Source of the DNA: an uncultured Muribaculaceae bacterium
GTDB lineage: Bacteria > Bacillota_I > Bacilli_A > RF39 > UBA660
Assembly (NCBI GenBank): GCA_964408085.1
Contig: CAYOYB010000003.1
Span: forward strand, 18,806 to 82,805
Direction: 5' to 3'
DNA: 64,000 bases
Shown: positions 1-64,000 of the stretch, in pieces
How the letters are laid out: every line of letters starts with the position of its first letter
Position numbering within the stretch: position 1 is the first letter of the stretch
Program-made: the position numbers and the translations under genes
The notes under the pieces: generated by a model
What the model was told of the DNA's origin: nothing
Database searches by the model: none
What the model saw: the letters and a program-made list of their open reading frames with translations, nothing else

Positions 1-525
1 AAGTCCTTTTCCTTGAATTCCAACAGGATAACCACCAGAACCTTTTATTTCGTCAACATAAATAGCTGTTCCTTCTGGTCTAACTTCGATATTAACTGTT
101 ATATCAGGATTATGAACATCAACACGACAATTAATATTTTGTAAAACAAAGCCTCCAAAGATATTATTTAATTCCATTGTATGAATTGGAAAGCTTTTAT
201 CAGCTCTTTTCGCATTTATCTTAAAAGTTTTAAAATCTTTATTTTTTAAAATTTCCAAAATAGTCTCTTTTATACTATCAATATTATTATCGACTTGATA
301 GCAAATAACTATACCATGAATACCAAATACACGTTTTAATTTTAAAACAATTTTTTCTAAATTCTCATTAGTTTTAATATACATACGAACGCGATCTTTT
401 TTTATTTCTATATTTTCATCTTTTAATATATTTTTAATGTTTTTTTCTAACATATTAATAAAAACTTTTCGATTAGCTTTTTTAGTTGTTAATTCTCCAT
501 ATTTTATTAAGATTAATTTGTTCAT
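1..525 (-). CDS. thiI: tRNA 4-thiouridine synthase ThiI, N-terminal part (THUMP region), truncated by window start
   Basis: Manual minus-strand translation from ATG at 525-523 gives MNKLILIKYGELTTKKANRKVFINMLEKNIKN..., the typical ThiI N-terminus. Absent from the ORF track because it runs off the edge. Confidence 0.6.
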   Translation of the reverse strand, partial: MNKLILIKYGELTTKKANRKVFINMLEKNIKNILKDENIEIKKDRVRMYIKTNENLEKIVLKLKRVFGIHGIVICYQVDNNIDSIKETILEILKNKDFKTFKINAKRADKSFPIHTMELNNIFGGFVLQNINCRVDVHNPDITVNIEVRPEGTAIYVDEIKGSGGYPVGIQGKGL

Positions 526-698
526 AATACACCTCATCTTTATAATTATACCAATATTATTACAAAAGAAAAAGATTAAAAATCAAAACTCTTTAATCTT
601 TCTAATTCAAAATTCATGTTTCTTAAACTTATTCTATAGTGGTTACTTATAAATATAATTCTCATTAATTTGTTTTTTCTCTTACTTAGTAAATAAAT

Positions 699-1379
699 TT
701 ATTTTTTTCTGCCTGGATAAGGTGTCCATTCTTTACTGATATTCCAAAAATCATCTTCTAAACTCATTTTACTTTTAAGTAGGTCATTAATTTCATTTTC
801 CATTTCATATGGAATAATTTTTATGTTACATCCTAAAGAAAATAAAAAACCTCTTACAAACTTTTCAGGATTAGAATGATACTCTTTTGAACTAATATGG
901 TTATCCATAAAATAATTTTCAAATCTTTCCTCTAAATAATCAAAATTATCAACAGATGAAATATCAACTTCCATAATACCTAAATAACTAATAATATAAA
1001 TTTTTCTATCAATGGAATCACATAATTGTAAATCATTGAATGATGGGAATTGTTCACCATTTCGTTCTGTTGGATGTGAATGCGCAAAAAATTTTACACT
1101 ACCTTTTCTTATATAATTATCTAGTTCTTTTGGAACATAAGTCACTTTTTTGGAAGAAATAGTTATCATCCATACATTTTCTATACAAATTAGAGAGACT
1201 TCACCTGAACAATTATATATATTTGGAAATTCTTTTATTAAATTAACAGAAGGTATCTTATTTATTATATATATACCTTCTCCTAATTTTTCTAAATCTT
1301 TTATACTGATTATATTATCTATATCTACAGATTTATAATCAGTTATTCTTTCCATAAATAATTCTCTTATACTTTTCAT
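699..1379 (-). CDS. JAB/MPN (RadC-like) metalloprotease-domain protein, function unknown
   Basis: Motif FAHSHPTERNGEQFPSFNDLQL resembles the RadC/JAB signature HNHPSGxxxPSxxDxxLT (HxH...S..D). Sits 25 nt downstream of, and co-oriented with, the sigma factor gene. Confidence 0.45.
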   Translation of the reverse strand: MKSIRELFMERITDYKSVDIDNIISIKDLEKLGEGIYIINKIPSVNLIKEFPNIYNCSGEVSLICIENVWMITISSKKVTYVPKELDNYIRKGSVKFFAHSHPTERNGEQFPSFNDLQLCDSIDRKIYIISYLGIMEVDISSVDNFDYLEERFENYFMDNHISSKEYHSNPEKFVRGFLFSLGCNIKIIPYEMENEINDLLKSKMSLEDDFWNISKEWTPYPGRKK

Positions 1380-1403
1380 AAATCTAATGTCCTTCCCATA
1401 AAT

Positions 1404-2117
1404 TTACTTTAATGTTTTGCTTTTAACTATATCATTTTGACCAATTTCAATCATTTTTTCAGCCATTAATCTAAATTTTATTTTTCTAAGACCTCTTAAT
1501 AAGGCTCTTGAAACAGTAGATTGATTAATATTTAACCTATCAGCAATTTGATATTGTGTTAATTGATAATTATCTTTGAATCCAAAATATAATATTATAC
1601 TTTCTTTATCAATTTCTGGTAAATCTTTAATTATCTTTCGTATAGCACCATATAATTCTTTAGTCTCATATTCTGCTATTAAATCAGAATTAGGTTCAGG
1701 TAGTATATCATTAAGTTTTAATCGCCAACATTTTTTATTCCTTACAACATTTTGATTTAAACTTACATCATTAATAATGTATTTTTTATTATCCCTAATA
1801 AAATTTAAAATTCCATTTCTAACACATTTAGCTGAGTAAGTTGAAAACTGAGTTCCTTTATTTATATCAAATGTATCAACACTTTTTATTAACCAAAATA
1901 GTCCAACAGATGTTAATTCATCTAAATCATAATACATACCTGAAAATTCTTGCTTTACCTTCTTTATAACAAGTTTCATATTATGTTTAATAATCTTATC
2001 TCTTGCTTTCATATCCCCAGATTTCATTTTTTTAAAACATATATGGAATTCTTCTGGTGTTAATGGTTCTGGTAGTTCTGTATCTATAAATATATCATTT
2101 ATTTTATTATATTTCAT
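1404..2117 (-). CDS. RNA polymerase sigma factor, sigma-70 family, sporulation-type (SigE/F/G/K-like)
   Basis: 237 aa. Regions 2 and 4 are recognisable (LTPEEF..KMKSGDMKARDKIIKHNMKLV; FSTYSAKCVRNGILNFIRDN; C-terminal HTH QYQIADRLNINQSTVSRALLRGLRKI). Layout mirrors B. subtilis SigG/SigF. Confidence 0.8.
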   Translation of the reverse strand: MKYNKINDIFIDTELPEPLTPEEFHICFKKMKSGDMKARDKIIKHNMKLVIKKVKQEFSGMYYDLDELTSVGLFWLIKSVDTFDINKGTQFSTYSAKCVRNGILNFIRDNKKYIINDVSLNQNVVRNKKCWRLKLNDILPEPNSDLIAEYETKELYGAIRKIIKDLPEIDKESIILYFGFKDNYQLTQYQIADRLNINQSTVSRALLRGLRKIKFRLMAEKMIEIGQNDIVKSKTLK

Positions 2118-2273
2118 ATATTTGCAACCCCTTTTTAAAAATCTGAATTTCTTTCAAATAAAATTTGTTTAGTGCATATTGTAACAAAAGGAAATTTAAT
2201 TATCAATTGATTAAAAGAGATTGAATTTTGATTTTGGTAATATTATAATTATCAATTTTAATATCAATATTCA

Positions 2274-2726
2274 TTATAATTTTCTATCATTTTTCTTCTT
2301 AATTAATATAGCCTCATCATAAATTTTCAACTTTTCCTTAATTTCATTAATTCTGCTCTCAAGTTCTACCTTTTTAACGATGGTAGACATTGCTAACAAT
2401 ATTTCTGACATGCTACCAACAGTAGCAACCAGACTTATAATTAATATAGTTATAAGCATACGAACATCATCAATATCATCAACTATAAAGCAAAGAAATA
2501 CTACAAAAATATTAATAGACATAATTGTTAAATGTTTCTTCAAATTTCTTTGTTCATTTTTACTTAATTCTTCATATTTTTCTTTTTTTTTACATAATAT
2601 TCTTTTTCCATCTTTAAGTGTTTAACATGTAAATTTTTAAGATATTGCCTTATTTCATCATTTGATGGTTCCTTTGCTAGTTTAACACTTAAATTATTAT
2701 TTTCATCATTATTCATAATAATTATC
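2274..2726 (-). pseudogene. Frameshifted paralog of the small 2-TM membrane protein at 3144..3569 (tandem duplicate)
   Basis: Minus-strand translation from ATG near 2726 reads MNNDENNNLSVKLAKEPSNDEIRQYLKNLHVKHLKMEKEYYVKKKKNMKN*. It stops inside an A9/T9 homopolymer at 2583-2591. The -1 frame continues as the 89-aa ORF 2274..2543 (…LESRINEIKEKLK), homologous to the C-terminus of 3144..3569. Upstream flank 2700-2790 duplicates 3540-3640. Confidence 0.5.
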
Positions 2727-2895
2727 CCCCTTAAATTGGTTCATATTATACACCAAAATTATTTATTGTCAAATTTTTGATGTAGATAGATAAGTAAAAA
2801 AATTTTATGCTGTAAAGTTGATATAATAAATTCAAAAGCTTTATTTTGATAATAAAAAATATATAGTTCTAAAAAATAAAAAGACTATAAAGTCT

Positions 2896-3144
2896 TTAAA
2901 AATTCAAATTTAATTTTTCTTTTGATTCATTAACAAAAAGTGGTAATAATTTTTGTATAAGTTCTTTATTCTCTACCTCTACTAAAGAATTTCTTTCCTT
3001 ATTTTCAACTAGAAATTTAATATTACTTAAATTTTCTATTTCTGTTAAATAATAATAAATATTATTTTCATAATTTGTTTTACTAGCAACAACATACCTA
3101 ATATTATCACTTAATGTAACTACATCTTTAATATCGATATTCAT
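2896..3144 (-). CDS. small hypothetical protein (DUF1292-like architecture?)
   Basis: 82 aa. Its start overlaps the stop of 3144..3569 (ATGA), suggesting translational coupling. The acidic pattern VTLSDN..YVV....YYYLTEIE...VENKE loosely resembles DUF1292 proteins. Confidence 0.4.
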   Translation of the reverse strand: MNIDIKDVVTLSDNIRYVVASKTNYENNIYYYLTEIENLSNIKFLVENKERNSLVEVENKELIQKLLPLFVNESKEKLNLNF

Positions 3145-3569
3145 TATAAGCTTCTCCCTTTTTCTTCTTCATAATTCATACTATTTTCATTATTATTTTG
3201 TTTATTTTGTAGTTCCCAAAGTTCAAATTTTTCATCTATTTCATTAATTCTACTCTCAAGTCCTGCTTTTTTAGCAATACTAGCAGCAATATCTCGTATT
3301 CCAACGACACTAACAGAAATTCCACTTGCACTTACCAATGTATATACTATTTGATTTATATCATATTTTATATCATATACATTCATCATAAGTATTATTA
3401 TCCCTAATAATGCACAATTTAATACGTTTAAAAACAGCTTTTTGTTTTCTCTTTCATTCAACTCTTCATATTTTTCTATTTTTTTAACATAATACTCTTT
3501 TACAATTTCGTTCATTGGTTGATTCATATCTAAATTATTATTATTTTTATTATTTTCATTATTATTCAC
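3144..3569 (-). CDS. small membrane protein (two predicted TM helices, C-terminal coiled/charged tail)
   Basis: 141 aa. Asn-rich N-terminus; hydrophobic stretches LLGIIILMMNVY and IVYTLVSASGISVSVVGI; C-terminus GLESRINEIDEKFELWEL is shared with the 2274..2543 paralog. Confidence 0.55.
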   Translation of the reverse strand: MNNNENNKNNNNLDMNQPMNEIVKEYYVKKIEKYEELNERENKKLFLNVLNCALLGIIILMMNVYDIKYDINQIVYTLVSASGISVSVVGIRDIAASIAKKAGLESRINEIDEKFELWELQNKQNNNENSMNYEEEKGRSL

Positions 3570-3611
3570 AACAATTCCCCCTTAAAACTTGCCTATATTA
3601 TAACACTAAAA

Positions 3612-4154
3612 TTATTTATTGTCAAATTTTTGATGTAAATAATTGAACAATTTTTCGTGTTCTAAAGTAGATGGAACATATTCTGGGTCACCATTTTTAA
3701 AAATTTGGTCTAAATATTCATAATAAACATATTTAATATCTGTAAGTTCTGAAAATTGTAATTTCGTATTTTCAACATCAAGATTTAAATTTACTAAGTA
3801 GACATCATCAATTACATGTAACATATGGTCTTTATATGGTTGTTTTCTTCTTAATGTAAATAAGTATTCTATTTTATCATCAGTTACTACTTGTCCTAAT
3901 TCTTCTTTTAATTCTCTTTTTAATGAATCTAAACTTGTTTCACCACTTCTTACATGACCTGCAACTGAAATAGCCCAAAGATTAGCATATGTTTCTTTTT
4001 TTGGATGTCTTTTCTGAACTAATATTTGCTTTTCATCATTTATAATCCAAATATGTACTGATCTATGATAATCTCCTGTTTCATAAACTTCTTGTTTTGT
4101 TTTAACAATGCCTGTTTTATTACCATTTTTATCTAGTATATCTATATACTCCAT
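3612..4154 (-). CDS. NUDIX hydrolase
   Basis: NUDIX box GHVRSGETSLDSLKRELKEELG (GX5EX7REUXEEXGU) is present. 180 aa. Confidence 0.8.
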   Translation of the reverse strand: MEYIDILDKNGNKTGIVKTKQEVYETGDYHRSVHIWIINDEKQILVQKRHPKKETYANLWAISVAGHVRSGETSLDSLKRELKEELGQVVTDDKIEYLFTLRRKQPYKDHMLHVIDDVYLVNLNLDVENTKLQFSELTDIKYVYYEYLDQIFKNGDPEYVPSTLEHEKLFNYLHQKFDNK

Positions 4155-4195
4155 TTAATCACCTCAAGTAAAAAAAGTAATATTTAGTTACTTTT

Positions 4196-5914
4196 TTATC
4201 TTTCCATTTCATATAAATTAGATAATTTATTATATATATCTGGTTCAACTTTATTTAAAGTTTCAATTGTTAATTCTAAGGATTTTTTATAATCACCTTT
4301 ATTAAATAACACTTCAGAATAAGTTAATCTTTTATCTAAGTCATCTGTATTACTACGATATCTATTTCCATATACAATTGCCATTTCAGCAAATTTAGCA
4401 GCTTTAATCATTTCTTTAGTACGTCCATAGATTTTTAAAACTAAATCACGAGCTGTATCTACACGCGTATTTAAAACATCAATTGTAATTGGTTTTTTTG
4501 CTAATTCTTTAACAATTTCTTTAATTGCTGATTGAGCTTCACTTAATTCAACAAAATAAGATTTAGGTATTGTTGGTAAATTGTATTGACGAAGATAATT
4601 TTTTGAATCTTTTAAAATTAGACGAATTTCTTCTAGTTGTTGACGAGCTCTAACTTCATCTTCACGCATACTTCCAATTTGATCTAAAACACCATCTAAT
4701 CGTGATTCTAAATTAGCTAATCTTAAAATTAAATTTTCAATTTCTTTTGTTAATTTTGAATAAGCAAATGTATTATTATTTGTATGTTGCATTAAAACAT
4801 TATAGTCTTCATTTAACGCATCAAAATCTTTTTTGATATTGTTTAATTCTTCAATATTTTCATCTGACAAATTATATAGATTTTTAACATCATCAATTGA
4901 TGAGAATATCTCTGTAAGCAATTCATTTATTTTAGATAATTTATTTTGTAATTTATCGTTAGCTTCATCATAAACATTTTTTGTAACTTTTTCTTTTTCA
5001 AAATCATTAAATAAATTTTCAAAATAATCATGAAGAACTTTTAATTCTAAAAGGCTATCTTCCAAATCAAGTTTTTCAGCTCTAGATAAAATATCATCAA
5101 TTTTTTTATAAGCTTCATCTATATTGTATTCAACATTTAAATAATCAAGTGGAAAACCTTTACTAGATAACTGTTTATATGTCTCACCAATTTCGACAAT
5201 TTTTTTAGGTAAAATACTTGTAGCTAGTAAGATAATTGAAGGCATTTCGGTTACGATAACTTCCATATGTTTCAACATATCGCTAATAGTACTAACCAAT
5301 TCACTAACCTCAGTATAATCATTATTTTCCATAATAAGTTCAAATTTTTCAAAACTTTTGGCAATTGTTTCAAATTGTTTAAAAACAGTTTTTTCGTAAT
5401 CGCCATAACTTTCTTTTTCATTAGTGAATTTTTGATATATTTCACGATATTTAGCTTTTAATTTAGTAATTATAGCACGATTTTTTTCCTCACTATTAGT
5501 TATATCCTTTATTTCATTAAGAAGAAATTCCGAATTAGTTCGCACTTTATAAATTTCCATTTCTAATTTAGCTATTTTATAAAGTGTGGCTTTATAATCC
5601 ATTTGTGAGAGAGAATATTCAGCCTCAATAATCATATCAGTAATTTTAGGAATTTGTGTATTTTTAATATTTTCAAGACGTTCTTTCCAATCATTATACA
5701 TAACTTCCATTTTTTCACTTTTTAAATAAGATTCAACTTTAGCAAGTTCTGGTATAATTGGAGTACTATCCAAAACATTTTTTTGAACCTCTAGATTATT
5801 TATCAACTTCTTCATCTTTTTATTCTTTGAACTCTGCATTAAATTAAGGACAACGACAATAAGGACTATAGCTACGACAACTAATGTAATGATTGTTAAA
5901 GCTATACCATCCAT
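4196..5914 (-). CDS. ezrA: septation ring formation regulator EzrA
   Basis: 572 aa. N-terminal TM anchor (IALTIITLVVVAIVLIVVVL) followed by long coiled-coil repeats. C-terminal GNRYRS patch matches the EzrA QNR motif. Sits divergent from rpsD as in B. subtilis. Confidence 0.8.
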   Translation of the reverse strand: MDGIALTIITLVVVAIVLIVVVLNLMQSSKNKKMKKLINNLEVQKNVLDSTPIIPELAKVESYLKSEKMEVMYNDWKERLENIKNTQIPKITDMIIEAEYSLSQMDYKATLYKIAKLEMEIYKVRTNSEFLLNEIKDITNSEEKNRAIITKLKAKYREIYQKFTNEKESYGDYEKTVFKQFETIAKSFEKFELIMENNDYTEVSELVSTISDMLKHMEVIVTEMPSIILLATSILPKKIVEIGETYKQLSSKGFPLDYLNVEYNIDEAYKKIDDILSRAEKLDLEDSLLELKVLHDYFENLFNDFEKEKVTKNVYDEANDKLQNKLSKINELLTEIFSSIDDVKNLYNLSDENIEELNNIKKDFDALNEDYNVLMQHTNNNTFAYSKLTKEIENLILRLANLESRLDGVLDQIGSMREDEVRARQQLEEIRLILKDSKNYLRQYNLPTIPKSYFVELSEAQSAIKEIVKELAKKPITIDVLNTRVDTARDLVLKIYGRTKEMIKAAKFAEMAIVYGNRYRSNTDDLDKRLTYSEVLFNKGDYKKSLELTIETLNKVEPDIYNKLSNLYEMER

Positions 5915-6228
5915 ACTACCACCTCTATTATATATAATACCATACTTTTTGAAAAATTTTGCATTTTTTTTACATTTTTTGACGATTTTTGTAGTTTCTA
6001 GAGAATAATATTGTAGTTTTGTGCTTGACTAATAAGGAAAAACATAATATAATATTGATTGCGTATTCATCTAGCAGCACTATTTTGAAAATTGTAATGT
6101 GTTTATTACCGATTGGGATTATTGGTACCTTAGGCTGCAAAGCGAAAATATTAAAATAAACACCCTATAATTTGGCAAAATAAAAAGTTTGATGTCTAAG
6201 CATATATATTGAAAGGAGAAAAAAATTT

Positions 6229-6831
6229 ATGGCAAGATATACTGGACCTATGTATAGAAAATCAAGAAGATTTGGATTTTCTGTTCTAGAAACTGGTAAA
6301 GAATTAGCTAAGAAACCTACTATTCCTGGTCAACATGGTACAGGTAGAGGTAAAAAATTATCTAATTACGGAACTCAATTACAAGAAAAACAAAAAGTTA
6401 AATTCATGTATGGATTAACAGAAAAACAATTTAGAAAAACATTTGAAGAAGCTGGTAAGCTTAAAGGTGTTCATGGTGAAGACTTCTTAAAATTACTAGA
6501 AAGTCGTTTAGATAATTTAGTTTATCGTATTGGTTTTTCAACAACGAGAAGAGGTGCTAGACAATTAGTTAATCATGGACATATTACTGTTAATGGTAAA
6601 AAAGTTAATATTCCTTCTTACAGATGTAAACCAGGTGATGTTATCGCTATTAAAGATAACGCTAAAGAAATGGTTGTTATCAAGTCTTCATTAGAAAGTA
6701 TTAACAATCGTGTTGAATTTATAACTTATGATGAAAATAAAATGGCTGGTACTTATGTAAGATATCCTGAACGTAGTGAATTAAATGCTGATATTAACGA
6801 ATCATTAATCGTTGAATTCTACAATAGATAA
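6229..6831 (+). CDS. rpsD: 30S ribosomal protein S4
   Basis: MARYTGPMYRKSRRFGFSV... is the canonical S4 N-terminus, with the S4 RNA-binding domain in the C-terminal half. 200 aa. Confidence 0.95.
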   Translation: MARYTGPMYRKSRRFGFSVLETGKELAKKPTIPGQHGTGRGKKLSNYGTQLQEKQKVKFMYGLTEKQFRKTFEEAGKLKGVHGEDFLKLLESRLDNLVYRIGFSTTRRGARQLVNHGHITVNGKKVNIPSYRCKPGDVIAIKDNAKEMVVIKSSLESINNRVEFITYDENKMAGTYVRYPERSELNADINESLIVEFYNR

Positions 6832-6858
6832 AATCAGAGTAATCTGATTTTTTTCTTT
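6831..6858 (+). terminator. intrinsic terminator of rpsD
   Basis: Hairpin aaatcagagtaatctgattt followed by tttttcttt, immediately after the rpsD stop. Confidence 0.6.
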
Positions 6859-6911
6859 TAAAAATATAAAAAATATGTTAAAATATAATTAATACTAGGG
6901 AGGGATTAGTT

Positions 6912-8132
6912 TTGAAAAGATTTTTTGGTATAATGTGCATTATTGTTATACTAATGCCCTACTTCTTTGTTCCTAATTTTGAGGTTTCTGGTAAAACACT
7001 TGGAGATTTAAAAGCAGAATTAGCAGAAACAGAACAACAATTAAAAAACAATCAAAGTGAAAAATATTTAACTCAAGAGCAAATTGCAACTACTAAACAA
7101 AATATTATAGATATAAATGATACAATTAATAATATTAATGCTCAAATTATTACTCTTACTAACGAGATTGAAGAATTAAATGTTCAAATTGCTGAAAAAG
7201 ATGATGAAATCAAAAAAGTTGTAAATTTTCTACAAATTTCTAATGGTGAATCAGCTTATTTAGAGTATACATTTGGAGCTAAAGATTTTACTGATTTTAT
7301 TTATAGAGCAGCTGTTACAGAACAATTAGCTAATTATAATGATCGATTAATTGATGAGTATAATGGTTTAATTAGTAGTAAAGAAGAAACTCAAAAAGAA
7401 TTAAGTACAGAAAAAGTCAATTTAACAAATAAACAAAAAGAACTTGAAGTAGAAGTTGAAAAACTAGGTAATAAAATTAATGAACTTGAATCAGAAGCAC
7501 TTGATATCGAAGACGCTATTGCATCACAAAAAGAAATTATTAAAATGTATGAAGAAGATTTAGGTTGTAAAGATGATGAAGATATTAAAACTTGTGGCGG
7601 AAATGCGCTACCACCTGATACAGCTTTTTGGCGACCTTTAACTTATGGTTATATTAGTAGTAACTATGGTTATCGAACATATTGGCTTAATGGTGGCTGG
7701 ACTAGTGACTTCCATGCTGGAGTGGATCAGGCTACAGCTGGTGGAACGCCAATTTATGCTACAGCTGGTGGAACAGTTGCATCAATAACAAGATATGCCT
7801 CTTGTGGTGGTAATTATGTCTTTATCCATCATAGAGTAAATGGTCAATTCTATACTAGTCTTTATATGCATATGCGTGATATTTATGTAAATGTTGGTGA
7901 TCGTGTTGATAAAAATACGATAATTGGAACAGTTGGTGGAAACCCTTATGTTGAGTATTGGGATTCATGTTCTACTGGTGAACATTTACACTTTACGATG
8001 TTCTATGGGCGTGTTGGTATTGATTATCCTTCTTATGGCAGTGCATATTATGCTAACAGAGTTGACCCTAGGGTTTTAGTTAATTTTCCAGCTCTAGGAA
8101 GTAGTTTCTACGATAGAACTACTAGGTATTAA
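6912..8132 (+). CDS. secreted coiled-coil protein with C-terminal M23 (LytM) peptidase domain
   Basis: TTG start preceded by AGGGAGGG. Signal/TM at the N-terminus, ~200 aa coiled coil, and M23 motifs HAGVD (HxxxD) and HLHF (HxH) near the C-terminus. Confidence 0.8.
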   Translation: MKRFFGIMCIIVILMPYFFVPNFEVSGKTLGDLKAELAETEQQLKNNQSEKYLTQEQIATTKQNIIDINDTINNINAQIITLTNEIEELNVQIAEKDDEIKKVVNFLQISNGESAYLEYTFGAKDFTDFIYRAAVTEQLANYNDRLIDEYNGLISSKEETQKELSTEKVNLTNKQKELEVEVEKLGNKINELESEALDIEDAIASQKEIIKMYEEDLGCKDDEDIKTCGGNALPPDTAFWRPLTYGYISSNYGYRTYWLNGGWTSDFHAGVDQATAGGTPIYATAGGTVASITRYASCGGNYVFIHHRVNGQFYTSLYMHMRDIYVNVGDRVDKNTIIGTVGGNPYVEYWDSCSTGEHLHFTMFYGRVGIDYPSYGSAYYANRVDPRVLVNFPALGSSFYDRTTRY

Positions 8133-8133
8133 A

Positions 8134-8164
8134 AATATTGAAAAATCTCTTCAATATTTTTTTA
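8134..8164 (+). terminator. intrinsic terminator after the M23 peptidase gene
   Basis: 9-bp stem aatattgaa/ttcaatatt followed by a T-run. Confidence 0.6.
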
Positions 8165-8268
8165 TTCAATAATCTCTCCATTATTAATTAGAAGAAAGAT
8201 AAAAGCACTATTGACACACTTTAATTATTATCATATAATATGTTCGTTTAAATCAAGGAGAAAAAAAT

Positions 8269-8625
8269 ATGCAAGAAAAATTTGAAGAACAGGTATTCAA
8301 CAATAATTCTATTTATAATTTGTGTTTATTATTAGATAATGATGAATTGGATAAATTATGTGATTATTTATTAAATTTTTTAAAAAAAGAGAAATTTTCT
8401 TTTCATATTATCGACATTATGTCTAAAATAGTGGCTGTTTATTGTGAAATATCAATAATGAAAAATATAAGTCATAATATTGACAATCGTAATTATTTTT
8501 TATATAGCTTTCTAGGCATTTGCATAATTGCTTTGAACGAAGTATATAATTCTATTCAAAATGAACTAAAATTTAGAAAAGCAATAATAAAGCAAATAAA
8601 TGATAAAAACTTAATAAAGCAGTAG
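8269..8625 (+). CDS. hypothetical protein
   Basis: 118-aa ORF with AAGGAG 8 nt upstream. No recognisable motif. Its 3' end is followed by a 27-nt tandem direct repeat (8591-8617 / 8632-8658). Confidence 0.4.
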   Translation: MQEKFEEQVFNNNSIYNLCLLLDNDELDKLCDYLLNFLKKEKFSFHIIDIMSKIVAVYCEISIMKNISHNIDNRNYFLYSFLGICIIALNEVYNSIQNELKFRKAIIKQINDKNLIKQ

Positions 8626-8823
8626 TAAAGCAAATAAATGAAAAAAACTTAATTTTTTTAAATAAATTTATATGTAACATAACAAATGATGGCACGAATA
8701 AGATTGATTTAGATTATGATTTTATCAATAAGATTCAACGTGCATTTAACCATAATTTTATATTTAGTTCAGATAATTCTGGTTTAGATAATAATATGAA
8801 AGTAAAAACCAAGTAAATTTACT

Positions 8824-8866
8824 TATAAAAAAACTATATAGTTTAAATAAACATACCTATATAGTT
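8824..8866 (-). terminator. intrinsic terminator of tyrS (bidirectional hairpin)
   Basis: 10-bp stem aactatatag/ctatatagtt flanked by A-run and T-run. The stem overlaps the last codons of tyrS. Confidence 0.55.
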
Positions 8867-10069
8867 TTTTTTCTTTCCACGTCTTACCACAATGATTTCA
8901 TTTTCTATTGCAATATCTTTTGTTACTATAAAATTTTCATCTGTTATTTTTTGTTCATTAATACTAATAGCGCCACTATTTAAAAATTCTCTTGCTTCTC
9001 TTTTACTTGAACAAATAGAATTATTGACAAGTAAATCTAAAATATTAATATCTTCATTTATTTCAAAATGTGGTACATCTTTAAATCCTATTTTTAATTC
9101 TTCTAATGATAAATTATTTATATTACCACTAAATAATGCTTCACTTATTTTAACAGCTTTATTATATTCTTCTTCACCATGTAAGAATGTTATAATTTCA
9201 CGAGCTAATGCTTTATGAGCAACTCTTAAATGTGGTTCCTTTTTATTAGTTTCTTCTAATGATTCAATTTCTTCAATAGACAAAAAAGTAAATATTTTTA
9301 AATAATTAATAACCATTTCATCTTCAACATTAATTAAATATTGATACATTTCATAACTAGAAGTTTTATTTTTATCAAGCCATAAAGCATTGCCTTCACT
9401 TTTACCAAATTTTTTACCATCTTTAGTCGTAACTAATGGCATCGTAAATCCATAAACTTCTTTACCTGTTTTTTTACGAATTAAATCAATACCTGCTGTA
9501 ATATTTCCCCATTGGTCAGAACCAGCAACTTGTAGAGTACAATTTTTTTCTTCATATAAATGTAAAAAATCCATAGCTTGCATAATCATATAAGAAAATT
9601 CTGTATATGTTATACCACTATCAAGTCTTCTTCTAATAATATCCTTATCCAACATATAATTAACATTAAAGTATTTACCATAATCACGTAAAAAATCAAT
9701 AAAATTTATATCTTTCGCCCAATCATAATTATTTACAACTTCAAAGCCAAAGAATTTTTCTGCTTGACTTTTTAAACCTTCAAAATTTTTCAAAACTTCT
9801 TCTTTTGTTATCATAGCTCGCTCTGTAGTAGGACGAGGATCACCAATTAACCCTGTTGCACCACCAATTAGTAAAATAGGGTTATGCCCAGCATTTTTTA
9901 GTCGTTTAGAAATTAAGAATGATGATAAATGGCCAAGATGCATACTATCAGCTGTAGGATCAGTTCCAATATAAAAAGTCATTCCACCATTATTTAATTT
10001 TTCTTTTAATTCTTCACTAGAGATATCTTTAATAAGACCTCTCCATACTAATTCATCATATAATTTCAT
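8843..10069 (-). CDS. tyrS: tyrosine--tRNA ligase
   Basis: Class I HIGH motif (TDPTADSMHLGHL) and KMSKS-type motif (KFGKSEGN); C-terminal S4-like domain. 408 aa. Confidence 0.95.
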   Translation of the reverse strand: MKLYDELVWRGLIKDISSEELKEKLNNGGMTFYIGTDPTADSMHLGHLSSFLISKRLKNAGHNPILLIGGATGLIGDPRPTTERAMITKEEVLKNFEGLKSQAEKFFGFEVVNNYDWAKDINFIDFLRDYGKYFNVNYMLDKDIIRRRLDSGITYTEFSYMIMQAMDFLHLYEEKNCTLQVAGSDQWGNITAGIDLIRKKTGKEVYGFTMPLVTTKDGKKFGKSEGNALWLDKNKTSSYEMYQYLINVEDEMVINYLKIFTFLSIEEIESLEETNKKEPHLRVAHKALAREIITFLHGEEEYNKAVKISEALFSGNINNLSLEELKIGFKDVPHFEINEDINILDLLVNNSICSSKREAREFLNSGAISINEQKITDENFIVTKDIAIENEIIVVRRGKKKNYIGMFI

Positions 10070-10088
10070 TATATTACCTCCTCATATC

Positions 10089-10778
10089 TTATTCATGATT
10101 ATCGCAATCATCACAGTTACAATGATTTTCTAAAGTGGCTTCTTCTATAATAGCAACGCCATTGCTTGTTCCTATTCTAGTAGCTCCTGCTTCAATAAAT
10201 TTACAAGCATCATCAAATGTTTTTATTCCTCCACTAGCTTTAATTTCTAGAAAATCCATTTTATGTTTATTTATAAGTTCAACATCTTCTAATCTAGCTC
10301 CATAATCACCAAAACCTGTCGATGTTTTAATAAAGTTAACAAATGTTTCATTACATATTTCAGTCATTTTTACAATCTCTTCTTTTGTTAAATAACAAGT
10401 TTCAATAATAACCTTTAAAGTCTTTCCTTCAATTGAATCTCTAATTGTTTCTATTTCCTCTTTAACATAACTATAATTTCCATCCTTAATAGCTGCTACA
10501 TTAACAACCATATCGATTTCATCAGCACCTTCTTGAACTGCATTTATAGCTTCAAATTCTTTAACAGCTGTTGTATTCTGTCCAAGTGGAAAACCTATTA
10601 CTGTACAAACAGCTACATTAGAACGACTTAATAACTCGCTTACTAAACTAACATAATAAGGATTTACACATACTGAAGCAAATTTATTTTGAATAGCCTC
10701 ATTACATAACTTTTCAATATCTTTTTTTGTAGCATAAGCTTTTAAATTGGTATGATCAATATATTTATTTATTTCCAT
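10089..10778 (-). CDS. deoC: deoxyribose-phosphate aldolase
   Basis: DeoC signatures (Schiff-base lysine region IKASGGIKTFDDA, ...IGTSNG). The real start is MEINKYIDHTNLK at 10778 with AGGAGG upstream. The ORF-track N-terminal extension to 10916 overlaps the leader RNA and was rejected. Confidence 0.9.
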   Translation of the reverse strand: MEINKYIDHTNLKAYATKKDIEKLCNEAIQNKFASVCVNPYYVSLVSELLSRSNVAVCTVIGFPLGQNTTAVKEFEAINAVQEGADEIDMVVNVAAIKDGNYSYVKEEIETIRDSIEGKTLKVIIETCYLTKEEIVKMTEICNETFVNFIKTSTGFGDYGARLEDVELINKHKMDFLEIKASGGIKTFDDACKFIEAGATRIGTSNGVAIIEEATLENHCNCDDCDNHE

Positions 10779-10794
10779 TATATTCCTCCTAAAA

Positions 10795-10995
10795 TCAAAA
10801 AAATCCCTATGACTATAAGGACGAGTTAACCCGCGGTACCACCTTATTTCATAAAGATTTATGCACTTTAAACTTTTAACGCAAGTATACGATTGGCTCA
10901 AAAATATGTAATTCATTAATTAATATCAGCTAATTTTCACCAACCATTAGCTCTCTAATTTTTTCTATTAAATAACTACTTATTATTTTTTCACT
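10795..10995 (-). promoter_or_regulatory. T-box riboswitch leader (probable Tyr specifier) preceding deoC-tyrS
   Basis: Minus strand carries the T-box core AATAAGGTGGTACCGCGGG (rc of 10829-10847). It is followed by terminator hairpin CCUUAU-AGUC-AUAGGG plus UUUUUUU (10796-10820), which abuts the deoC RBS. Upstream AGAGAG motif and a 7-bp AGCTAAT/ATTAGCT helix. A UACA triplet in the expected specifier region. Confidence 0.6.
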
Positions 10996-11212
10996 GCCAT
11001 TACTTTAGAAAAAGATTTACCATTATATTTTTATTATGCTGGTCTTATCTTTTTATTAGTCTTTTTTTAATAATGGTGAAATCATTTTGCACTGTCATTA
11101 TCAATTATTGGTTCAACTATCAATTATTAACAGGCATTTTTCACCTTCCTATTAAATATAACACAGAATAAACCTCTAGTCAATTAATTATATTAAATAA
11201 GCATTATATTTA

Positions 11213-11566
11213 TTAACTAATTCGACGTTCCATTAATTCAACAGTTCTATTTAAATCAGAACATAACTTGTTATATAATTTAGGATGTTTTTTTATTTCT
11301 TTAATTATTACTAAATCATATTTAGATACTTTTTCAACATATGGTTCTTCCTCTTCACAAACAACGCTAACATCTCTACCTAAAATATAATCAGGTGATA
11401 AATTTAAAATATCAATTAATTTTAAGAATGTTTCCATTGTTGGTGTACGAGTTCCACTTTCATAACCACATACAGACACTTTAGTAACTCCTAATAAATC
11501 TCCCAATTGTTGTTGAGACATTTTTCTTTTTAGTCTTTCTTCTCTTATTCTATTACCTACTACCAT
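11213..11566 (-). CDS. XRE-family (Cro/CI-type) HTH transcriptional regulator
   Basis: N-terminal HTH_3 signature LKRKMSQQQLGDLLGVTKVSVCGYESG. 117 aa. Confidence 0.75.
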   Translation of the reverse strand: MVVGNRIREERLKRKMSQQQLGDLLGVTKVSVCGYESGTRTPTMETFLKLIDILNLSPDYILGRDVSVVCEEEEPYVEKVSKYDLVIIKEIKKHPKLYNKLCSDLNRTVELMERRIS

Positions 11567-11703
11567 AATATTCCTCCATTATCCATTTGTTAACATAATT
11601 ATAACAACTAATAGAGTAAATTAAAATAAAATTAATCAATAGTTAATTTTTATCTTGAAATTAATTAAAAGTTAACGTATAATTAATTTAGGATGGTGAT
11701 AAC

Positions 11704-11916
11704 TTGGAAGAATTAAAAAAGATTAGAATTAGAAATAAATATAGTTTTAATTATATGGCACAAGAACTAAATATAAGTAAAACTTATTATTGGCAATTAG
11801 AACATAATCAAAGAAGGATTTCTTACGAGATGGCTTTTAGGATTGCTAGAGTATTTGAAAAAAAGCCCGACGATATTTTTTATCAAAATTTTAAAGATAA
11901 ATTAGAAAAAGAGTAA
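11704..11916 (+). CDS. small XRE-family HTH protein (Cro-like), divergent from 11213..11566
   Basis: 70 aa. IRNKYSFNYMAQELNISKTYYWQLEHNQRRIS fits an HTH_3 pattern. The intergenic region has repeated GTTAAC half-palindromes. Confidence 0.55.
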   Translation: MEELKKIRIRNKYSFNYMAQELNISKTYYWQLEHNQRRISYEMAFRIARVFEKKPDDIFYQNFKDKLEKE

Positions 11917-11932
11917 TTTTTTACAATTACTC

Positions 11933-12478
11933 TTATTTTAATGCAGAAATTAAATCTGCTTTTTTCATAGTTGAAATACCTTCAATACCTTTTTCTTTAG
12001 CCATTTCTTTTAATTCAGCAACGGTTAAATTAGATAAATCAGTACTTACTTCAGCTTTTGTTTCTTTTTTTACTTCTTTAGTTGTTTCTTTTTTAACAGT
12101 TTCTTTTTTAGCAACAGTTTTTCCATTTAATGCACTATTGGCAATATCAACTAAATTAGTAAATGTTGCTGGACTATCAATAGCAATTTCACTTAACATT
12201 TTACGATTAACTGTTACTCCAGCTTTTGAAAGACCATTTATGAATTTTGAATAACTGATGTTATTTTCACGACATGCAGCATTAATTCTTGTAATCCATA
12301 ATTTTCTAAAATCTCTTTTCTTTTGTCTTCTATCTCTATATGCATATTTTCCTGAATGCATTACTTGCTCTTTAGCACTTTTATATAATCTATGTTTACT
12401 TCCAAAGTACCCTTTTGCTTCTTTCATAACTTTAGCACGACGGGCACGATGGATTGTTCCACCTTTAACTCTTGGCAT
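11933..12478 (-). CDS. rplT: 50S ribosomal protein L20 with ~60-aa C-terminal extension ending in a Rho_N/SAP-like helix-hairpin
   Basis: Residues 1-~120 are canonical L20 ([17 protein letters not shown]...[24 protein letters not shown]). The extra tail [58 protein letters not shown] resembles the Rho N-terminal domain (LTELKNTPVSELITLGENMGLENLARMRKQDIIFAIL). Confidence 0.9.
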
Positions 12479-12495
12479 TTTTATTCCTCCTTAAC

Positions 12496-12693
12496 TTATT
12501 TAATTACATCTTTTAATCTATTATAATCAGCTTTACTTAACATAGAAGCTGTTCTACCACTTCTATTAGAAGCAGCATTCTTTTTTCCAGTATTGTGTCT
12601 TGTTCCTGGATGACCTATTTTAATAGTACCACCTGGTCTAGCTTTGCAAACCTTAGCAGTTCCTTTATGTGTCCTTTGTGTAACCTTTGCCAT
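12496..12693 (-). CDS. rpmI: 50S ribosomal protein L35
   Basis: MAKVTQRTHKGTAKV... through C-terminal KADYNRLKDVIK. The start at 12693 is preceded by AGGAGG. The ORF-track extension to 12726 is an artefact overlapping infC. Confidence 0.9.
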   Translation of the reverse strand: MAKVTQRTHKGTAKVCKARPGGTIKIGHPGTRHNTGKKNAASNRSGRTASMLSKADYNRLKDVIK

Positions 12694-12703
12694 ACATTTC
12701 CTC

Positions 12704-13261
12704 CTATTTCTCTTTCTTTGGTGCAAGTATCATATACATTACTCTTCCTTCTAATGAAGGAGCTTGCTCAACACTTGCTACGCTATTTAAAGTTTCTGCA
12801 AAACGAAGTAAAACATTTTTTCCAAGCTCTGGATGAGCCATTTCACGTCCTTTAAAGCGAATACTAACTTTGATTTTATGACCTTTTTCTAAATACTTAG
12901 TTGAATTAACAATTCGTGTATTAAAGTCATGAACATCAATTGTTACTGATAATCGATATTCTTTCATTTCTAAGTTTGTTTCTCTTTGACGTTTTTGATT
13001 CTCTTTTTGTTTTTTCTTATTTTCATACTTAAACTTATTATAATCCATTATTTTACAAACTTGTGGTGTAGAATTTGGACTAATAAGTACAAGATCAAAA
13101 CCAGCATAACTTGCTAAAGTTAGAGCATCTTTAATAGATTTAATTCCTAACTTTTCGCCATTTGGACCAATAACCATTACTTCTTTTGCTCTAATTTGTT
13201 CATTAATAAACAAATCTTTTTCTTTATTTGCGATATTTGACACCTCCAGAACAAAATTCAA
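12704..13261 (-). CDS. infC: translation initiation factor IF-3 (probable non-AUG start)
   Basis: IF-3 N- and C-domains present (INEQIRAKEVMVIGPNGEKLGIKS...DLVLISPNSTPQVCKIMDY...). The ORF-track start at 13261 is TTG with no SD. GGAGGTG (13247-13241) is followed at an 8-nt spacing by in-frame ATC (13234-13232), so AUC is the likely start; IF-3 genes are classically autoregulated through an unusual start codon. Confidence 0.9.
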   Translation of the reverse strand: MNFVLEVSNIANKEKDLFINEQIRAKEVMVIGPNGEKLGIKSIKDALTLASYAGFDLVLISPNSTPQVCKIMDYNKFKYENKKKQKENQKRQRETNLEMKEYRLSVTIDVHDFNTRIVNSTKYLEKGHKIKVSIRFKGREMAHPELGKNVLLRFAETLNSVASVEQAPSLEGRVMYMILAPKKEK

Positions 13262-13365
13262 AAAATATAAATTTTCAATTTTGTTTCTCCATATTATGTT
13301 TTTTAGAACTATTATTTTAAATAATTCTAAATAGTTAAGATTTTCTCAATCTTACTAATATATAA

Positions 13366-13397
13366 TTTAAAAAAGTGGGCACACAATAAGTACCCAC
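13366..13397 (-). terminator. intrinsic terminator in the murF-infC intergenic/leader region
   Basis: Minus strand GTGGGTAC-TTATTGT-GTGCCCAC (8-bp stem) followed by TTTTTT. It lies ~130 nt upstream of infC and 180 nt downstream of the murF stop. Confidence 0.6.
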
Positions 13398-13577
13398 TAA
13401 AACTAGTTTAAATAAATATATCAAAAATATTTTTATTTTAATTAGCCTTTAACCCAAAACTATTCGTAATCGGGTGAGAAGTGGATACTTCTTCTTTCCT
13501 TTTTTTAAACTATTAATCATTATAATAATAATCTAGTATTTTGTCAATACTATTTATAATATTTTCCTAAAATAATT

Positions 13578-14972
13578 TTACATATTATCAATATAATTAA
13601 TAATTGCAGCAATGATTTCTTTAAATTTAAGTCCATTGGATGCTTTAAATAGAATTGTATCATTAGATTTAATTATATTTTTTAACAATTCTATTGCTTC
13701 GTCATTATTATTAAATGCGTAAACATTTTGTTTCGGCATTCCTAAACTAATAGCTTTAGCAGATATACTATTAGCTAAAGATCCTACTGTTATTAAAATA
13801 TCGATATTATTATTAACAACAGCGACACCTACTTCTTCATGTAATTTACTAGCAAATTCTCCTAATTCTAACATACTACCTAATACAGCTATTTTTCGCA
13901 TTCCTTCTTGATTTTTAAGTACTTCAAGATTTGATTTCATGGAATCAACACTGGCATTATATACACCATTAATAAGTTTGATTTGATTTTTTAAATCAAT
14001 TATTTCCATTCTATTTTTAGTTAATTCAAAATTTTTAATTCCCAATATAATTTTTTCGCTAGGAATATTAAGTAGAGAAGCAACTGCAAAAGCTACTAAA
14101 CTATTATATATAAAAGCTTTCCCAGGTATTGGGCAATATACTGGATATTTTTTTTCAAGATATTTAATATTAAAAGTTGAGTAATTGGGATAGATTTCAA
14201 TATCAGTAGCCATAAAATCACTATTATTATCAATTCCTATTGTAATAATATTTTGATTATTTTTTAAATAATAGTCATGCAATAAATCATTATCGTTATT
14301 AATAACTAATTTTCCATCACTTGGCATACCACTTTTAATTTCTAACTTAGCTTTTAAAATATTTTCTCTACTTCCAAGCTCACCAATATGCGCTGTTCCA
14401 ACATTAGTTATAACACCAATATGTGGTTTGGTTATATTAGATAAATATTCAATTTCGCCTAAGTGGTTCATTCCCATCTCTATAACAGCTGCTTGTTCAT
14501 CATTTAAACGCATTAAAGTTAATGGTAAACCAATTTGGTTATTAGCATTACTATCCGTTTTTAAGGTATGAAATTCTTCTTTTAAAACACTATAAATCAT
14601 ATCACGAGTGCTCGTTTTACCAACACTACCTGTTACCCCAACAAAGAAGGCTTTAGAATTATTTCTAATATATATAGCGATATCTCGTATAGCTTTTAAA
14701 CTATCTTCTACTAGAATAATAGGTTTATCATAGTTGAAATTATTTTCTACTTTAAAATACTTTTTTTCAATAATAACACAATTAGCGCCTTTATTAAAAG
14801 CATCTATATAGAAATGACTTCCATTAAAGTTATCACCTTTAAAACCTATATATGTATCGCCAGTATTTAAAATTCGTGTATCCTTAACATAGTTAGAACA
14901 AATAACTGTATCGGATCCACAATATAAATCTCCATTACATATTTCTATAATTTTTTTTACGCTTAATTTCAT
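13578..14972 (-). CDS. murF: UDP-N-acetylmuramoyl-tripeptide--D-alanyl-D-alanine ligase (MurF-type Mur ligase)
   Basis: Mur ligase P-loop VGVTGSVGKTSTRDMI, middle and C-terminal Mur ligase domains. 464 aa, which fits MurF better than MurE. Confidence 0.7.
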   Translation of the reverse strand: MKLSVKKIIEICNGDLYCGSDTVICSNYVKDTRILNTGDTYIGFKGDNFNGSHFYIDAFNKGANCVIIEKKYFKVENNFNYDKPIILVEDSLKAIRDIAIYIRNNSKAFFVGVTGSVGKTSTRDMIYSVLKEEFHTLKTDSNANNQIGLPLTLMRLNDEQAAVIEMGMNHLGEIEYLSNITKPHIGVITNVGTAHIGELGSRENILKAKLEIKSGMPSDGKLVINNDNDLLHDYYLKNNQNIITIGIDNNSDFMATDIEIYPNYSTFNIKYLEKKYPVYCPIPGKAFIYNSLVAFAVASLLNIPSEKIILGIKNFELTKNRMEIIDLKNQIKLINGVYNASVDSMKSNLEVLKNQEGMRKIAVLGSMLELGEFASKLHEEVGVAVVNNNIDILITVGSLANSISAKAISLGMPKQNVYAFNNNDEAIELLKNIIKSNDTILFKASNGLKFKEIIAAIINYIDNM

Positions 14973-15127
14973 TATGAAGCCTCCAAAACAAAATCATAAT
15001 ACCATAAAATTATATGCAAGTAAACTTTATTTTTGAAATTATAATTAAATTATTAATTATTTTAATAATTTAATATTGATTTATAAATGATATAATTATA
15101 TAATATAATTTATATCGCAAAGGAGAA

Positions 15128-15643
15128 ATGAACATTATGCCTGATGAATGGATACAAAAATTAATAAACAATCCAAATAATGTTGTTGAAATAATTAAAA
15201 CATTAAACTCACATTTTAAGGATGTTTACTTTGATATAAAAAGTGAAAAATTAGAAAAAGCTGGTATCACTGGAGTTCCATATAACGAGATTGCTATACA
15301 TGATGCTATCTCATATTATACTTCTAATGAGTGTAATTCATATGCTACAATTTTATGCGAATTATTTGGAAAGTATGCTACTAAATATAACTCATCTAGT
15401 CATGTTATAACTAAAATTGGTAAATACTTTTATGATGCTTCTGGAATATATCTTGTAATTAATAATTTTCATCCAACTTTAGAGGACGATTTATATTATA
15501 TTGAGACTAATTTTGGAAGAGAAGATTCTCAATTAATAAAATCTATTGAGGATAAATTAATTATAATTGGCAAGCAAATCCTTGCAAGTTATAAAAATAA
15601 AACAAAAGTTAAAACTCAAAGTTACCAAAAAAAAGCAATGTAA
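15128..15643 (+). CDS. hypothetical protein
   Basis: 171-aa ORF with AAGGAG RBS. No recognisable motif. Sole plus-strand gene in this neighbourhood. Confidence 0.45.
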   Translation: MNIMPDEWIQKLINNPNNVVEIIKTLNSHFKDVYFDIKSEKLEKAGITGVPYNEIAIHDAISYYTSNECNSYATILCELFGKYATKYNSSSHVITKIGKYFYDASGIYLVINNFHPTLEDDLYYIETNFGREDSQLIKSIEDKLIIIGKQILASYKNKTKVKTQSYQKKAM

Positions 15644-15664
15644 AATTGATTATACATTGTTTTT

Positions 15665-16282
15665 TTATCTATTTCTAGACTTTTGAATAAAGTCTATATC
15701 AATATCATTTTTTTCACATAAACCTTCAAGTTGTAATTCTATATCTTCCTCAGTTGTAACATCATAAAGGTTTAAAATAACATTAGAACTATACTCTTCA
15801 TGCTTCACATATAATTCCTTAAAATACTTATCTCTTTTTTTCTCTCTTGCATCTATTTCTGTTAAACTACTTCCTCTAGCTAATAAAGATTCACGCCACT
15901 TTTCTAATTCTTCATCAGCATAACCACGATATATAAAATAAGGTACAACGTTTTCAGAATAATCTTCTAACATCTTTAGCATGTTTTCATAATTTGGGCA
16001 AACAACCATAGGATTTTTTCCTTTAGCTAAAACCTTATCTAAATCTTCTTTACGAATTCCATACCATCTACCTTGTTCAGCACCTTCGTAATAGTAATCC
16101 ATCTTTTTTATTTCTTCAATTGGTGTTGAAAAGATAGATGAAATAGAATTTTCTTCTCCATCTCTAGGCTCACGCGAAATAAATCTTTTTACTACTTCAA
16201 TAGATTCGTATTTATTTGCAACTGATAAAACAAAATCTTTACCTGAGCCACTATCTCCTACTAATAAAATAATTTTATTCAT
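15665..16282 (-). CDS. P-loop kinase, guanylate-kinase-like fold
   Basis: Walker A LVGDSGSGKDF. Downstream motif RFISREPRDGEENSISSIF resembles the guanylate kinase TTRxPRxGExxGxxYxF signature. Paralog of 38592..39323. Confidence 0.55.
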   Translation of the reverse strand: MNKIILLVGDSGSGKDFVLSVANKYESIEVVKRFISREPRDGEENSISSIFSTPIEEIKKMDYYYEGAEQGRWYGIRKEDLDKVLAKGKNPMVVCPNYENMLKMLEDYSENVVPYFIYRGYADEELEKWRESLLARGSSLTEIDAREKKRDKYFKELYVKHEEYSSNVILNLYDVTTEEDIELQLEGLCEKNDIDIDFIQKSRNR

Positions 16283-16389
16283 ATAATCACAACTTTCTTT
16301 ATATATGTCTAGCTATTCTGATGATTCCAGTGGCTTATTTCATTAGGGATATAATAAGTGCATACCACTGATTTTATTTTAACTATTTT

Positions 16390-17310
16390 TTAGTCTTCGC
16401 TTTTTAAATATTCTAAATATTTTAAATATCTTTTAGTTAATTTTTTATCTGTTTTACAATTTTTCATTTCGTCTGTTAAATCCAATCTTTCCACTTCTTC
16501 TAAACTTGGCAAATTATGACACTGACCATCAAAAACATTTGCCATTCTAAATCCTTGTAAATGCATCATTTTCTTTATATTTTTTCCATTATTAGTTACT
16601 CGTAATACCCAACCATGACCTGCACCCTGATTAATATCATATCCTTGTTTGGCTTTTTCATCTGCATTTTCATATTCAAATGAGTAAATATCATGGCGAT
16701 ATTTTCGACCATTTTTTTCTGTAAAATGGCTATGAAGTAAATGATATTCTAAATTTACACAACAATAATATTTTTCTAAAAAAATTAATTTTTCATTTTC
16801 GTCTGTGATGTCATATGTTGCATGTGATAACCAAGGGAATGGTCCATTACCATCATGTGTGAATGGGCTATTTTTATAAGGAATCCAACAAACATTTGCA
16901 TGCAATGGTTCAATTTTCTTCATATTTGTTAGAAAAGTTTTTGCTAAATTTGGATTTTTGCTTAAATCCCAATCAAATAAATTATACCACCATAATTCTG
17001 AACATAACATTCTTTTATCTAGCATATCATTGTCTTCCAAAAACTTTTTAATATTAGGATATCGTTCTAAAATTTCTTTCCACTTTTCTTTTATTGGTAC
17101 AGTTGCATGCCATGCACGTACTTCAAGCATTCGAAAATAATTTCTCTCAGAAATACTTAAATTCATTGCTTCTTTAGAGAATTTAGTAAATTCCTCTACT
17201 CCATTTTCTATTAAATATTCAAATAATTTAATAAGTTGCTCTGTTTTCCAAGGCTTTACAATTGTATCTTCATTTAATATATTATTATTTTTTTCTTCTA
17301 TCCATCCCAT
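16390..17310 (-). CDS. hypothetical protein (306 aa)
   Basis: Long ORF with Trp/His-rich conserved-looking blocks (WHATVPIKEKW, HGWVLRV). No family recognised. Confidence 0.5.
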   Translation of the reverse strand: MGWIEEKNNNILNEDTIVKPWKTEQLIKLFEYLIENGVEEFTKFSKEAMNLSISERNYFRMLEVRAWHATVPIKEKWKEILERYPNIKKFLEDNDMLDKRMLCSELWWYNLFDWDLSKNPNLAKTFLTNMKKIEPLHANVCWIPYKNSPFTHDGNGPFPWLSHATYDITDENEKLIFLEKYYCCVNLEYHLLHSHFTEKNGRKYRHDIYSFEYENADEKAKQGYDINQGAGHGWVLRVTNNGKNIKKMMHLQGFRMANVFDGQCHNLPSLEEVERLDLTDEMKNCKTDKKLTKRYLKYLEYLKSED

Positions 17311-17432
17311 TTCAAAATCCCCCTAAATTTATTGTACCAAATTTCAAACTACAAACAAAATATAATCTTTGGTATCTTATTTAATCCTAATTAACTAATT
17401 TCATTGAATAGTAAAGTATAACAAGCATTTCT

Positions 17433-18716
17433 TTATTTTACTTCTATCTTTTCTTTTCCACCCATATATGGTTGTAATGCCTTTGGTATTTTAATACTTC
17501 CATCACTCATATAATTATTCTCAATTACAGCAATTAATCCTCTTGGGGTTGCAAGTACTGTATTATTCAAGGTTGTTACATATGAGTTGCCATTTTCACC
17601 CTTCATACGAATACCTAATCTTCTTGCTTGAGCATCCCCTAAAGTAGAACAAGAACCAACTTCAAAATATTTCTGTTGTCTTGGACTCCAAGCTTCAACA
17701 TCACATGATTTTACTTTTAAATCAGCTAAATCTCCAGAACAACATTCAAGTGTTCGAACAGGAACATCTAGACTTCTAAAAAATTCAACAGTATATGACC
17801 ACATTTTGTTATACCAATCCATAGATTCTTCTGGTTTACATAAAACAACCATCTCTTGTTTTTCAAATTGATGAACACGATATAAGCCTCTTTCTTCAAT
17901 ACCATGAGCTCCAACTTCTTTTCTAAAACATGGCGAATAAGAAGTTAAAGTAATTGGAAGTTCAGTTTCTTTAACAATTTGTCCTTGAAATCTTCCAATC
18001 ATTGAATGCTCACTAGTACCAATTAAATAAAGATCTTCATTCTCAATTTTATACATCATTGCGTCCATTTCTTCAAAACTCATAACACCAGTTACAACAT
18101 CACTACGAATCATAAATGGTGGAACGCAGTAAGTAAAGCCCTTATCAATCATAAAATCACGAGCATAACTAAGCATAGCAGAATGTAATCTTGCAATATC
18201 TCCCATTAAATAGTAAAAACCATTACCACTAGTTCTTCCAGCACTCTCTTTATCTAAACCATTTAATTTTTCGATGATATCAGCATGATATGGAATTTCA
18301 TAATTTGGAACAATTGGCTCACCAAATTTTTCAATTTCAACATTTTCACTATCGTCTTTGCCAACTGGAACACTATCATCAATTATGTTAGGTATAACTA
18401 ACATTTTTTCTCTTATTTCTGACTCTAAATTTTTTTCTTCTTGTTCTAAAGCTATAATTTGATTACTATATTTACTAACTTCCTCTTTTATTTTTAGTGC
18501 TTCATCTTTTTTGCCATCGCGCATTAAATTACCAATTAAATCACTTTTTTGATTTTTTAAACTACGTAAATTATCGCCTTTTAATTTACAATCACGATAC
18601 TTTTTATCTAATTCATATATTTCATCTACTAATGGTATTTTATGGTCTTGAAATTTCTTTTTTATGTTTTCAATTACTAATTCTTTATTTTCTCTAATTA
18701 ATTTTATATCTATCAT
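17433..18716 (-). CDS. serS: serine--tRNA ligase
   Basis: N-terminal coiled-coil tRNA-binding arm followed by class II aaRS core motifs. 427 aa. Only a 10-nt gap separates it from murD upstream. Confidence 0.95.
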   Translation of the reverse strand: MIDIKLIRENKELVIENIKKKFQDHKIPLVDEIYELDKKYRDCKLKGDNLRSLKNQKSDLIGNLMRDGKKDEALKIKEEVSKYSNQIIALEQEEKNLESEIREKMLVIPNIIDDSVPVGKDDSENVEIEKFGEPIVPNYEIPYHADIIEKLNGLDKESAGRTSGNGFYYLMGDIARLHSAMLSYARDFMIDKGFTYCVPPFMIRSDVVTGVMSFEEMDAMMYKIENEDLYLIGTSEHSMIGRFQGQIVKETELPITLTSYSPCFRKEVGAHGIEERGLYRVHQFEKQEMVVLCKPEESMDWYNKMWSYTVEFFRSLDVPVRTLECCSGDLADLKVKSCDVEAWSPRQQKYFEVGSCSTLGDAQARRLGIRMKGENGNSYVTTLNNTVLATPRGLIAVIENNYMSDGSIKIPKALQPYMGGKEKIEVK

Positions 18717-18725
18717 TAAATTTTC

Positions 18726-20078
18726 CTACTTTCCGACTAATTCTTTAAAACGTGTTCCTTTTTCTTCAAAATTTTTAAATTGATTATAACTAGACGCAGC
18801 TGGTGATAACAAACAAATCATACCTTTTTTTGTTACTTGTTTTGCAATCGAAACAGCCTGTTCTAAATTTTCAGCTTTATATACATTTTTATTAGTTATT
18901 TGGCTACCTATTTTATAACCTGTTTCTGGCATACAGATAAGATTTTCAACATTACAAGTTTTTAAATATTCGACAAATTCTTCATAATGAATACCTCTAT
19001 CCATACCACCAAAAATTAAGGTATTAACAATACCTAAGCTTTCAATAGCGTTTATAGTAGCATTAGGGATTGTTGCGATTGAGTCATTATAATAAGTAAC
19101 ACCATCATAAATTCCTACTGGTTCTAGACGATGTTCTAGTGGAACAAATTCATTAACACTTTTAGCTGTTTCTTTATTACTAAGACCCAAAATATGAGTT
19201 ACAGCAAACACTGCCATAATATTACTTAAATTATGTCTACCTATCAAATTACGATCATCTAAAACATTATATACTGGTTTATTTTTGCAATATATATAAT
19301 TATCATCACAATAGATTGTATTAAAATCATGTTTGCCAGACGAAAAAGTGTATTTAATTAATTGAGCATCACTATGCTTTTCTTTAACTAAATTATCAAG
19401 TGTACTATTATCTTCACAATATATTGCGTAATCAATTCTACTTTGATATTCAAACATTTTCATCTTACATTCATGATAATGTTCTACACTTCCTGTATGA
19501 TCTAAATGGTCTTCAAAAAGATTTAAAATAATACCAATATGTGGGGAAGTTCTAATAAATTCCAATTGGGCAACCGACATTTCAATAACAACTTTAGTTG
19601 AATCTTTTATGTCATCTAAATGATCAAAGACAGGTGTTCCAATATTACCAAGTAGTAAAGCATCAACATTTTGGTCTTTTAAAACTTTATATAGCATTGA
19701 TGCAGTTGTACTTTTACCTTTTGTTCCTGTTACACCAATAATTTGGTCACGAAAACATTCTAAAACAATTTCAATTTGTGATGTTATATTATTCTCAAAA
19801 CGACTTATATCAACATTTTTTAATGAAAGTCCAGGTGTTTTAATAATAACATCATAATCACGTAAATTATCTAAATAACTATAACCAGCAATAACCTTTG
19901 TTAAAATATCGCCTCTTAAAAATTCATTTTCTGCTACTAAATTTTCATTTTGATCTAAAACGAATAACTTAAAATTAGGATTATGCTTTCTAATATAGTT
20001 GAAGGTTGATTTTCCTTCTTTACCAAATCCTAAAATTGCTACTTTTTTTCCAGTTAAAAAATCCATTACTTTATTCAT
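18726..20078 (-). CDS. murD: UDP-N-acetylmuramoylalanine--D-glutamate ligase (MurD-type)
   Basis: Rossmann N-terminus GKKVAILGFGKEGKST and Mur ligase P-loop GVTGTKGKSTTASM. 450 aa. Confidence 0.85.
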   Translation of the reverse strand: MNKVMDFLTGKKVAILGFGKEGKSTFNYIRKHNPNFKLFVLDQNENLVAENEFLRGDILTKVIAGYSYLDNLRDYDVIIKTPGLSLKNVDISRFENNITSQIEIVLECFRDQIIGVTGTKGKSTTASMLYKVLKDQNVDALLLGNIGTPVFDHLDDIKDSTKVVIEMSVAQLEFIRTSPHIGIILNLFEDHLDHTGSVEHYHECKMKMFEYQSRIDYAIYCEDNSTLDNLVKEKHSDAQLIKYTFSSGKHDFNTIYCDDNYIYCKNKPVYNVLDDRNLIGRHNLSNIMAVFAVTHILGLSNKETAKSVNEFVPLEHRLEPVGIYDGVTYYNDSIATIPNATINAIESLGIVNTLIFGGMDRGIHYEEFVEYLKTCNVENLICMPETGYKIGSQITNKNVYKAENLEQAVSIAKQVTKKGMICLLSPAASSYNQFKNFEEKGTRFKELVGK

Positions 20079-21438
20079 GATTAATTTTCTCCTTAACTAA
20101 TCTTGTATATTTTTCGTCTAAATTATTATTTTCATTATAATAGTTTAGAATACTATCATCGACTGGTTTTAACCCATGTTGATTAAAATAGTATTGCAAT
20201 AAACTAGGTAATTCTTTATGTAAATCATTATATTTTTGAATAACTTTATTAATAGAATATAGAACTTCTTCATAAGTACCAACGCATTCAAATGGTTTAT
20301 TAATACTATCACCTATTAATCCTATAAAATCATTTAATAAACTTTCTTTATTAAGTAAATTTTCACCAAAAATTTCTATTAGTTCTTCTTCACTTAAAAA
20401 TGGACTTAGAATTAAATAAACAAATAGACATTTTGAACATTCCAAACACCAATTCCATGAAGCGCCTTTACTACCAAGATTACAACTTTTAAATATTTTA
20501 TGATATTTCTTTAGTTTAGAAAAAATATAAGCGATTTGTAATTCTTTTAGTGGTCTTAATAAACTAAAATATTTAATACTATTACTAAAGTAAGTAGTAG
20601 TATAATTATAAAAATCTGATTCAAATTCAAAACTTTTTGAATATTGATGATTTATATTTTTATCTTTAACATAACTTTCATTTGCGCTTTCTTCATTAGA
20701 TAAAACAATATTTTTTTTACCAGATAAATAAGCTACTAAATATGATATAAAAGCTATAACTGAACTTATTGGAATATGCCCATTTAAAAAGCCTAAATTA
20801 TTTAATTTAATAATTTTATCTCTATCAATAATTCTTTCAATACAATAAATATCATCATCGCTATATCCCGATACTTTTGCGCAATCAATCATTGGTTTTT
20901 TAGCATTCATTAAAAAGCAAGCATTATTACTTTCATTTTCCAATATATTTAAACTTACACAAGAATCCTTACCGCCGCCAACATTAATTAAATTACCGAC
21001 ACTCTCAAAAGTTCTTTTTTGAAAATTGTCTTCCTTAGTTTCAATAACAAAATCGACTAAATCGTCCATTGTAATATCAATATTATTACGATATAAGAAT
21101 TCTCCTAAACCATTATAATATAATTTTTTAAACCAATTAATTTGGTCTTTATTTAAATAACCACATTTAATAATAATTTTTTTTGCGCAAACACTTTTAT
21201 AGTAACTAATTAATTCAATTACTCCAATATGAAAAACTAGATAATTTAAAAAATCCTCATCAATATCAGTTCTTTTAATAATTGATTTAGGTATTATTAT
21301 CTTTGGACTAAAAGTTTCTAAAGATGGAATACTATAGTTATAAATAATTTCTATATTATCAGGATTATCAATAATTTCATAATTGTCATAAATAATACTT
21401 GGATAAGTCTCTCTTAATTCCCAAAATTTTTCATTCAT
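20071..21438 (-). CDS. PP-loop (SGGxDS-type) ATP pyrophosphatase-superfamily protein of unknown function, translationally coupled to murD
   Basis: Central motif NVGGGKDSCVS (PP-loop) and a C-terminal CxxC pair (WCLECSKC). The 3' end overlaps the murD start by 8 nt. Confidence 0.6.
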   Translation of the reverse strand: MNEKFWELRETYPSIIYDNYEIIDNPDNIEIIYNYSIPSLETFSPKIIIPKSIIKRTDIDEDFLNYLVFHIGVIELISYYKSVCAKKIIIKCGYLNKDQINWFKKLYYNGLGEFLYRNNIDITMDDLVDFVIETKEDNFQKRTFESVGNLINVGGGKDSCVSLNILENESNNACFLMNAKKPMIDCAKVSGYSDDDIYCIERIIDRDKIIKLNNLGFLNGHIPISSVIAFISYLVAYLSGKKNIVLSNEESANESYVKDKNINHQYSKSFEFESDFYNYTTTYFSNSIKYFSLLRPLKELQIAYIFSKLKKYHKIFKSCNLGSKGASWNWCLECSKCLFVYLILSPFLSEEELIEIFGENLLNKESLLNDFIGLIGDSINKPFECVGTYEEVLYSINKVIQKYNDLHKELPSLLQYYFNQHGLKPVDDSILNYYNENNNLDEKYTRLVKEKINHE

Positions 21439-21755
21439 ATTATCACCTCATATAATAAAAAATATTCATTAAAGTAAAAATATATGGTAATTTATACCAC
21501 TAATTTAAATTAAAAATAATTAACTTAATTTAAATATAAATTTAATAAAATAATATTATCATTTTTTATTACTAATCATTTTATAAAATATTAATTTTAC
21601 CTTTGTTTTTAATGACAATTTCTATATTTATATTAACATACTTAGTAAAATTTAACAATATTTTTCATTAAATTAATTAACTAGTTAACATTTTAAAAAT
21701 ACTATATTAAATTCATATATTAAACTTTTTTGTTCAAAATATATATGGTGATTAT

Positions 21756-22859
21756 ATGGTAAAAATGAAATTTGATAAACAATTACTTATAATTTTATTT
21801 ATATTAGCTATTATAAGTATTTTAACAATTTATAGTGCTCAAAATATCTTACCTAATTATTTAGATAATCTATATATTAAGCAATTATTATGGTATATTC
21901 TTGGTTTTTTTATTGTTTTTATAATTATGAAAGTTAATTTGAATTGGTTATATGACCATATATGGATTTTTTATATTATTGGTAATATTTCACTTTTACT
22001 TCTTTTAATATTTGGTAAACCAGTTAATGGAGCCAAATGTTGGTTTCAAATTTATGGAATTGGTTCTGTTCAACCTAGTGAATTTATGAAATTAATTTTA
22101 ATTATATTACTTGCTAGAGAAATGGAAACTTTTAATAAAGAAAATAAAAACCCTAGTAATCTAGATGAATTTAAATTTTTAGTAAAAATTTTCTTAATTG
22201 TTTTACTTCCTAGTATTTTAACATTCTTAGAACCAGATACTGGTAATGTTCTAATTTATCTTTTAATTACTTTAATTGTTTTATTAGTAGGTGGTATTAG
22301 GTATCGTTGGTATTTATGTCTATTATTTATTATAGTTGGTGTTGTTTTAGGAATTATAGGTTTATATTTTTTTAATTTGGATTTATTTAGAAAAATATTA
22401 GGTGATGATTTTTTTCTAAGAATTAATCGATTGCTTGATTGGTCAAATAAAGATGGTTACCAATTAGAAAAAGGTTTAGTTTCAATTGGAAGTGGTGGAT
22501 TATTTGGAACAGGTATAAAAAATGTTCCACTTTATTTTCCAGAAGCCCAAACTGATTTTATTTTTGCAGTTTTTGCTAGTAGCTTTGGATTTCTTGGTTC
22601 AATTATTTTAATTATTCTTTTGATTGCTTTCGATATAAAAATTATAAATATTGCGAAAAATACTAAAGAAAAAATTAATAAATATTTTATTGCTGGTGTT
22701 ATAGGAATGTTGATTTTTCAACAATTTCAAAATATTGCCATGACATTTGGATTAATGCCAATTACTGGTATTACTTTACCTTTTATTAGTTATGGTGGTT
22801 CTAGTTTAATTCTTTTTATGATTATGATTGGTATTATTTTAAATATTTCTAAAACATAA
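21756..22859 (+). CDS. SEDS-family peptidoglycan glycosyltransferase (FtsW/RodA/SpoVE)
   Basis: 367 aa, ~10 TM helices. Conserved blocks QPSEFMKL, GSGGLFGTG, FIFAVF...FGF.GS, LPFISYGGSS. Confidence 0.9.
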   Translation: MVKMKFDKQLLIILFILAIISILTIYSAQNILPNYLDNLYIKQLLWYILGFFIVFIIMKVNLNWLYDHIWIFYIIGNISLLLLLIFGKPVNGAKCWFQIYGIGSVQPSEFMKLILIILLAREMETFNKENKNPSNLDEFKFLVKIFLIVLLPSILTFLEPDTGNVLIYLLITLIVLLVGGIRYRWYLCLLFIIVGVVLGIIGLYFFNLDLFRKILGDDFFLRINRLLDWSNKDGYQLEKGLVSIGSGGLFGTGIKNVPLYFPEAQTDFIFAVFASSFGFLGSIILIILLIAFDIKIINIAKNTKEKINKYFIAGVIGMLIFQQFQNIAMTFGLMPITGITLPFISYGGSSLILFMIMIGIILNISKT

Positions 22860-22861
22860 AC

Positions 22862-22895
22862 AAAAAAATTTATCAGTTTGATAAATTTTTTTAAT
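22862..22895. terminator. bidirectional intrinsic terminator between ftsW/rodA (+) and the pilin-like gene (-)
   Basis: Perfect 10-bp stem aaatttatca-gtt-tgataaattt flanked by A-run and T-run. Confidence 0.65.
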
Positions 22896-23295
22896 TATAT
22901 ATTTTATTAGTACAATCTAATCCAACATCATTGTTATGTAATGATGTTTCTATCTTGCTAACAGTATTATTTTGAGGAAATTTAACATAGAAAATTGAAC
23001 TTAAATCAACTGTATTGCCTTTAGAATCAGTGATAGGATCAACTAATTTCCCATCAGAAACTAAAACGTTAAGTTTTATACAATAACTAGTTCCATTAAT
23101 GTCTTTATTTCTATCCTCTAAATACTGTTCAGAAGCTGTAAGCAATAAAGTATTTAAAGCTTGATCTAATTCACCACGCGATTTTTTTATTTGATTAATA
23201 ATAGGTGGGAACGCAATCAAAGCAACAGCTGCTAAAATAACAATAACACCTAATAACTCTGCTAATGTAAAACCATTTTTCTTTATATTTTTCAT
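22891..23295 (-). CDS. type IV prepilin-like protein (class III signal peptide; ComGC/pseudopilin-like)
   Basis: N-terminus MKNIKKNGFTLAELLGVIVILAAVALIAFP is the prepilin cleavage/methylation motif (G|FTLxE plus hydrophobic helix). 134 aa. Confidence 0.75.
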   Translation of the reverse strand: MKNIKKNGFTLAELLGVIVILAAVALIAFPPIINQIKKSRGELDQALNTLLLTASEQYLEDRNKDINGTSYCIKLNVLVSDGKLVDPITDSKGNTVDLSSIFYVKFPQNNTVSKIETSLHNNDVGLDCTNKIYN

Positions 23296-23351
23296 ATTAT
23301 CACCTATAATAAGTATACATTTAAATAAAAAAAAAGTAAAGAAAAAAACAA

Positions 23352-23537
23352 CTATTCTTCTTCAGTTGTTTTTACGACTTCTTTATTTTTGTATGTTCCA
23401 CATTTAGCACATACTCTATGTGGTCTTACTGGTTCTCCACATTTTGGACATTTAACAGTTGCATTTTCTGTAATCTTATAATGTGTACGACGTTTTCTTC
23501 CACGTGTTTTACTTACTTTTCTAAATGGTACAGCCAT
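23352..23537 (-). CDS. rpmF: 50S ribosomal protein L32
   Basis: [21 protein letters not shown]...[18 protein letters not shown] zinc ribbon. 61 aa. Confidence 0.95.
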
Positions 23538-23552
23538 TTTTACACCTCTTTC

Positions 23553-24035
23553 TTATTTTAACAAATCTTTAAGTTTTGCTAACTCGGGATTAACATTTTC
23601 CAAATCCTCTGTTACTAGTTTCCAGCCATCGCCTTCTATTTTTTCTAAGTTGGCATCTGGGCTGACAACTCTCATGGGAATTTCCATTAATATATTTTCC
23701 CATACAATTGGTAAAATATCAATAGTATTTTCACATTTTTTAATTTTTTTTGAAAATTCGCATGCATCTTCAGAAAATATTTCATCAATATTAAGTTCAA
23801 ATGGATAATCAACAGGTTTTAAAGTAATCGCACATGCTAAAACCATTTTTCCTGTGACATGCAAATTAACATTATAGTCATCTAAACTAGTTTTAGTAAT
23901 ACTTCCATTAACACTAACATCAGTTAAATCTAACATTTCAGCGCTTGCAATATCATCTTTTCTGAATAGCATTTTTTCATCTATTTGTATAGATTTGACA
24001 AGTGAATTTTTTAACTTCGTAATATCTATATTCAT
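23553..24035 (-). CDS. yceD: YceD/DUF177 family protein
   Basis: 160 aa, acidic, with a Cys pair. Conserved position immediately upstream of rpmF. Confidence 0.8.
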   Translation of the reverse strand: MNIDITKLKNSLVKSIQIDEKMLFRKDDIASAEMLDLTDVSVNGSITKTSLDDYNVNLHVTGKMVLACAITLKPVDYPFELNIDEIFSEDACEFSKKIKKCENTIDILPIVWENILMEIPMRVVSPDANLEKIEGDGWKLVTEDLENVNPELAKLKDLLK

Positions 24036-24142
24036 ATTATATCTCCTTTATGCCACATTTATGATTATACGCTAAAAAACAAAATTTCACAAGTTGTAAA
24101 AAAAGTTTAAGTATGCTAATATATGATTGGTAGGTGATTGGA

Positions 24143-25291
24143 ATGGAAATTATTGGTATTATTTGTGAATATAACCCATTTCATAATGGACACTTATATC
24201 ACATTAGACAAATTAAAAAAAAGTTTCCTGATTCAATCATTATTTTAGTTATGAGTGGTAATTTTCTAGAGCGTGGAGAAGTTAGCATCGTAAATAAATG
24301 GGATAAAACAAAAATCGCTTTAAATTATGGTATTAATCTTGTTGTTGAATTACCTTTTCAATTTGCAACACAAGCGGCTGATATTTTTGCTTTTGGCGCA
24401 ATAAAAATATTAGATTCACTTCATGTATCTAAATTAATATTTGGTAGTGAGTGTAATGATATTCATCTTCTAACAAAATTAGCTAATATTCAATTAAAAA
24501 ATGATGAATTTGAAATTAAAGTCAAAGAATATATGGATAAAGGTATTAATTATCCAACAGCTATGTCTAAAGCTTTAAATGATATTGCAGGAAGTACTGT
24601 AAATAGTCCAAATGATATTTTAGGATTAAGTTATATTAAAGAGATTAAAAAACAAAAAAGTAGTATTAAACCAATTACAATTAAACGTACTAGTAATTAT
24701 AAATCTATTGAACTTAATAAAAAAATTGTTAGTGCTTTAAGTATTCGTGAAGCTATAAAAAATAATATTAGTATTGAAAACTTTGTTCCTAAGTATTCAT
24801 TAAAATTTATCAATAAAGATATTGATATGGAAAAATACTTTCCATTATTAAAATATAAAATAATTTCTGAAATAAATTGTTTAAATAGATATCAATCAGT
24901 TGATGAAGGAATTGAAAATCGATTAAAAAAGCAAATTTATTTATGTAATAGTATGGAAGATTTCCTTAAAGCTATAAAGACAAAAAGATATACTTATAAT
25001 AAACTTCAAAGGATGCTTTTACATATATTATGTGGTTTTACTAAAGAAGAAGCTTTAAGATTACAGGATAGCGTTTATATACGTATTCTAGGTTTTGATG
25101 ATATTGGTAAAAAATATTTAAATGAAATAAAAAAAGATATTCCAATACCAGTTGTTAGTAATTATTCAACTAGTAAAGGTCTACTCGATTTAGAATTTAG
25201 GGTAAACGCTATTTACGCTAGTGTATTTGATTATCAGAGACGATGTGAATTAATGGAGTTAGAATCTAGAAGTAAACCTATTATGAAATAA
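24143..25291 (+). CDS. tmcAL: tRNA(Met) cytidine acetate ligase (TmcAL; UPF0348/YlbM nucleotidyltransferase family)
   Basis: GIICEYNPFHNGHLYH (HxGH nucleotidyltransferase motif). 383 aa. ATG at 24143 is preceded by AGGTGA; the ORF-track GTG at 24134 lies inside the SD. Confidence 0.8.
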   Translation: MEIIGIICEYNPFHNGHLYHIRQIKKKFPDSIIILVMSGNFLERGEVSIVNKWDKTKIALNYGINLVVELPFQFATQAADIFAFGAIKILDSLHVSKLIFGSECNDIHLLTKLANIQLKNDEFEIKVKEYMDKGINYPTAMSKALNDIAGSTVNSPNDILGLSYIKEIKKQKSSIKPITIKRTSNYKSIELNKKIVSALSIREAIKNNISIENFVPKYSLKFINKDIDMEKYFPLLKYKIISEINCLNRYQSVDEGIENRLKKQIYLCNSMEDFLKAIKTKRYTYNKLQRMLLHILCGFTKEEALRLQDSVYIRILGFDDIGKKYLNEIKKDIPIPVVSNYSTSKGLLDLEFRVNAIYASVFDYQRRCELMELESRSKPIMK

Positions 25292-25298
25292 TTAACAA

Positions 25299-25328
25299 AA
25301 ATATCTGGCATTTGTCAGATATTTTTAT
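25299..25328 (+). terminator. intrinsic terminator of tmcAL
   Basis: atatctg-gcatttgt-cagatat hairpin followed by TTTTTATTT. Confidence 0.55.
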
Positions 25329-25334
25329 TTAAAA

Positions 25335-25360
25335 ATGTAGAGCAATTTTTGTGTCTACAT
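25335..25360 (-). terminator. intrinsic terminator of the convergent glycosyltransferase gene
   Basis: atgtaga...tctacat hairpin; on the minus strand it is followed by a U-rich run. Confidence 0.4.
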
Positions 25361-25457
25361 TTTCCTTACAATTTTATCTTTAAATAACATTTTTCTGTTT
25401 CATTAATATTTACAAAAGTTCAAGAGTTATCTTTTAATTAAATTGTATAATAGATTA

Positions 25458-26462
25458 TTATTTTTGTACTTCTTGATATACCTCTTTTAATTGTTTTCCA
25501 ATATTTTTCTGATCTCTTTCTATAGCAATTGGATAGGCATTTTTAGCAACACTCTTTAATTTACCACTTAAAAATTTTTTAATTTTTTCCTCAAATTCAT
25601 CTACATTTTTAGCTTTGTAAACATTTTTTCCATCTTCTAACCATCCTTCAAAGATTGGAATATCACGAATGATAGCATTCGTACCACAAGAAATAGCTTC
25701 TATGATAGGAATTCCTTCTGTTTCTTCTAATGTTGGGAATAAATATAAATCACATCCATTTAAAGCTGCTCGAATCATATCTCTTTCTACATAACCAGCA
25801 AATGTTAAATTATCGAGTTTTGTATTTACTGCTTTTCTAACAGGCTTAGTTGCTGCTGCTAGTGGACTATATCCAAACCAAATAAATTTATACTCTGGCA
25901 TTCTTTTTGCTAACTCTACAAAATCAACAATTCCTTTTCTTTCAATATATAAACCAATTCCAATAATTACTTTGTCATCTTTTGTAAACCCATATTTCTT
26001 ACGAAATTCTTCTCCATATTTTTTATTATTTTCAAAAAAATCTAGTTCTACTCCATTAGAAATTGCATAGATTTTTTTATTTTCCAAGCCCTTGTATCCT
26101 TCTAATAATCTTTTAGAATAAGGAGTTGGTGTTACAATAACATCTCCTAATGAATAACATTTGATTAACCACCATTTTATTATTTTGGAAGTTTGTTTTG
26201 CTAAAATGAAGCCATTTTTATAGTCTTCCTCTGTAGAATGAGCATGGTAAACAATCTTCTTTCCCTTTTTCTTAGCACGTTTAGCCATAAAATAGGATTT
26301 AATAAACCATGTATTTATGTGCAAGATATCATAATCTTCTTTAGGATTTAATGTATATTCAATTTTTTCGTCTTCTAATGCCCTCATTTGATGTTGAATA
26401 GCTTTACCTAAGCCACTTTTTCCAATGGTTTTTAATCCTTCTGCATATAATAGTACTTTCAT
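25458..26462 (-). CDS. glycosyltransferase family 4 (GT-B fold; glycolipid/diacylglycerol glycosyltransferase-like)
   Basis: 334 aa. GT4-type C-terminal EETEGIPIIEAISCGTNAII (E-x7-E motif region). Confidence 0.75.
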   Translation of the reverse strand: MKVLLYAEGLKTIGKSGLGKAIQHQMRALEDEKIEYTLNPKEDYDILHINTWFIKSYFMAKRAKKKGKKIVYHAHSTEEDYKNGFILAKQTSKIIKWWLIKCYSLGDVIVTPTPYSKRLLEGYKGLENKKIYAISNGVELDFFENNKKYGEEFRKKYGFTKDDKVIIGIGLYIERKGIVDFVELAKRMPEYKFIWFGYSPLAAATKPVRKAVNTKLDNLTFAGYVERDMIRAALNGCDLYLFPTLEETEGIPIIEAISCGTNAIIRDIPIFEGWLEDGKNVYKAKNVDEFEEKIKKFLSGKLKSVAKNAYPIAIERDQKNIGKQLKEVYQEVQK

Positions 26463-26660
26463 TTAAATACCTCTTTCTTAATTTTTGAATTTTTATCTAA
26501 ATATAAGAATATTGTTATTCAAAAACACCTATAGTTCTTATATTTAGTATATCATAACTTATTTTAAAAAAGAATATTTTATAAAAAAAACTAGATTACT
26601 CTAGTTTATTCAATTATTACTATCATTTATGATTAATTACTTAATATTAGTCTAATTATT

Positions 26661-27965
26661 TTAATTAAATAAATTTTTATAGTTTTCAATTAAATGAGCA
26701 ATACTAGCACAACTCATAAAACATAGAACTGAATTGTGAAAATTTGCTAATTTTGAAACAGTATCTTCAGTTATTATTTCACCGTTTTTTAATTGTTCTA
26801 AAATCATTTCCGAAGTTACGCCAGGATAATCACTAGCACTCTCTCTATTACAATCAATTGGCGTAATATAAGTTTTATCAGCTAAATTTAAAACATCAAT
26901 AAATTCTTGTTTAAAATCTTTAGTTCTAGAATAAGTATTTGGTTTAAAAATAGCGATAAGTTGTTTATCTGGATATTTTTGACGAGCTGACTGTAATGTA
27001 ACTTTAATTTCAGTTGGATGGTGTGCATAATCATCAATGACGATATTATCACCTACTTGTTCTTCAAAAAATCTTCTTTTAGCATTTTTAAAAGTTAATA
27101 GTAAATCATGAATTGTTTGATAATTAATATTTTCTTCGATTGAGATACAAATACTAGCTAAAGTATTTAAAACCATATGGTGACCAAATAATGGTAAATC
27201 AAAATGTCCATAAAATTCATTATGATAATAAACATCAAAATTACTACCACTTTCTGTTAAATTTATATTAGTTGCATATAAGTCATTATCTTTGTTAAAA
27301 CCATAATAAATAATTTCCTTATCAGTTTTAATTTTTCTTATATTTTCATCATCACCACAAGCTATAATTTTTTTTGTCGATTTATTAGCAAATTCACTAA
27401 ATGTAGCTATTATATCATTAATATCACTATAACATTCAGTATGCTCTAATTCAACATTAGTAATAACTGTATATGCTGGATGATAAGCTAAAAAATGACG
27501 ATTATATTCACATGATTCAATAACAAATAATTTATTTTTTAAATCAGCAAAACCTGTTCCATCACCAATAAAATAATTACATCCAATAGTATTTTTTAAA
27601 ATATGACTAATGAGTGATGATGTAGTAGTTTTTCCATGAGTTCCACAAACAGCGATTGTTGTAAACATCTTAGTTATATCACCTAAAATATCATGATATT
27701 TTTTTATTTTTAAACCTAATTCTTGAACACGTTTAATTTCTCTATGGTCAGGCGCAAAAGCTGCTGAATAAGTAACAATTGTATCACTATCTAAAACAGC
27801 ACTGCAATCATTATATATTTTTATACCACGTTTTTGTAATCCTTCTTCTGTAAATTTATAATCTTTAGCATCATCATAACCAATGACATCATTGCCTAAA
27901 TCATATAATATTTGAGCTAGAGTACTCATTCCTGCACCTTTTATACCAATACAATAATATTTCAT
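26661..27965 (-). CDS. murC: UDP-N-acetylmuramate--L-alanine ligase
   Basis: MKYYCIGIKGAGMSTLAQIL... is the MurC N-terminus; Mur ligase P-loop AVCGTHGKTTTSS. The start at 27965 is preceded by AGAGGTG. The ORF-track start at 27992 adds 9 aa. Confidence 0.9.
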   Translation of the reverse strand: MKYYCIGIKGAGMSTLAQILYDLGNDVIGYDDAKDYKFTEEGLQKRGIKIYNDCSAVLDSDTIVTYSAAFAPDHREIKRVQELGLKIKKYHDILGDITKMFTTIAVCGTHGKTTTSSLISHILKNTIGCNYFIGDGTGFADLKNKLFVIESCEYNRHFLAYHPAYTVITNVELEHTECYSDINDIIATFSEFANKSTKKIIACGDDENIRKIKTDKEIIYYGFNKDNDLYATNINLTESGSNFDVYYHNEFYGHFDLPLFGHHMVLNTLASICISIEENINYQTIHDLLLTFKNAKRRFFEEQVGDNIVIDDYAHHPTEIKVTLQSARQKYPDKQLIAIFKPNTYSRTKDFKQEFIDVLNLADKTYITPIDCNRESASDYPGVTSEMILEQLKNGEIITEDTVSKLANFHNSVLCFMSCASIAHLIENYKNLFN

Positions 27966-28054
27966 ACTAACACCTCTATTACCATTATACACTTTTATTA
28001 AAAAAAATCTTATATTAATTGTTAGACTAAAAAATTAATGCTTATTTTTTTTTG

Positions 28055-29191
28055 TTAGTTTTTTTTAGTTTTTATTAATTTATTAAACTCTTCTACTCTT
28101 TCTGACATTGTCATAACAGGAGTTTGTAAAGCTTGTAATTCTGAATCAGTCGTAACACTACATTTAAAGATATCATCAAATATAGCATCACATCTTGAAT
28201 AAGCTGAACTATCAATTCCTATGGTTGAAAATTGTAGACCTAAATCTCCAGTAACACAAATACTTCTTAAATCATGTGCAAAACTGCCATCTATATGATA
28301 ATTATTACCATCACTAAGAATAATTTCACCATCTAAAGTGCATTCGTCTATAGTATCAATAAATTCTGTTGATATTCTTTTTTTATTTTCATGAGTTAAA
28401 TCATCACTTTTTGTCATAACAGAATTATATAAATACAAGCCAGATGCATGAATAGGATTAAATTCAACTACATCAATTCGTCTTTCGCCATCTTTTTCAT
28501 ATTCAAAAACATCAAAACAATAATATTTAGGAAAATTGTTATTTAAACTTTTAATAATACTTTCTACATTATTTAAAATATCAGGTTCAATAGAATGAAG
28601 AATATCTATAGTAAATCGTGAAATATTCATAAGTTGATTATCAACAACAAAACAACGATATTCTCTAGCTCCATATGTATCCCTTATGATATTTACCTTT
28701 TCACTTATAATAAATTCATCATCTAGATGATGCAATAAGGTTCTATAGAAGGCACATTTAGGTTCTTTTAACAAATCAATTGAAATAACATCATGGAAAT
28801 TTTTTTCTTTAGTTTTAAGAAATATTTCATTTCCATAATTATTTTCTATTTTAGAAATTATATCTGGATCTATTAAATCTCTTCCTTTTAATATTTCTAC
28901 TTTTCTATGTGTTTTAACATATTTTGGCCATGACTTAATAATATCAACTTCTTCATTTGTAACAATTATTTCTCCACCATTCTTTATAATTTCATCATTC
29001 ATATCATAAATTTGGTTAGAGCCTGTTCTTGGAAACAATAATTTCCCACTAATATCTACTTTATTTCCATCATAATCAATAAATGTTTTTAGATTAGAAT
29101 CATATAAAATACCATTTTTATTTTTTTTGGCAATAGCCATTTCTTTTTTAGAGTAGTCAAAATTTAATGTATTATCAAAACAATAAAGCAT
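28055..29191 (-). CDS. ATP-grasp-like protein, function unknown
   Basis: C-terminal half YRCFVVDNQLMNISRF...DVVEFNPIHASGLYL resembles the ATP-grasp ExN..G Mg/ATP-binding motif. 378 aa. Confidence 0.4.
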   Translation of the reverse strand: MLYCFDNTLNFDYSKKEMAIAKKNKNGILYDSNLKTFIDYDGNKVDISGKLLFPRTGSNQIYDMNDEIIKNGGEIIVTNEEVDIIKSWPKYVKTHRKVEILKGRDLIDPDIISKIENNYGNEIFLKTKEKNFHDVISIDLLKEPKCAFYRTLLHHLDDEFIISEKVNIIRDTYGAREYRCFVVDNQLMNISRFTIDILHSIEPDILNNVESIIKSLNNNFPKYYCFDVFEYEKDGERRIDVVEFNPIHASGLYLYNSVMTKSDDLTHENKKRISTEFIDTIDECTLDGEIILSDGNNYHIDGSFAHDLRSICVTGDLGLQFSTIGIDSSAYSRCDAIFDDIFKCSVTTDSELQALQTPVMTMSERVEEFNKLIKTKKN

Positions 29192-29326
29192 AATATCGCC
29201 CCCATAATTTTATAACTATATTATATCAAAATATACAAAAATGTAAAATTTTTTAATAATTTATAATTACTAAAAAAATAAAATTTGATTATAATAAAAA
29301 GCCTTTTTTAATTTAGGCTTATAGTA

Positions 29327-29986
29327 TTAATATTCGTTTTTTAAAGCATTATTTAAAAATGAAACTATGTCTATTTCTTTATTATTTAGTTGAATTTTAT
29401 TACAACAAATATTATTTATATATAATTCTCCTTTTAATAAATCATAAGAAACTTCGCACTTTTCATCAATTACTTGCTTATTATCCAATAATTCAATATT
29501 TGGAAAATCAAAATATAAAGCAAGTTCATTTCCAATATTTTCTTTTTCCACTTTATAAAAATGTCCACAATAAATGCATAAATGTTTACTATGTGGTGTA
29601 TAAGCAAACATACCATTATCAGTATGCATACCTCCACAATATGGGCATTTACTTGCTTCTAAAGTTATATTGTTTAATTTAGAAAGCATTAAGCCACCAT
29701 AATCTTTTAAATCAATGATACTGTCTTTTAATTTTAAAATTCCATTAAATTCTTCATTATTGATAAATACTTTTACATTAGTACTATTATTTAAATTTGG
29801 ATAAATAATTTTGATACTTTCTATATTTGAAGGATTCATCTCTACAATAGTTTCATATTTTTCTTTATATTCACAATCACAATAAATTGGTTCATTTAAA
29901 TCAGTTTTAGTTGCTTTCGTTTTGTGTGATAAACACCAATAATCTAACCCACTATTATTTTCAATATACTTAATATTACATTTCAT
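29327..29986 (-). CDS. Cys-rich (zinc-ribbon-like) hypothetical protein
   Basis: Cys pairs CDCEYKEKYE, CPYCGG, CIYCGH. 219 aa. Confidence 0.45.
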   Translation of the reverse strand: MKCNIKYIENNSGLDYWCLSHKTKATKTDLNEPIYCDCEYKEKYETIVEMNPSNIESIKIIYPNLNNSTNVKVFINNEEFNGILKLKDSIIDLKDYGGLMLSKLNNITLEASKCPYCGGMHTDNGMFAYTPHSKHLCIYCGHFYKVEKENIGNELALYFDFPNIELLDNKQVIDEKCEVSYDLLKGELYINNICCNKIQLNNKEIDIVSFLNNALKNEY

Positions 29987-30005
29987 ACTTTTATCTCCCT
30001 ATATA

Positions 30006-30353
30006 TTAGCGTTTACGACCATTATCAACAGCTTTTTCTCCAGTACCAAATTCCCACATTTTTCTTTCAATATCTTCCATACCATCAATTTCAGAATACT
30101 TATTCCCAAAAACAGCTCGTCTTTTAAGTTCAAAATATTCTTCACATGCTTTTAGATCATTATTACTTATTGCCTTTTTGGCAAGCGTCATAGCGCATGC
30201 TCTATATTGTTCTTCATTAATTGGTAAAGGTTTTATTTCAATAGACGTTATTTTTTCATCTATTTTTTCATCAGGTTCATTCCATCCCCTATCTTCCCAT
30301 TTTTCATCTAATTCTCTAGCCAACCTACCTACTTCATTGTCCATTTTATTCAT
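30006..30353 (-). CDS. small charged hypothetical protein
   Basis: 115 aa, very acidic/basic mix. No motif recognised. Confidence 0.4.
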   Translation of the reverse strand: MNKMDNEVGRLARELDEKWEDRGWNEPDEKIDEKITSIEIKPLPINEEQYRACAMTLAKKAISNNDLKACEEYFELKRRAVFGNKYSEIDGMEDIERKMWEFGTGEKAVDNGRKR

Positions 30354-30422
30354 CTCCTTTATAATAAAAAAACAATTTAAATATAATATGTCAATATATT
30401 AATATATTTCACTATTATTTTA

Positions 30423-31190
30423 TTAATGCTTATTCATACACAATATTTTCTTACGAATACCCAACATCATTTTATCAACAATAACAATAGAAGTATCCAT
30501 TTCATTCATATCAGAGGTATCTAATTTTATTAGCTTATCATTTGATATCTTATTTTCTATTAAAGGTAATAAATGTTCAAACCCCTTTTTTAGTTTAGAA
30601 ACTCTTTCAATTGTTGTTTTATTTCTATCTTCTAAATATATTTGATTAATATAATCTCTAAATACAATTATTTCTGGTTTTGCTAACATAACAAATAACA
30701 GGTCAACGTTTATAATATCTTCGTACAATTTTAATAATATTTGTTCATAAGTATTATCATCAATTTTTCCTTCATCATACATCATTTGATACCAAAAGTA
30801 ATTATCAATCACACCTCTATCTTGTATAATGATAGTGGGATGTTGACAAATTTTTCTACTTAATTCTTTTTTAGATACCTCTAATGTTTTATTATTAAAA
30901 TCTAAATTACTCATGCTAGAAATTTCTTGCTTTGACATAGTTTCTTTAATTAACTGAGCAGGCTCTACTGTTTTTTCAATTGTAATACCAGATTGTTTAA
31001 AGAAATTATAAACTCTATCTAAACTACTACTCTTACCAGTTCTTGGTAAACCTGAAAATTCTGTTATAAAAGGTTCAAAGTTTGGAGTTGAATTAATTAA
31101 TTGTTTTAACTCATACTTTTCTTTATGTAATTTTTCTAAACGCTCTAATAACTGTTCGTTGTTTTTAAAATATTTTCTATATTCTTCCAT
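30423..31190 (-). CDS. P-loop nucleoside/nucleotide-kinase-like protein
   Basis: Walker A EFSGLPRTGKSSS near residue 45. Its size (255 aa) and lid-like region resemble dNK/dNMP-kinase-fold proteins. Confidence 0.45.
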   Translation of the reverse strand: MEEYRKYFKNNEQLLERLEKLHKEKYELKQLINSTPNFEPFITEFSGLPRTGKSSSLDRVYNFFKQSGITIEKTVEPAQLIKETMSKQEISSMSNLDFNNKTLEVSKKELSRKICQHPTIIIQDRGVIDNYFWYQMMYDEGKIDDNTYEQILLKLYEDIINVDLLFVMLAKPEIIVFRDYINQIYLEDRNKTTIERVSKLKKGFEHLLPLIENKISNDKLIKLDTSDMNEMDTSIVIVDKMMLGIRKKILCMNKH

Positions 31191-31212
31191 ACTACGATCT
31201 ACCTATTTTCCT

Positions 31213-31671
31213 TTAATCAATCCAACTTGAAACTTGAAAAACAATCATTTCTGGGTTGTTCTTAACAATATATTTAATAATATCATTATCATCATCTATA
31301 ATGATATTAACATTATTTATATCAATATTTTCTTTTAAATATTTACTTTTTAATTCCTTAGAAGAAAAACTATTATTTTCTACATTTTCCTTTGATATAA
31401 ATATAACATTATTTATATCAAAAAAAGGCATATATTTTTTTATCCATTCAATCTTGTCTTTAACAATTATATCATTTTTACAAATAGTTAAAATTTTTAT
31501 TTTAATATCTTTTTCAAGTAAATCTTTAATTCTTTTTATATTACTTTGTAATGGTCTAATTGTATTATAATCAAAATTGCCAATATCATATTCTGCAATT
31601 ACACCATCCATATCGACATATATATCAATATTTTTATTATTATATTTATCTAATGTATCATAAAATTTCAT
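31213..31671 (-). CDS. 5'(3')-deoxyribonucleotidase (NT5C-type HAD hydrolase)
   Basis: HAD motif I IYVDMDGVIAEY (DxDGV), typical of the NT5C family. The start MKFYD at 31671 is preceded by GGGGGAG. Confidence 0.6.
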   Translation of the reverse strand: MKFYDTLDKYNNKNIDIYVDMDGVIAEYDIGNFDYNTIRPLQSNIKRIKDLLEKDIKIKILTICKNDIIVKDKIEWIKKYMPFFDINNVIFISKENVENNSFSSKELKSKYLKENIDINNVNIIIDDDNDIIKYIVKNNPEMIVFQVSSWID

Positions 31672-31805
31672 ATTACTCCCCCAACTCAAATTGACTACTT
31701 ATTATTGTTAGAATGTATTCTTAATTAATAAATAGCTACCTTAATCATTATACTACTTTTTATAAATTTTTTCTACTTTACATTAATTTATATTTGTTTA
31801 TGCAA

Positions 31806-31834
31806 ACAAAAAAAAGCCTTATTTTAGAGGCTTT
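31806..31834 (-). terminator. intrinsic terminator after 31906..32613
   Basis: aagcct-tattttag-aggctt hairpin with an A-run on plus (U-run on minus). Confidence 0.5.
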
Positions 31835-31905
31835 TAGTTTTAAAAGTATGTACAAGAAGAATATTGTTTACAACTTTAAAATCATAATAATTGAAAACTT
31901 TTATT

Positions 31906-32613
31906 TTAATCATCTATATATTTGCCTACTATTGCCCAAGATAATATTTTTCCTTTAACTTTTTCATCATAAGAAATATTATCTGGAAATTCAGAAAGAC
32001 CCCAATAGTTTAAAAGTTCATTTGCTACATTCTTTATCATTTCTCTTTTAGATTTATGATCTTGTAATCTAAGATTAATTTCATCGCTGCGTTTACCTTG
32101 ATTTTTATAGTTTTCTGTCAATTTATTCGCCAATTCACTGGTATATCCTTTGCTATCATAAATAGTAATTTCAACTTTTGGTCTTAATACATGTTCAATT
32201 TCTAATAAAGGAAACGCAAACAGTCCTGTATAACTATAACCATCTATCTTTAACCAATTTTTATCTGGCAACGCAACATTTACTTCTATCTTATCTTGTT
32301 CAATACTATTACTTTGTTTAAGTTTTCTTAAAACACCTTCATATAAATTATACCTAGCAACATAAATGAATAATGGATTCCCTATTAGCTCTCCATTTAA
32401 TTTATCATTTTCAAATACTGAAACCTCTAAATTTAAAAGTGATTTAAAATACTCAAGTTGTTCCCTATTTAAATTATAGATATTTTGGTTTATGTCAAAA
32501 AGTAATTTATCTTTGTCAGTTAATAAACTGTCTATATCATTAAGGCTTTTATGTTCAGCACTTGGTGGTATATCTATTTCAAAAAGTCCTTTTTGTGTAT
32601 CATTTTTTGTCAT
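31906..32613 (-). CDS. hypothetical protein
   Basis: 235-aa ORF with GGAGGAG RBS. No recognisable motif. Confidence 0.5.
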   Translation of the reverse strand: MTKNDTQKGLFEIDIPPSAEHKSLNDIDSLLTDKDKLLFDINQNIYNLNREQLEYFKSLLNLEVSVFENDKLNGELIGNPLFIYVARYNLYEGVLRKLKQSNSIEQDKIEVNVALPDKNWLKIDGYSYTGLFAFPLLEIEHVLRPKVEITIYDSKGYTSELANKLTENYKNQGKRSDEINLRLQDHKSKREMIKNVANELLNYWGLSEFPDNISYDEKVKGKILSWAIVGKYIDD

Positions 32614-32959
32614 AAGCTCTCCTCCTAGGTATTATAATATAATTTTATCCTTTTAATAAATACAACTAATCAATATTTTAATACAAATAATATTTTCATT
32701 ATGAAAGTTTGTTTCTAAATATCAAGATACAATTTTGTCTACATAAATATTATATCATAAACTTTAAATATTAAAAAATATAACCTTCATAAAATTTAAA
32801 AATTCGATTTTTCTATCAATTTGGTACTAGATTAGGTGTCACTTGGATATTTTTATAAAAATAATTCCTATAATTATTGTACTATATATTTTATAAAATG
32901 TATTTAAAAGAATGAAAAAATATGTTATAATAATCAACTAAATTGGAGGTTTTGTTTTT

Positions 32960-33706
32960 ATGAATAAAGAGTATATATACATAGATGGTAAAGCTATAAT
33001 AAAAGATGATAAAGGAAATCAAGTACCAATTGAATATTATGATAATTTAGATAAGGTATTAGTTCAAGAAAATTTAGTTGAAACTATGGAAAAAAGAATT
33101 AAAGAATTAGAAAAAGAAAGTGAACAATATAAAAAATATAATAAAAAACGTTATATCCCCACTATTTTCCCTATGGCTGCAATTATAGCAATAATAGGTG
33201 CACCTATAATGGCTTATTTTCTAGGAGATACTAGTGTATTTACATCACAAATTGATACAGTATTTGGAACTATGAATAAAGCATTATTTTTTAGTATCTT
33301 TTTCTCTACTGTACTTTTACCATTAGGAGCTTTTTTAGAAGCTCATATGTATTACATCTATAAACGTGCAATAAAAGAAGAAAAAGGAATTAATAGCGAA
33401 CTTGAACTTTTAAAGAAAGAAATAGTTGTGGAAAAAGAAAAATTAATTAATTTACAAAAAGAAAAAACACGAGATGAAGAAAATAAAGAATTTAGAGTTG
33501 TGACAGTAGATGATTTAAAAGTATTGGAGGACTTTAAAAATCTTAGACAATTATATTTTGATTTAGGATATAATGGTGAAAAATATTACAAATATTATCA
33601 AAATGGTATATTGGATAATAAATTAGGGGAATATTATACTGAAGATGGAATAGAGATTGCCAAACAATATTTAGAAGAAAAAGGTCCTACACTAACAAAA
33701 AAATAA
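32960..33706 (+). CDS. membrane protein, function unknown
   Basis: 248 aa. GGAGG RBS. Two to three TM helices centrally (IPTIFPMAAIIAIIGAPIMAYF; LFFSIFFSTVLLPLGAF), flanked by coiled-coil-like charged segments. Confidence 0.5.
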   Translation: MNKEYIYIDGKAIIKDDKGNQVPIEYYDNLDKVLVQENLVETMEKRIKELEKESEQYKKYNKKRYIPTIFPMAAIIAIIGAPIMAYFLGDTSVFTSQIDTVFGTMNKALFFSIFFSTVLLPLGAFLEAHMYYIYKRAIKEEKGINSELELLKKEIVVEKEKLINLQKEKTRDEENKEFRVVTVDDLKVLEDFKNLRQLYFDLGYNGEKYYKYYQNGILDNKLGEYYTEDGIEIAKQYLEEKGPTLTKK

Positions 33707-33844
33707 CCAATTATTAAATAAAAAAATAGGTCGATTTAGAAATATATTTTAATTAGAGGATTGTAATCTGTGATTTACAGGTAACAGTTCTTTTCTTTTT
33801 TTGATTCTTTTATATAAATAATAAATTTATCGTATATCTATAGT

Positions 33845-34543
33845 TTAGTTTTTATAACCACATAAACTTTTTGTAAGTTGTTTAACATTTTCTTCAATTG
33901 AATCGTGATTTAAAGCAATATATTTATTATGGTTATAAAATAATTCAACTAATGATTCTTGATATTTTTCATAATCTATTTCATAATCATTTTCAGTATA
34001 CATTATTATATGATTAAAATGATTTTTACCTATATATAGCAATCCTTCGCTTGGACGATATTGAGGTTCTAATAAGCAGCCATTTTTAGTATGTAATATA
34101 CATGGGTTATCACCATTAGCTATTTTGGAATCAAGTAGTATTGTGCTAATCAATTTTTCATCGGCAAGCCCTCTAGGTCTTAGATATACATTTTTCATAT
34201 TATAAGAAACAGCTAAAACTACAAGACCTGTATTTAATATATTTAGCATATATTCAGGGTTATTTATATCTAAAAAATCATTTGGTGAAAAAGCACAAGG
34301 AAATCGCTTGCAACAAGTCCCACAAGTTTTACATTTAGAAGAAGAGCAAAATGTTTTTTCGATATCTAATTTGGAATAATCACTTGTTATTTCAAAATGA
34401 TCTATATCTGGAGCACGATTATTATGTATATTAACTAATTTGATAAGTTCTTTCTTTTTATGAATTAAATATTGTTCCTCTAATGACATAATTATCACGC
34501 TTTCTAAAACTAAATGTATTCTTTTATTTTTAGTTACATACAT
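33845..34543 (-). CDS. YkgJ-family Cys-cluster (CxxCxxCC) protein
   Basis: CSSSKCKTCGTCCKRFPC matches the YkgJ/PF03692 zinc/iron-chelating motif. The alternative start MSLEEQ at 34489 is possible. Confidence 0.5.
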   Translation of the reverse strand: MYVTKNKRIHLVLESVIIMSLEEQYLIHKKKELIKLVNIHNNRAPDIDHFEITSDYSKLDIEKTFCSSSKCKTCGTCCKRFPCAFSPNDFLDINNPEYMLNILNTGLVVLAVSYNMKNVYLRPRGLADEKLISTILLDSKIANGDNPCILHTKNGCLLEPQYRPSEGLLYIGKNHFNHIIMYTENDYEIDYEKYQESLVELFYNHNKYIALNHDSIEENVKQLTKSLCGYKN

Positions 34544-34740
34544 TCAAATTAATATATTGTATTTCTGTTTAGCGTGTATTATATAGCAAAATATTATATA
34601 ATGTCAAATTTATTTTTTATGCTTTAATAGTATTTAAATAATTAAACTATTGTAAAGAATAAAAAAAGTTAAAGGCTTTTAAATTAGTACATAAATTATG
34701 ATTGTTTAAAAATGTTTATTAAAGTTAAATTTAATAAACA

Positions 34741-35475
34741 TTAATTTTGGTAAACTTTTACATATTCAATTTCATAAACAAGTGGCATATCACTATTCTT
34801 TGGTTTTAAACCTTTTCTTCCAATTGCTAAATTAAGTAATATATAATATTTTTTCTTAAATTTATTACCTTGTATATTTTTTATATTTATTTGATTAATT
34901 AATTCATCATCAATATATATTTTCATATAATCCTCTTGCCAATCTAATTTCCATACATGAAATTTATTTTGCCATTCACTATCCTTATTTTTAAAATAAT
35001 CAATTGAAAGTTGTTTAGATGACCAATTATATTCTCCATTATTTGACCACATAAAATTAGCTAATATTGAAGGACTATCACCACACATATAATACTCCAT
35101 TACATCAACTTCATCACAAAAAGGATATTCTTCTTCACTGCCTAACAACCATATTGCAGGCCATGAACCATCTGCTGTAGGAATTTTTGCTTTTACTTCT
35201 AAAATGCCATATTTAAATTCAAATTTTCCTTTAGTATTTATTGAGGATGAAGTAAATTCAGCATATTCTCTATTTCTTCTCCAATCATCATTATTAGGTT
35301 CATATAAATCATTTTTGATATTTTCTTTTTTACCATAAATTTTCAAACCATTTGAAAGAGCTATATTTTTATTTGTATAATATTGTAATTCGTAATTTCT
35401 TATAAACCCTTCTTCAAAATTCCAGTTATCTAAATTATTAAAATAATCTGCAAATACTAATTTCATTATTATCAC
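34741..35475 (-). CDS. glycoside hydrolase family 16 (beta-glucanase/laminarinase-like)
   Basis: GH16 catalytic motif DEVDVME (ExDxxE) and surrounding beta-jelly-roll blocks (WPAIWLLG). No obvious signal peptide. Confidence 0.65.
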   Translation of the reverse strand: MIIMKLVFADYFNNLDNWNFEEGFIRNYELQYYTNKNIALSNGLKIYGKKENIKNDLYEPNNDDWRRNREYAEFTSSSINTKGKFEFKYGILEVKAKIPTADGSWPAIWLLGSEEEYPFCDEVDVMEYYMCGDSPSILANFMWSNNGEYNWSSKQLSIDYFKNKDSEWQNKFHVWKLDWQEDYMKIYIDDELINQINIKNIQGNKFKKKYYILLNLAIGRKGLKPKNSDMPLVYEIEYVKVYQN

Positions 35476-35514
35476 TTCTCCATAAATATTTTAACATATT
35501 ATTTAATTAAATAA

Positions 35515-35573
35515 CAAAGGCTAACCAAAATTAACCTTTCATATAATTTAAAATAGATTAATTCAACTAATTT
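35515..35573. repeat. Partial copy of the tRNA-Arg downstream flank (terminator hairpin + spacer); putative old attachment-site scar
   Basis: aaaggctaaccaaaattaacctttcatataatttaaaatagattaattcaactaattt aligns with 46975-47036 (aaaggttaaccgaaattaacctttaatatatttaaagtcgattagttcgactaattt). Confidence 0.5.
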
Positions 35574-35589
35574 TTGGGAAATAATTACT

Positions 35590-35900
35590 TATTCAATCTC
35601 TTTTCATATATATAGCCTTGTTCTGTAACAACATTTTTACATTTATCAAGTTCACCATTTGGAATAGTCTTTTCATATATTTTTTTACAACCAAGACTTT
35701 CATAAAGCCTAGAATTGCAAAATTCATAAGTTAATATTTATAAACATTTAACATTATCTTGCTTAGCATATTCAAATAACCATTTTTTCTGTTTCATCTA
35801 ATATTTCAAGTAAATAAATCCAAACATGCACGTTACCCTTTTCTCTAGAAAAATTTTACTCAAGTCTCATCCATTTGCATAACACAACTGCCTGTTTAAT
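35590..35900 (-). pseudogene. GNAT acetyltransferase remnant (multiple frameshifts)
   Basis: No intact ORF. Minus-strand frames read ...GNVHVWIYLLEILDETEKMVI... and ...LYESLGCKKIYEKTIPNGELDKCKNVVTEQGYIYEKRLNK*, i.e. the GNAT C-terminal motif (FYEKLGF-like), split across frames. Confidence 0.35.
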
Positions 35901-35928
35901 TTCATACTTTCATCGTCAAAATACTTTT

Positions 35929-36669
35929 TTAATTATTATCCATATAGATATAATTATAATATTTATAGAGATTTTCACAATTTTCTTTTACAAAAACAAT
36001 ATTTTTTTCAATTAAGTATTTAACTATATCACTAGCATTATAGTTATTTCCATAGGTAAGTAAAGAAATCTTTTTTGGTTCTATTATTTTATTAGAAAAG
36101 GTATGCATATTCCAGTATTCCATTTGTTTTTCAGATACATTACTATCGTAAGCATATAAATCTTCAATATAACTCGCTGGATAATTTGAAAACGCCTTCA
36201 CCTCATCAACATCATCAAAACTAAAATCAATATTTTCTTCTAAATCTAAAATCAAGTAGACACTATTATCTAAAATATTTTTCAATTTTCTATAAGACCA
36301 TATAGATTTATTTCTGCTTTTCTTATTATTAGAAATTATTGTTTTATGTATTATTTTAGGAAAGAAACTAACTTTTAAAAGATATGCGCCTATCCAATAT
36401 ATTAAATTACTTTTGGGCTTCGCAATAAGCCATTTAATCCAAGTGTCCATAATAACTAAAGCACCTTTATCTCCAACAGAAAAAAATATTTTTTTGCTTT
36501 TTTCAATAATTTTAGCATTTATCCCAATTTTAGGAATCAATCCTTTTTCTATAATACTATTTAAATTATTAACATTAGTATAATGAAGAAAAATATTATT
36601 TAGATTGACTTTGGAAATATCATTAGTATTTATATTTAATAGTATATCGTCTTTCATAATAATTCTCAC
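35929..36669 (-). CDS. hypothetical protein with DarT/DUF4433-like N-terminal motif (possible ADP-ribosyltransferase toxin)
   Basis: IFLHYTNVNNLNSIIEKGLIPK parallels the DarT N-terminal signature (IYHITHIDNLKGILRMGKL; HxT...NLxSI...GL). The rest is unassigned. 246 aa. Confidence 0.35.
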   Translation of the reverse strand: MRIIMKDDILLNINTNDISKVNLNNIFLHYTNVNNLNSIIEKGLIPKIGINAKIIEKSKKIFFSVGDKGALVIMDTWIKWLIAKPKSNLIYWIGAYLLKVSFFPKIIHKTIISNNKKSRNKSIWSYRKLKNILDNSVYLILDLEENIDFSFDDVDEVKAFSNYPASYIEDLYAYDSNVSEKQMEYWNMHTFSNKIIEPKKISLLTYGNNYNASDIVKYLIEKNIVFVKENCENLYKYYNYIYMDNN

Positions 36670-37153
36670 CTATTTCTTGTTATTAATAAGTTACCATTTT
36701 ATATAAATACATTTTAGCATATTTTTGGTTTAAATAATAGGGTTATTAATTCAGTATTAACTACTCACAGTGAACTATTATACATGGCTATATTATGAAA
36801 AATTATAACTACTAGTATAGGTTTGTTTTTTATTTCTTAGTAAGAAGAAAAATTTTATTTTTAAAGACTTATATTCTATTTTTAAAATAATGCAAACTAT
36901 TTTAAATAAAATTAAATCATAAAAAAAATTGCCTAAGCAAATATTTTATAAAGTGGTGCCTCTAGTGGTTAGATACCAAACTGCCACAAAGGAAAGTTAT
37001 TCCACCTCAAGTACAACCAAATTATACTGCACAATCTTTAACAATGGAACAAATTTATAACAAAAATATAACTTTTTTATAACAAATTTTTGGAAGAAAT
37101 AAATTTTTCAAAATACTTAACACATAAATTTATAATTAAAAATCAAATCAATT

Positions 37154-37546
37154 TTATAATATCTCAATTTCATCATCTATTAATATATCGTATTCATCAT
37201 CAAAATAATGAGCAATAATATGAAAAATAATATGAAATTTTTTTTCATTTATTCTTATTATATTACAGTCGTATTGTCCATAAATAATAATTGATATCCA
37301 ACCTTTTTCGTCTTCAAACGTAACATCAGTTATATATTCTTTAATATCTGTTTTAATTCCAAACGCAGTATTTTCAAACATCTCTTTCGAAAAAGTAAAT
37401 TCTAATCCAATAAATGTATTATTAACATTAAATGTAATAAATGGAGCAATTCCAGTTCTTTTGTGACCATAGGAACTGACTGAAAAATTTCCCCATAAAA
37501 TTTTTGTTTCAAATTTATTGTATTCTATATTATTAATTTTTATCAT
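37154..37546 (-). CDS. hypothetical protein (130 aa)
   Basis: ORF with no recognisable motif, located between the DarT-like gene and the element boundary repeat. Confidence 0.4.
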   Translation of the reverse strand: MIKINNIEYNKFETKILWGNFSVSSYGHKRTGIAPFITFNVNNTFIGLEFTFSKEMFENTAFGIKTDIKEYITDVTFEDEKGWISIIIYGQYDCNIIRINEKKFHIIFHIIAHYFDDEYDILIDDEIEIL

Positions 37547-37591
37547 TTTAAATACTTACCTTTCAAATTTAATAAAAGCAAACCACAGAGG

Positions 37592-37614
37592 GTTCGTCTA
37601 ATTTCCCTATGGTG
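37592..37614. repeat. attL-like direct repeat (copy of tRNA-Arg 3' end + flank)
   Basis: gttcgtctaatttccctatggtg is 22/23 identical to 47023-47045, followed by a degenerate tRNA-like stretch acctaaggcgaacg. Confidence 0.6.
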
Positions 37615-37637
37615 ACCTAAGGCGAACGTTCAACAAC

Positions 37638-38402
37638 TTATTTTTTATCATTTTCAACTAAAATATATTGGCAAAAATCAAACTTACTATTGAACTTATT
37701 TACAACATTCTTCAAACTTTTTTCACTGCAAGTAATAGTAATAATTACATCTTTTTTATATAAAGTCAATAAATCTTTTAATATATCCTCTATAACTTGT
37801 TCTTCTTCGCTTAATAAACATCTAATACATAATTTATTATTGTAATTAAAATAGTTACTTGAAATATCTCCATAATTTGGATCATAATCAAAGTTTTTAT
37901 AATCAACTATTCCAACAATTCTTCCCATTTTTCGATAAACTCTATATTCAAACCCTTCATTATTAAACATTTTCTCATCATATTCTTGATACTGCTTGTT
38001 GGGATTAAGATACATAGAATTTTCTTGAGATATTTTATTGATAATTTTTAAATAAAAATTCTTTTCTTCTTGATTTAAAGTGTTAGAAACTTCATAAGCA
38101 TTTAATTTAAAATTTTTAGATTTTTTAATTGTGTATTGATAATTTAAAACTTTTAAACCATTTTTATACAGCATTTTTTCCATAATTGAAGAATCATATT
38201 CGACAAAAAGAACTCTAATGTCTTTTGAATTCTTTAATTGCTGGATAACATAATTTATAAAATCTAAATCATATTTTTCGTTAATAAAAATTGTATCAAA
38301 AATGCAGTCATCTTCATAATGCACTATTTCCAATTCTGAACCATCTAACAAATTTTTAAATATTATTTTATCATTTTCTATTACTTTAATGTATTTTTCC
38401 AT
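37638..38402 (-). CDS. hypothetical protein (254 aa; possibly GNAT-like fold)
   Basis: ORF preceded by the repeated promoter/operator element. The block YRVYRKMGRIVGIVDY hints weakly at an acyl-CoA N-acyltransferase beta-strand. Confidence 0.45.
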   Translation of the reverse strand: MEKYIKVIENDKIIFKNLLDGSELEIVHYEDDCIFDTIFINEKYDLDFINYVIQQLKNSKDIRVLFVEYDSSIMEKMLYKNGLKVLNYQYTIKKSKNFKLNAYEVSNTLNQEEKNFYLKIINKISQENSMYLNPNKQYQEYDEKMFNNEGFEYRVYRKMGRIVGIVDYKNFDYDPNYGDISSNYFNYNNKLCIRCLLSEEEQVIEDILKDLLTLYKKDVIITITCSEKSLKNVVNKFNSKFDFCQYILVENDKK

Positions 38403-38442
38403 AATTCTCCTCTAAAAGTATAATAACAATGTCATTATACAA

Positions 38443-38590
38443 GTGTGTTTTCAAATTGGCAAAATTCAGTTTACATCTACGAAGAATTATATCATATTTT
38501 CAAGCATATTAAAATTCGAACCTTCTATAGATTTTAAAAGTTCGAGTTTTCTATCAATCTGGTGCCCGAGAGAGAGAAGTACAACGACTT
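38443..38590 (-). promoter_or_regulatory. Repeated ~150-nt promoter/operator element, copy 1 (copy 2 at 39350..39500; partial third copy 32797..32835)
   Basis: Near-identical blocks caagtgtgttt.caaattg.caaaattca...attatatcatatttt...ttcgaac-N19-gttcgag...ttttctatcaatctggtgcc. The minus strand gives an extended -10 TGATATAAT and inverted repeat CTCGAAC...GTTCGAG. Confidence 0.5.
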
Positions 38591-38591
38591 T

Positions 38592-39323
38592 TTATTTTAA
38601 AGATTTACTAGCTAAAGTCAATTCTCTGTCTACTGGTTTATTTTTTGATAAAAAATATAAATACTCATACAATCCATTAGATACTTTATTATCTGAAATA
38701 AGAGAAAATCCTAAATCTTTTTTACACTCATCACAAATAATAGTTTCCAATCTTTTAGTCAATACATTTATTGATACTTCTAAAGGACAATTTCTTAAAA
38801 ACGAAGGATTTATTACTTCACGCATATTTTGATAATTATATGCCCATTCAGTTAGTGGATTTTTTAAAGCATCTTTCCTTTGGCTAAATTCTTTACTATC
38901 TCTTCCTTGTTTCTCAAATGTTTCTTTCATAGAATCTTCATCTAGGTAGGGAACTACTTTTAACAATAGAACTCTATTAGGATAGTCGCTACAAATTTGA
39001 AGATAAGATTCTTCGTTTGATAAATCAATACATGGTATTTTCCCTCTAGCCAAAGAATTATCAATATCTGCTTTTTTAAAAGCATAATGTTCTAGATTAA
39101 GGCGGTTAGTATATTGATAATTCATTTGACAAATATCATCAAATGAAACATCACCTTTTACATCAGATACATTTGCTTCATCAGTTCTAGATTTACGAGT
39201 AGTATATTTAGTTATAATTTCAAGGTTGGGATATTTGGTAAGTAGTTCTCTAGAGACAAACGATTTTCCACTTCCTGTTTCACCAACAATTATTATAATT
39301 AAATCATTTGAATTATTCCCCAT
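38592..39323 (-). CDS. P-loop kinase, guanylate-kinase-like fold (paralog of 15665..16282)
   Basis: Walker A IIVGETGSGKSF. Motif YTTRKSRTDEANVSDVKGDVSFDDI resembles GK TTRxxRxxExxGxDYxF. Confidence 0.55.
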   Translation of the reverse strand: MGNNSNDLIIIIVGETGSGKSFVSRELLTKYPNLEIITKYTTRKSRTDEANVSDVKGDVSFDDICQMNYQYTNRLNLEHYAFKKADIDNSLARGKIPCIDLSNEESYLQICSDYPNRVLLLKVVPYLDEDSMKETFEKQGRDSKEFSQRKDALKNPLTEWAYNYQNMREVINPSFLRNCPLEVSINVLTKRLETIICDECKKDLGFSLISDNKVSNGLYEYLYFLSKNKPVDRELTLASKSLK

Positions 39324-39564
39324 ATGCTTATAAACCTCTCATTCTTTAATTGACCATGTCAATTAACAAGTGTGTTTACTAAATTGACAAAATTCAATTT
39401 AATTCTATAAAAATTATATCATATTTTTTAAACATATTAAAACTCGAACTATCGAAAAATTCAAAAGTTCGAGTTTTCTATCAATCTGGTGCCTTAACGG
39501 GTGACGTTTGGAAATTTTTATTAAGGTTAATTCCAATATTAATTATATCATAAATAATAGTTTT

Positions 39565-40680
39565 TTAAACATCTTTATTAAACAAATTATTTAAAGCAAT
39601 ATACCATTCATTATTTTGACTAAGTGTTGGATAATAATCCTTTATTTTTTTTAAATATGTTAGTAATGATTTTAATCGTAATTTTTTTGAAATGAAATTA
39701 ACAAATTCATCATTTAATGCAATTTCATTATTTATAATATTTTCCAAATATGTGTCAACTAAATAGTTGCAAAATTTATATTCCCCAGAATTATCTATTA
39801 TTTTTTGAAAAATTGCATTAGCAATTTCCTGTTTATTAGAAAAATATCTAATTAAATGCTTAGCACCTAATAAAATTTCATCATCAGTTTTATCTAGATA
39901 AGACATTTTAAAATTTTGTGCATTCAATAAAACCATCTCTTCAATTTTTATTTTTCCTAAAGAACTAAATTTTTGAAAAACCTCTATATATAGGAAGTTA
40001 AATGCTAATAATATTTCTTGTCGGTTAATATTTCCAAAAAGGTCTTTCTCAATTATCATACAAAATTCATTGAACTTATCAGCTTCTAAATTATCTATAA
40101 ATGTTTTAATTATTATACCTTTATTACCTTTAATTTCTTTTCTATTTCTATATAGCATAACTAATAAATCAAACAGTTTATTTTTTGGAATTTTGCTTAA
40201 CAATTCTTCAGAATACTTTTTTGAATTCGGACAAAATGGTCCTTTTATTTCTTCATACCACTCATCAATACTATTAATAGTTTTACTTTCACCTATTTCT
40301 TTTAATATAACTTGATCTAATAAAATTAAAACTGCATCTGTTATATCTTTATTATAATTCTTCTTTGTATGGCTCATTGGATTCCTAAAATATTCAATTA
40401 ATCCTTTAGATAAATCACAAATACCACGATGCATATTTTTATCATTTTCTGTTTCCAATTTATTAATTTTTATTAATGGTTTCTTCTCAGAAAATGCTTT
40501 GTTTATCAAATCCACACCATCATTATCTAACAAGTCAGACTTTTTTCTTATTTCACTACATAAATATAAAATAGCGTCTCTAATTGACTCTGTATAATCT
40601 TCTTTATTGTAGTGTAATTCTATACTCTTTACAAAGTCTTCGTTTTTTAATTTTATCATAAACATACCTCCATTAAACAT
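39565..40680 (-). CDS. HEPN-domain protein (Rx4H motif; Abi/TIGR02391-like), 371 aa
   Basis: LIEYFRNPMSHT contains the HEPN R-x4-H motif in a predicted helical context. The C-terminal 250 aa are unassigned. Confidence 0.45.
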   Translation of the reverse strand: MFNGGMFMIKLKNEDFVKSIELHYNKEDYTESIRDAILYLCSEIRKKSDLLDNDGVDLINKAFSEKKPLIKINKLETENDKNMHRGICDLSKGLIEYFRNPMSHTKKNYNKDITDAVLILLDQVILKEIGESKTINSIDEWYEEIKGPFCPNSKKYSEELLSKIPKNKLFDLLVMLYRNRKEIKGNKGIIIKTFIDNLEADKFNEFCMIIEKDLFGNINRQEILLAFNFLYIEVFQKFSSLGKIKIEEMVLLNAQNFKMSYLDKTDDEILLGAKHLIRYFSNKQEIANAIFQKIIDNSGEYKFCNYLVDTYLENIINNEIALNDEFVNFISKKLRLKSLLTYLKKIKDYYPTLSQNNEWYIALNNLFNKDV

Positions 40681-40711
40681 TCAATCCTTCTGCACTATAA
40701 TTATTTATTAT

Positions 40712-41356
40712 TTAATTTTCTATCAATTCACATTCATAATTAGATAATGAGCATTTAATTGTTATATCAAATCTATCAGTATTTCGAATCTTGGCATTAT
40801 AATATATATTTTGTGTATCTACTTTTTCAATATAATTAATCATAACATATTCTAAAGGATTATTAGATATATTGGAAGTATCAAATTTTAATTCTTTTTT
40901 TTGAAAATTTTCCCTTTCTAATGTATATTCTAACAATAAACCACCTAGACATCTATTAATAAAAAGTTTGTTTTGGTTATTTTTATCATCACTATAGAAA
41001 TAATTATACCTTTCATATTTATATAAATCATCTTGATTACCACAAGATTCAATCTCATCAAGTAAAATATAATCATTATCATTAATTTTATAAAATAAAC
41101 CATTAATTCCACCTTCGTCGTGATGTTCTAAAGTAATATCTGCAATTGCATAGGTTTCTATATTATCATCATAATAAAAAGTATAAGAATTTATATTTTT
41201 ATTTTTTAAATCAAAATGTTCAAAATCGGCATATTGGTCAATTTGTGTTTTATTTCCACAACCACATATACATAATATCAAAAAGAAAAATAAAACTACA
41301 TTTTTTTTCACACTAATCACCAAGAATATTATATCAAATTTATTATAATTTAACAA
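40712..41356 (-). CDS. lipoprotein, function unknown
   Basis: Signal peptide with lipobox LILCICGCGN. 214 aa. Confidence 0.5.
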   Translation of the reverse strand: MLNYNKFDIIFLVISVKKNVVLFFFLILCICGCGNKTQIDQYADFEHFDLKNKNINSYTFYYDDNIETYAIADITLEHHDEGGINGLFYKINDNDYILLDEIESCGNQDDLYKYERYNYFYSDDKNNQNKLFINRCLGGLLLEYTLERENFQKKELKFDTSNISNNPLEYVMINYIEKVDTQNIYYNAKIRNTDRFDITIKCSLSNYECELIEN

Positions 41357-41376
41357 AAAAATAAATATTTTCGTAT

Positions 41377-41697
41377 TTATTTTTTTCCTATTTCTTTCTT
41401 CTTTTTTAAAATATCTTCAATTTTACTTTGCATTTTACTATCATTAATCCATTCAGAATAAAATATAGTATCTGGTGTCATATTAAATATAACTGATAAC
41501 ATAATCGCCATTTCATAACTTAAGTTTCTTTGACCATTAATTATCTGCCATATAAATGGTTTAGAACACCCAATAATTTTAGATAAATCATTATACGTAT
41601 ATTCACTTCTATCTTTTAATGATTTAAGCATTTCACATTTTTTTCTCATATAAATATATCTTCTTTTCCTCCTTTCATATAAGTAGTAATTAGTCAT
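41377..41697 (-). CDS. XRE-family HTH regulator (element repressor candidate)
   Basis: LKSLKDRSEYTYNDLSKIIGCSKPFIWQIINGQRNLS is an HTH_3 pattern. Divergent from 41735..42016. Confidence 0.55.
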   Translation of the reverse strand: MTNYYLYERRKRRYIYMRKKCEMLKSLKDRSEYTYNDLSKIIGCSKPFIWQIINGQRNLSYEMAIMLSVIFNMTPDTIFYSEWINDSKMQSKIEDILKKKKEIGKK

Positions 41698-41734
41698 ATA
41701 TGACGTCGACGGAAGTCAAATAAAAATATATAAT

Positions 41735-42016
41735 TTGGTTATATATGACAAATTTCAAACTAGTTTTATCACAAGAATGGAGGTGCTTGCCGTGGTTAAT
41801 ATAACTAATCAAGATAGAATATACATTGCTCATAATATTCTTAAATTTAGAAAGGCTAAAGGGTTAACTCAAGAACAATTAGCCTTTGAGGCTGGCACAA
41901 CCAATAAATGTATAAGTGATTTAGAACTAGGTAAAAGAAATGTTAAAATTGATACTATTTCTAGAGTTGCTAAAGCACTTGGTGTTAAATTATCAGATTT
42001 AACAAAAATGAATTGA
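41735..42016 (+). CDS. XRE-family HTH regulator (Cro-like)
   Basis: LKFRKAKGLTQEQLAFEAGTTNKCISDLELGKRNVKIDTISRVAKALGVKLSDL is a classic HTH_3. The start may be the internal MEVLAVV. Confidence 0.65.
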   Translation: MVIYDKFQTSFITRMEVLAVVNITNQDRIYIAHNILKFRKAKGLTQEQLAFEAGTTNKCISDLELGKRNVKIDTISRVAKALGVKLSDLTKMN

Positions 42017-42127
42017 CTATTTACTACCTATTTTAATTATAACAGAAAAAAGTTAGTATGTCCCTATATGATACCTTCTTTTTTCTTTTTTTATGAGAAA
42101 ATTATTTATATAAGGTGGTAGTAAGGT

Positions 42128-42433
42128 ATGAAAATAAATAATGCTTTTGACTTATTTGATTTAGTTGATAAAAATTTGCCACAAGATTATAAAATAAATA
42201 TATGTAAAAATATGCGTAAATTTCGTATTGAGAAATATAATCAATTCAAGTCAGAAAATAAAGGAACTGAAAACCCATATAGTGTAGATAATATTGCCGA
42301 ATTATTGGGGATTAGTAAAGTTCATTATAAAAGATTAGAAAATGTTAATGATAAATGCAAACATATAAATTTAGATAAACTGATTATTTTATCGATTATT
42401 TATGAAAAGAAACTTGATGATTTCATAAAATAA
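42128..42433 (+). CDS. HTH-domain protein (XRE-like), 101 aa
   Basis: MRKFRIEKYN...SVDNIAELLGISKVHYKRLEN matches the HTH_3 pattern. Followed by a perfect hairpin aaaggggtattcccctttg at 42505-42523. Confidence 0.45.
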   Translation: MKINNAFDLFDLVDKNLPQDYKINICKNMRKFRIEKYNQFKSENKGTENPYSVDNIAELLGISKVHYKRLENVNDKCKHINLDKLIILSIIYEKKLDDFIK

Positions 42434-42579
42434 TGAATAAATAAAAAGTGTAATATAAATCTTATTAATGGATTTTATTACACTTTTTATATGGATTTGG
42501 GGGTTTCAAAAGGGGTATTCCCCTTTGCACACCGTTATTGGCTTTGCCAATAGCGTAGTGTGTTTACTCTTTTGGTTTT

Positions 42580-43308
42580 TCAAAAAATTGTTTTGATAAC
42601 TTTGTCAGTACCATTTATCAACTCATCAACTTCATCTTTAGTTGGTTCTCTATCTTTATTATGGTCACATAAATTTCTTATATCGCCTAAATGTTGAATA
42701 AATCTCCAATTAATAATGTCATAGATGTTTTCCTGTTTAAATAAATCATTATAATCACTTATACATGGTTCTTTTTTAGACAATTTTAAATTATGGTTTT
42801 TAAGCATAGTGGAAAAATGTTTCTCTAAAATAACTCCACATAGTGCACCAGCACTTCTGAGATAACCCTTTTTCCATAATTTTCTTGATGAAAGCAATTC
42901 ATCATCTAATATTTCAAGTTCCATACTATTTTTTATATTGAATAAAACATTATCAACACTTTCACTTATTGATTTAATAATATTAATTTGATTAATAAAT
43001 TTTATTAAAGCAGTAGCTTTTGGGTCAAAACGCTGCCTACCACATGATACCCCTGTAATATAATCGTATATTGAAAAATTAGAATAAGTTATTCCTTTTC
43101 TATTCAAACACTTATAACACTCAGCAAATTCATCATATCTATTAGGTAATATTTCCTTAACTATAATACTTGCCTTTGTATACCAGATTTGATATTCCTG
43201 AGCAATTATAAGCGCACGTTTATTTTTTACATCATCAGAAAATTTTTTTAATATTTCACTACCATCGTTATATAATTGAACAATTGAATCTTTTATCGCC
43301 TTATTCAT
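42580..43308 (-). CDS. hypothetical protein with C-terminal HEPN-like Rx4H motif
   Basis: QHLGDIRNLCDHNKD (R-x4-H) near the C-terminus, as in C-terminal HEPN/Abi families. 242 aa; sits immediately downstream of the relaxase. Confidence 0.35.
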   Translation of the reverse strand: MNKAIKDSIVQLYNDGSEILKKFSDDVKNKRALIIAQEYQIWYTKASIIVKEILPNRYDEFAECYKCLNRKGITYSNFSIYDYITGVSCGRQRFDPKATALIKFINQINIIKSISESVDNVLFNIKNSMELEILDDELLSSRKLWKKGYLRSAGALCGVILEKHFSTMLKNHNLKLSKKEPCISDYNDLFKQENIYDIINWRFIQHLGDIRNLCDHNKDREPTKDEVDELINGTDKVIKTIF

Positions 43309-43404
43309 TTTTTATTTTACCTCCTTATATAAAAATTAGCATTAAAATATATTTTTTTATACTTTTCAAATCGAAACAATTATAGCACACTTTGACAATC
43401 TTTT

Positions 43405-46463
<3,059 letters not shown>

Positions 46464-46668
46464 TTATCAACTCCTTTTCTATAAAAAAGAAGTCAAAAGA
46501 ATTAGTTCAAATACTACTACCTTTGACTTCTAAAATATAATTATAATTTTGTTTATTTCTAATTTAGGCATAGTAGTACCTCTCTTTCCAATAAAAGACT
46601 AGATACTGCTTGCTTTTATTAAGTTTATATTTTATCATTTATTTTTCTTTTGTCAATAGGGTTAGTTT

Positions 46669-46947
46669 TTATGTGTTTTTATGTGTTTTTATATAATTTT
46701 CTAATTCGTTAAATGGTATAAATTTTTCTAATGTATTGATATAAACATTTTCACATTCATTAAAGAATAAATATGTTATATTACCAATAACTAGTTTATG
46801 AGGCTCAATATAAGCAAGATTAGTTTTAGGAATATTAATTATATTTCCTTTTTGTATTTTTTCTTTAATATTTAGAAACATTAAGATATTTTTTACTCTT
46901 TTCTTTAGTGTTTCTTCTATTTCTAATTTTTCCTTTATTATTTGCAT
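46669..46947 (-). CDS. small hypothetical protein (possible recombination directionality factor)
   Basis: 92-aa ORF between the recombinase and the attR/tRNA end. No motif. Confidence 0.3.
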   Translation of the reverse strand: MQIIKEKLEIEETLKKRVKNILMFLNIKEKIQKGNIINIPKTNLAYIEPHKLVIGNITYLFFNECENVYINTLEKFIPFNELENYIKTHKNT

Positions 46948-46966
46948 AACTAATCAACTCCTCTCA

Positions 46967-46992
46967 AAGCATAATAAAAAAGGTTAACCGAA
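46967..46992 (-). terminator. intrinsic terminator downstream of tRNA-Arg
   Basis: Perfect 9-bp stem aaaggttaa-ccgaaa-ttaaccttt, followed on the minus strand by TTTTTTAT. Confidence 0.55.
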
Positions 46993-47022
46993 ATTAACCT
47001 TTAATATATTTAAAGTCGATTA

Positions 47023-47040
47023 GTTCGACTAATTTCCCTA

Positions 47041-47045
<5 letters not shown>
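47023..47045. repeat. attR-like direct repeat overlapping the tRNA-Arg 3' end
   Basis: gttcgactaatttccctatggtg. The last 5 nt are the tRNA 3' terminus (rc CACCA). Confidence 0.6.
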
Positions 47046-47117
<72 letters not shown>

Positions 47118-47160
47118 ATGTGCTCGTTTGAACACATAAATTATACACCATTTATATTTT

Positions 47161-48126
47161 TTATTCAATAGTTTTTAATACACTTTTTATAATTTCTTCA
47201 TCATCTACCAATATATTTACTTCTTTTACATCATAATTATCTCTAACAGATAAACCAATAGTATAAATAACTTCTTCTAAAATATCCTTCTCATCATAAT
47301 TATTGAATATATAAGCATTAAAATTTAAATCTAATTTATCAATTGTCTCATTAGTTGCTAATAATTTTGTATTGCTATTTAAATAGCTCATTAAATTACT
47401 ATTATATACTGATGAACTAGTTAGCTCTTCAACAATTATTTTTATTTTTTCTCTATCGTCATTCATATATTTTGTAACTGGAACATAATAGGTATCGTCA
47501 TTATATTTATTAACATAATAAACAGTTACATTGCATATATCCTTAGTACTTTTAATATCATACTGTTTATTAATACCATAGTTTCTATTTAAAGTACTAG
47601 GTAAATTAATGCCTGTTTGTGGTAATTTATTTAAAACCTCTCCATCAACATAAATAATAATATTATCTACACCTTCAATACTAGTTAAAGTATATACTAA
47701 TGCTTCTATAATTTTTTCTTCATATTTTTCATTAACATCTAACAATTCATTAGAGAAATTTATTTTTAAAACACCATCATTATATTCAATACTTAAAACT
47801 TTTGTTTCACTTGGTAGAACTGCTTTAAAACCATTTGGTACTTTACTTTCACCACTTCCACCAGTTATTAAAATATTAATTAATTCAGTTGCTTTTTTTT
47901 CAATTTCTGTTTCTGAAACAACAACTTGTGTTCGAGCTAAATAATTATAACTATCTAACAAAAATATTTCATTTGTTTTAATCTCATTATCAACATACGA
48001 AAGTTCTTGACTTAAATTTCCTGTCAAATCAAGCTCATCTGTCGATGGAATAATATATAATAATAGTATAGCAAATAAAGCTGATGTTGAAATAAAAATT
48101 CTTTTAACCCAAAATCTTTTTAACAT
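47161..48126 (-). CDS. GerM-like protein (two GerMN-type domains?)
   Basis: 321 aa. N-terminal TM/signal (IFISTSALFAILLLYIIPS). Size and duplicated-domain layout resemble GerM. Weak. Confidence 0.35.
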   Translation of the reverse strand: MLKRFWVKRIFISTSALFAILLLYIIPSTDELDLTGNLSQELSYVDNEIKTNEIFLLDSYNYLARTQVVVSETEIEKKATELINILITGGSGESKVPNGFKAVLPSETKVLSIEYNDGVLKINFSNELLDVNEKYEEKIIEALVYTLTSIEGVDNIIIYVDGEVLNKLPQTGINLPSTLNRNYGINKQYDIKSTKDICNVTVYYVNKYNDDTYYVPVTKYMNDDREKIKIIVEELTSSSVYNSNLMSYLNSNTKLLATNETIDKLDLNFNAYIFNNYDEKDILEEVIYTIGLSVRDNYDVKEVNILVDDEEIIKSVLKTIE

Positions 48127-48175
48127 ATTTCCACCTCTAAATAATGATATGAAAAAAAACGTAGTTTAATACGTT

Positions 48176-48382
48176 TTATAACGAAATTTCTCCAAGTTTT
48201 AAAAGTTCTACTACAGCTCCAGCACGTCCTTTAACGCCTAGTTTTTGCATAGCATTTGAGATATGATTTCTAACTGTTTTTTCACTTATATCTAAAACAC
48301 TAGCTATATCTTTTGTTGATTGATTTTTAATCAATAACTCAAAAACTTCTTTTTCCCTTTTTGTAAGTATACTTTTATTCAT
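48176..48382 (-). CDS. LuxR/GerE-family HTH transcriptional regulator (68 aa)
   Basis: LTKREKEVFELLIKNQSTKDIASVLDISEKTVRNHISNAMQKLGVKGRAGAVV is the GerE/LuxR C-terminal HTH. The start at 48382 (MNKSIL) has an RBS; the ORF-track start at 48442 has none. Confidence 0.7.
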   Translation of the reverse strand: MNKSILTKREKEVFELLIKNQSTKDIASVLDISEKTVRNHISNAMQKLGVKGRAGAVVELLKLGEISL

Positions 48383-48600
48383 ATGTCCCTCACTTCCTAA
48401 GTTGGGTGGTTTATATTTCTTCCATTTTATTTTATGTGACATTTAATATTTAGTGCTATATATAGCCTATTTTTAAGCATTAAAAAAACAAATATTCTAT
48501 AATTTGTTTTTTTATTAATATTCTGTTTAATTGTTTCTTTTAAAATCTATTTTATTAATTATCTTATTTTAATTATTATATCAAGTTATATGCACCAATA

Positions 48601-49116
48601 TTATTTTTGAAATTTAACAGATATATACATTTTATCAGTGTAATTTTCTTGGATAGTTCGCATAATGTTATTAGCTAATGTTGTATCATGATTATCACTC
48701 GCAACAATTACACGAATTTGATCACCATCTTTTTTTATAAATGATTCTAAATTATATTTTTCTTTAATAAGACTCTCTAATTTTTCTTCTTCACTTTTGG
48801 ACATATTTAAAGCTTTCATTTGTTCAAAAGCATTATTTTTTTCTTCAACTGTAGATTCTACATTTGTAAGTATTGCTTTTAAATCTTCTATTTCATTTAG
48901 CATTTGTTCTTCAGCTTCTACTCTAAGTGCTACTAATATTTCACTTTCTTCAATACTTACTTGTAAGTCATTATTATCTTCTGTTTTTGATACAGGGCTT
49001 TCATTTAGATAGCCATTATTTAATAGTAATTCAGATGGCATTGTTATATAATAGACACTTAAAACTAATATTAAACTAAATAAAGTTAAAAACCATAAAT
49101 TCTTTTTATTTATCAT
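48601..49116 (-). CDS. spoIIIAH: stage III sporulation protein AH-like (SpoIIIAH)
   Basis: N-terminus KKNLWFLTLFSLILVLSVYYITMP parallels B. subtilis SpoIIIAH (KKQTVWLLTMLSLVVVLSVYYIMSP). C-terminal DGDQIRVIVASDNH...ISVKF matches the YscJ-like tail (GDKINITVKSDKH...VAVTF). Confidence 0.5.
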   Translation of the reverse strand: MINKKNLWFLTLFSLILVLSVYYITMPSELLLNNGYLNESPVSKTEDNNDLQVSIEESEILVALRVEAEEQMLNEIEDLKAILTNVESTVEEKNNAFEQMKALNMSKSEEEKLESLIKEKYNLESFIKKDGDQIRVIVASDNHDTTLANNIMRTIQENYTDKMYISVKFQK

Positions 49117-49194
49117 ATGTTTCCTCCTAGTAATTCCTATCTAGTAAAATATATTTACTTATTATTAAATTTATTACAAAAAAAATAAGGTTTT

Positions 49195-50949
49195 TTAATC
49201 CTTATTTTTAATTACATTATTTAACATAGTTATAAATTCATTTTTATTTAAACTAGTTGTATCTTGTTCACCAAACTTACGATAAGAAATTGTTTCTGTA
49301 TCACGTTCTTTATCACCTATAATAATAGTAAATGGTATTTTTTTAGTTTGACTTTCACGCATTTTATAAGATAATTTCTCATCACGACTATCTAATTCTA
49401 CACGATAACCTTGATTATTTAATAAATCATATATTTGTGTTGCGTATTCTAAATGATATTCTTGATTAACAGGAATTATATTAACTTGAACTGGTGATAA
49501 CCAAGTTGGAAATGCTCCTTTATATCTTTCAATTAAATATGCCATGAAACGATCTATTGACCCTAATATAGCTCTATGAAGAACAACTGGTGTTTTCTTA
49601 ATTCCATCACTATCAACATATTTTAAATCAAATTTAGCTGGTAAGCAAAAATCTAATTGACAAGTAGATAATGTGTATTCGTTTCCAACAGCTGGTTTAA
49701 CATTAACATCTAATTTTGGACCATAGAATGCTGCCTCACCAATTTCTTCAGTATATTCAATATTTAGAGAATTTAAAACTTCTCTTAGTTCATTCTCAGC
49801 TTTATTCCACATATCATCATCAGGATAGTATTTTTCCTTATCTAATGGGTCACGCAATGATAAAACGCAGTGATAGTCTTCAATTTTAAAATCTTTATAT
49901 GTTTCAAAAATTAGATCGACAACTTTCTTAAATTCATCTTTAATTTGTTCTGGTGTAACAAAAAGATGCGCATCATTTTGACAGAAATGTCTTCCTCTTT
50001 CAATTCCTTTAACAGCACCACTAGCTTCATAACGAAAATCATGAGCTATTTCACCAATTCTAATTGGTAAATCTTTGTATGAATGTAACTTATTTGAATA
50101 TATCATCATATGATGTGGGCAATTCATAGGTCTTAAAACAAAAGATTCTCCATCAACTTCCATAGCTGGGAACATATTTTCTTTATAATGATCCCAATGT
50201 CCACTAGTTTTATATAACTCAACATTTCCTACACATGGTGTCATAACATGTAGATATCCTAATTTTCTCTCTTTATCTTTAATATAGTTTTCTAATTCTT
50301 GCCAAACTATATAACCATTTGGTAACAACATAGGTAATCCTCTACCAACTAAATCATCTATCATAAATAGTTCTAAATCTTTACCTATTTTACGATGGTC
50401 TCTTTCTTTAGCTTCTTCTAATTCTTTTAAATGAGCTTCTAAATCTTCAGCATTTTCAAAACAGATACCATAAATACGTTGTAACATTTTATTTTTGGCA
50501 TCACCTTTAAAATAAGCACCACTAACTTTTAATAATTTAAAATTCTTTAATTCTTTAACCGTTTCAACATGAGGTCCACGACATAAATCAGTAAAATCAC
50601 CTTGTGAATAGCAACTTATAACAGTGTTTTCTTCGTCCATTCTAGAAATTAAGTCAATTTTATATTCATCATCTTTAAACATTTCTAAAGCTTCTTCTTT
50701 AGAAAGTTCATGTCTAACAATACGCTTGCCATCTTTAGATATTTTTTTCATTTCGCGCTCTATTGTTGGTAAATCTTCTTCAGTAATAGAATTATCACCT
50801 AAATCAATATCATAATAAAACCCTTCTTCAATTACTGGTCCAACCCAAAATTTAGCATTGGGATATAAATGTTTTACAGCTTGGGCTAGTAAATGGGCAC
50901 AACTATGATTTAAAATACTTAAATGTTCATGTTCTTTTATATTTATCAT
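49195..50949 (-). CDS. thrS: threonine--tRNA ligase (lacks N-terminal TGS domain)
   Basis: Starts directly in the second additional domain (HSCAHLLAQAV), then class II core and anticodon-binding domain. 584 aa versus ~640 typical. Confidence 0.9.
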   Translation of the reverse strand: MINIKEHEHLSILNHSCAHLLAQAVKHLYPNAKFWVGPVIEEGFYYDIDLGDNSITEEDLPTIEREMKKISKDGKRIVRHELSKEEALEMFKDDEYKIDLISRMDEENTVISCYSQGDFTDLCRGPHVETVKELKNFKLLKVSGAYFKGDAKNKMLQRIYGICFENAEDLEAHLKELEEAKERDHRKIGKDLELFMIDDLVGRGLPMLLPNGYIVWQELENYIKDKERKLGYLHVMTPCVGNVELYKTSGHWDHYKENMFPAMEVDGESFVLRPMNCPHHMMIYSNKLHSYKDLPIRIGEIAHDFRYEASGAVKGIERGRHFCQNDAHLFVTPEQIKDEFKKVVDLIFETYKDFKIEDYHCVLSLRDPLDKEKYYPDDDMWNKAENELREVLNSLNIEYTEEIGEAAFYGPKLDVNVKPAVGNEYTLSTCQLDFCLPAKFDLKYVDSDGIKKTPVVLHRAILGSIDRFMAYLIERYKGAFPTWLSPVQVNIIPVNQEYHLEYATQIYDLLNNQGYRVELDSRDEKLSYKMRESQTKKIPFTIIIGDKERDTETISYRKFGEQDTTSLNKNEFITMLNNVIKNKD

Positions 50950-50961
50950 CTTATCATTCTC

Positions 50962-51225
50962 CTCTTCTAATTTTTATTAAAATTTAATATTTACTAATAA
51001 TATATTTTTTTTAATAAAAAAATACGTTCCTAATATAACAAGGAGCGTATTTTACGCGGTACCATCCTACCTTTTAACTTTATTTTGATAACGGCATAAC
51101 CGGAATATTATTAGTATTCACTCATAGGGAGTAATTATTAAATAAATTTATTAGGTCTCAGCAGCCCCTAACTCTCTTTAAAATTTAGTTTTAATAATCA
51201 TATCCTAATCATCGCATTTACAAAT
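50962..51225 (-). promoter_or_regulatory. T-box riboswitch leader of thrS
   Basis: Minus strand has the T-box core AGGATGGTACCGCG (rc of 51052-51067), a terminator ACGCTCCT...AGGAACGT plus UUUUUUU, and AGAGAG plus GACC in the stem I region. Confidence 0.6.
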
Positions 51226-51228
51226 ATA

Positions 51229-51256
51229 TTGTATCATTTATAATTTATTTGTCAAT
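51229..51256 (-). promoter_or_regulatory. sigma-A-type promoter for the thrS leader
   Basis: Minus strand TTGACA-N16/17-TACAAT (rc of tgtcaa 51251-51256 and attgta 51229-51234). Confidence 0.45.
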
Positions 51257-53373
51257 TACTTTTTCATTGTTTTTTTCTTTTGTCTTTGTTCGTCTTTAAC
51301 CTCGTTAGCATAATACTTAAGACAATTTAGATTAGCAGTAGCATTCAATTTATCAATATTATGATAAGAATTGTTAATAGCAAAATCTGCAACCAAACGT
51401 TGAGCAACAATACCTAAATAACTATTTAGTGGTGTCATTATATCTGATTTATATTTTAATTCAAGGTCACTATGTCCTAAATTTTTAGTATCGTAATAAG
51501 CCATGTTGATGTCATCGCAAATGCTTTTATACATAAATTTAAAATCATCTTCAGGTATTTTTGAAAAAATATAATTTAAGTTACTAATTATTTTAACAAA
51601 TTTTTGTTGATCTTGTTCTAAATGATTTCTATATAAAAATGGTAATTTATGAGCTTCAAAATATTTTCCTACAACATAATTTACTAATCCTGCATAAGTC
51701 TTCTCAATTCTTGTAGCTAAATCAGAATACTCATTTTGAGTATTTATTTGATAACTAGCTTGAACAAAAGGTCTATATTTAGAATTTCTACTATTTTTAT
51801 TAAATTCTTGTTTACTAACTTTTTCAGTCAATTTTACATTACTTTTTAAAAACTCAAAATTTCCTACTTGCTCTTTACCACGTAATTCAATACGATAAGT
51901 TAAACAAGGTCTATAATCTTCAGTTGTTAATAACAAACTATCTAATATTTGTTTTTCAAAACATTCATTAATTGAAAACATTTTATTATAAAGAAATTTA
52001 TCTAATGTAGAATATTCTGGAATTAAGCAAGCAACATCTATAGTATGAATTGATAATCGAATATGTCCTTTAGCAGTTAATTCTATTGTATAAGCAAAAT
52101 TACTTTCAGCATTATCTGTCTCAATCATAAAGGTATAGAGATCTTCACCATATTTTTTTCTCTTTTCATCTGCAATCTCTATTTTTTGAATTTGACTTAA
52201 ATTGTGAATCTGATCAGCTAATCCATAACTTCCATTTTGTTCCTCAGCCGTTATTTCCTTTTGATAATTAATACCACTATCTATATTAAATATATTTTTA
52301 ATTGAATCTAAAGCATTTAAAACACTTTCTCTGTTAAAACTACTATTTTTTAAATATAATTCAAATTCCTTTAAAATAGAATCAGTTATCTTTTTATCAT
52401 CTGTATCTAATTTATAAGCTTGATTTTCAACAAATAAATCTATTAATCGTTTATAATATTCTTTATGAATATAATCTTTTTCATGATTTATAAGTTCTTT
52501 TTTATATGCCTCAACATATTTCATTACGATGTTATTAAGAATATGATTATTATTTTTATCTCGTAAATTAAATAATGTTTTATCATAACTAAAAATTCTT
52601 TTTAGATAAATGAAATTATCATCATTATTAATAAAATATTCTAAAACTTCATAACGTCGATCATAATCTTTTTCTTTTGATTTAGCATTCATTTTAATAA
52701 TCGATTTAATGAACTTTTTATTAGATTTTAATATTCTACGTTCAGAACTTTTTTTAGGATACTTTTTATTTTGATATGTTATAGCACTCTTTACTTCGCC
52801 TAATTTTATTATTAAATTTTCATCTAGTAAAAATTCGCTATTAAGATTATAAATGGTAATATATTTTATTATCAAATATAAATACTCATCAAACTCTATT
52901 GGTGATTTTTCTATAATTAAATATTTCCAAATAACAGCAACATCGAGTGGATTAATATTTTCTAGACTTTTAGTCTCAATAAATTTATTTAAAAGTTCTG
53001 ATTGTCTTTTATTAAGTATTATCTTATCTTCCTCGATTGGCTTATTATTTAAATTACTATTTTTTAAAGCTGTACTTTCTCTTTTCTTCAAATAAGTTGA
53101 ATATTTTAATAACAATTCTTTTTCATTAGTTAGAGCATTAATATCACTTTTAGCTTCTACTTTCAATATTCGTTTTTTATTTTGTGGATCTTTAGCATCA
53201 GCCAAACTGATATAAGAAGTTTTATCACCTCTAATTTGACTAATATTTTTATTAATCTCTTTAATTTTTTGATTAATAATAATTAATTTATCATCAGTAT
53301 CTAGACACTTAATACTAGATATAAATTCATTTTTTTCAAATTTTTTTACTAATTTTTGTTCAATTAAATTCAT
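51256..53373 (-). CDS. large hypothetical protein (705 aa) with possible degenerate RNB-like segment
   Basis: Lys-rich N-terminal half. The segment SIHTIDVACLI...STLDKFLYNKMFSIN loosely resembles RNase II/R RNB motifs (HIADVS..., LD..A..R.TS.Y), but the catalytic Asp cluster reads ETDNAES. Confidence 0.5.
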   Translation of the reverse strand: MNLIEQKLVKKFEKNEFISSIKCLDTDDKLIIINQKIKEINKNISQIRGDKTSYISLADAKDPQNKKRILKVEAKSDINALTNEKELLLKYSTYLKKRESTALKNSNLNNKPIEEDKIILNKRQSELLNKFIETKSLENINPLDVAVIWKYLIIEKSPIEFDEYLYLIIKYITIYNLNSEFLLDENLIIKLGEVKSAITYQNKKYPKKSSERRILKSNKKFIKSIIKMNAKSKEKDYDRRYEVLEYFINNDDNFIYLKRIFSYDKTLFNLRDKNNNHILNNIVMKYVEAYKKELINHEKDYIHKEYYKRLIDLFVENQAYKLDTDDKKITDSILKEFELYLKNSSFNRESVLNALDSIKNIFNIDSGINYQKEITAEEQNGSYGLADQIHNLSQIQKIEIADEKRKKYGEDLYTFMIETDNAESNFAYTIELTAKGHIRLSIHTIDVACLIPEYSTLDKFLYNKMFSINECFEKQILDSLLLTTEDYRPCLTYRIELRGKEQVGNFEFLKSNVKLTEKVSKQEFNKNSRNSKYRPFVQASYQINTQNEYSDLATRIEKTYAGLVNYVVGKYFEAHKLPFLYRNHLEQDQQKFVKIISNLNYIFSKIPEDDFKFMYKSICDDINMAYYDTKNLGHSDLELKYKSDIMTPLNSYLGIVAQRLVADFAINNSYHNIDKLNATANLNCLKYYANEVKDEQRQKKKTMKK

Positions 53374-53396
53374 TTTAAATCCCCCTGCTACATTTT

Positions 53397-54314
53397 TTAA
53401 TTTCTTAAATTTTGACTTATCATTTCTATTTGCGATGTTAATTGTTTTATTCTTTCAGTAATTCTACCTGCTTTTATCACATCAATTCCATCTCGTGTTA
53501 CACTCAAATGTTCTTTTAATTGTTCTAAAGTTAAATTTGAGGTAAAAAAGGTTGGTAATTTTTGTTCCATACGATACTGAACTAGTGGACATAAAATTTC
53601 ATCTCTCCCCCACTGAGTAATCGCTTCAGCACCAATATCATCAATTAATAAAATTGGTGATTTTTTAGCTAATTCGTATTTTTCATTATAATCATTTTGA
53701 AACGATGCTTTTAATTCTCTTAAGAAATCTGGCCAAAATACGATTGTACTTTTAAAATTCTTTTTCGCTAATTCGTTTAACATAGCTGTTAATAAATAGG
53801 TTTTGCCACTTCCAAAATTACCACATAAATATAATCCTTTTAAATGTCTATCTTTTTCATAATTAGTTATAAAATCTTTGATAGAAGAAATGGCTTTAAA
53901 TCTATTTTTATCATTTGTAAAAATATCTTTCATTTTTGCATCTTTTAAATAAACTGATGAACCAATAACATTTATATTTTTTAAATAACTATTTTGTTCT
54001 TCTAATTTTTTTAAATATTTACATTTTTTATATTTAAAAATTAGAGCATTATTTTTTACAATTGGAAGATACGCTAATCCTTCTATTTCATTTTTACATT
54101 CTAAAATTGATTCACAATTTTGGCAATTATGATATTCTAAACTAGATTTTTCTAAAGATGAGGTATAATTTTGCAAGTGCTCACGACTTAATTTTAAATG
54201 TGAAACTAAATCTTTGAATTTTTGTTCTTTAAGTGCCTCATCATAATTTTTCTTTAAATCGTCATTATAATCTTTATCATATAAATTTTTAACACTATCT
54301 TTTATTGTTTTCAT
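53397..54314 (-). CDS. dnaI: primosomal helicase loader DnaI
   Basis: N-terminal zinc module (CQNCESILEC) and AAA+ DnaC/DnaI ATPase (LCGNFGSGKTYLLTAMLNELAKK, Walker B LLIDDIG). Confidence 0.85.
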   Translation of the reverse strand: MKTIKDSVKNLYDKDYNDDLKKNYDEALKEQKFKDLVSHLKLSREHLQNYTSSLEKSSLEYHNCQNCESILECKNEIEGLAYLPIVKNNALIFKYKKCKYLKKLEEQNSYLKNINVIGSSVYLKDAKMKDIFTNDKNRFKAISSIKDFITNYEKDRHLKGLYLCGNFGSGKTYLLTAMLNELAKKNFKSTIVFWPDFLRELKASFQNDYNEKYELAKKSPILLIDDIGAEAITQWGRDEILCPLVQYRMEQKLPTFFTSNLTLEQLKEHLSVTRDGIDVIKAGRITERIKQLTSQIEMISQNLRN

Positions 54315-54321
54315 ACATCAC

Positions 54322-55611
54322 CTACTTAAATTCACTTAGCATTTTTTGCATTTCTTCTTGTTCTTCTAAAGTTGCAACATCTGCATTAATATTCTTATCA
54401 AACCAATCTGGTTTTTTTATTTCTTTTTTAGGTTTTATTTTAGTTTCTGTTATTTTTTGTCGTTTTTTATATTCTTTACCAGCAATATTCATAGCCTCTT
54501 CAACTGTTTTAATATTACTTCTAAGCCACTGACTAGCAATTGTTTCAACGAATGTTCGATTAAGCTTATTGTCATTGATTTTAAGTACATAATCAATTAA
54601 CACATTAACTACACCAGGCATCATGTTTAAATCAACTAATAGATAAGCAACAATATTTAAATCAGCAGCAGATGGCTTTATACCACCATTTTTACTAGTC
54701 AAAAATTCATATGGTGAAACAGTTTCAAATTGATAAATAATTTTTGATTTTTTTGAGGTATCAGAAATATTTTTTCTTAGATATTCTGGTTGCTTTTTAT
54801 AAATAATTGTTGGTAAAGTCCCAGCATTTTCAAATTTATAATACTTTTCACAATTATTTTTTAATAATTCAATATTTATTTTTCTTTTCTCATCAATTGA
54901 ATTCATAATTATTTCTTGCATTTGTTCATTATTAAAACTATATATAAAAGCCAATTTTAAAATAGTATCTTTTATTTCTTTATTAATTAGTCTTAAATTT
55001 ATTTGCTCTTCAGGTATTAAAGCAAGCATCTCGTTTAAATTAATTTTATCAGAAATAATTATTTTTCCTTTATTATTCGCTTTAATATCTCCATAATAAT
55101 CTAAGGTTGGACTATTTACTGCATAATAGACATCACTAAATGAAGAGGTTATATTTTCATATTCTGTTAAATTCAAATTTGGCAAGCGATAGTAACTAAT
55201 TATTTTTTCAAATTCAGCTTGTCCAATATTACTTAATAATGATGTGTTTAAAATTGGATTATTAAAAAATTCATAAGCATTTAAAGGAGCATATAATTCA
55301 TATATATAGTTATTAACACTACCTTTTTTATAATAAGTTTTTAGCAATCCAATACCTTCTAATTTTTCTCTAGATGCTAAAATAGTATCTAAAGCTAATT
55401 GAGTATTAGTCATAAGATGATGGTGTGTCCATTCAAGTGAAAATATCTCTGATTTATCTAGATATGCCCAAAGGGAAAAATAAAGATTGGCTGCTAAAGC
55501 ACCTATAATTGGTTGATATAAATTTATAATTAATTTTTTATCATAGTCAGTTAGAATTGTTTTATTAACAACTACAAAAGTATCGGCTGGTAATAAGGCA
55601 ACATTCATCAT
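54322..55611 (-). CDS. dnaB: Bacillus-type replication initiation/membrane attachment protein DnaB (DnaD-like domains)
   Basis: N-terminus LPADTFVVVNKTILTDYDKKLIINLYQPIIGALAANLYFSLWAYL matches B. subtilis DnaB (…LTLLYQPLIGA…LY..LW). ATG at 55611 follows GGGGGTGA; the ORF-track GTG at 55617 lies inside the SD. Confidence 0.75.
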   Translation of the reverse strand: MMNVALLPADTFVVVNKTILTDYDKKLIINLYQPIIGALAANLYFSLWAYLDKSEIFSLEWTHHHLMTNTQLALDTILASREKLEGIGLLKTYYKKGSVNNYIYELYAPLNAYEFFNNPILNTSLLSNIGQAEFEKIISYYRLPNLNLTEYENITSSFSDVYYAVNSPTLDYYGDIKANNKGKIIISDKINLNEMLALIPEEQINLRLINKEIKDTILKLAFIYSFNNEQMQEIIMNSIDEKRKINIELLKNNCEKYYKFENAGTLPTIIYKKQPEYLRKNISDTSKKSKIIYQFETVSPYEFLTSKNGGIKPSAADLNIVAYLLVDLNMMPGVVNVLIDYVLKINDNKLNRTFVETIASQWLRSNIKTVEEAMNIAGKEYKKRQKITETKIKPKKEIKKPDWFDKNINADVATLEEQEEMQKMLSEFK

Positions 55612-55706
55612 ATTCACCCCCTGAACAAATTTCTATTTTTATTTTAACATATTCTTAAAAAAAAAGAAATTGATTAATAAAAAAATAAAAGCAATAATTG
55701 CTTTTA

Positions 55707-56138
55707 TTATTCAGGTATAGCCACATTTACACTATATTCTACTTTAGCTGCTTTAGATAAATCTAGATTACATGGTGTAGTATAAAATACTTCTGCGTCA
55801 TTTTCTAAAGTTTCATTAACAGTACTTGTTAAAATAGTAAGAATTTGACCATCTTTATCAGTAACAGTCATTTGATAATTCTCTAATGTAAAGATTTCTC
55901 CAGAACGATTTGTAACTTTAGTAACAATTGATGATATACCATCTTCAATTTTAAAAGTTGTATTTTCAAATACAATTCCATCAACATTTTTTTCGCCAAT
56001 TACATTTTCATCGGTAATGACTGTAGCATTTTCACCATTATTAGTTTTATTATCATTATCTCCATTTTTTCTAGTACATGAACATCCTGATAAGAACAGT
56101 GTTCCTATTAGCATTGATAAAATAATTTTTTTCTTCAT
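55707..56138 (-). CDS. lipoprotein (paralog of 61350..61784)
   Basis: Lipobox LFLSGCSC. 143 aa. Shares the TxTSITxDGxxSxIVxxVTNxS block with the paralog. Confidence 0.6.
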   Translation of the reverse strand: MKKKIILSMLIGTLFLSGCSCTRKNGDNDNKTNNGENATVITDENVIGEKNVDGIVFENTTFKIEDGISSIVTKVTNRSGEIFTLENYQMTVTDKDGQILTILTSTVNETLENDAEVFYTTPCNLDLSKAAKVEYSVNVAIPE

Positions 56139-56183
56139 AAATCTATCCTCCTACTATTAGTATATCATGTTTATTTATTACAA

Positions 56184-58298
56184 TCAATATTTTTTTACTT
56201 CAACCATTTCATAAGCTTCAATAATATCGCCCTCTTTTAAATCGTTGTAATTTTCAATTGTAATACCACATTCAAGACCCTTTTTAACTTCTTTAACAGA
56301 GTCTTTTTCTCTTTGAAGCGAATTTATATTTCCATCATATATAACAATGCTGTCTCTTATAATTCGAGCTTTAGCATTACTTTTTATAATACCATCAACT
56401 ACATAACTTCCAGCAATTGAGCCAACACGAGAAAATTTAAATATTTTTCTGATTTCAGCACTTCCTAATATCTTTTCTTCTAAGACAGGGTCTAACATAC
56501 CTTTCATAGCTGCTTCCATCTCTTCAACAACTTTATATATAATATTGTATAATCTAATTTCTACATTGTTATCTGCAGCATATTCTTTTAATTTATTATT
56601 TGGTCTAACATTAAAACCAATAATTATAGCTTGTGAAGCCTTAGCTAAAACAATATCACTTTCGGTAATTGCTCCAACGCTACTACGTATAACGTTAACT
56701 TTAACATCTTCAACATCAAGTTTTTCTAAAGCATTTTTAACAGCTTCACTACTACCATTAACATCAGCTTTTATAATTACATTGATTTCTTTAGCGCCAT
56801 CTTTTATTTTCGAGAATAAATCTTCTAAAGTTACAGCAGTTGTTTTGTGATTTTGAGCCAATCTAGAATTAGTTTTTCTAGTCTCTCCAATATTACGAGC
56901 TTGTTTTTCAGTTTCAAATGACATAAATTTATCACCAGCCATTGGTGTTTCATTTAAGCCTGTTATTTCGACAGGTGTTGATGGGATAGCTTCGATAATT
57001 TCTTCATTTTTATCATTTTTTAAAGTTCTAACTTTTCCATAAGCAGTTCCAACAACAATTGGGTCCCCTAGTCTTAAAGTTCCATTTTGAACTAAAAGGG
57101 TAACAACTGGTCCAACTTGTTTATCAAGACGTGATTCAATAACTGTACCAATTGCATATCTTTTTGGGTTAGCTTTATAACTTTGCATATCTGCTATCAA
57201 CAAAATATTTTCTAATAATGAATCAATTCCAATATTATTTTTAGCTGAAATTTGATTATATAATGTATCTCCACCCCAAGTATCTGGTATTAAACCATAA
57301 TCTGATAATTCTGTCATAACCCTCTCTGGATTAGCGCCTGGTTTATCAATTTTATTAATAGCAACAATGATTGGAACATTAGCTGCCTTTGCATGATCAA
57401 TAGCTTCTTTTGTTTGTGGCATAACACCATCATCAGCAGCAACTATTATGATAACAATATCAGTTATTCCTGCTCCTCTAGCACGCATTTCTGTAAAAGC
57501 TGCATGGCCTGGTGTATCAATAAAAGTTATTTTTTCATCATTACACATTACTTGATATGCACTTATAGCTTGCGTAATTCCACCAGCTTCACCATCGGCA
57601 ACATTGCTCTTTCGAATTGTATCAAGTAAAGTAGTTTTTCCATGGTCAACATGTCCCATAATTGTTACAACAGGAGCTCTTTTAACCAAATCTGCTTCAT
57701 TATCAATAATTTCGTATTCTTCAAAATTAGTAACATCAGCTGTTTCTTCTCTTTTTAGTTCTTTATTATAATCAGCAACTAATAGTTCAGCTGTTTCAAA
57801 AGTAATGCTGTTATTAACTGTTGCCATTATACCTAAAAGGAATAATTTTTTAACTAATTCAGTAGAAGGAACATTAAGTAGACTAGCTAATTTTCCTACT
57901 GTCATATCCTCACTATATAAAACAACATTTTCATTGTTAGATGGATTATTAGCCATTAATTTTTCTTTATTTTTATACATTTCTTTCTTTTTAATAGCAA
58001 GATCTTTATTATTTTTCTTAATATTATTGACCTTTTTCTTTATTTTTTTTACCTTTTCATCGTTAACATCTTCTTTAGATGTTTCAATTATATCTTGGTC
58101 TTGATCTGTATAATTATCTACTACAACCTCTTCCTCTACACCTGCATCGCTTGCAAAAGCATTATCTAAGATAACAATTGCGTCTTCATCTAACAAATCG
58201 CTTTCTCCATTAACTAAAATATCCAATGAATCACACTTTTTTAAAACCTCATCAACAGATTTTTTTATATCTTCGGCATATTCAAATACAGACATCAT
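56184..58298 (-). CDS. infB: translation initiation factor IF-2
   Basis: GTPase G1-G4 ([21 protein letters not shown]) and C-terminal beta-barrel domains. ATG at 58298 follows GAGGTGA. Confidence 0.95.
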
Positions 58299-58314
58299 AG
58301 AAATCACCTCTTTC

Positions 58315-58575
58315 TTATTTTACTAATTCACATAACTCATCATAAATTTCTACTGGAACATTCATTTCAAGGACTCTATCTAGAATCTTACTTTTTTTAG
58401 CTTTTTCAAAAACATTTATGTCTTTTTTTAAGTAAGCTCCTCTTCCGTTTAATTTTCCAGTCGAATCAACAACAATACTACCCTCTGGTGTTCTTACTAC
58501 CCTAATTAAATCTTGTTTAGCGCATTTTTCTTTCGTTATTACACAACTGCGCATAGGAATCTTTTTTGTTTTCAA
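58315..58575 (-). CDS. ylxR: YlxR/DUF448 RNA-binding protein
   Basis: [24 protein letters not shown] matches the YlxR motif (R.C..C). Conserved position between nusA and infB. Probable TTG start at 58575 after GAGGTGA; the track GTG at 58584 lies inside the SD. Confidence 0.7.
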
Positions 58576-58593
58576 TTTTATCACCTCACAAGA

Positions 58594-59808
58594 TTAAATA
58601 ACAATATTTATGCCCTCTTCTTTAGCTTGTTCATATGTTTTTACATCTAATTTATAATGTGTTAAACGAGCAGCTAAACGGATATTTAAACCTTTTTTAC
58701 CAATAGCTAATGATAAGTTGTCTTGGTCAACAATAACCATAGCTTCACGCTTTTTCTCATCAGTTACAAAAATACTTAAATTTTTAGCTGGACTTAAAGC
58801 ATTTTCAATAAATTGTTTAGAATCACTATTATATTCTACAATATCAATTTTTTCACCATTTAATTCTTCAATAATTTTGCTTATACGAGAACCTTTTTCA
58901 CCTATACAAGAACCAATCGCATCTACATTACTATTTTCTGAATAAACAGCTATCTTAGTTCTGTTTCCAGCTTCTCTAGCAACACTATAAACTAAAATTA
59001 TTCCTTCATTAATTTCTGGTATTTCCAATTCAAATAATCTTTTAACAAAACCATAATGATTTCGTGACAATAGAATAAGAGGACCTTTTCCACTAGTTTC
59101 TACTTTAGTTATATAAACTTTTAAGCTAGAACCCATTTTAATTGTTTCTCCAGGAATAATTTCTGTTTTAGGTAATATTCCTTGGGTTCTACCTAAATCA
59201 ATATAATAATTTCTAGAATCTTCCATCGCAACGATACCAACCATTAATTCATCTTGTTTATCACTAAATTCGTCAATTATTGTATTTCTTTCAGCTTCAC
59301 GAATTTTTTGAATAACTACTTGTTTAGCAGTTGCAGCAGCTACTCTACCAAAGTCTTTAGGTGTAACTTCTTGTTCAATTGTTTCTCCTACCTTAATATT
59401 AGGAACCATTTTTTCTGCCTCTTCTTGTGTTAGGTGAATTCTTTCATCAAAGTAAATTATTTCTGGTTCATCATCCTCTTCATCTTCCTCAATATTATCA
59501 ACTTGATCTGTAGGAATTGTCTCTTTTGTATCGACAGATGATTTAGTTTCTCCTCCATCTGTATCAGCAGCTACAGGTAAACTTGTAACCTCACCATGAT
59601 CATTAACTTCAACAACAGTTTTATAAGAATAAATATGAATTTCTCCACTAGTTCTATCAATATCAACACGTACGTTTGATAATGAATGATAATTCTTTTT
59701 ATATGCTGAAGTAAGAGCTAATTCCATCGCATCATAAATAATATCTTCAGAAATACCTTTTTCTTTAGATAATAAATCAACAGCTTTTTTAAATTCTTTT
59801 GTTTCCAT
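58594..59808 (-). CDS. nusA: transcription termination/antitermination factor NusA
   Basis: METKEFKKAVDLLSKEKGISEDIIYDAMELALTSAYKKN is the NusA N-terminus, followed by S1 and two KH domains. The start at 59808 is 1 nt after the rimP stop; the ORF-track extension to 59841 was rejected. Confidence 0.95.
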   Translation of the reverse strand: METKEFKKAVDLLSKEKGISEDIIYDAMELALTSAYKKNYHSLSNVRVDIDRTSGEIHIYSYKTVVEVNDHGEVTSLPVAADTDGGETKSSVDTKETIPTDQVDNIEEDEEDDEPEIIYFDERIHLTQEEAEKMVPNIKVGETIEQEVTPKDFGRVAAATAKQVVIQKIREAERNTIIDEFSDKQDELMVGIVAMEDSRNYYIDLGRTQGILPKTEIIPGETIKMGSSLKVYITKVETSGKGPLILLSRNHYGFVKRLFELEIPEINEGIILVYSVAREAGNRTKIAVYSENSNVDAIGSCIGEKGSRISKIIEELNGEKIDIVEYNSDSKQFIENALSPAKNLSIFVTDEKKREAMVIVDQDNLSLAIGKKGLNIRLAARLTHYKLDVKTYEQAKEEGINIVI

Positions 59809-59809
59809 T

Positions 59810-60064
59810 TTACTCACAACCTTTCTCTTTTGAACAAACATCTAAAATATATTTATCATCAATTGGATCTTGCTCATCCAAAATAGGATTAACTAAATTA
59901 CTAATGATAACACAATCATCTACTGTAATTATATCTTTTTTATCAATTATTAGTCTTAAAAAATTATTACCATTTTCTTTTTCATAAACAACACTATCAA
60001 GTATATATCCTTGTTCTGTTATTGTCTTTTCTAACATTTGACGTATTTTATCTTCAATTTCCAT
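59810..60064 (-). CDS. rimP: ribosome maturation factor RimP (N-terminal domain only, 84 aa)
   Basis: VVYEKENGNNFLRLIIDKKDIITVDDCVIISNLVNPILDEQDPI matches the RimP N-domain. No room for the usual C-terminal domain before nusA. Confidence 0.7.
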   Translation of the reverse strand: MEIEDKIRQMLEKTITEQGYILDSVVYEKENGNNFLRLIIDKKDIITVDDCVIISNLVNPILDEQDPIDDKYILDVCSKEKGCE

Positions 60065-60071
60065 AATTCCT

Positions 60072-60109
60072 CCAAATTTAAATTTAAAGAGTGGGAAACC
60101 CCACTCTTC
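60072..60109 (-). terminator. leader terminator/attenuator immediately upstream of rimP-nusA-ylxR-infB
   Basis: Perfect 10-bp stem aagagtgggg-aaa-ccccactctt followed on the minus strand by uaaauuuaaauuu, abutting the rimP RBS GGAGGA. Confidence 0.55.
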
Positions 60110-60125
60110 GTCATGTCTAAAATGA

Positions 60126-60154
60126 TTATAACATAATGCTAGTTAATTAGCAAC
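60126..60154 (-). promoter_or_regulatory. sigma-A promoter of the rimP-nusA operon
   Basis: Minus strand TTGCTA-N17-TGtTATAAT (rc of tagcaa 60149-60154 and attataaca 60126-60134). Confidence 0.5.
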
Positions 60155-60190
60155 CCTTTTTAATAACTTAATTAAATATCAAAAAAACTA

Positions 60191-61027
60191 TTAATATAAG
60201 CTGCTTACTTGTTCATAAGTTAACCCTGTCACATCTACTATAAAATCTATATCTACATTTTTATTGATTAAATTTTTAGCTAGCATATTTTTTTCTTGAC
60301 TAATCCCTAAGGAAATGCCTTCTCTTTTTCCTTTAATTTCTCCCTCAAGCTTTCCAACTTTATACGCTGTATCATAATGTTCTGTTTCATTCATCATTAA
60401 TTTTTCTATATCTTCCATCTTTTTATATTCCTCACTATCTAAATTATAATCTTTTATTTTCTCTAATATTTCTTGATATGTTTTATCTTGTATTATTTTT
60501 TCTAATTTAAAAATATCTTTACAATTAAATAATTTTACTAATTCATAATACTTATTTTGTTTATTTCCTTTATCTACTTTACTTAAATTAAATATTTGAT
60601 ACTCTAACTTTCTAGTAAATATCTTGTTTTTCTTTTTTAATCTAATTATATCTTTTATCTCATCATTAAATAATGGATAATTTATTATTGCATAAACTTT
60701 AATACTTTTTAAATTTTGATAATCCTCTCCTTCTTTTAAACAATGATTATGTATTACTGCTGATGAATAAAATAATAATCTATCACAAAAATTATATCTA
60801 TCGATATTTTGTAATTCTAGTATTACTATTTCTCCATCAATATTAAGTAACATATCTACTATTCCTACTTTACCATTTTTATTTAATTTAAATAATTCTG
60901 TATTTAGATATGATATATTACCTGCTTCAACATTAAAGAAATCTAATAATAATTTTTTTAAATATAACTCATTACTAAATATTTTCTTGAATAAGTAATC
61001 ATTTTCTAATGTATAAAACCTCTTCAT
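60191..61027 (-). CDS. Rpn-family recombination-promoting nuclease / putative transposase (PD-(D/E)XK)
   Basis: N-terminal ENDYLFKKIFSNE..LLLDFF and C-terminal repeats GKLEGEIKGKREGISLGISQEKNMLAKNLINKNVDIDFIVDVTGLTYEQV are typical of Rpn/YhgA-like proteins. Confidence 0.65.
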   Translation of the reverse strand: MKRFYTLENDYLFKKIFSNELYLKKLLLDFFNVEAGNISYLNTELFKLNKNGKVGIVDMLLNIDGEIVILELQNIDRYNFCDRLLFYSSAVIHNHCLKEGEDYQNLKSIKVYAIINYPLFNDEIKDIIRLKKKNKIFTRKLEYQIFNLSKVDKGNKQNKYYELVKLFNCKDIFKLEKIIQDKTYQEILEKIKDYNLDSEEYKKMEDIEKLMMNETEHYDTAYKVGKLEGEIKGKREGISLGISQEKNMLAKNLINKNVDIDFIVDVTGLTYEQVSSLY

Positions 61028-61349
61028 AATGTTACTTTATAGTTAAATTATATATTATATTTTTTACGACGTCAATATTAAAATAAATATATATTTAACA
61101 TCTTATCCACCTCCAATTATTAACATACATTAAATATTTTAAAAATCCTTTTAAAATACAAAAAAACTTTAAAAATTAAATTTAAAGTTTTTTCTATTTT
61201 CTTTATTATTAAAGAGGAATTGTTAATATAAATATATATATCTATAAAGTAGTAATTTGGATTCACACTAATTTTTTTTATTTTAAAATTTATTTATATT
61301 AACTTAACCTATAATATATATTAAATACATATTACCTTAATTTAATAAA

Positions 61350-61784
61350 CTATCTAATTATTTTATATTCAATATTTGTTGCTTTTCTTAAGTCTTTATC
61401 GACTGAATTTTCAGCTGTTCTTGTTTGTTTACCTTTTAACTTTTCTCCAAAGTAGACACTCATTTCAATAGTTTTTTCATTACCTTGTTCGTCAGTGTAT
61501 GTTATATATGCCATTACTGTTGACAAGCTTATTTCTTCTTCACTATTATTTGTTACTTGACTTACTATCTTTGACATATTTCCATCATATGTTATTGATG
61601 TATTCGTAAACGATAAAGTTTCTACTGTTTTATCACTAACCATATCTTCATTTGTTATATTGACTGGATTTTCTACACTTGGTTCATTTGTATTTGTTTT
61701 ATTATCAATATTCTCTTTTTTATTACATCCACATCCTGTTAGTATTGTTACTAACAGGATGGATGTTATTACTATTTTTTTCAT
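61350..61784 (-). CDS. lipoprotein (paralog of 55707..56138)
   Basis: Lipobox ILTGCGC. 144 aa. Confidence 0.6.
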   Translation of the reverse strand: MKKIVITSILLVTILTGCGCNKKENIDNKTNTNEPSVENPVNITNEDMVSDKTVETLSFTNTSITYDGNMSKIVSQVTNNSEEEISLSTVMAYITYTDEQGNEKTIEMSVYFGEKLKGKQTRTAENSVDKDLRKATNIEYKIIR

Positions 61785-61807
61785 TTGTTAATCCTTTCTT
61801 TTTTTCT

Positions 61808-63556
61808 TTATTGTACAGTAACAGTAAATTCTTCTGTTGGCTTTGAATAACCAAAATCTCGATAATTACTTCTAACCTTAAATGTATATATTCCAGGTGT
61901 AGAGAATATATATACTCCTCCTTTTGCTGAACTTGACATATTTTGCCATTCACCACCATTGATACTTATTTGTCTTGTAAACTGTGGAGAACCACCAACT
62001 ACTACTAGATTAGTTGTGACAGAATCACCATTTTGTAAAGAAATTGCGCTACAATTTTTGGCACCATTTGTATTTATATCAGTTATCGTACAATTTTGTC
62101 CAATATAGAAGCTCAATTTTGGATTAGCAATTGAATAGTTATCCATTATAGTAGTTGGATGGTTATTTAATTGTAAATTATTTATCTTTATATTATTACC
62201 AGCTGCCCTTAATTCAACATAACCCGATTCTTGAGTTGTATATATTCCACTTGCAACTTTACTACTATTTATAATAGTACAACTCGAGGAATCATTACAA
62301 AATTTTATATAACCTGAAATACTTGATTGACTCCAATCAAAAGAATAACCTTTATTTGGAAGATATAACTTTACAGTCAAATTTATTCCATTAATATTAA
62401 CATTATTATCATTAATAATAATACTACCATCTGGTTCTGAATCAACTATTAAATATACAGGATTTGTTATTGTCTGAGTAATACTTTCTTTTGTATTTAA
62501 TTCATTTTGTCCATCATTTACGAATGTTCCATTTATTACTCTTGCCTTTATTTGATGATTTCCATTTATTAGCCCAGTAAATGTATATTCATTACTTGGT
62601 TGTGGTTCACTTGGTAACCATGCTCCATTATCGATACTAAATTGATATCCTACAATATTTGACTCACTATCTGCTCCACTTGCTGTTACTGTTATACTAT
62701 TTGTTGTTGCTGATTTTTGTGTTACACTTGCTACTGTTGGTGCTGTCCTATCTATTTCTGTAATTGTTAATGAGCCACCATCTTTATAGTTGGTTCCATC
62801 TGATACTTTATAATAGATACTTCCATTCTCTTCCATTGTTAAAGTTGGATTACTATTTACTTTATACCATGTTTTTGCTATCAATATTCCATTTGTATTT
62901 ATTATCTCTCCATCACAAGTAAAACTTGCATCTTCTACATCTCTACAAGTTATAGATTCTATATTTGTTGTTACGTTTACTGTTGGCATTACTAAATATG
63001 TTCCTTCTCCTATAAAATTAACTGTTGCTGTTTTACTTTGACTCCATCCATCGGGACTTGGTGTTGCTGTTGGTTTTATTAATTCCGGTTTTGTTGGTGG
63101 TGTTACTGGTGTATCACCACTAGTACCTTCACATTCAGCTGTTCCATCGCTACTTGGATAAATACATTTAAAACTATTTATAGTTAAATCTGCTGTTATT
63201 TCTTTCCCGCCATTACTTATTATTACTTTACCACTTGTTGGTTTTGTCCCTTTAAAACTTAAACTACTTAAACCTGTTAAATTATAACCTGCTAGTTCTG
63301 TTATTAAATTGCAACCATTTTTATCACAAGCAAACTCTATATCATCATGCGGTAATGAACCATTATTTTCTAACATAAAGTTTGTTGCATAAGTTTCTGC
63401 TGCTTTTACTATTCCATATGTTGAATCTTTTGCTGCATTTAGTCTTGCTTTATTTAATATTTTTAATATTTGTGGTACAGCTATTAAAGCTATTATAGCT
63501 AAAATAACTATTACAGCTAATAATTCTATTAATGTAAATCCATTTTTCTTTTTCAT
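61808..63556 (-). CDS. large type IV prepilin-like protein (class III signal peptide + ~540-aa extracellular beta-rich domain)
   Basis: MKKKNGFTLIELLAVIVILAIIALIAVP is a prepilin motif. Pro/Thr-rich linker (TPPTKPELIKPTATPSPDGW), then Ig/FN3-like repeats. The start at 63556 follows AAAGGAG; the track start at 63586 adds 10 aa. Confidence 0.7.
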   Translation of the reverse strand: MKKKNGFTLIELLAVIVILAIIALIAVPQILKILNKARLNAAKDSTYGIVKAAETYATNFMLENNGSLPHDDIEFACDKNGCNLITELAGYNLTGLSSLSFKGTKPTSGKVIISNGGKEITADLTINSFKCIYPSSDGTAECEGTSGDTPVTPPTKPELIKPTATPSPDGWSQSKTATVNFIGEGTYLVMPTVNVTTNIESITCRDVEDASFTCDGEIINTNGILIAKTWYKVNSNPTLTMEENGSIYYKVSDGTNYKDGGSLTITEIDRTAPTVASVTQKSATTNSITVTASGADSESNIVGYQFSIDNGAWLPSEPQPSNEYTFTGLINGNHQIKARVINGTFVNDGQNELNTKESITQTITNPVYLIVDSEPDGSIIINDNNVNINGINLTVKLYLPNKGYSFDWSQSSISGYIKFCNDSSSCTIINSSKVASGIYTTQESGYVELRAAGNNIKINNLQLNNHPTTIMDNYSIANPKLSFYIGQNCTITDINTNGAKNCSAISLQNGDSVTTNLVVVGGSPQFTRQISINGGEWQNMSSSAKGGVYIFSTPGIYTFKVRSNYRDFGYSKPTEEFTVTVQ

Positions 63557-63814
63557 TTTTACTACTCCTTTTGCTACTTTATACACTCAATTATAACATT
63601 ATAATTATTAGTTTTCAATAATTCCTATTTACCTTTTTTATTATTGACATTATCTTTATATTTATTATAGAGCACTTAAAATTTATTTTGAAGAATTTTA
63701 ATGTTACAATCAAATATAAATATATATCATTTATTTAATTAATATAAAATAAATAAAAATACTTTTTACAATTTTATTTTTTTCGTTTATAATATCTAAA
63801 GGAGATGATTAATT

Positions 63815-64000
63815 TGAAAAATGACAATAAAGAAATAAAAACTTATATTTTACTTTTTTGTGCGATTGTTTTATACGCTATTTTAATAACAATTAAAAAT
63901 ATACCACTAATGGTTATAGGAATTGATGCTTCAAAAATATATAATATTATTTGCCAATTTTTTGCGATTGGAAGTGCTTGTTTTTTCTTTTTTAGTTGGA
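63815..64000 (+). CDS. membrane protein, N-terminal fragment (runs off window end)
   Basis: TTG start after AAAGGAG. LKNDNKEIKTYILLFCAIVLYAILITIKNIPLMVIGIDASK... is hydrophobic. Confidence 0.35.

What the first reader, a model, noticed from the sequence alone, without database searches (positions are those of the whole stretch)
28055..31689. Five-gene minus-strand operon upstream of murC: NT5C deoxyribonucleotidase - P-loop kinase - small charged protein - Cys-rich zinc-ribbon protein - ATP-grasp
The genes are tightly spaced and co-oriented, with a terminator only upstream of the first gene (31806-31834).

An NT5C-type HAD nucleotidase (DMDGV) next to a dNK/dNMP-kinase-like P-loop protein could be a substrate cycle for nucleotide salvage, or a nucleotide-pool-manipulating module. 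The latter would parallel nucleotide-depletion defences and phage nucleotide-metabolism cassettes.

The ATP-grasp enzyme (EFNPIHASG) and zinc-ribbon protein have no housekeeping counterpart I can name. The block lies at the start of the accessory region that ends at tRNA-Arg.
Basis: inference. Interest (0 to 1): 0.55.

Follow-up and report, generated by a model that had tools for sequence, protein, structure and literature searches.

The report
Three unrelated gene units, not one operon
The five co-oriented genes upstream of murC are real, but they are three separately inherited units (a phosphatase-kinase pair, a small-protein/zinc-protein pair, and a lone ATP-grasp ligase) that lie side by side only in this genome, so there is no five-gene nucleotide or defence system.

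Summary
They are not one conserved operon.

1. HAD phosphatase + P-loop kinase. This is the only multi-gene module that recurs beyond close relatives. The two genes are adjacent in 17 of 17 other loci, each time at a different housekeeping location, and never with the other three genes. The kinase model (pLDDT 94) matches deoxynucleoside and thymidylate kinases. The phosphatase has the NT5C motif DMDGVIAEY but lacks the NT5C cap domain.

2. Small protein + Cys-rich protein. These form a lineage-specific pair in front of murC. The pair has its own conserved 5' region and a terminator that is conserved in position.

3. ATP-grasp. It is a catalytically intact R2K.2 (DUF4343) family member with its own extended -10 promoter. 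Two close relatives lack it, and 25 other genomes carry it alone with no recurrent neighbour.

There are no PADLOC hits and no phage homologues, apart from a roughly 50-aa zinc-ribbon module.

Verdict: an ordinary mosaic in a variable region. The phosphatase-kinase cassette most likely acts on (deoxy)nucleotides. Interest is low to moderate.

The parts
31812..31835 (-). Intrinsic-terminator-like hairpin that ends the upstream gene (orf235)
   Evidence: 8-bp stem, U-tract; -8.4 kcal/mol.
31747..31775 (-). Promoter-like site ahead of the HAD gene
   Evidence: TAGAAA-17-TATAAT, 10/12. This is a consensus match only.
31213..31671 (-). HAD-superfamily phosphatase, 152 aa, NT5C-like motif I (DMDGVIAEY) with a minimal cap. 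First gene of the conserved two-gene cassette.
   Evidence: Start revised to the ATG at 31671.
30423..31190 (-). P-loop kinase, 255 aa, deoxynucleoside-kinase/thymidylate-kinase fold with a 35-aa N-terminal helical extension. Second gene of the cassette.
   Evidence: pLDDT 94; dCK/dGK/dNK/TMPK, E about 2e-7.
30006..30344 (-). Small charged protein, 112 aa, no known family. Paired with the Cys-rich gene in close relatives only.
   Evidence: Start and conserved 5' region.
29327..29986 (-). Cys-rich protein, 219 aa, with two predicted Zn sites (C3/C18/H21/C36/C38 and C114/C117/C137/C140). Belongs to an uncharacterised zinc-ribbon family.
   Evidence: (pLDDT 88.5).
29291..29320 (-). Terminator-like hairpin plus U-tract after the Cys-rich gene
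   Evidence: Conserved in position in L002, L052, L050 and L051, with changed stem sequences.
29220..29247 (-). Promoter of the ATP-grasp gene (TTTACA-16-TG-TATAAT)
   Evidence: 11/12, best in region. Conserved in L052, and its extended -10 element also in L002.
28055..29191 (-). R2K-clade ATP-grasp (R2K.2/DUF4343 type), 378 aa, with all catalytic residues intact. A stand-alone gene.
   Evidence: R2K_2 37.7 bits against a cut-off of 26.2; K126, K130, E177, R179, D227, E243, N245 invariant.
26661..27965 (-). murC (context only; has its own extended -10 promoter)

Best explanation
The block is a mosaic of three independently inherited units in a variable stretch between murC and an integrated mobile element at tRNA-Arg.

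Unit A (31671-30423) is a two-gene cassette that probably has translationally coupled genes. It encodes a small HAD phosphatase related to 5'(3')-deoxyribonucleotidases and a P-loop kinase with the deoxynucleoside-kinase/thymidylate-kinase fold. The adjacency, the folds and the motifs are shown. The function is inferred: I think the cassette most likely acts on free (deoxy)nucleoside monophosphates or nucleosides. The kinase would push a nucleoside or dNMP towards the triphosphate pool, and the phosphatase would pull dNMPs back. That would make it an accessory salvage and pool-balancing pair, like the mammalian dNK/cdN-mdN substrate cycles.

Unit B (30344-29327) is a lineage-specific pair of a small charged protein and a two-zinc protein. 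The pair normally sits directly before murC, has its own conserved 5' region and ends at a terminator. Its function is unknown. The zinc-ribbon module suggests nucleic-acid or protein binding.

Unit C (29247-28055) is a stand-alone R2K.2 ATP-grasp gene with its own promoter. From family knowledge it is predicted to be an ATP-dependent amide or peptide ligase that modifies a protein. Its target is not encoded next to it.

In this genome units A and B may be co-transcribed by read-through. That arrangement is not conserved.
For: Mosaic structure:
- 26 genome loci carry ATP-grasp homologues. Only the closest relative, L002, also has small+CysRich, and none has HAD or kinase.
- L052 has small+CysRich+ATP-grasp+murC without HAD/kinase. 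L050 and L051 have small+CysRich+murC with neither ATP-grasp nor HAD/kinase.
- More distant CysRich homologues stand alone in other contexts, for example between tyrS and htpG.
- 102 neighbours of ATP-grasp homologues fall in 107 Pfam families, none found more than four times.

The cassette:
- HAD lies immediately upstream of the kinase in 14 of 14 loci, L035-L048, and again in L057-L059.
- The locations differ each time: after mutS, near nusB/xseA, near dUTPase, and between the glycolysis and S10 operons.

Transcription:
- A conserved terminator and a promoter lie between CysRich and the ATP-grasp gene.
- The 5' region of the small gene is conserved whatever gene lies upstream of it.

Families:
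- Kinase: AF2 pLDDT 94. Foldseek top 50 are dCK/dGK/dAK/dNK/TMPK plus the cytidine kinase AbmG. TMPK is the best PDB profile hit. Pfam AAA_28 matches 31/31 members and Thymidylate_kin 19/31. GLPRTGKS, E76-P77 and D124-R125 are invariant, as are R178 and R189.
- HAD: NT5C matches 9/9 members weakly. The PDB profile search gave only cdN/mdN 5'(3')-deoxyribonucleotidases, apart from one designed protein at E=2.
- ATP-grasp: R2K_2 scores above the gathering threshold, and all R2K catalytic residues are invariant (PMC4431377).
Against: - No biochemical data exist for any of the five families.
- The HAD scores below Pfam's NT5C threshold. It also lacks the roughly 50-residue helical cap that binds the nucleotide in cdN/mdN. 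Capless HADs often act on macromolecules.
- The kinase's substrate class (nucleoside, NMP or something else) cannot be told from fold alone. Weak hits to AAA_28 (the NadR ribosylnicotinamide-kinase type) and to KTI12 leave other substrates open.
- No terminator was found between the kinase and the small gene, so A and B may well be one transcript here.
- Co-occurrence elsewhere in a genome, as opposed to adjacency, could not be tested.
Confidence: 0.75

Rival explanations
1. All five genes form one functional system that manipulates nucleotide pools, for example an anti-phage defence.
For: The genes are co-oriented and contiguous in this genome. The region is variable and lies next to a mobile element. 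The published, untested proposal for R2K.2 enzymes is a role in phage-host conflict (PMC4431377).
Against: - The five families are never found together elsewhere.
- There is an internal conserved terminator and promoter.
- No PADLOC hit for any of the five proteins.
- No phage or viral-contig homologues of the kinase, HAD or ATP-grasp.
- The neighbours of each unit elsewhere are housekeeping genes.
Confidence: 0.04
2. The HAD-kinase cassette is a split polynucleotide kinase-phosphatase (PNKP-like). The kinase would phosphorylate 5'-OH ends and the capless HAD would remove 3'-phosphates, healing broken RNA or DNA ends.
For: - The HAD has almost no cap, as do T4 Pnk and other macromolecule-directed HADs.
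- PHROG 'polynucleotide kinase' phrog_415 aligns to nearly the whole HAD (E=1.2e-4).
- One family member hits Pfam HAD_PNKP at 5e-5.
- hhalign against the T4 Pnk phosphatase domain aligns motif I plus the short loop (E=3e-4, probability 39%).
- The gene order HAD then kinase matches mammalian PNKP (my own knowledge).
- DNA-repair and RNA-processing genes recur among the neighbours (mutS, mutL, xseA, ruvB, uvrC, RNase J/PH).
Against: - The kinase's 50 best structural matches are all small-molecule kinases (dNK and TMPK enzymes, plus the cytidine kinase AbmG), none a PNK.
- hhalign against T4 Pnk aligns only the P-loop (probability 22%).
- The invariant E-P and D-R motifs, with invariant Arg178 and Arg189 in the lid region, are typical of dNK/TMPK enzymes.
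- Motif I DMDGV[IL]AE[Y] is the NT5C signature rather than the DxDGT of PNKPs.
Confidence: 0.15
3. Small protein + Cys-rich protein + ATP-grasp are a three-gene module. The ATP-grasp would ligate amino acids onto the small or Cys-rich protein, and the HAD-kinase pair would be a chance neighbour.
For: The three genes are adjacent in the same order before murC in the window, L002 and L052. ATP-grasp ligases of this assemblage often modify proteins (PMC4431377).
Against: - L050 and L051 keep small+CysRich+murC without the ATP-grasp.
- 24 other ATP-grasp loci have no CysRich or small homologue.
- CysRich loci L028-L034 have no ATP-grasp.
- A terminator and a separate promoter lie between CysRich and the ATP-grasp gene.
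- The three genomes that share the arrangement are close relatives (murC 91-92% identical), so they amount to one evolutionary event.
Confidence: 0.08
4. The ATP-grasp acts in cell-wall precursor synthesis, like the ATP-grasp enzyme Ddl, because it sits next to murC.
For: It is adjacent to murC in the window, L002 and L052, and independently in L024, where the two genes are divergent and the ATP-grasp is 31% identical. A few envelope genes (FtsW/RodA, Glycos_transf_4, polysaccharide deacetylase) occur among the neighbours.
Against: - There are only two independent cases among about 25.
- No envelope family occurs more than twice among the 102 neighbours.
- R2K enzymes lack the usual small-substrate loop and are predicted to be protein ligases (PMC4431377).
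- Close relatives with the same murC lack the gene.
Confidence: 0.05

Closest known systems
R2K.2 (DUF4343, Pfam PF18299) ATP-grasp family of the R2K clade (Burroughs, Zhang & Aravind 2015, PMC4431377)
   Same: Pfam R2K_2 scores above threshold. The strand-2 lysine plus a second lysine four residues later (K126, K130), ExR (E177/R179), D227 and ExN (E243/N245) are all invariant. The distribution is sporadic, the gene stands alone, and no target is linked to it, as the paper describes.
   Different: This subfamily is confined to low-GC gut Bacilli-type MAGs. It carries a conserved C-terminal region of about 120 aa with no family assignment. It is not linked to R2K.3, GNAT or ADP-ribosylglycohydrolase genes as in the published neighbourhoods, and no phage copies were found.
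5'(3')-deoxyribonucleotidases cdN/mdN (Pfam NT5C, PF06941; PDB 2i7d, 1mh9, 3bwv)
   Same: The extended motif I is DMDGV[IL]A[DE][FY]. HAD motifs II-IV are present (S/T62, K94, D126-D128). These enzymes are the only natural solved structures found by the family profile.
   Different: It scores below the Pfam threshold. About 6-11 residues stand where cdN has a helical cap of about 52 residues. The protein is 152 aa, against 180-200 aa.
Deoxynucleoside kinases (dCK, dGK, Dm-dNK, Mycoplasma dAK) and thymidylate kinases
   Same: Same fold (Foldseek E about 2e-7, TM 0.55-0.62). It has a P-loop with Arg (GLPRTGKS, as in type I TMPKs, from my own knowledge), E-P after strand 2, D-R after strand 3, and arginines in the lid region.
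   Different: Only 14-18% identity, and the window protein hits no Pfam dNK or Thymidylate_kin model. It has an extra conserved 35-aa N-terminal helix. It is always encoded directly after a HAD phosphatase.
Mammalian dNK / 5'-nucleotidase substrate cycles (TK2 or dCK with mdN or cdN)
   Same: The same two enzyme superfamilies act in opposite directions on (d)NMPs.
   Different: Here the two are encoded as one bacterial bicistronic cassette. A cycle is inferred, not shown.
T4 Pnk / mammalian PNKP (bifunctional 5'-kinase / 3'-phosphatase)
   Same: A HAD phosphatase with little or no cap is combined with a P-loop kinase. The HAD shows weak profile similarity to this group.
   Different: The two are separate polypeptides. 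The kinase resembles dNK/TMPK enzymes rather than PNK, and motif I is of the NT5C type.

Membership tests
R2K-clade ATP-grasp (R2K.2/DUF4343) | Match to Pfam R2K_2 above the gathering score | tested here: met
   37.7 bits against a cut-off of 26.2. R2K_3 (30.9 against 26.3) and D123 (28.8 against 24) also pass.
R2K-clade ATP-grasp (R2K.2/DUF4343) | Conserved Lys in RAGNYA strand 2 plus a second Lys/Arg just downstream (the 'two K') | tested here: met
   K126 and K130 (FLKTKEKNF) are invariant in 26 sequences. Definition taken from PMC4431377.
R2K-clade ATP-grasp (R2K.2/DUF4343) | ExR in the first strand, an acidic residue in strand 4, and ExN at the end of the kinase-like domain | tested here: met
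   E177, R179, D227, E243 and N245 are invariant.
R2K-clade ATP-grasp (R2K.2/DUF4343) | ATP-dependent amide/peptide ligase activity on a protein | not testable with these tools
   This is only predicted for the family, including in the literature.
NT5C 5'(3')-deoxyribonucleotidase | Match to Pfam NT5C above the gathering score | tested here: not met
   19.8-20 bits against a cut-off of 24.8. Nine of nine family members hit, but all weakly (best E=1.1e-4).
NT5C 5'(3')-deoxyribonucleotidase | HAD motifs I-IV with the NT5C-type motif I DMDGVxA[DE][FY] | tested here: met
   D20, D22, G23, V24, A26, E27, Y28, K94 and D126-128 are invariant, and position 62 is S or T.
NT5C 5'(3')-deoxyribonucleotidase | Helical cap domain that encloses the nucleotide | tested here: not met
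   Profile positions 31 to 38 of the HAD family alignment (A4) correspond to cdN residues 25 to 78, so about 45 cap residues are absent.
Deoxynucleoside kinase / thymidylate kinase superfamily | NMP-kinase-like fold with P-loop, E/D-P after strand 2, D/E-R after strand 3, and a lid | tested here: met
   Foldseek top 50 are dCK/dGK/dAK/dNK/TMPK plus the cytidine kinase AbmG.
Deoxynucleoside kinase / thymidylate kinase superfamily | Sequence-model membership (Pfam dNK or Thymidylate_kin) | tested here: not met
   The window protein gives only AAA_28 at E=0.0034. Thymidylate_kin is hit weakly by 19/31 relatives (best 1.9e-5).
Polynucleotide kinase-phosphatase (PNKP/T4 Pnk) | PNK-type kinase domain and DxDGT HAD phosphatase | tested here: inconclusive
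   HAD: phrog_415 at 1.2e-4, HAD_PNKP in 1/9 members, hhalign probability 39%. Kinase: only the P-loop aligns, probability 22%, and there is no PNK among the top structural hits.
Known anti-phage defence systems (PADLOC-DB) | Any component matching a defence-system model | tested here: not met
   No hits for the nine proteins scanned, including all five.
Single five-gene operon / conserved gene cluster | Conserved co-occurrence and no internal terminator or promoter | tested here: not met
   Synteny. Internal terminator and promoter.

The most novel reading that the evidence does not exclude
The HAD-kinase cassette could be a previously unrecognised, horizontally shuffled two-gene module of gut Bacilli with a function other than ordinary salvage. 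Examples would be a capless NT5C-like phosphatase and a dNK-fold kinase that together re-route 3'-nucleotides or a modified or damaged nucleotide, or a split end-healing enzyme for nucleic acids. Separately, the Cys-rich protein belongs to an undescribed zinc-ribbon repeat family with no Pfam model and no structural relatives (634 cluster representatives at E<=0.001).
Probability: 0.15. Interest if true: 0.55.

Novelty: new member of a known kind. Interest (0 to 1): 0.25.

Why it matters
It matters mainly as a caution. Contiguity and co-orientation in one AT-rich genome suggested a five-gene system, and comparison with about 55 related loci dissolves it.

Three modest, testable items remain:
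1. A phosphatase-kinase cassette that recurred in all 17 other loci examined, in uncultured low-GC gut Bacilli. Its substrates could be found with two purified proteins.
2. More stand-alone R2K.2 ATP-grasp genes, a family whose predicted protein-ligase activity has never been shown.
3. An unnamed zinc-ribbon repeat family.

None of these opens a long-standing question.

Tried and rejected
- PADLOC and NCBIfam scans of the proteins gave nothing useful.
- Viral-contig scans with the ATP-grasp and kinase profiles found nothing.
- tblastn of the kinase, ATP-grasp and HAD against 50,697 phage records found nothing.
- Single-sequence PDB searches for the kinase and HAD were uninformative.
- Foldseek of the Cys-rich model against PDB and BFVD gave no significant fold match, only a zinc-ribbon piece of about 50 aa.
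- Contexts of longer Cys-rich relatives (P0231, P0233) were uninformative.
- The C-terminal extension of some ATP-grasp homologues has no Pfam match.
- A literature search for a bacterial nucleotidase/deoxynucleoside-kinase pair found nothing relevant.
- I considered and rejected the idea that the kinase is the lineage's essential thymidylate kinase. It sits at different places in different genomes, is absent from this locus in close relatives, and is frameshifted in L057-L059.

Full report
**What is in the sequence**

The window has about 24% G+C throughout. Its proteins match metagenome-assembled genomes labelled Bacilli, Tenericutes or Lactobacillales from gut samples.

Three starts need revising:
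- The HAD starts at the ATG at 31671 (152 aa). Every homologue begins MKFYD.
- The small protein starts at the ATG at 30344 (112 aa).
- murC starts at 27965.

The intergenic gaps are 22, 78, 19 and 135 nt.

The terminator upstream of the first gene is real (31835-31812). A comparable hairpin plus U-tract follows the Cys-rich gene (29320-29291; -7.2 against -8.4 kcal/mol). After it comes the strongest promoter-like site in the 8 kb scanned (29247-29220, 11/12 with an extended -10).

**Family assignments**

The ATP-grasp passes Pfam's thresholds for R2K_2, R2K_3 and D123, with R2K_2 the best. In an alignment of 26 homologues, the residues that define the R2K clade in Burroughs et al. 2015 are invariant (PMC4431377). 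These are the strand-2 Lys plus a second Lys (K126, K130), ExR (E177/R179), D227 and ExN (E243/N245). A profile search of the PDB finds only human CDC123, and weakly. So it is an intact R2K.2/DUF4343-type enzyme. The family is predicted, but never shown, to be a protein-peptide ligase.

The kinase gives only a weak AAA_28 hit by sequence. Its AlphaFold model, built from 31 homologues, is confident (pLDDT 94, pTM 0.90).
- The 50 best PDB matches are deoxycytidine, deoxyguanosine and deoxyadenosine kinases, the Drosophila multisubstrate dNK, thymidylate kinases and the cytidine kinase AbmG (E about 2e-7 to 4e-6, TM 0.5-0.6).
- The family profile finds Plasmodium thymidylate kinase best in the PDB (E=0.008).
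- 19 of 31 members weakly hit Pfam Thymidylate_kin.
- The invariant residues fit that superfamily: GLPRTGKS, E76-P77 after strand 2, D124-R125 after strand 3, and R178/R189 in the lid region.

The HAD has invariant motifs I-IV. All nine members scanned hit Pfam NT5C, but below threshold. The family profile retrieves only cytosolic and mitochondrial 5'(3')-deoxyribonucleotidases from the PDB, apart from one designed protein at E=2, and all weakly. That alignment shows that the helical cap of about 50 residues in cdN is replaced here by a short, invariant loop (AEYDIGNFDY).

The small protein has no match in any library.

The Cys-rich protein has no Pfam, PHROG, PADLOC or NCBIfam match. Its model is confident (pLDDT 88.5) but has no significant fold match in PDB or BFVD. 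Its invariant Cys and His residues define two zinc sites.
- A profile search of 1.84 billion representatives shows that its central module is widespread, with 634 proteins at E<=0.001. The module is CxxC-x3-HxDxG...HxxHxCxxCG...NIGN.
- The module occurs two or three times in proteins of about 350 aa.
- It also occurs as single-module mini-proteins, including one in a phage contig.
- One protein carries it fused to a MUG113/T5orf172 domain.

**Do the five genes belong together?**

No.

ATP-grasp:
- A scan of one genome per species found 26 loci with ATP-grasp homologues.
- Only L002, the closest relative (murC 92% identical), also carries the small and Cys-rich genes. None carries the HAD or the kinase.
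- The 102 genes flanking these homologues belong to 107 Pfam families, and none occurs more than four times.

Cys-rich protein:
- More distant homologues stand alone, for example between tyrS and htpG.
- L052 has small + CysRich + ATP-grasp + murC.
- L050 and L051 have small + CysRich + murC with no ATP-grasp.
- None of these has the HAD or kinase nearby.

HAD and kinase:
- The HAD gene lies 5-25 nt upstream of the kinase gene in all 14 loci recovered through kinase homologues.
- It does so again in L057-L059.
- The chromosomal place differs each time: after mutS, next to nusB/xseA, near dUTPase, and between the glycolytic and S10 ribosomal operons.
- In L057-L059 the kinase is frameshifted, so it is dispensable.

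Intergenic DNA:
- The terminator after the Cys-rich gene is conserved in position in all five related genomes, with different stem sequences.
- The ATP-grasp promoter is conserved in L052, and its extended -10 element (TGATATAAT) also in L002; both genomes carry the gene.
- The 5' region of the small gene, including TTGACA, is conserved whether the upstream gene is the kinase, a short-chain dehydrogenase or a divergent gene.

**What it most likely is**

Three units have been juxtaposed in a variable stretch. That stretch is bounded by murC on one side. On the other side lies an integrated mobilizable element (serine recombinase, Mob_Pre relaxase) next to tRNA-Arg. The relative L050 lacks that element.

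Only the phosphatase-kinase cassette recurs as a multi-gene module beyond close relatives. I think it most likely works on free (deoxy)nucleotides, as an accessory salvage or pool-balancing pair of opposing activities.

The main rival is a split PNKP-like end-healing enzyme. The missing cap and weak PNKP-type HAD similarities favour it. The kinase's clear dNK/TMPK affinity and the NT5C-type motif I count against it.

Nothing supports a defence role. There were no PADLOC hits, no phage or viral homologues of the kinase, HAD or ATP-grasp, and the neighbours are housekeeping genes.

**Comparison with what is known, and verdict**

- The ATP-grasp is a new member of the R2K.2 family, which has been described only computationally.
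- The kinase and the phosphatase are divergent members of the dNK/TMPK and NT5C-like HAD groups. Neither passes the curated sequence thresholds, and the HAD fails the cap criterion. They work like these families but should not be filed as members.
- The Cys-rich protein belongs to an unnamed zinc-ribbon family.

Interest is low to moderate.

Noticed in passing
window 38592-47117: A large serine recombinase (44658-46460), a Mob_Pre relaxase (43405-44661), an HTH_3 regulator (41377-41697), a Hypoth_Ymh protein (39565-40680) and a P-loop protein (38592-39323) lie next to tRNA-Arg(tct) at 47041-47117. Together they look like an integrated mobilizable element. The close relative L050 lacks it; there the Germane gene is only about 6 kb from the small+CysRich pair.
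   Followed up: partly
window 25458-26462: A 334-aa ORF lies between murC and the tmcAL-like (HIGH_NTase1) gene only in this genome; I took it for a glycosyltransferase from its sequence but did not scan it against any family library. In L002, L050 and L051 murC is followed directly by the tmcAL-like gene. L052 has a different insertion there (AAA_14/DUF4143).
   Followed up: partly
window 29327-29986; P0231, P0233, P0238, P0339; L049 9992-10198: The central zinc-ribbon module of the Cys-rich protein defines a wider unnamed family (634 cluster representatives). It occurs two or three times in proteins of about 350 aa, and as 60-100-aa single-module proteins, including one on a high-GC phage contig. 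One protein carries it fused to a MUG113/T5orf172 domain. There is no Pfam model and no structural relative.
   Followed up: partly
P0075, P0078 (ATP-grasp homologues); L022 and L027: Some ATP-grasp homologues carry a conserved C-terminal extension of about 150 aa with no Pfam match. Two Muribaculaceae contigs each carry two paralogous R2K ATP-grasp genes, 2-6 kb apart (about 6 kb in L022, about 2.2 kb in L027).
   Followed up: partly
L057 8001-8764, L058, L059: In one lineage the kinase of the HAD-kinase cassette is split into ORFs of 198 and 62 aa. The split is seen in several independent assemblies, which suggests a genuine frameshift or pseudogene.
   Followed up: no
window 33845-34543: The 232-aa ORF contains a CKTCGTCCKRFPC motif (CxxCxxCC-like, putative metal-binding) but has no Pfam hit at E<=0.1. 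Its homologue in L050 is disrupted into two pieces.
   Followed up: no
L024 245-3066: A distant ATP-grasp homologue (31% identity) is divergently adjacent to a murC homologue. This is the second independent murC adjacency among about 25 loci, and is probably chance.
   Followed up: partly
L050 15949-18659; window 18726-21438: The relative L050 encodes a MurL-type epimerase next to a MurD-like ligase, which suggests the MurD2/MurL route for adding D-Glu. The window has ORFs of the same sizes at the matching position. I did not scan them.
   Followed up: no

What the first reader, a model, noticed from the sequence alone, without database searches (positions are those of the whole stretch)
37638..39500. 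Duplicated ~150-nt promoter/operator driving a GK-like P-loop kinase and a 254-aa partner gene
Two near-identical non-coding blocks (38443-38590 and 39350-39500) precede the two adjacent minus-strand genes 37638..38402 and 38592..39323. Each block carries an extended -10 (TGATATAAT on the minus strand) and an inverted repeat CTCGAAC-N17-19-GTTCGAG reminiscent of a dimeric repressor operator. A weaker third copy sits at 32797-32835.

This implies both genes are independently but coordinately repressed, presumably by one of the element's HTH proteins. The arrangement is typical of tightly controlled toxic or defence genes.
Basis: seen in the sequence. Interest (0 to 1): 0.55.

Follow-up and report, generated by a model that had tools for sequence, protein, structure and literature searches.

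The report
Stackable gene cassettes at tRNA ends
The two repeated "promoter/operator" blocks are the conserved front ends of two separate single-gene mobile cassettes, stacked behind a serine-recombinase mobile element at the CCA end of a tRNA-Arg gene, and the same cassettes and elements sit behind many different tRNA genes in related gut bacteria.

Summary
Three copies of a ~150-nt block lie upstream of three minus-strand genes. A and B are 80% identical, not near-identical. Each has a conserved extended -10 and the CTCGAAC/GTTCGAG inverted repeat.

The interpretation does not hold. The block's invariant core begins with the ACCA 3' end of a tRNA or pseudo-tRNA, and it occurs in 55 species-level genomes. 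In 38 of these it sits directly behind real tRNA or tmRNA genes. The inverted repeat's spacing varies from 3 to 23 nt among homologous copies, so it is a hairpin, not a fixed-spacing operator.

Blocks A and B are the 5' ends of two independent cassettes, each ending in a pseudo-tRNA end (…GGGC-ACCA):
- 38560-39486, carrying a guanylate-kinase-fold protein.
- 37610-38559, carrying a tandem-GNAT-like protein.

Each cassette is found alone elsewhere, with similarity bounded ACCA-to-ACCA. Upstream lies a 7.55-kb integrative mobilizable element (39487-47040) with a large serine recombinase and a MobV relaxase. Its relatives sit exactly at the CCA of at least 13 different tRNAs and tmRNA.

The block's 3' part resembles the element's MobV-type oriT hairpin.

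Verdict: a new variant of IME/CIME accretion. Mobilisation of the cassettes in trans by a recombinase is inferred, not shown.

The parts
47041..47117 (-). tRNA-Arg(tct) gene. Its 3' ACCA (47041-47044) is the integration point of the whole array.
   Evidence: ARAGORN and Rfam; sequence.
39487..47040 (-). Integrative mobilizable element (7,554 nt). Components in order:
- left end TAGGGAAATTAGTCGAACTAATCGAC (47015-47040) plus a terminator (46976-47002);
- a 92-aa ORF;
- large serine recombinase (44658-46460);
- MobV relaxase (43405-44661);
- a 242-aa ORF;
- XRE HTH genes;
- a 214-aa ORF;
- a Ymh/HEPN-like 371-aa protein;
- a right end finishing ...GGC-ACCA.
   Evidence: Pfam and NCBIfam. In 31 of 39 related loci the recombinase lies 490-620 nt after the same X|CCA-TAGGGAAATTAG junction. 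In 20 loci the same right-end motif lies 4.2-7.5 kb downstream.
42528..42565 (-). Presumptive oriT of the element: AAACACAC-TACGCTATTGGC-AAA-GCCAATAACG-GTGTG. It is followed by a terminator-like hairpin at 42508-42526.
   Evidence: Fold -14.8 kcal/mol, z = -2.3. The same hairpin is conserved in 13 related recombinase loci. The design matches the pMV158 MobM oriT (PMC5863519; sequence verified in plasmids).
39491..39560 (-).
   Evidence: HMM of this motif hits 20 recombinase loci at the far end of the element; coordinates.
39340..39490 (-). Block A, the 5' module of the kinase cassette. Sub-features:
- junction ACCA 39487-39490;
- spacer GATTGATAGAAAA 39474-39486;
- hairpin 39443-39473 plus a T-run;
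- promoter P1 TATGATATAAT 39413-39423;
- -35-like TTGTCA 39385-39390;
- AAACACAC 39370-39377;
- palindrome TTAATTGAC-ATG-GTCAATTAA 39346-39366;
- RBS 39335-39340.
38592..39323 (-). 243-aa guanylate-kinase-fold P-loop protein, the cargo of cassette 1.
   Evidence: AF2 pLDDT 86. Foldseek to GMP kinases gives TM 0.6-0.75 and E about 1e-7. Pfam and NCBIfam hits are below cut-off. 40 homolog clusters.
38560..38593 (-). 3' end of the kinase cassette: AAAAAGTCGTTGTACTTCTCTCTCTCGGGC-ACCA, a pseudo-tRNA acceptor end.
   Evidence: 3'-end HMM, E = 2e-5. Similarity to L067 and L066 stops exactly here.
38412..38563 (-). Block B, the 5' module of the GNAT cassette. Sub-features:
- ACCA 38560-38563;
- spacer 38547-38559;
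- hairpin 38515-38546;
- P1 38486-38496;
- TTGCCA 38457-38462;
- AAACACAC 38443-38450;
- palindrome 38418-38440;
- RBS 38407-38413.
37638..38402 (-). 254-aa tandem-GNAT-like protein, the cargo of cassette 2.
   Evidence: AF2 pLDDT 89. Foldseek to 3frm, VipF and MshD gives E 1e-8 to 1e-6 and TM about 0.45. No Pfam, NCBIfam or PADLOC hit. 29 homolog clusters.
37610..37639 (-). 3' end of the GNAT cassette: AAGTTGTTGAACGTTCGCCTTAGGTC-ACCA.
   Evidence: 3'-end HMM; coordinates.
37571..37609 (-). Trailer TAGGGAAATTAGACGAAC, with 17 of 18 bases matching the element's left end at 47040, followed by an intrinsic terminator. It is either an old att remnant or the pre-existing trailer.
32682..32900 (-). 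Block C (32682-32825) preceded by a degenerate element right end (32826-32900). P1 at 32749-32759 is intact and the hairpin is degenerate. It drives the 235-aa ORF 31906-32613 and is a relic of an older accretion.
   Evidence: (motif model).

Best explanation
The blocks are the conserved 5' end-modules of a family of small, non-autonomous, single-gene mobile cassettes. These cassettes stack head-to-tail at the 3' CCA end of tRNA and tmRNA genes.

Each cassette reads, in order:
- CCA;
- a 13-nt spacer;
- the CTCGAA/TTCGAG hairpin, with a T-run in this class;
- an extended -10 promoter (P1);
- a second promoter-like site overlapped by a CACAC...palindrome (P2);
- an RBS and one cargo gene;
- AAGTTGTTG(A/T)AC...GGGC-ACCA.

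The last motif is a pseudo-tRNA acceptor end. It regenerates a CCA-ended target, so further units can be added behind it.

The window reads: tRNA-Arg | 7.55-kb element with a large serine recombinase and a MobV relaxase | kinase cassette | GNAT cassette | trailer.

Shown by comparison:
- the unit boundaries;
- the relocation of the same cassette between different tRNAs;
- the generic CCA-end placement of the recombinase element;
- constraint on P1.

Inferred:
- The hairpin terminates read-through from the upstream tRNA or unit, and forms part of the recombination site.
- P1 gives each cargo gene autonomous expression.
- The P2/palindrome segment derives from a MobV-type oriT. It keeps its GTGTG nick motif in about 40% of copies but not in the window's copies.
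- Cassettes are excised and integrated in trans by serine recombinases of the co-resident elements. One element lineage has the same two end types as the cassettes.
For: 1. **The core is widespread and sits at tRNA ends.** The 23-nt core ACCARATTGATAGAAAANTCGAA has 55 exact hits in species-representative genomes, against fewer than 1 expected for 21 specified bases. In 38 of 55 the ACCA is the end of a real tRNA or tmRNA gene: Leu, Arg, Thr, Met, Ala, Glu, Val or tmRNA.

2. **About 25 near-full copies share the same modular anatomy**.

3. **The units have a conserved 3' end.** About 30 examples all abut a new trailer with TCGAAC 12-14 nt after the CCA.

4. **Cassettes relocate between sites.**
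- L035 (tRNA-Thr) and L055 (tRNA-Leu) carry the same cassette at 88% nucleotide identity exactly from ACCA| to GGGYACCA|, with unrelated flanks.
- The window's kinase cassette matches L067 over exactly 39491-38560, directly behind tRNA-Arg(cct).
- The GNAT cassette occurs in L068 and L069 behind two different upstream units and without the kinase.
- In L041 a cassette sits between tRNA-Leu and tRNA-Ser.

5. **The recombinase element sits at CCA ends generally.**
- 31 of 39 related loci have the junction X|CCA-TAGGGAAATTAGTCGAAC.
- X is one of at least 13 tRNA species, tmRNA, or a pseudo-tRNA end.
- This holds even for recombinases about 90% identical to the window's.
- The right-end motif is found in 20 loci, and some are followed by plain native terminators.

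6. **A second element lineage has cassette-type ends.** L032 and L024 have both cassette-type ends, and L046 and L009 are internally deleted derivatives.

7. **P1 shows a promoter conservation pattern**.

8. **The hairpin has loops of 3-23 nt with compensatory variants**. Hairpin A has z = -4.7.

9. **The oriT design is shared with the element and with pMV158.** Sources: MobV passes the NCBIfam cut-off; the element's CACAC...GTGTG hairpin is conserved in 13 loci; pMV158 oriT (PMC5863519); palindrome arms co-vary among block copies.
Against: - No excision product, empty site in a near-isogenic genome, or circular junction was observed. All evidence is comparative.
- The window's own element has different end sequences (TAGGG... 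and ...TTTCCAAACGTC...GGC) from the cassettes (GATTG... and ...GTTGTTGWAC...GGGC). Its recombinase may therefore not act on the cassettes.
- Blocks A, B and C lack the GTGTG nick motif, so an oriT function for them is doubtful.
- The palindrome z-scores are modest (mean -1.7).
- The trailer after the GNAT cassette repeats the element's left end (17 of 18 nt). An alternative boundary, with the element running 37610-47040 and carrying both cassettes, cannot be excluded.
- Several cassette copies are decayed (L061, L126, block C), so many may no longer be mobile.
Confidence: 0.75

Rival explanations
1. A locally duplicated promoter/operator lets an element-encoded XRE-type dimeric repressor bind the CTCGAAC-N17-19-GTTCGAG inverted repeat. 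The repressor would co-repress a toxic or defence gene pair, the kinase and its partner.
For: - The two genes are adjacent and each has the block.
- XRE HTH genes exist in the neighbouring element.
- The kinase and a homolog of the 254-aa gene are also adjacent in L061.
- Kinase homologs are often near GNAT genes.
Against: - Arm spacing varies from 3 to 23 nt among homologous copies.
- The repeat lies upstream of -35, directly after a tRNA-type CCA, with a T-run, like a terminator.
- The identical repeat follows 38 real tRNA or tmRNA genes in other genomes.
- The cassettes occur without any XRE or recombinase element nearby.
- Each gene occurs without the other.
- Neither protein has a PADLOC hit.
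Confidence: 0.05
2. The cassettes are not mobile units in their own right. On this view they are relics of repeated integrations of full recombinase elements that later lost their backbone. Alternatively, they spread by homologous recombination between the conserved 5' block and 3' end after DNA uptake, with no site-specific recombination of cassettes.
For: - Internally deleted elements that keep both ends exist (L046 and L009).
- L032's element carries a 'P2 module + cargo + 3' end' slot identical in layout to the 3' two-thirds of a cassette.
- The conserved ends (150 nt and 35 nt) could serve as homology arms.
- Many copies are decayed.
Against: - Class-1 cassettes share a specific 5' architecture (P1 plus P2). 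The elements' left ends lack it, having a terminator and then the 92-aa gene. Independent deletions would not recreate it each time.
- The same cassette is found behind different tRNAs with boundaries exactly at ACCA on both sides. This is what site-specific insertion predicts, and it is harder to obtain by homologous exchange at naive tRNA genes.
Confidence: 0.17
3. The block is a native, lineage-wide tRNA trailer/terminator plus a housekeeping promoter type, not part of any mobile DNA. Its recurrence would then reflect conserved host intergenic architecture.
For: - It follows many genuine tRNA genes.
- In L029 it precedes a T-box leader and an aminoacyl-tRNA-synthetase-like gene.
Against: - There are only 1-2 copies per genome region, not one behind every tRNA unit.
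- Syntenic tRNA-Arg(tct) loci (window, L005, L028, L029) carry different content behind the tRNA.
- Native trailers without the motif are seen behind recombinase elements.
- The blocks also follow non-tRNA pseudo-ends and flank relocated cassettes.
Confidence: 0.03

Closest known systems
IME/CIME accretion at tRNA genes in Firmicutes (integrative mobilizable elements and cis-mobilizable elements; review PMC5704250)
   Same: - A recombinase plus relaxase element without its own mating pore.
- Tandem arrays of autonomous and non-autonomous units sharing att-type junctions at a tRNA 3' end.
- Internally deleted derivatives that keep both ends.
   Different: - Described tRNA-end integrations use tyrosine integrases, each specific for one tRNA. 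Described serine-recombinase IMEs disrupt protein genes or have low specificity. Here a serine-recombinase element sits at the CCA of at least 13 tRNA species plus tmRNA.
- The non-autonomous units are not just decayed relics. They are a uniform family of about 1-kb single-gene cassettes with their own promoter and an oriT-like hairpin.
SCC elements (staphylococcal cassette chromosome; Ccr large serine recombinases) and their composite islands
   Same: - The recombinase's nearest named families are CcrB and CcrC.
- Integration is at the 3' end of a conserved housekeeping gene without inactivating it.
- Arrays are tandem and flanked by direct repeats, and include recombinase-less units.
   Different: - The scores are far below the Ccr family cut-offs (157 versus 900 bits), so it is not a Ccr.
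- The target is tRNA/tmRNA CCA ends, not rlmH.
- The units are much smaller and carry a MobV relaxase or an oriT-like site.
Integron gene cassettes
   Same: Arrays of small, mostly single-gene, co-oriented cassettes with a conserved recombination-site structure at each boundary, and highly diverse cargo.
   Different: - There is no IntI tyrosine recombinase and no attC or attI.
- The cassettes carry their own promoter instead of relying on Pc.
- The insertion point is a tRNA CCA end.
- The associated recombinase is a serine recombinase.
Tycheposons (Prochlorococcus; bioRxiv 10.1101/2020.12.28.424599) and Dehalococcoides ssrA genomic islands with a serine recombinase (PMC3146451)
   Same: Cargo-carrying elements and their remnants accumulate in tandem at tRNA or tmRNA genes, flanked by partial tRNA-end repeats. 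The Dehalococcoides islands use a serine recombinase.
   Different: - Those systems use a limited set of specific tRNA or tmRNA sites.
- I did not read these papers in detail. The comparison rests on titles and abstracts and my own knowledge.
pMV158-type MOBV1 oriT (MobM; PMC5863519)
   Same: - A CACAC...inner palindrome...GTGTG hairpin with the nick site at its 3' foot.
- Overlap with -35 and extended -10 promoters.
- A cognate MobV relaxase present in the element.
   Different: - The inner arms are unrelated in sequence.
- In the window's blocks A, B and C the GTGTG motif is missing.
- Nicking has not been tested.

Membership tests
   The distance between arms is 3-23 nt in 52 homologous copies.
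   The cassettes occur in L067, L068 and L069 with no XRE gene or recombinase element in the flanks.
Sigma-70-type extended -10 promoter (P1) | TGnTAnAAT, with the functionally critical positions conserved and the others free | tested here: met
   26 distinct copies give T .88, G .92, n, T .96, A .92, n, A .88, A .92, T .88. The transcription start was not measured.
Intrinsic terminator | A stable stem-loop followed by a T-run | tested here: inconclusive
   A: -18.6 kcal/mol, z = -4.7, followed by TTTT. B: z = -1.8. C: none. The consensus scan did not list them because the loops exceed 8 nt.
Integrative mobilizable element (IME) | Own site-specific recombinase | tested here: met
   Resolvase + Recombinase + Zn_ribbon_recom domains.
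Integrative mobilizable element (IME) | Own relaxase, and no mating-pore genes | tested here: met
   MobV scores 118.8 bits against a cut-off of 100. No T4SS-like ORFs lie in 39487-47040.
Integrative mobilizable element (IME) | Defined ends at a specific chromosomal site, recurring in other genomes | tested here: met
   The left junction is found in 31 of 39 loci and the right-end motif in 20 loci.
Integrative mobilizable element (IME) | Functional oriT, excision and transfer | not testable with these tools
   Only a conserved oriT-like hairpin was found.
Cis-mobilizable element (CIME) | Bounded by att-type sites but lacking recombinase and transfer genes | tested here: met
   The cassettes 38560-39486 and 37610-38559 each hold one cargo gene between ACCA junctions.
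Cis-mobilizable element (CIME) | Derived by decay of an ICE or IME | tested here: inconclusive
   Deleted elements exist (L046 and L009). Class-1 cassettes, however, have a 5' architecture not seen in the elements.
Integron cassette | attC site, IntI tyrosine recombinase and a promoterless cassette | tested here: not met
   There is no tyrosine recombinase in the window region. The cassettes carry P1 and the boundary is a tRNA-like ACCA.
SCC / Ccr recombinase | Recombinase reaches the CcrA/B/C family cut-off | tested here: not met
   CcrB scores 157 bits against a cut-off of 900.
MOBV1 oriT | A hairpin with a GTGTG/T nick motif at its 3' foot, near a MobV gene | tested here: inconclusive
   - The element's site at 42528-42565 fits this design.
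- About 12-14 of 33 block copies keep (G/A)TGTG.
- Window blocks A, B and C do not.
MITE / IS200-IS605-type element | Terminal inverted repeats or subterminal hairpins at both ends, non-coding or with TnpA/TnpB | tested here: not met
   The two ends are unrelated and only the 5' end has a hairpin. The units carry diverse cargo genes, and no transposase is associated with them.
Guanylate kinase (Gmk) | Reaches the family cut-off | tested here: not met
   TIGR03263 scores 31.9 bits against 160 and Pfam 21.3 against 25.2. The fold is guanylate-kinase-like, so this is a divergent relative, not the housekeeping enzyme.

The most novel reading that the evidence does not exclude
A family of serine-recombinase elements and their non-autonomous single-gene cassettes uses the universal CCA end of essentially any tRNA or tmRNA gene as its docking point. 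Each inserted unit ends in a pseudo-tRNA end that recreates the target. This builds open-ended, integron-like arrays whose cassettes each bring their own terminator, promoter and MobV-type oriT. It would be a cassette-capture system separate from integrons, operating in uncultured low-GC gut Bacilli.
Probability: 0.45. Interest if true: 0.8.

Novelty: new variant of a known kind. Interest (0 to 1): 0.62.

Why it matters
If the comparative picture is right, this lineage of uncultured gut bacteria has a modular gene-capture system with three unusual properties.

- **A generic target.** The serine-recombinase element's target is the CCA end of tRNA genes in general, not one specific gene. That would be useful to know for large-serine-recombinase target recognition, and for tools that need a conserved multi-copy landing site.
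- **A self-renewing target.** Every unit ends in a pseudo-tRNA end, which explains how long arrays accrete.
- **Self-sufficient cassettes.** About 1-kb cassettes carry their own terminator, promoter and (ancestrally) oriT, so a single cargo gene can be expressed and possibly mobilised wherever it lands.

For annotation it gives a practical rule. In these genomes a conserved 'promoter/operator-looking' repeat after ...ACCA marks a cassette boundary, not a regulon. Adjacent genes carrying it need not be functional partners.

Tried and rejected
- **Rfam** on the window and on 18 loci gave no family for the block, for the 'class 2' variant or for the element's right end. It found only tRNA, tmRNA and T-box.
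- **Viral contigs** scan for the core: 0 hits.
- **Phage and plasmid collections**: no match to 37600-39560.
- **PADLOC** on ten island proteins: only the Ymh/HEPN-like protein hits.
- **IS200/IS605-style ssDNA transposon** (target ACCA, subterminal hairpins): rejected. There is no hairpin at the 3' end and no TnpA.
- **Riboswitch or leader RNA**: rejected. There is no Rfam hit, the hairpin is invariant in sequence, and the upstream part is a tRNA end.
- **att symmetry idea**: I considered whether the trailer's TCGAAC mirrors the tRNA T-loop GTTCGA around the CC of CCA, as recombinase half-sites would. The spacing is roughly symmetric for one trailer type (14 versus 15 nt). However, trailers vary from 12 to 14 nt, and native trailers behind elements lack TCGAAC altogether. 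I kept this only as a loose idea.
- **Strict nested-pair regex for oriT hairpins** found nothing because of internal bulges. Folding-based detection worked.
- **pMV158 by accession** was not in the collection. I verified the oriT sequence by similarity search instead.
- **Literature searches** found analogues but no description of this system. The library is incomplete, so this is not proof of novelty.
Full report
**1. Observation**

The region contains three copies of a ~150-nt non-coding block on the minus strand. An HMM of the three copies finds only 39501-39347, 38574-38421 and 32836-32682 in the window (E = 1e-39, 7e-44 and 2e-30; the next hit has E about 1). Each copy precedes an ORF: 38592-39323 (243 aa), 37638-38402 (254 aa) and 31906-32613 (235 aa).

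All three copies carry TATGATATAAT. The inverted repeat is strong in A (CTCGAACT-N15-AGTTCGAG, -18.6 kcal/mol, z = -4.7), weaker in B (one arm mutated, z = -1.8) and degenerate in C. A and B are 80.1% identical, not near-identical.

**2. What the block's 5' end is**

The invariant core ACCARATTGATAGAAAANTCGAA was scanned against one genome per species and gave 55 loci. Almost all are gut MAGs labelled uncultured Bacilli, Tenericutes or Erysipelotrichales. There were none in the viral collection.

In 38 of 55 loci the leading ACCA is the discriminator plus CCA of a real tRNA or tmRNA gene: Leu, Arg, Thr, Met, Ala, Glu, Val or tmRNA. In the rest it ends a non-tRNA sequence finishing ...GC-ACCA. 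So the block starts at a tRNA-type 3' end.

Across 52 homologous copies the arms CTCGAA/TTCGAG are constant. The loop ranges from 3 to 23 nt, and rare arm changes are compensatory. That is a hairpin, not a fixed-spacing two-half-site operator.

**3. The blocks head discrete cassettes**

Downstream of the hairpin the loci fall into a few classes. The window's type (class 1) is present in about 25 near-full copies with the same order of parts.

Behind a class-1 block there is typically one gene and then a conserved 3' end, AAGTTGTTG(A/T)AC...GGGC-ACCA. That end is followed at once by another trailer with TCGAAC 12-14 nt after the CCA. The window's kinase and 254-aa genes end the same way, at 38560-38593 and 37610-37639.

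Evidence that the cassettes move:
- L035 (behind tRNA-Thr) and L055 (behind tRNA-Leu) share 88% nucleotide identity exactly from ACCA| to GGGYACCA|. Their flanks are unrelated.
- The window's kinase cassette matches L067 over exactly 39491-38560, directly behind tRNA-Arg(cct). It matches L066 up to exactly 38560.
- The 254-aa cassette matches L068 and L069 (89%) behind two different upstream units, with no kinase.
- In L041 a cassette lies between tRNA-Leu and tRNA-Ser. In L057 and L058 three units follow a tmRNA gene.

The kinase and the 254-aa gene are adjacent only in the window and in L061, where the junction has decayed. Elsewhere each occurs alone.

**4. The neighbouring element**

Between the tRNA-Arg(tct) gene (47041-47117) and block A lie, in order:
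- a 92-aa ORF;
- a large serine recombinase with Resolvase, Recombinase and Zn-ribbon domains;
- a MobV relaxase, which passes the NCBIfam cut-off;
- a 242-aa ORF;
- XRE HTH genes;
- a 214-aa ORF;
- a Ymh/HEPN-like protein.

A metagenome scan with the recombinase returned 54 loci. In 31 of the 39 that were analysed, the gene lies 490-620 nt after the junction X|CCA-TAGGGAAATTAGTCGAACTAATCGAC. X is:
- tRNA-Thr, Leu (three anticodons), Lys, Phe, His, Cys, Arg (two anticodons), Glu or Gly;
- tmRNA;
- or a pseudo-tRNA end.

This holds even among recombinases about 90% identical to the window's. The discriminator base varies, so the constant part starts at CCA.

The other end of the element was found in 20 loci, 4.2-7.5 kb away. 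It is [extended -10]-AGAAATTAACC...AAATTTCCAAACGTG...GC-ACCA|. What follows varies from other units' trailers to plain native terminators without any TCGAAC motif.

This right-end motif is exactly the 'upstream extension' that A and C share (39491-39560 and 32826-32900). The window therefore reads:

tRNA-Arg-CCA | element 47040-39487 | kinase cassette 39486-38560 | GNAT cassette 38559-37610 | TAGGGAAATTAGACGAAC + terminator | 130-aa gene.

L005, syntenic on the host side, has the 130-aa homolog 1.1 kb after the same tRNA.

The trailer at 37592-37609 repeats the element's left end (17 of 18 nt). An alternative boundary at 37610, with the element carrying both cassettes, cannot be excluded.

**5. 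Link between cassettes and recombinases**

A second element lineage has both cassette-type ends: a GATTGATAG... left end and a GTTGTTGTAC...GGGC-ACCA right end. It is represented by L032 (recombinase about 45% identical) and L024. It also has a 'P2 module + cargo' slot. L046 and L009 are internally deleted versions that keep both ends.

This makes trans-mobilisation of the cassettes by such recombinases plausible, but that is inference.

One detail bears on the crossover. The base before CCA at the element's right end equals the discriminator of the tRNA it sits behind:
- T for tRNA-Cys in L087;
- T in L107, a truncated tRNA 3' end identical to the tRNA-Gly of L114;
- A for the tmRNA-like 3' end in L086, which ARAGORN did not call.

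So N-CCA is shared by both junctions. With only two non-A cases, I leave this open.

**6. The promoter and the 3' part of the block**

P1 shows the conservation pattern of a functional extended -10 in 26 distinct copies: T .88, G .92, n, T .96, A .92, n, A .88, A .92, T .88.

The 3' part of the block has three pieces: a -35-like TTGTCA, 17 nt of spacer that include AAACACAC, and a TAnAnT site. A palindrome overlaps it. The palindrome's arms differ between copies but stay complementary.

A related copy inside the element, at 42528-42565, reads AAACACAC-TACGCTATTGGC-AAA-GCCAATAACG-GTGTG, followed by a terminator hairpin. It is conserved in 13 related loci.

This is the design of the pMV158 MobM oriT:
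- the left arm of IR3 starts ...CAC;
- MobM binds AAGtaTAGTGTG;
- the nick is at TGTG/TT;
- the site overlaps -35 and extended -10 promoters (PMC5863519).

The pMV158-type sequence itself was verified in 617 plasmid records.

I therefore read this part of the block as derived from a MobV-type oriT. About 40% of copies keep (G/A)TGTG. The window's A, B and C do not, so in the window it more likely acts only as a promoter or 5'-UTR hairpin.

**7. The proteins**

The 243-aa protein has a guanylate-kinase fold (pLDDT 86; TM 0.6-0.75 to GMP kinases). It is far below the Gmk family cut-offs.

The 254-aa protein is tandem-GNAT-like (pLDDT 89; 3frm, VipF and MshD; TM about 0.45).

Neither protein hits a defence model. 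Cargo of other cassettes is mixed: transglutaminase-like, ADP-ribosylglycohydrolase, HTH-CYTH, FAD oxidoreductase and unknowns.

**8. Comparison and verdict**

The closest frameworks are:
- IME/CIME accretion (PMC5704250);
- SCC composite islands, since the recombinase's nearest named families are CcrB and CcrC, though below cut-off;
- integron cassette arrays;
- tRNA- or tmRNA-linked island arrays.

The differences are generic CCA-end placement of a serine-recombinase element across many tRNAs, a self-renewing pseudo-tRNA target, and uniform single-gene cassettes with their own promoter and an oriT-like site. I found no description of this in the searchable library.

The 'operator', 'coordinate repression' and 'toxic/defence pair' parts do not.

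Noticed in passing
window 39491-39560 (also 32826-32900; L072-L116 right ends): The recombinase element's right end has a conserved outward-facing extended -10 promoter. A small hairpin (GGAATT...AATTTCC) and a pseudo-tRNA end ...GC-ACCA follow it. Transcription would run across the junction into the next unit's terminator hairpin. In a circular form it would run into the element's own left end and recombinase operon. This could be a small tRNA-end-like RNA or a junction promoter.
   Followed up: partly
L087, L107, L086 (junctions listed): The base immediately before CCA at the element's right end equals the discriminator of the tRNA it is integrated behind: T behind tRNA-Cys in L087, T in L107 (a truncated tRNA 3' end identical to the tRNA-Gly of L114), and A in L086 (a tmRNA-like 3' end that ARAGORN did not call). 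N-CCA therefore flanks both ends. This bears on where the crossover lies. There are only two non-A cases.
   Followed up: partly
L002, L005, L011, L012, L016, L017, L019, L038, L044, L045, L052, L054 (downstream of the core): A second common variant ('class 2') replaces P1 with about 390 nt of conserved non-coding sequence. It contains a terminator hairpin, then ...ATGTTATTATGAATATGTCAAGGAAACTTGCATAAAATAAAAAAGG..., which includes a possible 8-codon mini-ORF (MNMSRKLA). It ends in the same P2/palindrome module. It has no Rfam family and its function is unknown.
   Followed up: partly
L059/L060, L067, L061 and window 37638-39323: Kinase homologs are repeatedly next to GNAT-type acetyltransferases of different families. 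In L059 and L060 the two genes overlap by 4 nt. This is a possible functional link (kinase + acyltransferase) despite the cassette boundary between them in the window.
   Followed up: partly
window 36955-37040 (minus strand): Downstream of the 130-aa gene there is another extended -10 (TGCAGTATAAT). It is followed by GGTTGTAC...CTAGAGGC-ACCA and a terminator (TTGCTTAGGCAATTTTTTTT). This is a further pseudo-tRNA-end junction or small-RNA-like unit in the older part of the island.
   Followed up: no
window 39565-40680: The 371-aa protein has a Hypoth_Ymh (TIGR02391) N-terminal domain. It matches the PADLOC models PD-Lambda-3_B and Aga_HEPN, and is the only defence-like gene in the element.
   Followed up: no
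L029 4629-6430: In a genome syntenic with the window's host flank, a class-1 block behind tRNA-Arg(tct) sits directly upstream of a T-box leader (Rfam, 138.7 bits) and a 443-aa class-II aminoacyl-tRNA-synthetase-like gene. The cassette cargo there would be a T-box-regulated synthetase.
   Followed up: no
window 28055-37570: The rest of the island is co-oriented small genes: a 130-aa ORF, a 246-aa ORF (whose homologs are class-1 cassette cargo in L035, L047 and L055), GH16, a 232-aa ORF, block C + 235-aa ORF, NT5C-like, an AAA-like 255-aa ORF and an R2K ATP-grasp. It looks like older, decayed accretions between the array and murC (26661-27992).
   Followed up: partly
window 10814-11003 (minus strand): T-box leader (Rfam RF00230, 110.8 bits), unrelated to the finding.
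   Followed up: no
L070/L071 5332-6135: A homolog of the 254-aa gene lies in an array that also contains an Anti-Pycsar Apyc1-like metallo-beta-lactamase-fold gene. MazG, NUDIX, HD and YhcG_C genes recur in other arrays. This hints that some cargo is nucleotide-signalling or anti-defence related.
   Followed up: no

What the first reader, a model, noticed from the sequence alone, without database searches (positions are those of the whole stretch)
39565..40680. HEPN-motif (Rx4H) protein carried as cargo on the mobile element - candidate abortive-infection/RNase effector
The 371-aa protein contains FRNPMSH (R-x4-H), the defining HEPN motif. It lies in the N-terminal third in a context resembling Abi-like/TIGR02391 proteins. 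The large C-terminal domain is unassigned.

HEPN proteins on mobile elements are typically RNase toxins of abortive-infection or TA systems. No cognate partner is obvious; the adjacent genes are a lipoprotein and a GK-like kinase.
Basis: partly seen in the sequence, partly recalled or inferred. Interest (0 to 1): 0.6.

Follow-up and report, generated by a model that had tools for sequence, protein, structure and literature searches.

The report
Ymh-type HEPN defence RNase gene
The gene does encode a HEPN-type (predicted RNA-cutting) protein of the known Ymh/TIGR02391 family fused to an undescribed helical domain, most likely a one-gene anti-phage suicide switch on a small mobile element; nearly all its relatives end in a copy of the SSB protein's tail, which this copy lacks.

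Summary
ORF 39565-40680(-) is real (371 aa; the likely start is M8 at 40659, giving 364 aa). FRNPMSH sits at residues 98-104.

An Rx4H motif alone is weak evidence, at about 0.1 expected per protein. However, residues 13-119 match Pfam Hypoth_Ymh (73 bits, cut-off 25) and TIGR02391 (68.5 bits, cut-off 39.45). R99 and H104 are invariant in 58 relatives down to about 20% identity. A confident AlphaFold model puts the motif at the end of helix 3, as in HEPN domains.

The C-terminal 240 residues form a conserved all-helical solenoid with no Pfam family. It is found almost only behind Ymh HEPN domains. Once it sits behind a CHAT protease, which suggests an exchangeable sensor module.

Neighbouring genes vary between relatives, so there is no conserved partner. 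Relatives sit on small integrative elements or next to restriction-modification genes.

The closest working analogue is DARNA (PD-T7-3), an N-terminal HEPN joined to a helical ssDNA sensor. Homology to it is only hinted at.

One result was unexpected. About 85% of full-length relatives end in [DE]3-[IL]PF, which is identical to the SSB C-terminal tip. The window's clade has lost this tail but is under purifying selection (dN/dS 0.14).

This is a new variant of a known kind, of moderate interest.

The parts
39565..40680 (-). Longest ORF of the Ymh-HEPN gene (371 aa, stop included). The probable real start is the ATG at 40659 (M8), giving 364 aa.
40667..40671 (-). GGAGG ribosome-binding site, 7 nt upstream of the ATG at 40659.
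   Evidence: read from the sequence
40288..40644 (-). N-terminal HEPN domain of the Ymh/TIGR02391 family (residues about 13-131). Predicted helices are H1 14-25, H2 29-48, an insert, H3 78-99 and H4 111-131.
40369..40389 (-). [quoted passage not shown]
39568..40287 (-). C-terminal all-helical (alpha-solenoid) domain, residues about 132-371. It is the predicted sensor or regulatory module. It has no Pfam family. It lacks the [DE]3-[IL]PF tail that ends most relatives.
39439..39477 (-). Stable hairpin (-18.6 kcal/mol, z = -3.35) followed by a U-rich stretch. It is the probable terminator of the transcription unit and separates it from the kinase-like gene.
40712..41356 (-). Probable lipoprotein (214 aa), 31 bp upstream on the same strand and probably co-transcribed. 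It is not conserved next to relatives.
41377..41697 (-). Xre-type HTH protein (106 aa), first gene of the same-strand run. It faces a divergent HTH_3 gene at 41735-42016(+).
42580..43308 (-). Second, unrelated HEPN-type protein (242 aa) with an invariant R211-N212-x3-H216.
43405..44661 (-). Mob_Pre relaxase (418 aa).
44658..46460 (-). Large serine recombinase (600 aa) with Resolvase, Recombinase and Zn_ribbon_recom domains.
47041..47117 (-). tRNA-Arg(TCT), bordering the recombinase end of the mobile module.

Best explanation
The gene encodes a self-contained, single-protein defence effector of the abortive-infection type, carried by a small integrative mobilisable element.

The N-terminal 120-130 residues are a Ymh/TIGR02391-family HEPN domain. 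By analogy with characterised HEPN enzymes, two copies would dimerise so that their R99-N100-x3-H104 motifs form a metal-independent RNase site. That site would cut host RNA, most plausibly tRNA or mRNA, and stop growth of the infected cell.

The C-terminal ~240-residue helical solenoid is the sensor or regulatory module. It would keep the RNase off until an infection-associated cue is bound. The closest working analogue is DARNA/PD-T7-3, where that cue is ssDNA exposed during phage replication.

In most relatives the module ends in an acidic [DE]3-[IL]PF tail identical to the SSB C-terminal tip. This points to coupling with ssDNA/SSB biology. The window's clade has lost that tail but is still under purifying selection.

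Shown here: family membership, motif conservation, HEPN-like topology, modular architecture, absence of a conserved partner, and mobile or defence-island contexts. Inferred: RNase activity, dimerisation, toxicity, the trigger, and phage defence.
For: - **Family membership.** Pfam Hypoth_Ymh scores 73 bits and TIGR02391 68.5 bits, both above their curated cut-offs. All 58 diverse relatives hit PF09509. Ymh is a HEPN family with a conserved Rx4-6H, linked to restriction-modification and Abi contexts (PMC3710099).
- **Motif conservation.** R99 and H104 are invariant, and N100 and P101 at least 90% conserved, across 58 sequences down to about 20% identity.
- **Topology.** The AF2 model of the N-domain has pLDDT 94.5. 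It shows four main helices, an insert between H2 and H3, R99 at the end of H3 and H104 in the H3-H4 loop. This is the arrangement described for HEPN domains.
- **Link to a validated system.** The HEPN part matches the PADLOC models PD-Lambda-3_B (58/58 members) and Aga_HEPN (56/58). PD-lambda-3B is an AbiJ_NTD3 + Hypoth_Ymh protein of an experimentally validated E. coli defence system.
- **C-domain as a module.** A profile search of 1.84 billion representatives gave 222 hits, nearly all 365-410 aa with the domain starting at residue about 118-130 behind an RNPxxH motif.
- **Effector swap.** One protein, P0146, carries the same module (61% identical, tail included) behind a CHAT protease domain instead.
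- **Evolutionary rates.** The C-domain evolves faster than the HEPN domain: 33-39% against 65-72% identity, and dN/dS 0.18 against 0.05. This is as expected for a sensor joined to an effector.
- **Contexts.** Relatives sit beside tyrosine or serine recombinases, Mob_Pre, RepA_N and TnpV. They also sit next to DpnII, type I restriction-modification subunits, HNH and Schlafen/AlbA_2 genes, with no neighbour conserved.
- **Analogue.** DARNA has the same layout: an N-terminal HEPN and a C-terminal Pds5-like helical ssDNA sensor. It acts as a tRNA anticodon nuclease through abortive infection (bioRxiv 10.64898/2026.02.22.705581). One relative's C-domain (P0169, residues 191-303) hits the PD-T7-3 profile collinearly at E=3.3e-4.
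- **The gene is live.** dN/dS against the 82%-identical orthologue is 0.14.
Against: - No experiment on any member of this exact architecture was found.
- Foldseek against the PDB gave no significant match for either domain. For the N-domain, HEPN structures (Csm6 4rgp, HepT 8xdj, AbiV 9bj7, 4nqf) appear only among hits with E>1. For the full model, only weak ARM/HEAT/PUF repeats appear at E>=0.03.
- The window protein itself does not hit the PD-T7-3 model. The single hit among 58 relatives is about p=0.02 after correction.
- The C-domain is not basic: net charge is about 0 here, with a family median of about -7. Charge therefore gives no support for nucleic-acid binding.
- No homologue was found in phage genomes and no phage-resistance data exist.
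- The window protein lacks the tail that characterises the family, so whatever the tail does cannot apply here.
- The limits of the mobile element were not determined.
Confidence: 0.6

Rival explanations
1. The protein is the toxin of an addiction (toxin-antitoxin-like) module. Its job is to stabilise the integrative element rather than to defend against phage. The antitoxin would be a neighbouring gene product, such as the upstream Xre-type HTH or the lipoprotein, or an unannotated RNA as in AbiF-type systems.
For: - HEPN domains are common TA toxins, for example HepT/MntA, and AbiF is inhibited by an RNA antitoxin (cited in the DARNA preprint).
- The gene is the last of a same-strand run of HTH, lipoprotein and HEPN genes on a mobile module.
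- Relatives are almost always on small mobile elements.
Against: - No neighbour is conserved among relatives. The upstream gene is DUF6076, HNH, DpnII, KilA-N or a P-loop protein in different loci.
- No MNT nucleotidyltransferase is adjacent.
- The lipoprotein is unrelated to the lipoprotein near L016.
- A covalently attached 240-residue regulatory domain makes a separate antitoxin unnecessary.
- No conserved upstream repeat or RNA was looked for beyond the repeat scan.
Confidence: 0.15
2. The protein interferes with incoming or replicating foreign ssDNA in general, including conjugative plasmids, rival IMEs and transforming DNA. It would serve the element as an exclusion or competition factor by engaging the host SSB interactome, and would not be specifically anti-phage.
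For: - The family tail [DE]3-[IL]PF equals the SSB-Ct (PMC5872125 and PMC5531588).
- The genes ride on mobilisable elements that themselves transfer as ssDNA, shown by the Mob_Pre relaxases.
- Ymh genes are frequent on conjugative plasmids: 52 of 87 plasmid hits.
Against: - The window protein has no tail.
- There is no direct evidence for any interaction.
- The same data fit anti-phage sensing equally well, as in DARNA.
Confidence: 0.12
3. This is a non-catalytic or housekeeping HEPN protein that binds RNA or nucleotides or acts as a regulator, like the MtlR-type HEPN proteins. It would have no role in genetic conflict.
For: - Some HEPN families are regulators or lack activity (PMC3710099).
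- The Foldseek list for the N-domain includes an MtlR-like protein, 3c8g, though not significantly.
Against: - The full catalytic signature R-N-x3-H is invariant. Inactive HEPN domains typically lose it.
- The gene has a patchy, mobile-element and restriction-modification-linked distribution.
- The module has been swapped onto a CHAT protease.
Confidence: 0.06
4. The window copy is a decaying, non-functional remnant, because it has lost the C-terminal tail that about 85% of relatives keep.
For: - The protein ends about 20-25 residues before the relatives do and lacks DLPF.
- The same is true of its 82% orthologue (P0002/L014) and of L019.
Against: - dN/dS between the two tail-less orthologues is 0.14. 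It is 0.05 in the HEPN domain and 0.18 in the C-domain, at dS about 0.66.
- The ORF is intact with a good RBS and a terminator.
- 14 of 92 full-length representatives also lack the tail.
Confidence: 0.05

Closest known systems
Ymh / Hypoth_Ymh (PF09509) / TIGR02391 family of HEPN domains (Anantharaman et al. 2013, PMC3710099)
   Same: The N-terminal domain is a bona fide member. It scores above the curated cut-offs, and it has a conserved R-N-x3-H and the HEPN helix topology. It also shares the association with restriction-modification genes and mobile elements.
   Different: The published architectures are solo domains or Ymh at the C-terminus of paraMORC, AbiJ-NTD1/2 or AbiTii domains. Here Ymh is N-terminal and is followed by a 240-residue helical domain that is not in Pfam.
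PD-lambda-3 (E. coli; Vassallo et al. 2022, PMC9519451), protein B
   Same: It has the same HEPN family. HHpred of PD-lambda-3B gives Hypoth_Ymh at 99.9%. The PADLOC PD-Lambda-3_B model hits the window protein at 6.7e-13 and all 58 relatives. The system is an experimentally validated anti-phage defence.
   Different: PD-lambda-3 lists three coding sequences, including a PD-(D/E)XK nuclease. Its B protein is AbiJ_NTD3 + Ymh, with the HEPN domain at the C-terminus. Only the HEPN part matches (profile positions 156-251). The window gene has no such partners and has a different second domain.
DARNA (PD-T7-3), the ssDNA-activated HEPN tRNase (bioRxiv 10.64898/2026.02.22.705581)
   Same: It is a single-gene system with the same layout: an N-terminal HEPN carrying Rx4H, then a C-terminal all-helical HEAT/Pds5-like sensor domain. 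It works through abortive infection and is linked to SSB/ssDNA biology. One relative's C-domain hits the PD-T7-3 profile collinearly at E=3.3e-4.
   Different: The window protein does not match the PD-T7-3 model, and PF09509 occurs only under PD-lambda-3B in the supplement holding the HHpred table (the PD-T7-3 rows themselves were not read). DARNA is 456 aa with R117/H122. No SSB-Ct-like tail is reported for it. Homology is unproven and the similarity is one of working principle.
HepT/MntA and other HEPN toxin-antitoxin pairs
   Same: They use a HEPN RNase toxin with an Rx4H motif and are frequent on mobile elements.
   Different: They require an adjacent MNT nucleotidyltransferase antitoxin. 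None is present here or next to relatives.
SSB C-terminal tip (SSB-Ct: DDDIPF in E. coli, DDDLPF in Gram-positives)
   Same: 78 of 92 full-length relatives end in [ILVMFP]P[FWLV]. IPF and LPF dominate, with D or E at positions -4 to -6. The Bacilli clade ends ...DISKISxEDLPF, compared with SSB ...IDISDDDLPF.
   Different: These proteins are not SSBs and have no OB fold. The window protein and its nearest orthologue lack the tail altogether. LPF is also a ClpXP degron in some S. mutans strains, and an Abi_C-family protein there ends in LPF (PMC5143411). Partner binding is therefore not the only possible reading.

Membership tests
HEPN superfamily | An Rx4-6H motif with a polar residue (N, D or H) straight after the R, conserved across the family. 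| tested here: met
   R99-N100-P-M-S-H104. R and H are invariant and N at least 90% conserved in 58 relatives. The criterion comes from PMC3710099.
HEPN superfamily | A four-helix up-down bundle with an insert between H2 and H3, with the motif at the end of H3 and the start of the H3-H4 loop. | tested here: met
   AF2 model with pLDDT 94.5: H1 14-25, H2 29-48, an insert with a short helix, H3 78-99 and H4 111-131. R99 is the last residue of H3 (compared). This rests on predicted secondary structure only.
HEPN superfamily | Significant 3D similarity to solved HEPN structures. | tested here: inconclusive
HEPN superfamily | Metal-independent RNase activity that depends on the R and H, with a composite site in a dimer. 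| not testable with these tools
   This needs biochemistry.
Ymh / PF09509 / TIGR02391 | A profile score above the curated gathering or trusted cut-off. | tested here: met
   PF09509: 73.1 bits against a cut-off of 25. TIGR02391: 68.5 bits against a cut-off of 39.45. 58 of 58 relatives hit PF09509.
   Abi_C is not among the Pfam hits at E<=1.
PD-lambda-3 | A B protein with AbiJ_NTD3 + Ymh, plus an adjacent PD-(D/E)XK nuclease gene. | tested here: not met
   Only the Ymh part of the PD-Lambda-3_B profile (positions 156-251) matches. There is no AbiJ N-terminal domain. The neighbours are a lipoprotein-like gene and a P-loop kinase-like gene.
DARNA / PD-T7-3 | A single polypeptide with an N-terminal HEPN and a C-terminal all-helical sensor domain. 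| tested here: met
   AF2 models and domain boundaries.
DARNA / PD-T7-3 | Sequence-profile membership (PADLOC model PD-T7-3). | tested here: not met
   The window protein has no hit at E<=1. One of 58 relatives (P0169) hits at 3.3e-4 in the C-domain, which is a hint only.
DARNA / PD-T7-3 | ssDNA-activated tRNA anticodon cleavage and a dodecameric assembly. | not testable with these tools
   This needs biochemistry or cryo-EM.
HEPN-MNT toxin-antitoxin | An adjacent minimal nucleotidyltransferase antitoxin gene. | tested here: not met
   No nucleotidyltransferase domain appears in the flanking ORFs or in the relatives' loci.
Ymh-HEPN + helical domain + SSB-Ct-like tail subfamily (defined here) | A C-terminal helical domain homologous to profile A2, directly after the Ymh domain. 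| tested here: met
   The profile was built with the window sequence. 222 representatives have E<=1e-3, with the same domain order.
Ymh-HEPN + helical domain + SSB-Ct-like tail subfamily (defined here) | A C-terminus of [DE]n-[IL]PF. | tested here: not met
   The window protein ends ...LFNKDV and its orthologue P0002 ends ...NNAKVVQ. 78 of 92 full-length representatives have the tail.

The most novel reading that the evidence does not exclude
The Ymh-HEPN/helical-domain family, and at least one CHAT-protease relative, would form a class of one-protein immune sensors whose sensor module ends in a molecular mimic of the SSB C-terminal tip.

The tail could work in one of three ways:

- It could plug the effector into the host SSB interactome at replication forks.
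- It could act as bait for phage proteins that target the SSB-Ct.
- It could fold back as an ssDNA-mimicking autoinhibitor that real ssDNA displaces.

On this reading the window's tail-less clade is a natural variant that has rewired or lost this control.
Probability: 0.3. Interest if true: 0.8.

Novelty: new variant of a known kind. Interest (0 to 1): 0.5.

Why it matters
On its own, the window gene is one more predicted HEPN abortive-infection effector on a mobile element of an uncultured gut Bacillota. That is a useful annotation but not a surprising one.

The family context adds three things:

- It defines a widespread architecture: an N-terminal Ymh HEPN joined to a new helical module. 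The module gave 222 clusters at 50% identity. One member was indexed in more than 3,500 blocks of the assembly collection. No paper found in the library describes it.
- It gives a second, independent family with the DARNA-like design of an RNase joined to a helical sensor. This suggests the design is general.
- It reveals an SSB-Ct-identical tail on most members. This is a concrete hypothesis that mutation can test, about how defence effectors are wired to ssDNA/SSB biology. Phage SSBs are already among the commonest triggers of defence systems.

The tail-less clade in this window offers a natural comparison.

Tried and rejected
- **Fold assignment of the C-domain.** Foldseek of the full model against the PDB gave only weak ARM/HEAT/PUF-type repeat hits (E 0.03-0.4, TM about 0.3). 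I take this as a generic alpha-solenoid, not as PUF homology.
- **PDB sequence searches.** Searches with family profiles found nothing meaningful.
- **Proving homology to DARNA.** I could not obtain the DARNA sequence (RCP48690.1), and its structure is not in the PDB copy. Only the one PADLOC hit remains.
- **Element boundaries.** The repeat scan gave only AT-rich chance-level repeats. Contig L001 is identical to window 39464-47033 but may come from the same sample and ends inside a hairpin, so it does not define the ends.
- **Promoter scan.** It was uninformative in this AT-rich DNA: 30 sites found against 30.7 expected.
- **Conserved partner.** The lipoprotein and the P-loop neighbours were compared with neighbours in other loci and are unrelated.
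- **Stand-alone C-domains.** Short representatives of 210-340 aa looked like stand-alone C-domains but are mostly N-terminally truncated gene calls.
- **Taxonomy of IPF- versus LPF-tailed members.** Cluster look-up returned no organism names. There is only a composition proxy: LPF-tailed proteins are more AT-rich in type.
- **Charge of the C-domain.** It gives no hint of nucleic-acid binding.
- **Remnant of the tail.** I saw no convincing remnant of a DLPF tail in the DNA after the stop codon.
Full report
**1. The observation.**

FRNPMSH is encoded at 40369-40389.

A GGAGG at 40667-40671 lies 7 nt upstream of the third in-frame ATG, at 40659, and only 1 nt from the second. Homologues start at or just after the equivalent of M8. 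The real product is therefore probably 364 aa. I keep the 371-aa numbering below.

The window is uniformly AT-rich, at about 22-31% GC.

An Rx4H motif alone is poor evidence. About 0.1 are expected in a protein of this composition, and 7 of 42 long open frames in the window have one. The fuller RNx3H form occurs only in this gene and in ORF 42580-43308.

**2. The N-terminal domain is a Ymh/TIGR02391 HEPN domain.**

- Residues 13-119 match Pfam PF09509 Hypoth_Ymh (E=2.3e-20; 73.1 bits, cut-off 25) and NCBIfam TIGR02391 (E=5.4e-19; 68.5 bits, cut-off 39.45).
- They also match the PADLOC models PD-Lambda-3_B (6.7e-13) and Aga_HEPN (3.7e-8), and phrog_6297.
- Anantharaman et al. 2013 list Ymh (PF09509) as a HEPN family with a conserved Rx4-6H. 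It occurs as solo domains or fused to paraMORC, AbiJ-NTD1 or AbiTii domains, and in operons with restriction-modification genes.
- In 20 close homologues YFRNPMSH is invariant. In 58 relatives down to about 20% identity, R99 and H104 are invariant and N100 and P101 at least 90% conserved. All 58 hit PF09509.
- An AlphaFold2 model of residues 8-135, built on a diverse alignment, has mean pLDDT 94.5. Its helices are at 14-25, 29-48, 78-99 and 111-131, with a short helix and loop inserted between the second and third.
- R99 ends helix 3 and H104 lies in the loop to helix 4. [quoted passage not shown]

**3. The C-terminal domain.**

Residues about 132-371 have no Pfam, NCBIfam or PADLOC family and no PDB sequence relative. 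The full-length model (pLDDT 81.7, and mostly 84-96 in 10-residue blocks from residue 141 on) is all-helical. It resembles only generic ARM/HEAT/PUF solenoids, weakly.

A profile of this domain alone (A2), searched against 1.84 billion cluster representatives, found 222 proteins at E<=1e-3. Almost all are 365-410 aa, with the domain beginning at residue about 118-130 and an RNPxxH motif at about residue 93. The domain is thus essentially dedicated to Ymh HEPN proteins. Shorter hits are mostly truncated gene calls.

There is one informative exception. P0146 (695 aa) has a CHAT caspase-like protease domain (Pfam E=3e-31). This is followed by the same module, which is 61% identical over 267 residues, tail included, to the module of a Ymh-HEPN protein. 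An effector swap on a constant C-terminal module is the usual signature of a sensor or regulatory domain in defence proteins.

Consistent with this, the C-domain diverges about twice as fast as the HEPN domain. Identity to the window protein is 33-39% against 65-72%, and dN/dS is 0.18 against 0.05.

**4. An unexpected family feature: an SSB-like tail.**

Of 92 full-length representatives, 78 end in [ILVMFP]P[FWLV]. Among roughly 130 representatives of at least 200 aa, IPF occurs 62 times, LPF 34 and VPF 6. Among the 96 IPF/LPF tails, D or E occupies position -4 in 84, -5 in 79 and -6 in 57. The consensus [DE]3-[IL]PF is the SSB C-terminal tip, which is DDDIPF in E. coli (PMC5872125) and DDDLPF in Gram-positives (PMC5531588).

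The Bacilli clade nearest the window ends ...DISKISxEDLPF. This resembles the Gram-positive SSB ending ...IDISDDDLPF. A cultured example is WP_012961169.1 on the A. pseudofirmus OF4 megaplasmid, which ends ...YVDLPF and sits next to type I restriction-modification genes.

I found no paper that links an SSB-Ct tail to a defence protein. One S. mutans study shows that C-terminal LPF is a strain-dependent ClpXP degron. It notes in passing that an Abi_C-family protein also ends in LPF (PMC5143411).

The window protein (...LFNKDV) and its 82% orthologue (P0002/L014...NNAKVVQ) stop about 20-25 residues early and lack the tail. I saw no convincing remnant of it in the DNA after the stop codon. These two genes are nevertheless under clear purifying selection (dN/dS 0.14 at dS 0.66). 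The tail-less form is therefore a living variant, not a wreck.

**5. Genomic context.**

The gene is the last of a same-strand run, which ends in a stable hairpin:

- an Xre-type HTH gene (41377-41697);
- a probable lipoprotein gene (40712-41356);
- the HEPN gene;
- a hairpin at 39439-39477 (-18.6 kcal/mol, z = -3.35) with a U-rich tail.

The P-loop, guanylate-kinase-like gene (38592-39323) lies beyond this hairpin and a 241-bp spacer. It is probably a separate transcription unit.

Upstream lie several other features:

- a divergent HTH_3 gene;
- a 242-aa ORF;
- a Mob_Pre relaxase (43405-44661);
- a large serine recombinase (44658-46460);
- tRNA-Arg (47041-47117).

This is an integrative mobilisable-element-like module. 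I could not fix its ends.

Relatives occur in uncultured gut Bacilli, Clostridia and 'Mollicutes' MAGs. They are repeatedly embedded in comparable modules with a tyrosine integrase or serine recombinase, Mob_Pre, RepA_N and TnpV. They also sit beside defence genes such as DpnII, type I M and S subunits, HNH and Schlafen/AlbA_2. The immediately adjacent genes differ from locus to locus, so there is no conserved partner. No homologue is present in the phage genome collection. On plasmids, most hits are to the HEPN domain only.

**6. How it most likely works.**

The shown facts are these:

- a catalytically intact HEPN domain;
- a faster-evolving, exchangeable C-terminal module;
- no partner gene;
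- mobile-element or defence-island residence;
- purifying selection.

From these I infer a one-protein abortive-infection effector. HEPN dimerisation would build the RNase site. The helical module would keep it silent until it binds an infection cue. RNA cleavage would then arrest the cell.

The best-characterised analogue is DARNA (PD-T7-3). It has an N-terminal HEPN (R117x4H122) and a C-terminal Pds5-like helical domain that binds ssDNA presented by phage SSB. It cleaves tRNA anticodon loops and acts through abortive infection.

The window protein does not match the PADLOC PD-T7-3 model. One relative's C-domain does, collinearly, at E=3.3e-4, which is about p=0.02 after correcting for 58 queries. 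I therefore claim 'works like DARNA' with moderate confidence and 'is a DARNA homologue' only as a lead.

The SSB-like tail of most relatives fits an ssDNA/SSB-centred trigger. Its role could be partner mimic, bait, autoinhibitor or degron, and this is open. It cannot apply to the window protein.

**7. Rivals.**

- **TA-type addiction toxin.** This is weakened by the lack of any conserved neighbour or MNT gene.
- **General anti-ssDNA or anti-plasmid exclusion factor.** This is compatible with the data and hard to separate from anti-phage defence.
- **Non-catalytic regulator.** The invariant R-N-x3-H argues against it.
- **Decaying remnant.** The dN/dS value argues against it.

**8. Novelty and score.**

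Membership in the HEPN/Ymh family is already captured by Pfam and TIGRFAM. NCBI names other members of this family 'TIGR02391 family protein'.

The following appear not to have been described in the searched literature:

- the specific architecture of an N-terminal Ymh HEPN joined to this helical module;
- the module's transfer to a CHAT protease;
- the SSB-Ct-identical tail.

I rate the finding a new variant of a known kind, with interest 0.5. It is ordinary as a HEPN toxin on a mobile element. It becomes more interesting because the family offers a clean, testable link between a defence effector and the SSB tail, with this window's clade as a natural tail-less comparison.

Noticed in passing
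window 42580-43308 (-): A second, unrelated HEPN-type protein (242 aa) lies next to the relaxase. It belongs to a family of more than 1,000 clusters with no Pfam hit for this copy. R211-N212-x3-H216 and E162/H164 are invariant in 26 homologues. Ten of the 26 hit Pfam HEPN (PF05168), 5 hit HEPN_RiboL-PSP and 4 hit DUF4145. hhalign against the Ymh profile aligns only the motif (E 0.3-0.5). The element therefore carries two different predicted HEPN RNases about 2 kb apart.
   Followed up: yes
relatives: P0003-P0120, P0121-P0268, L021 6977-8101; absent at window 39565-39600: About 85% of full-length family members end in [DE]3-[IL]PF, identical to the SSB C-terminal tip. The window protein, P0002/L014 and L019 lack it.
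   Followed up: partly
P0146 (JGI metagenome protein, 695 aa): A CHAT protease domain is fused to the same C-terminal helical module and tail. The module is 61% identical to that of the HEPN protein P0332. Only this one instance was seen. Other CHAT relatives carry WD40, TPR or SUMF1 C-termini instead.
   Followed up: partly
window 38592-39323 (-): A P-loop protein (243 aa) has sub-threshold guanylate-kinase similarity: TIGR03263 at 9e-8 and 31.9 bits against a cut-off of 160, and the phage 'guanylate kinase' phrog_1815 at 2.6e-12. It lies beyond the hairpin downstream of the HEPN gene. Its role is unknown.
   Followed up: no
window 41377-41697 (-), 41735-42016 (+), 42128-42433 (+): A divergent pair of Xre/HTH_3 regulators, plus a 101-aa ORF with no Pfam family hit, lies between the two HEPN genes. 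The arrangement looks like a cI/Cro-type switch controlling the cargo operon.
   Followed up: no
L007-L010, L017, L018, L020 (about 15 bp upstream of, or overlapping, the HEPN gene): In one subclade a 306-308-aa HNH endonuclease gene directly precedes the Ymh-HEPN gene in several different genomic settings. This is possibly a two-gene variant.
   Followed up: no
L002-L006: The homologue P0044 is indexed in 3,562 blocks of the assembly collection. It sits in a conserved small element between DUF6076 and DUF3800 genes, with a tyrosine integrase, Mob_Pre and RepA_N. The element is inserted at different chromosomal sites, so it is evidently very successful in human-gut Clostridia.
   Followed up: no
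L014 4924-9125: The 82% orthologue is not on an integrase/Mob module. It follows a same-strand run of DUF7822, a PEP-utilising-enzyme-domain protein (644 aa) and a small P-loop protein. This may be another defence-type operon.
   Followed up: no
window 39464-47033 = L001: A 7,570-bp contig from run SRR9130108 is identical to this stretch with 0 mismatches. It starts 8 bp from the tRNA-Arg 3' end and stops inside the terminator hairpin. It may mark the mobile unit, or it may be an assembly break from the same sample.
   Followed up: partly
PMC5143411 (S. mutans): C-terminal LPF is a ClpXP degron in some S. mutans strains. An Abi_C-family protein (AFM81543) in about 25 strains also ends in LPF. 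SSB-like tails may therefore occur on other Abi/HEPN families too.
   Followed up: no
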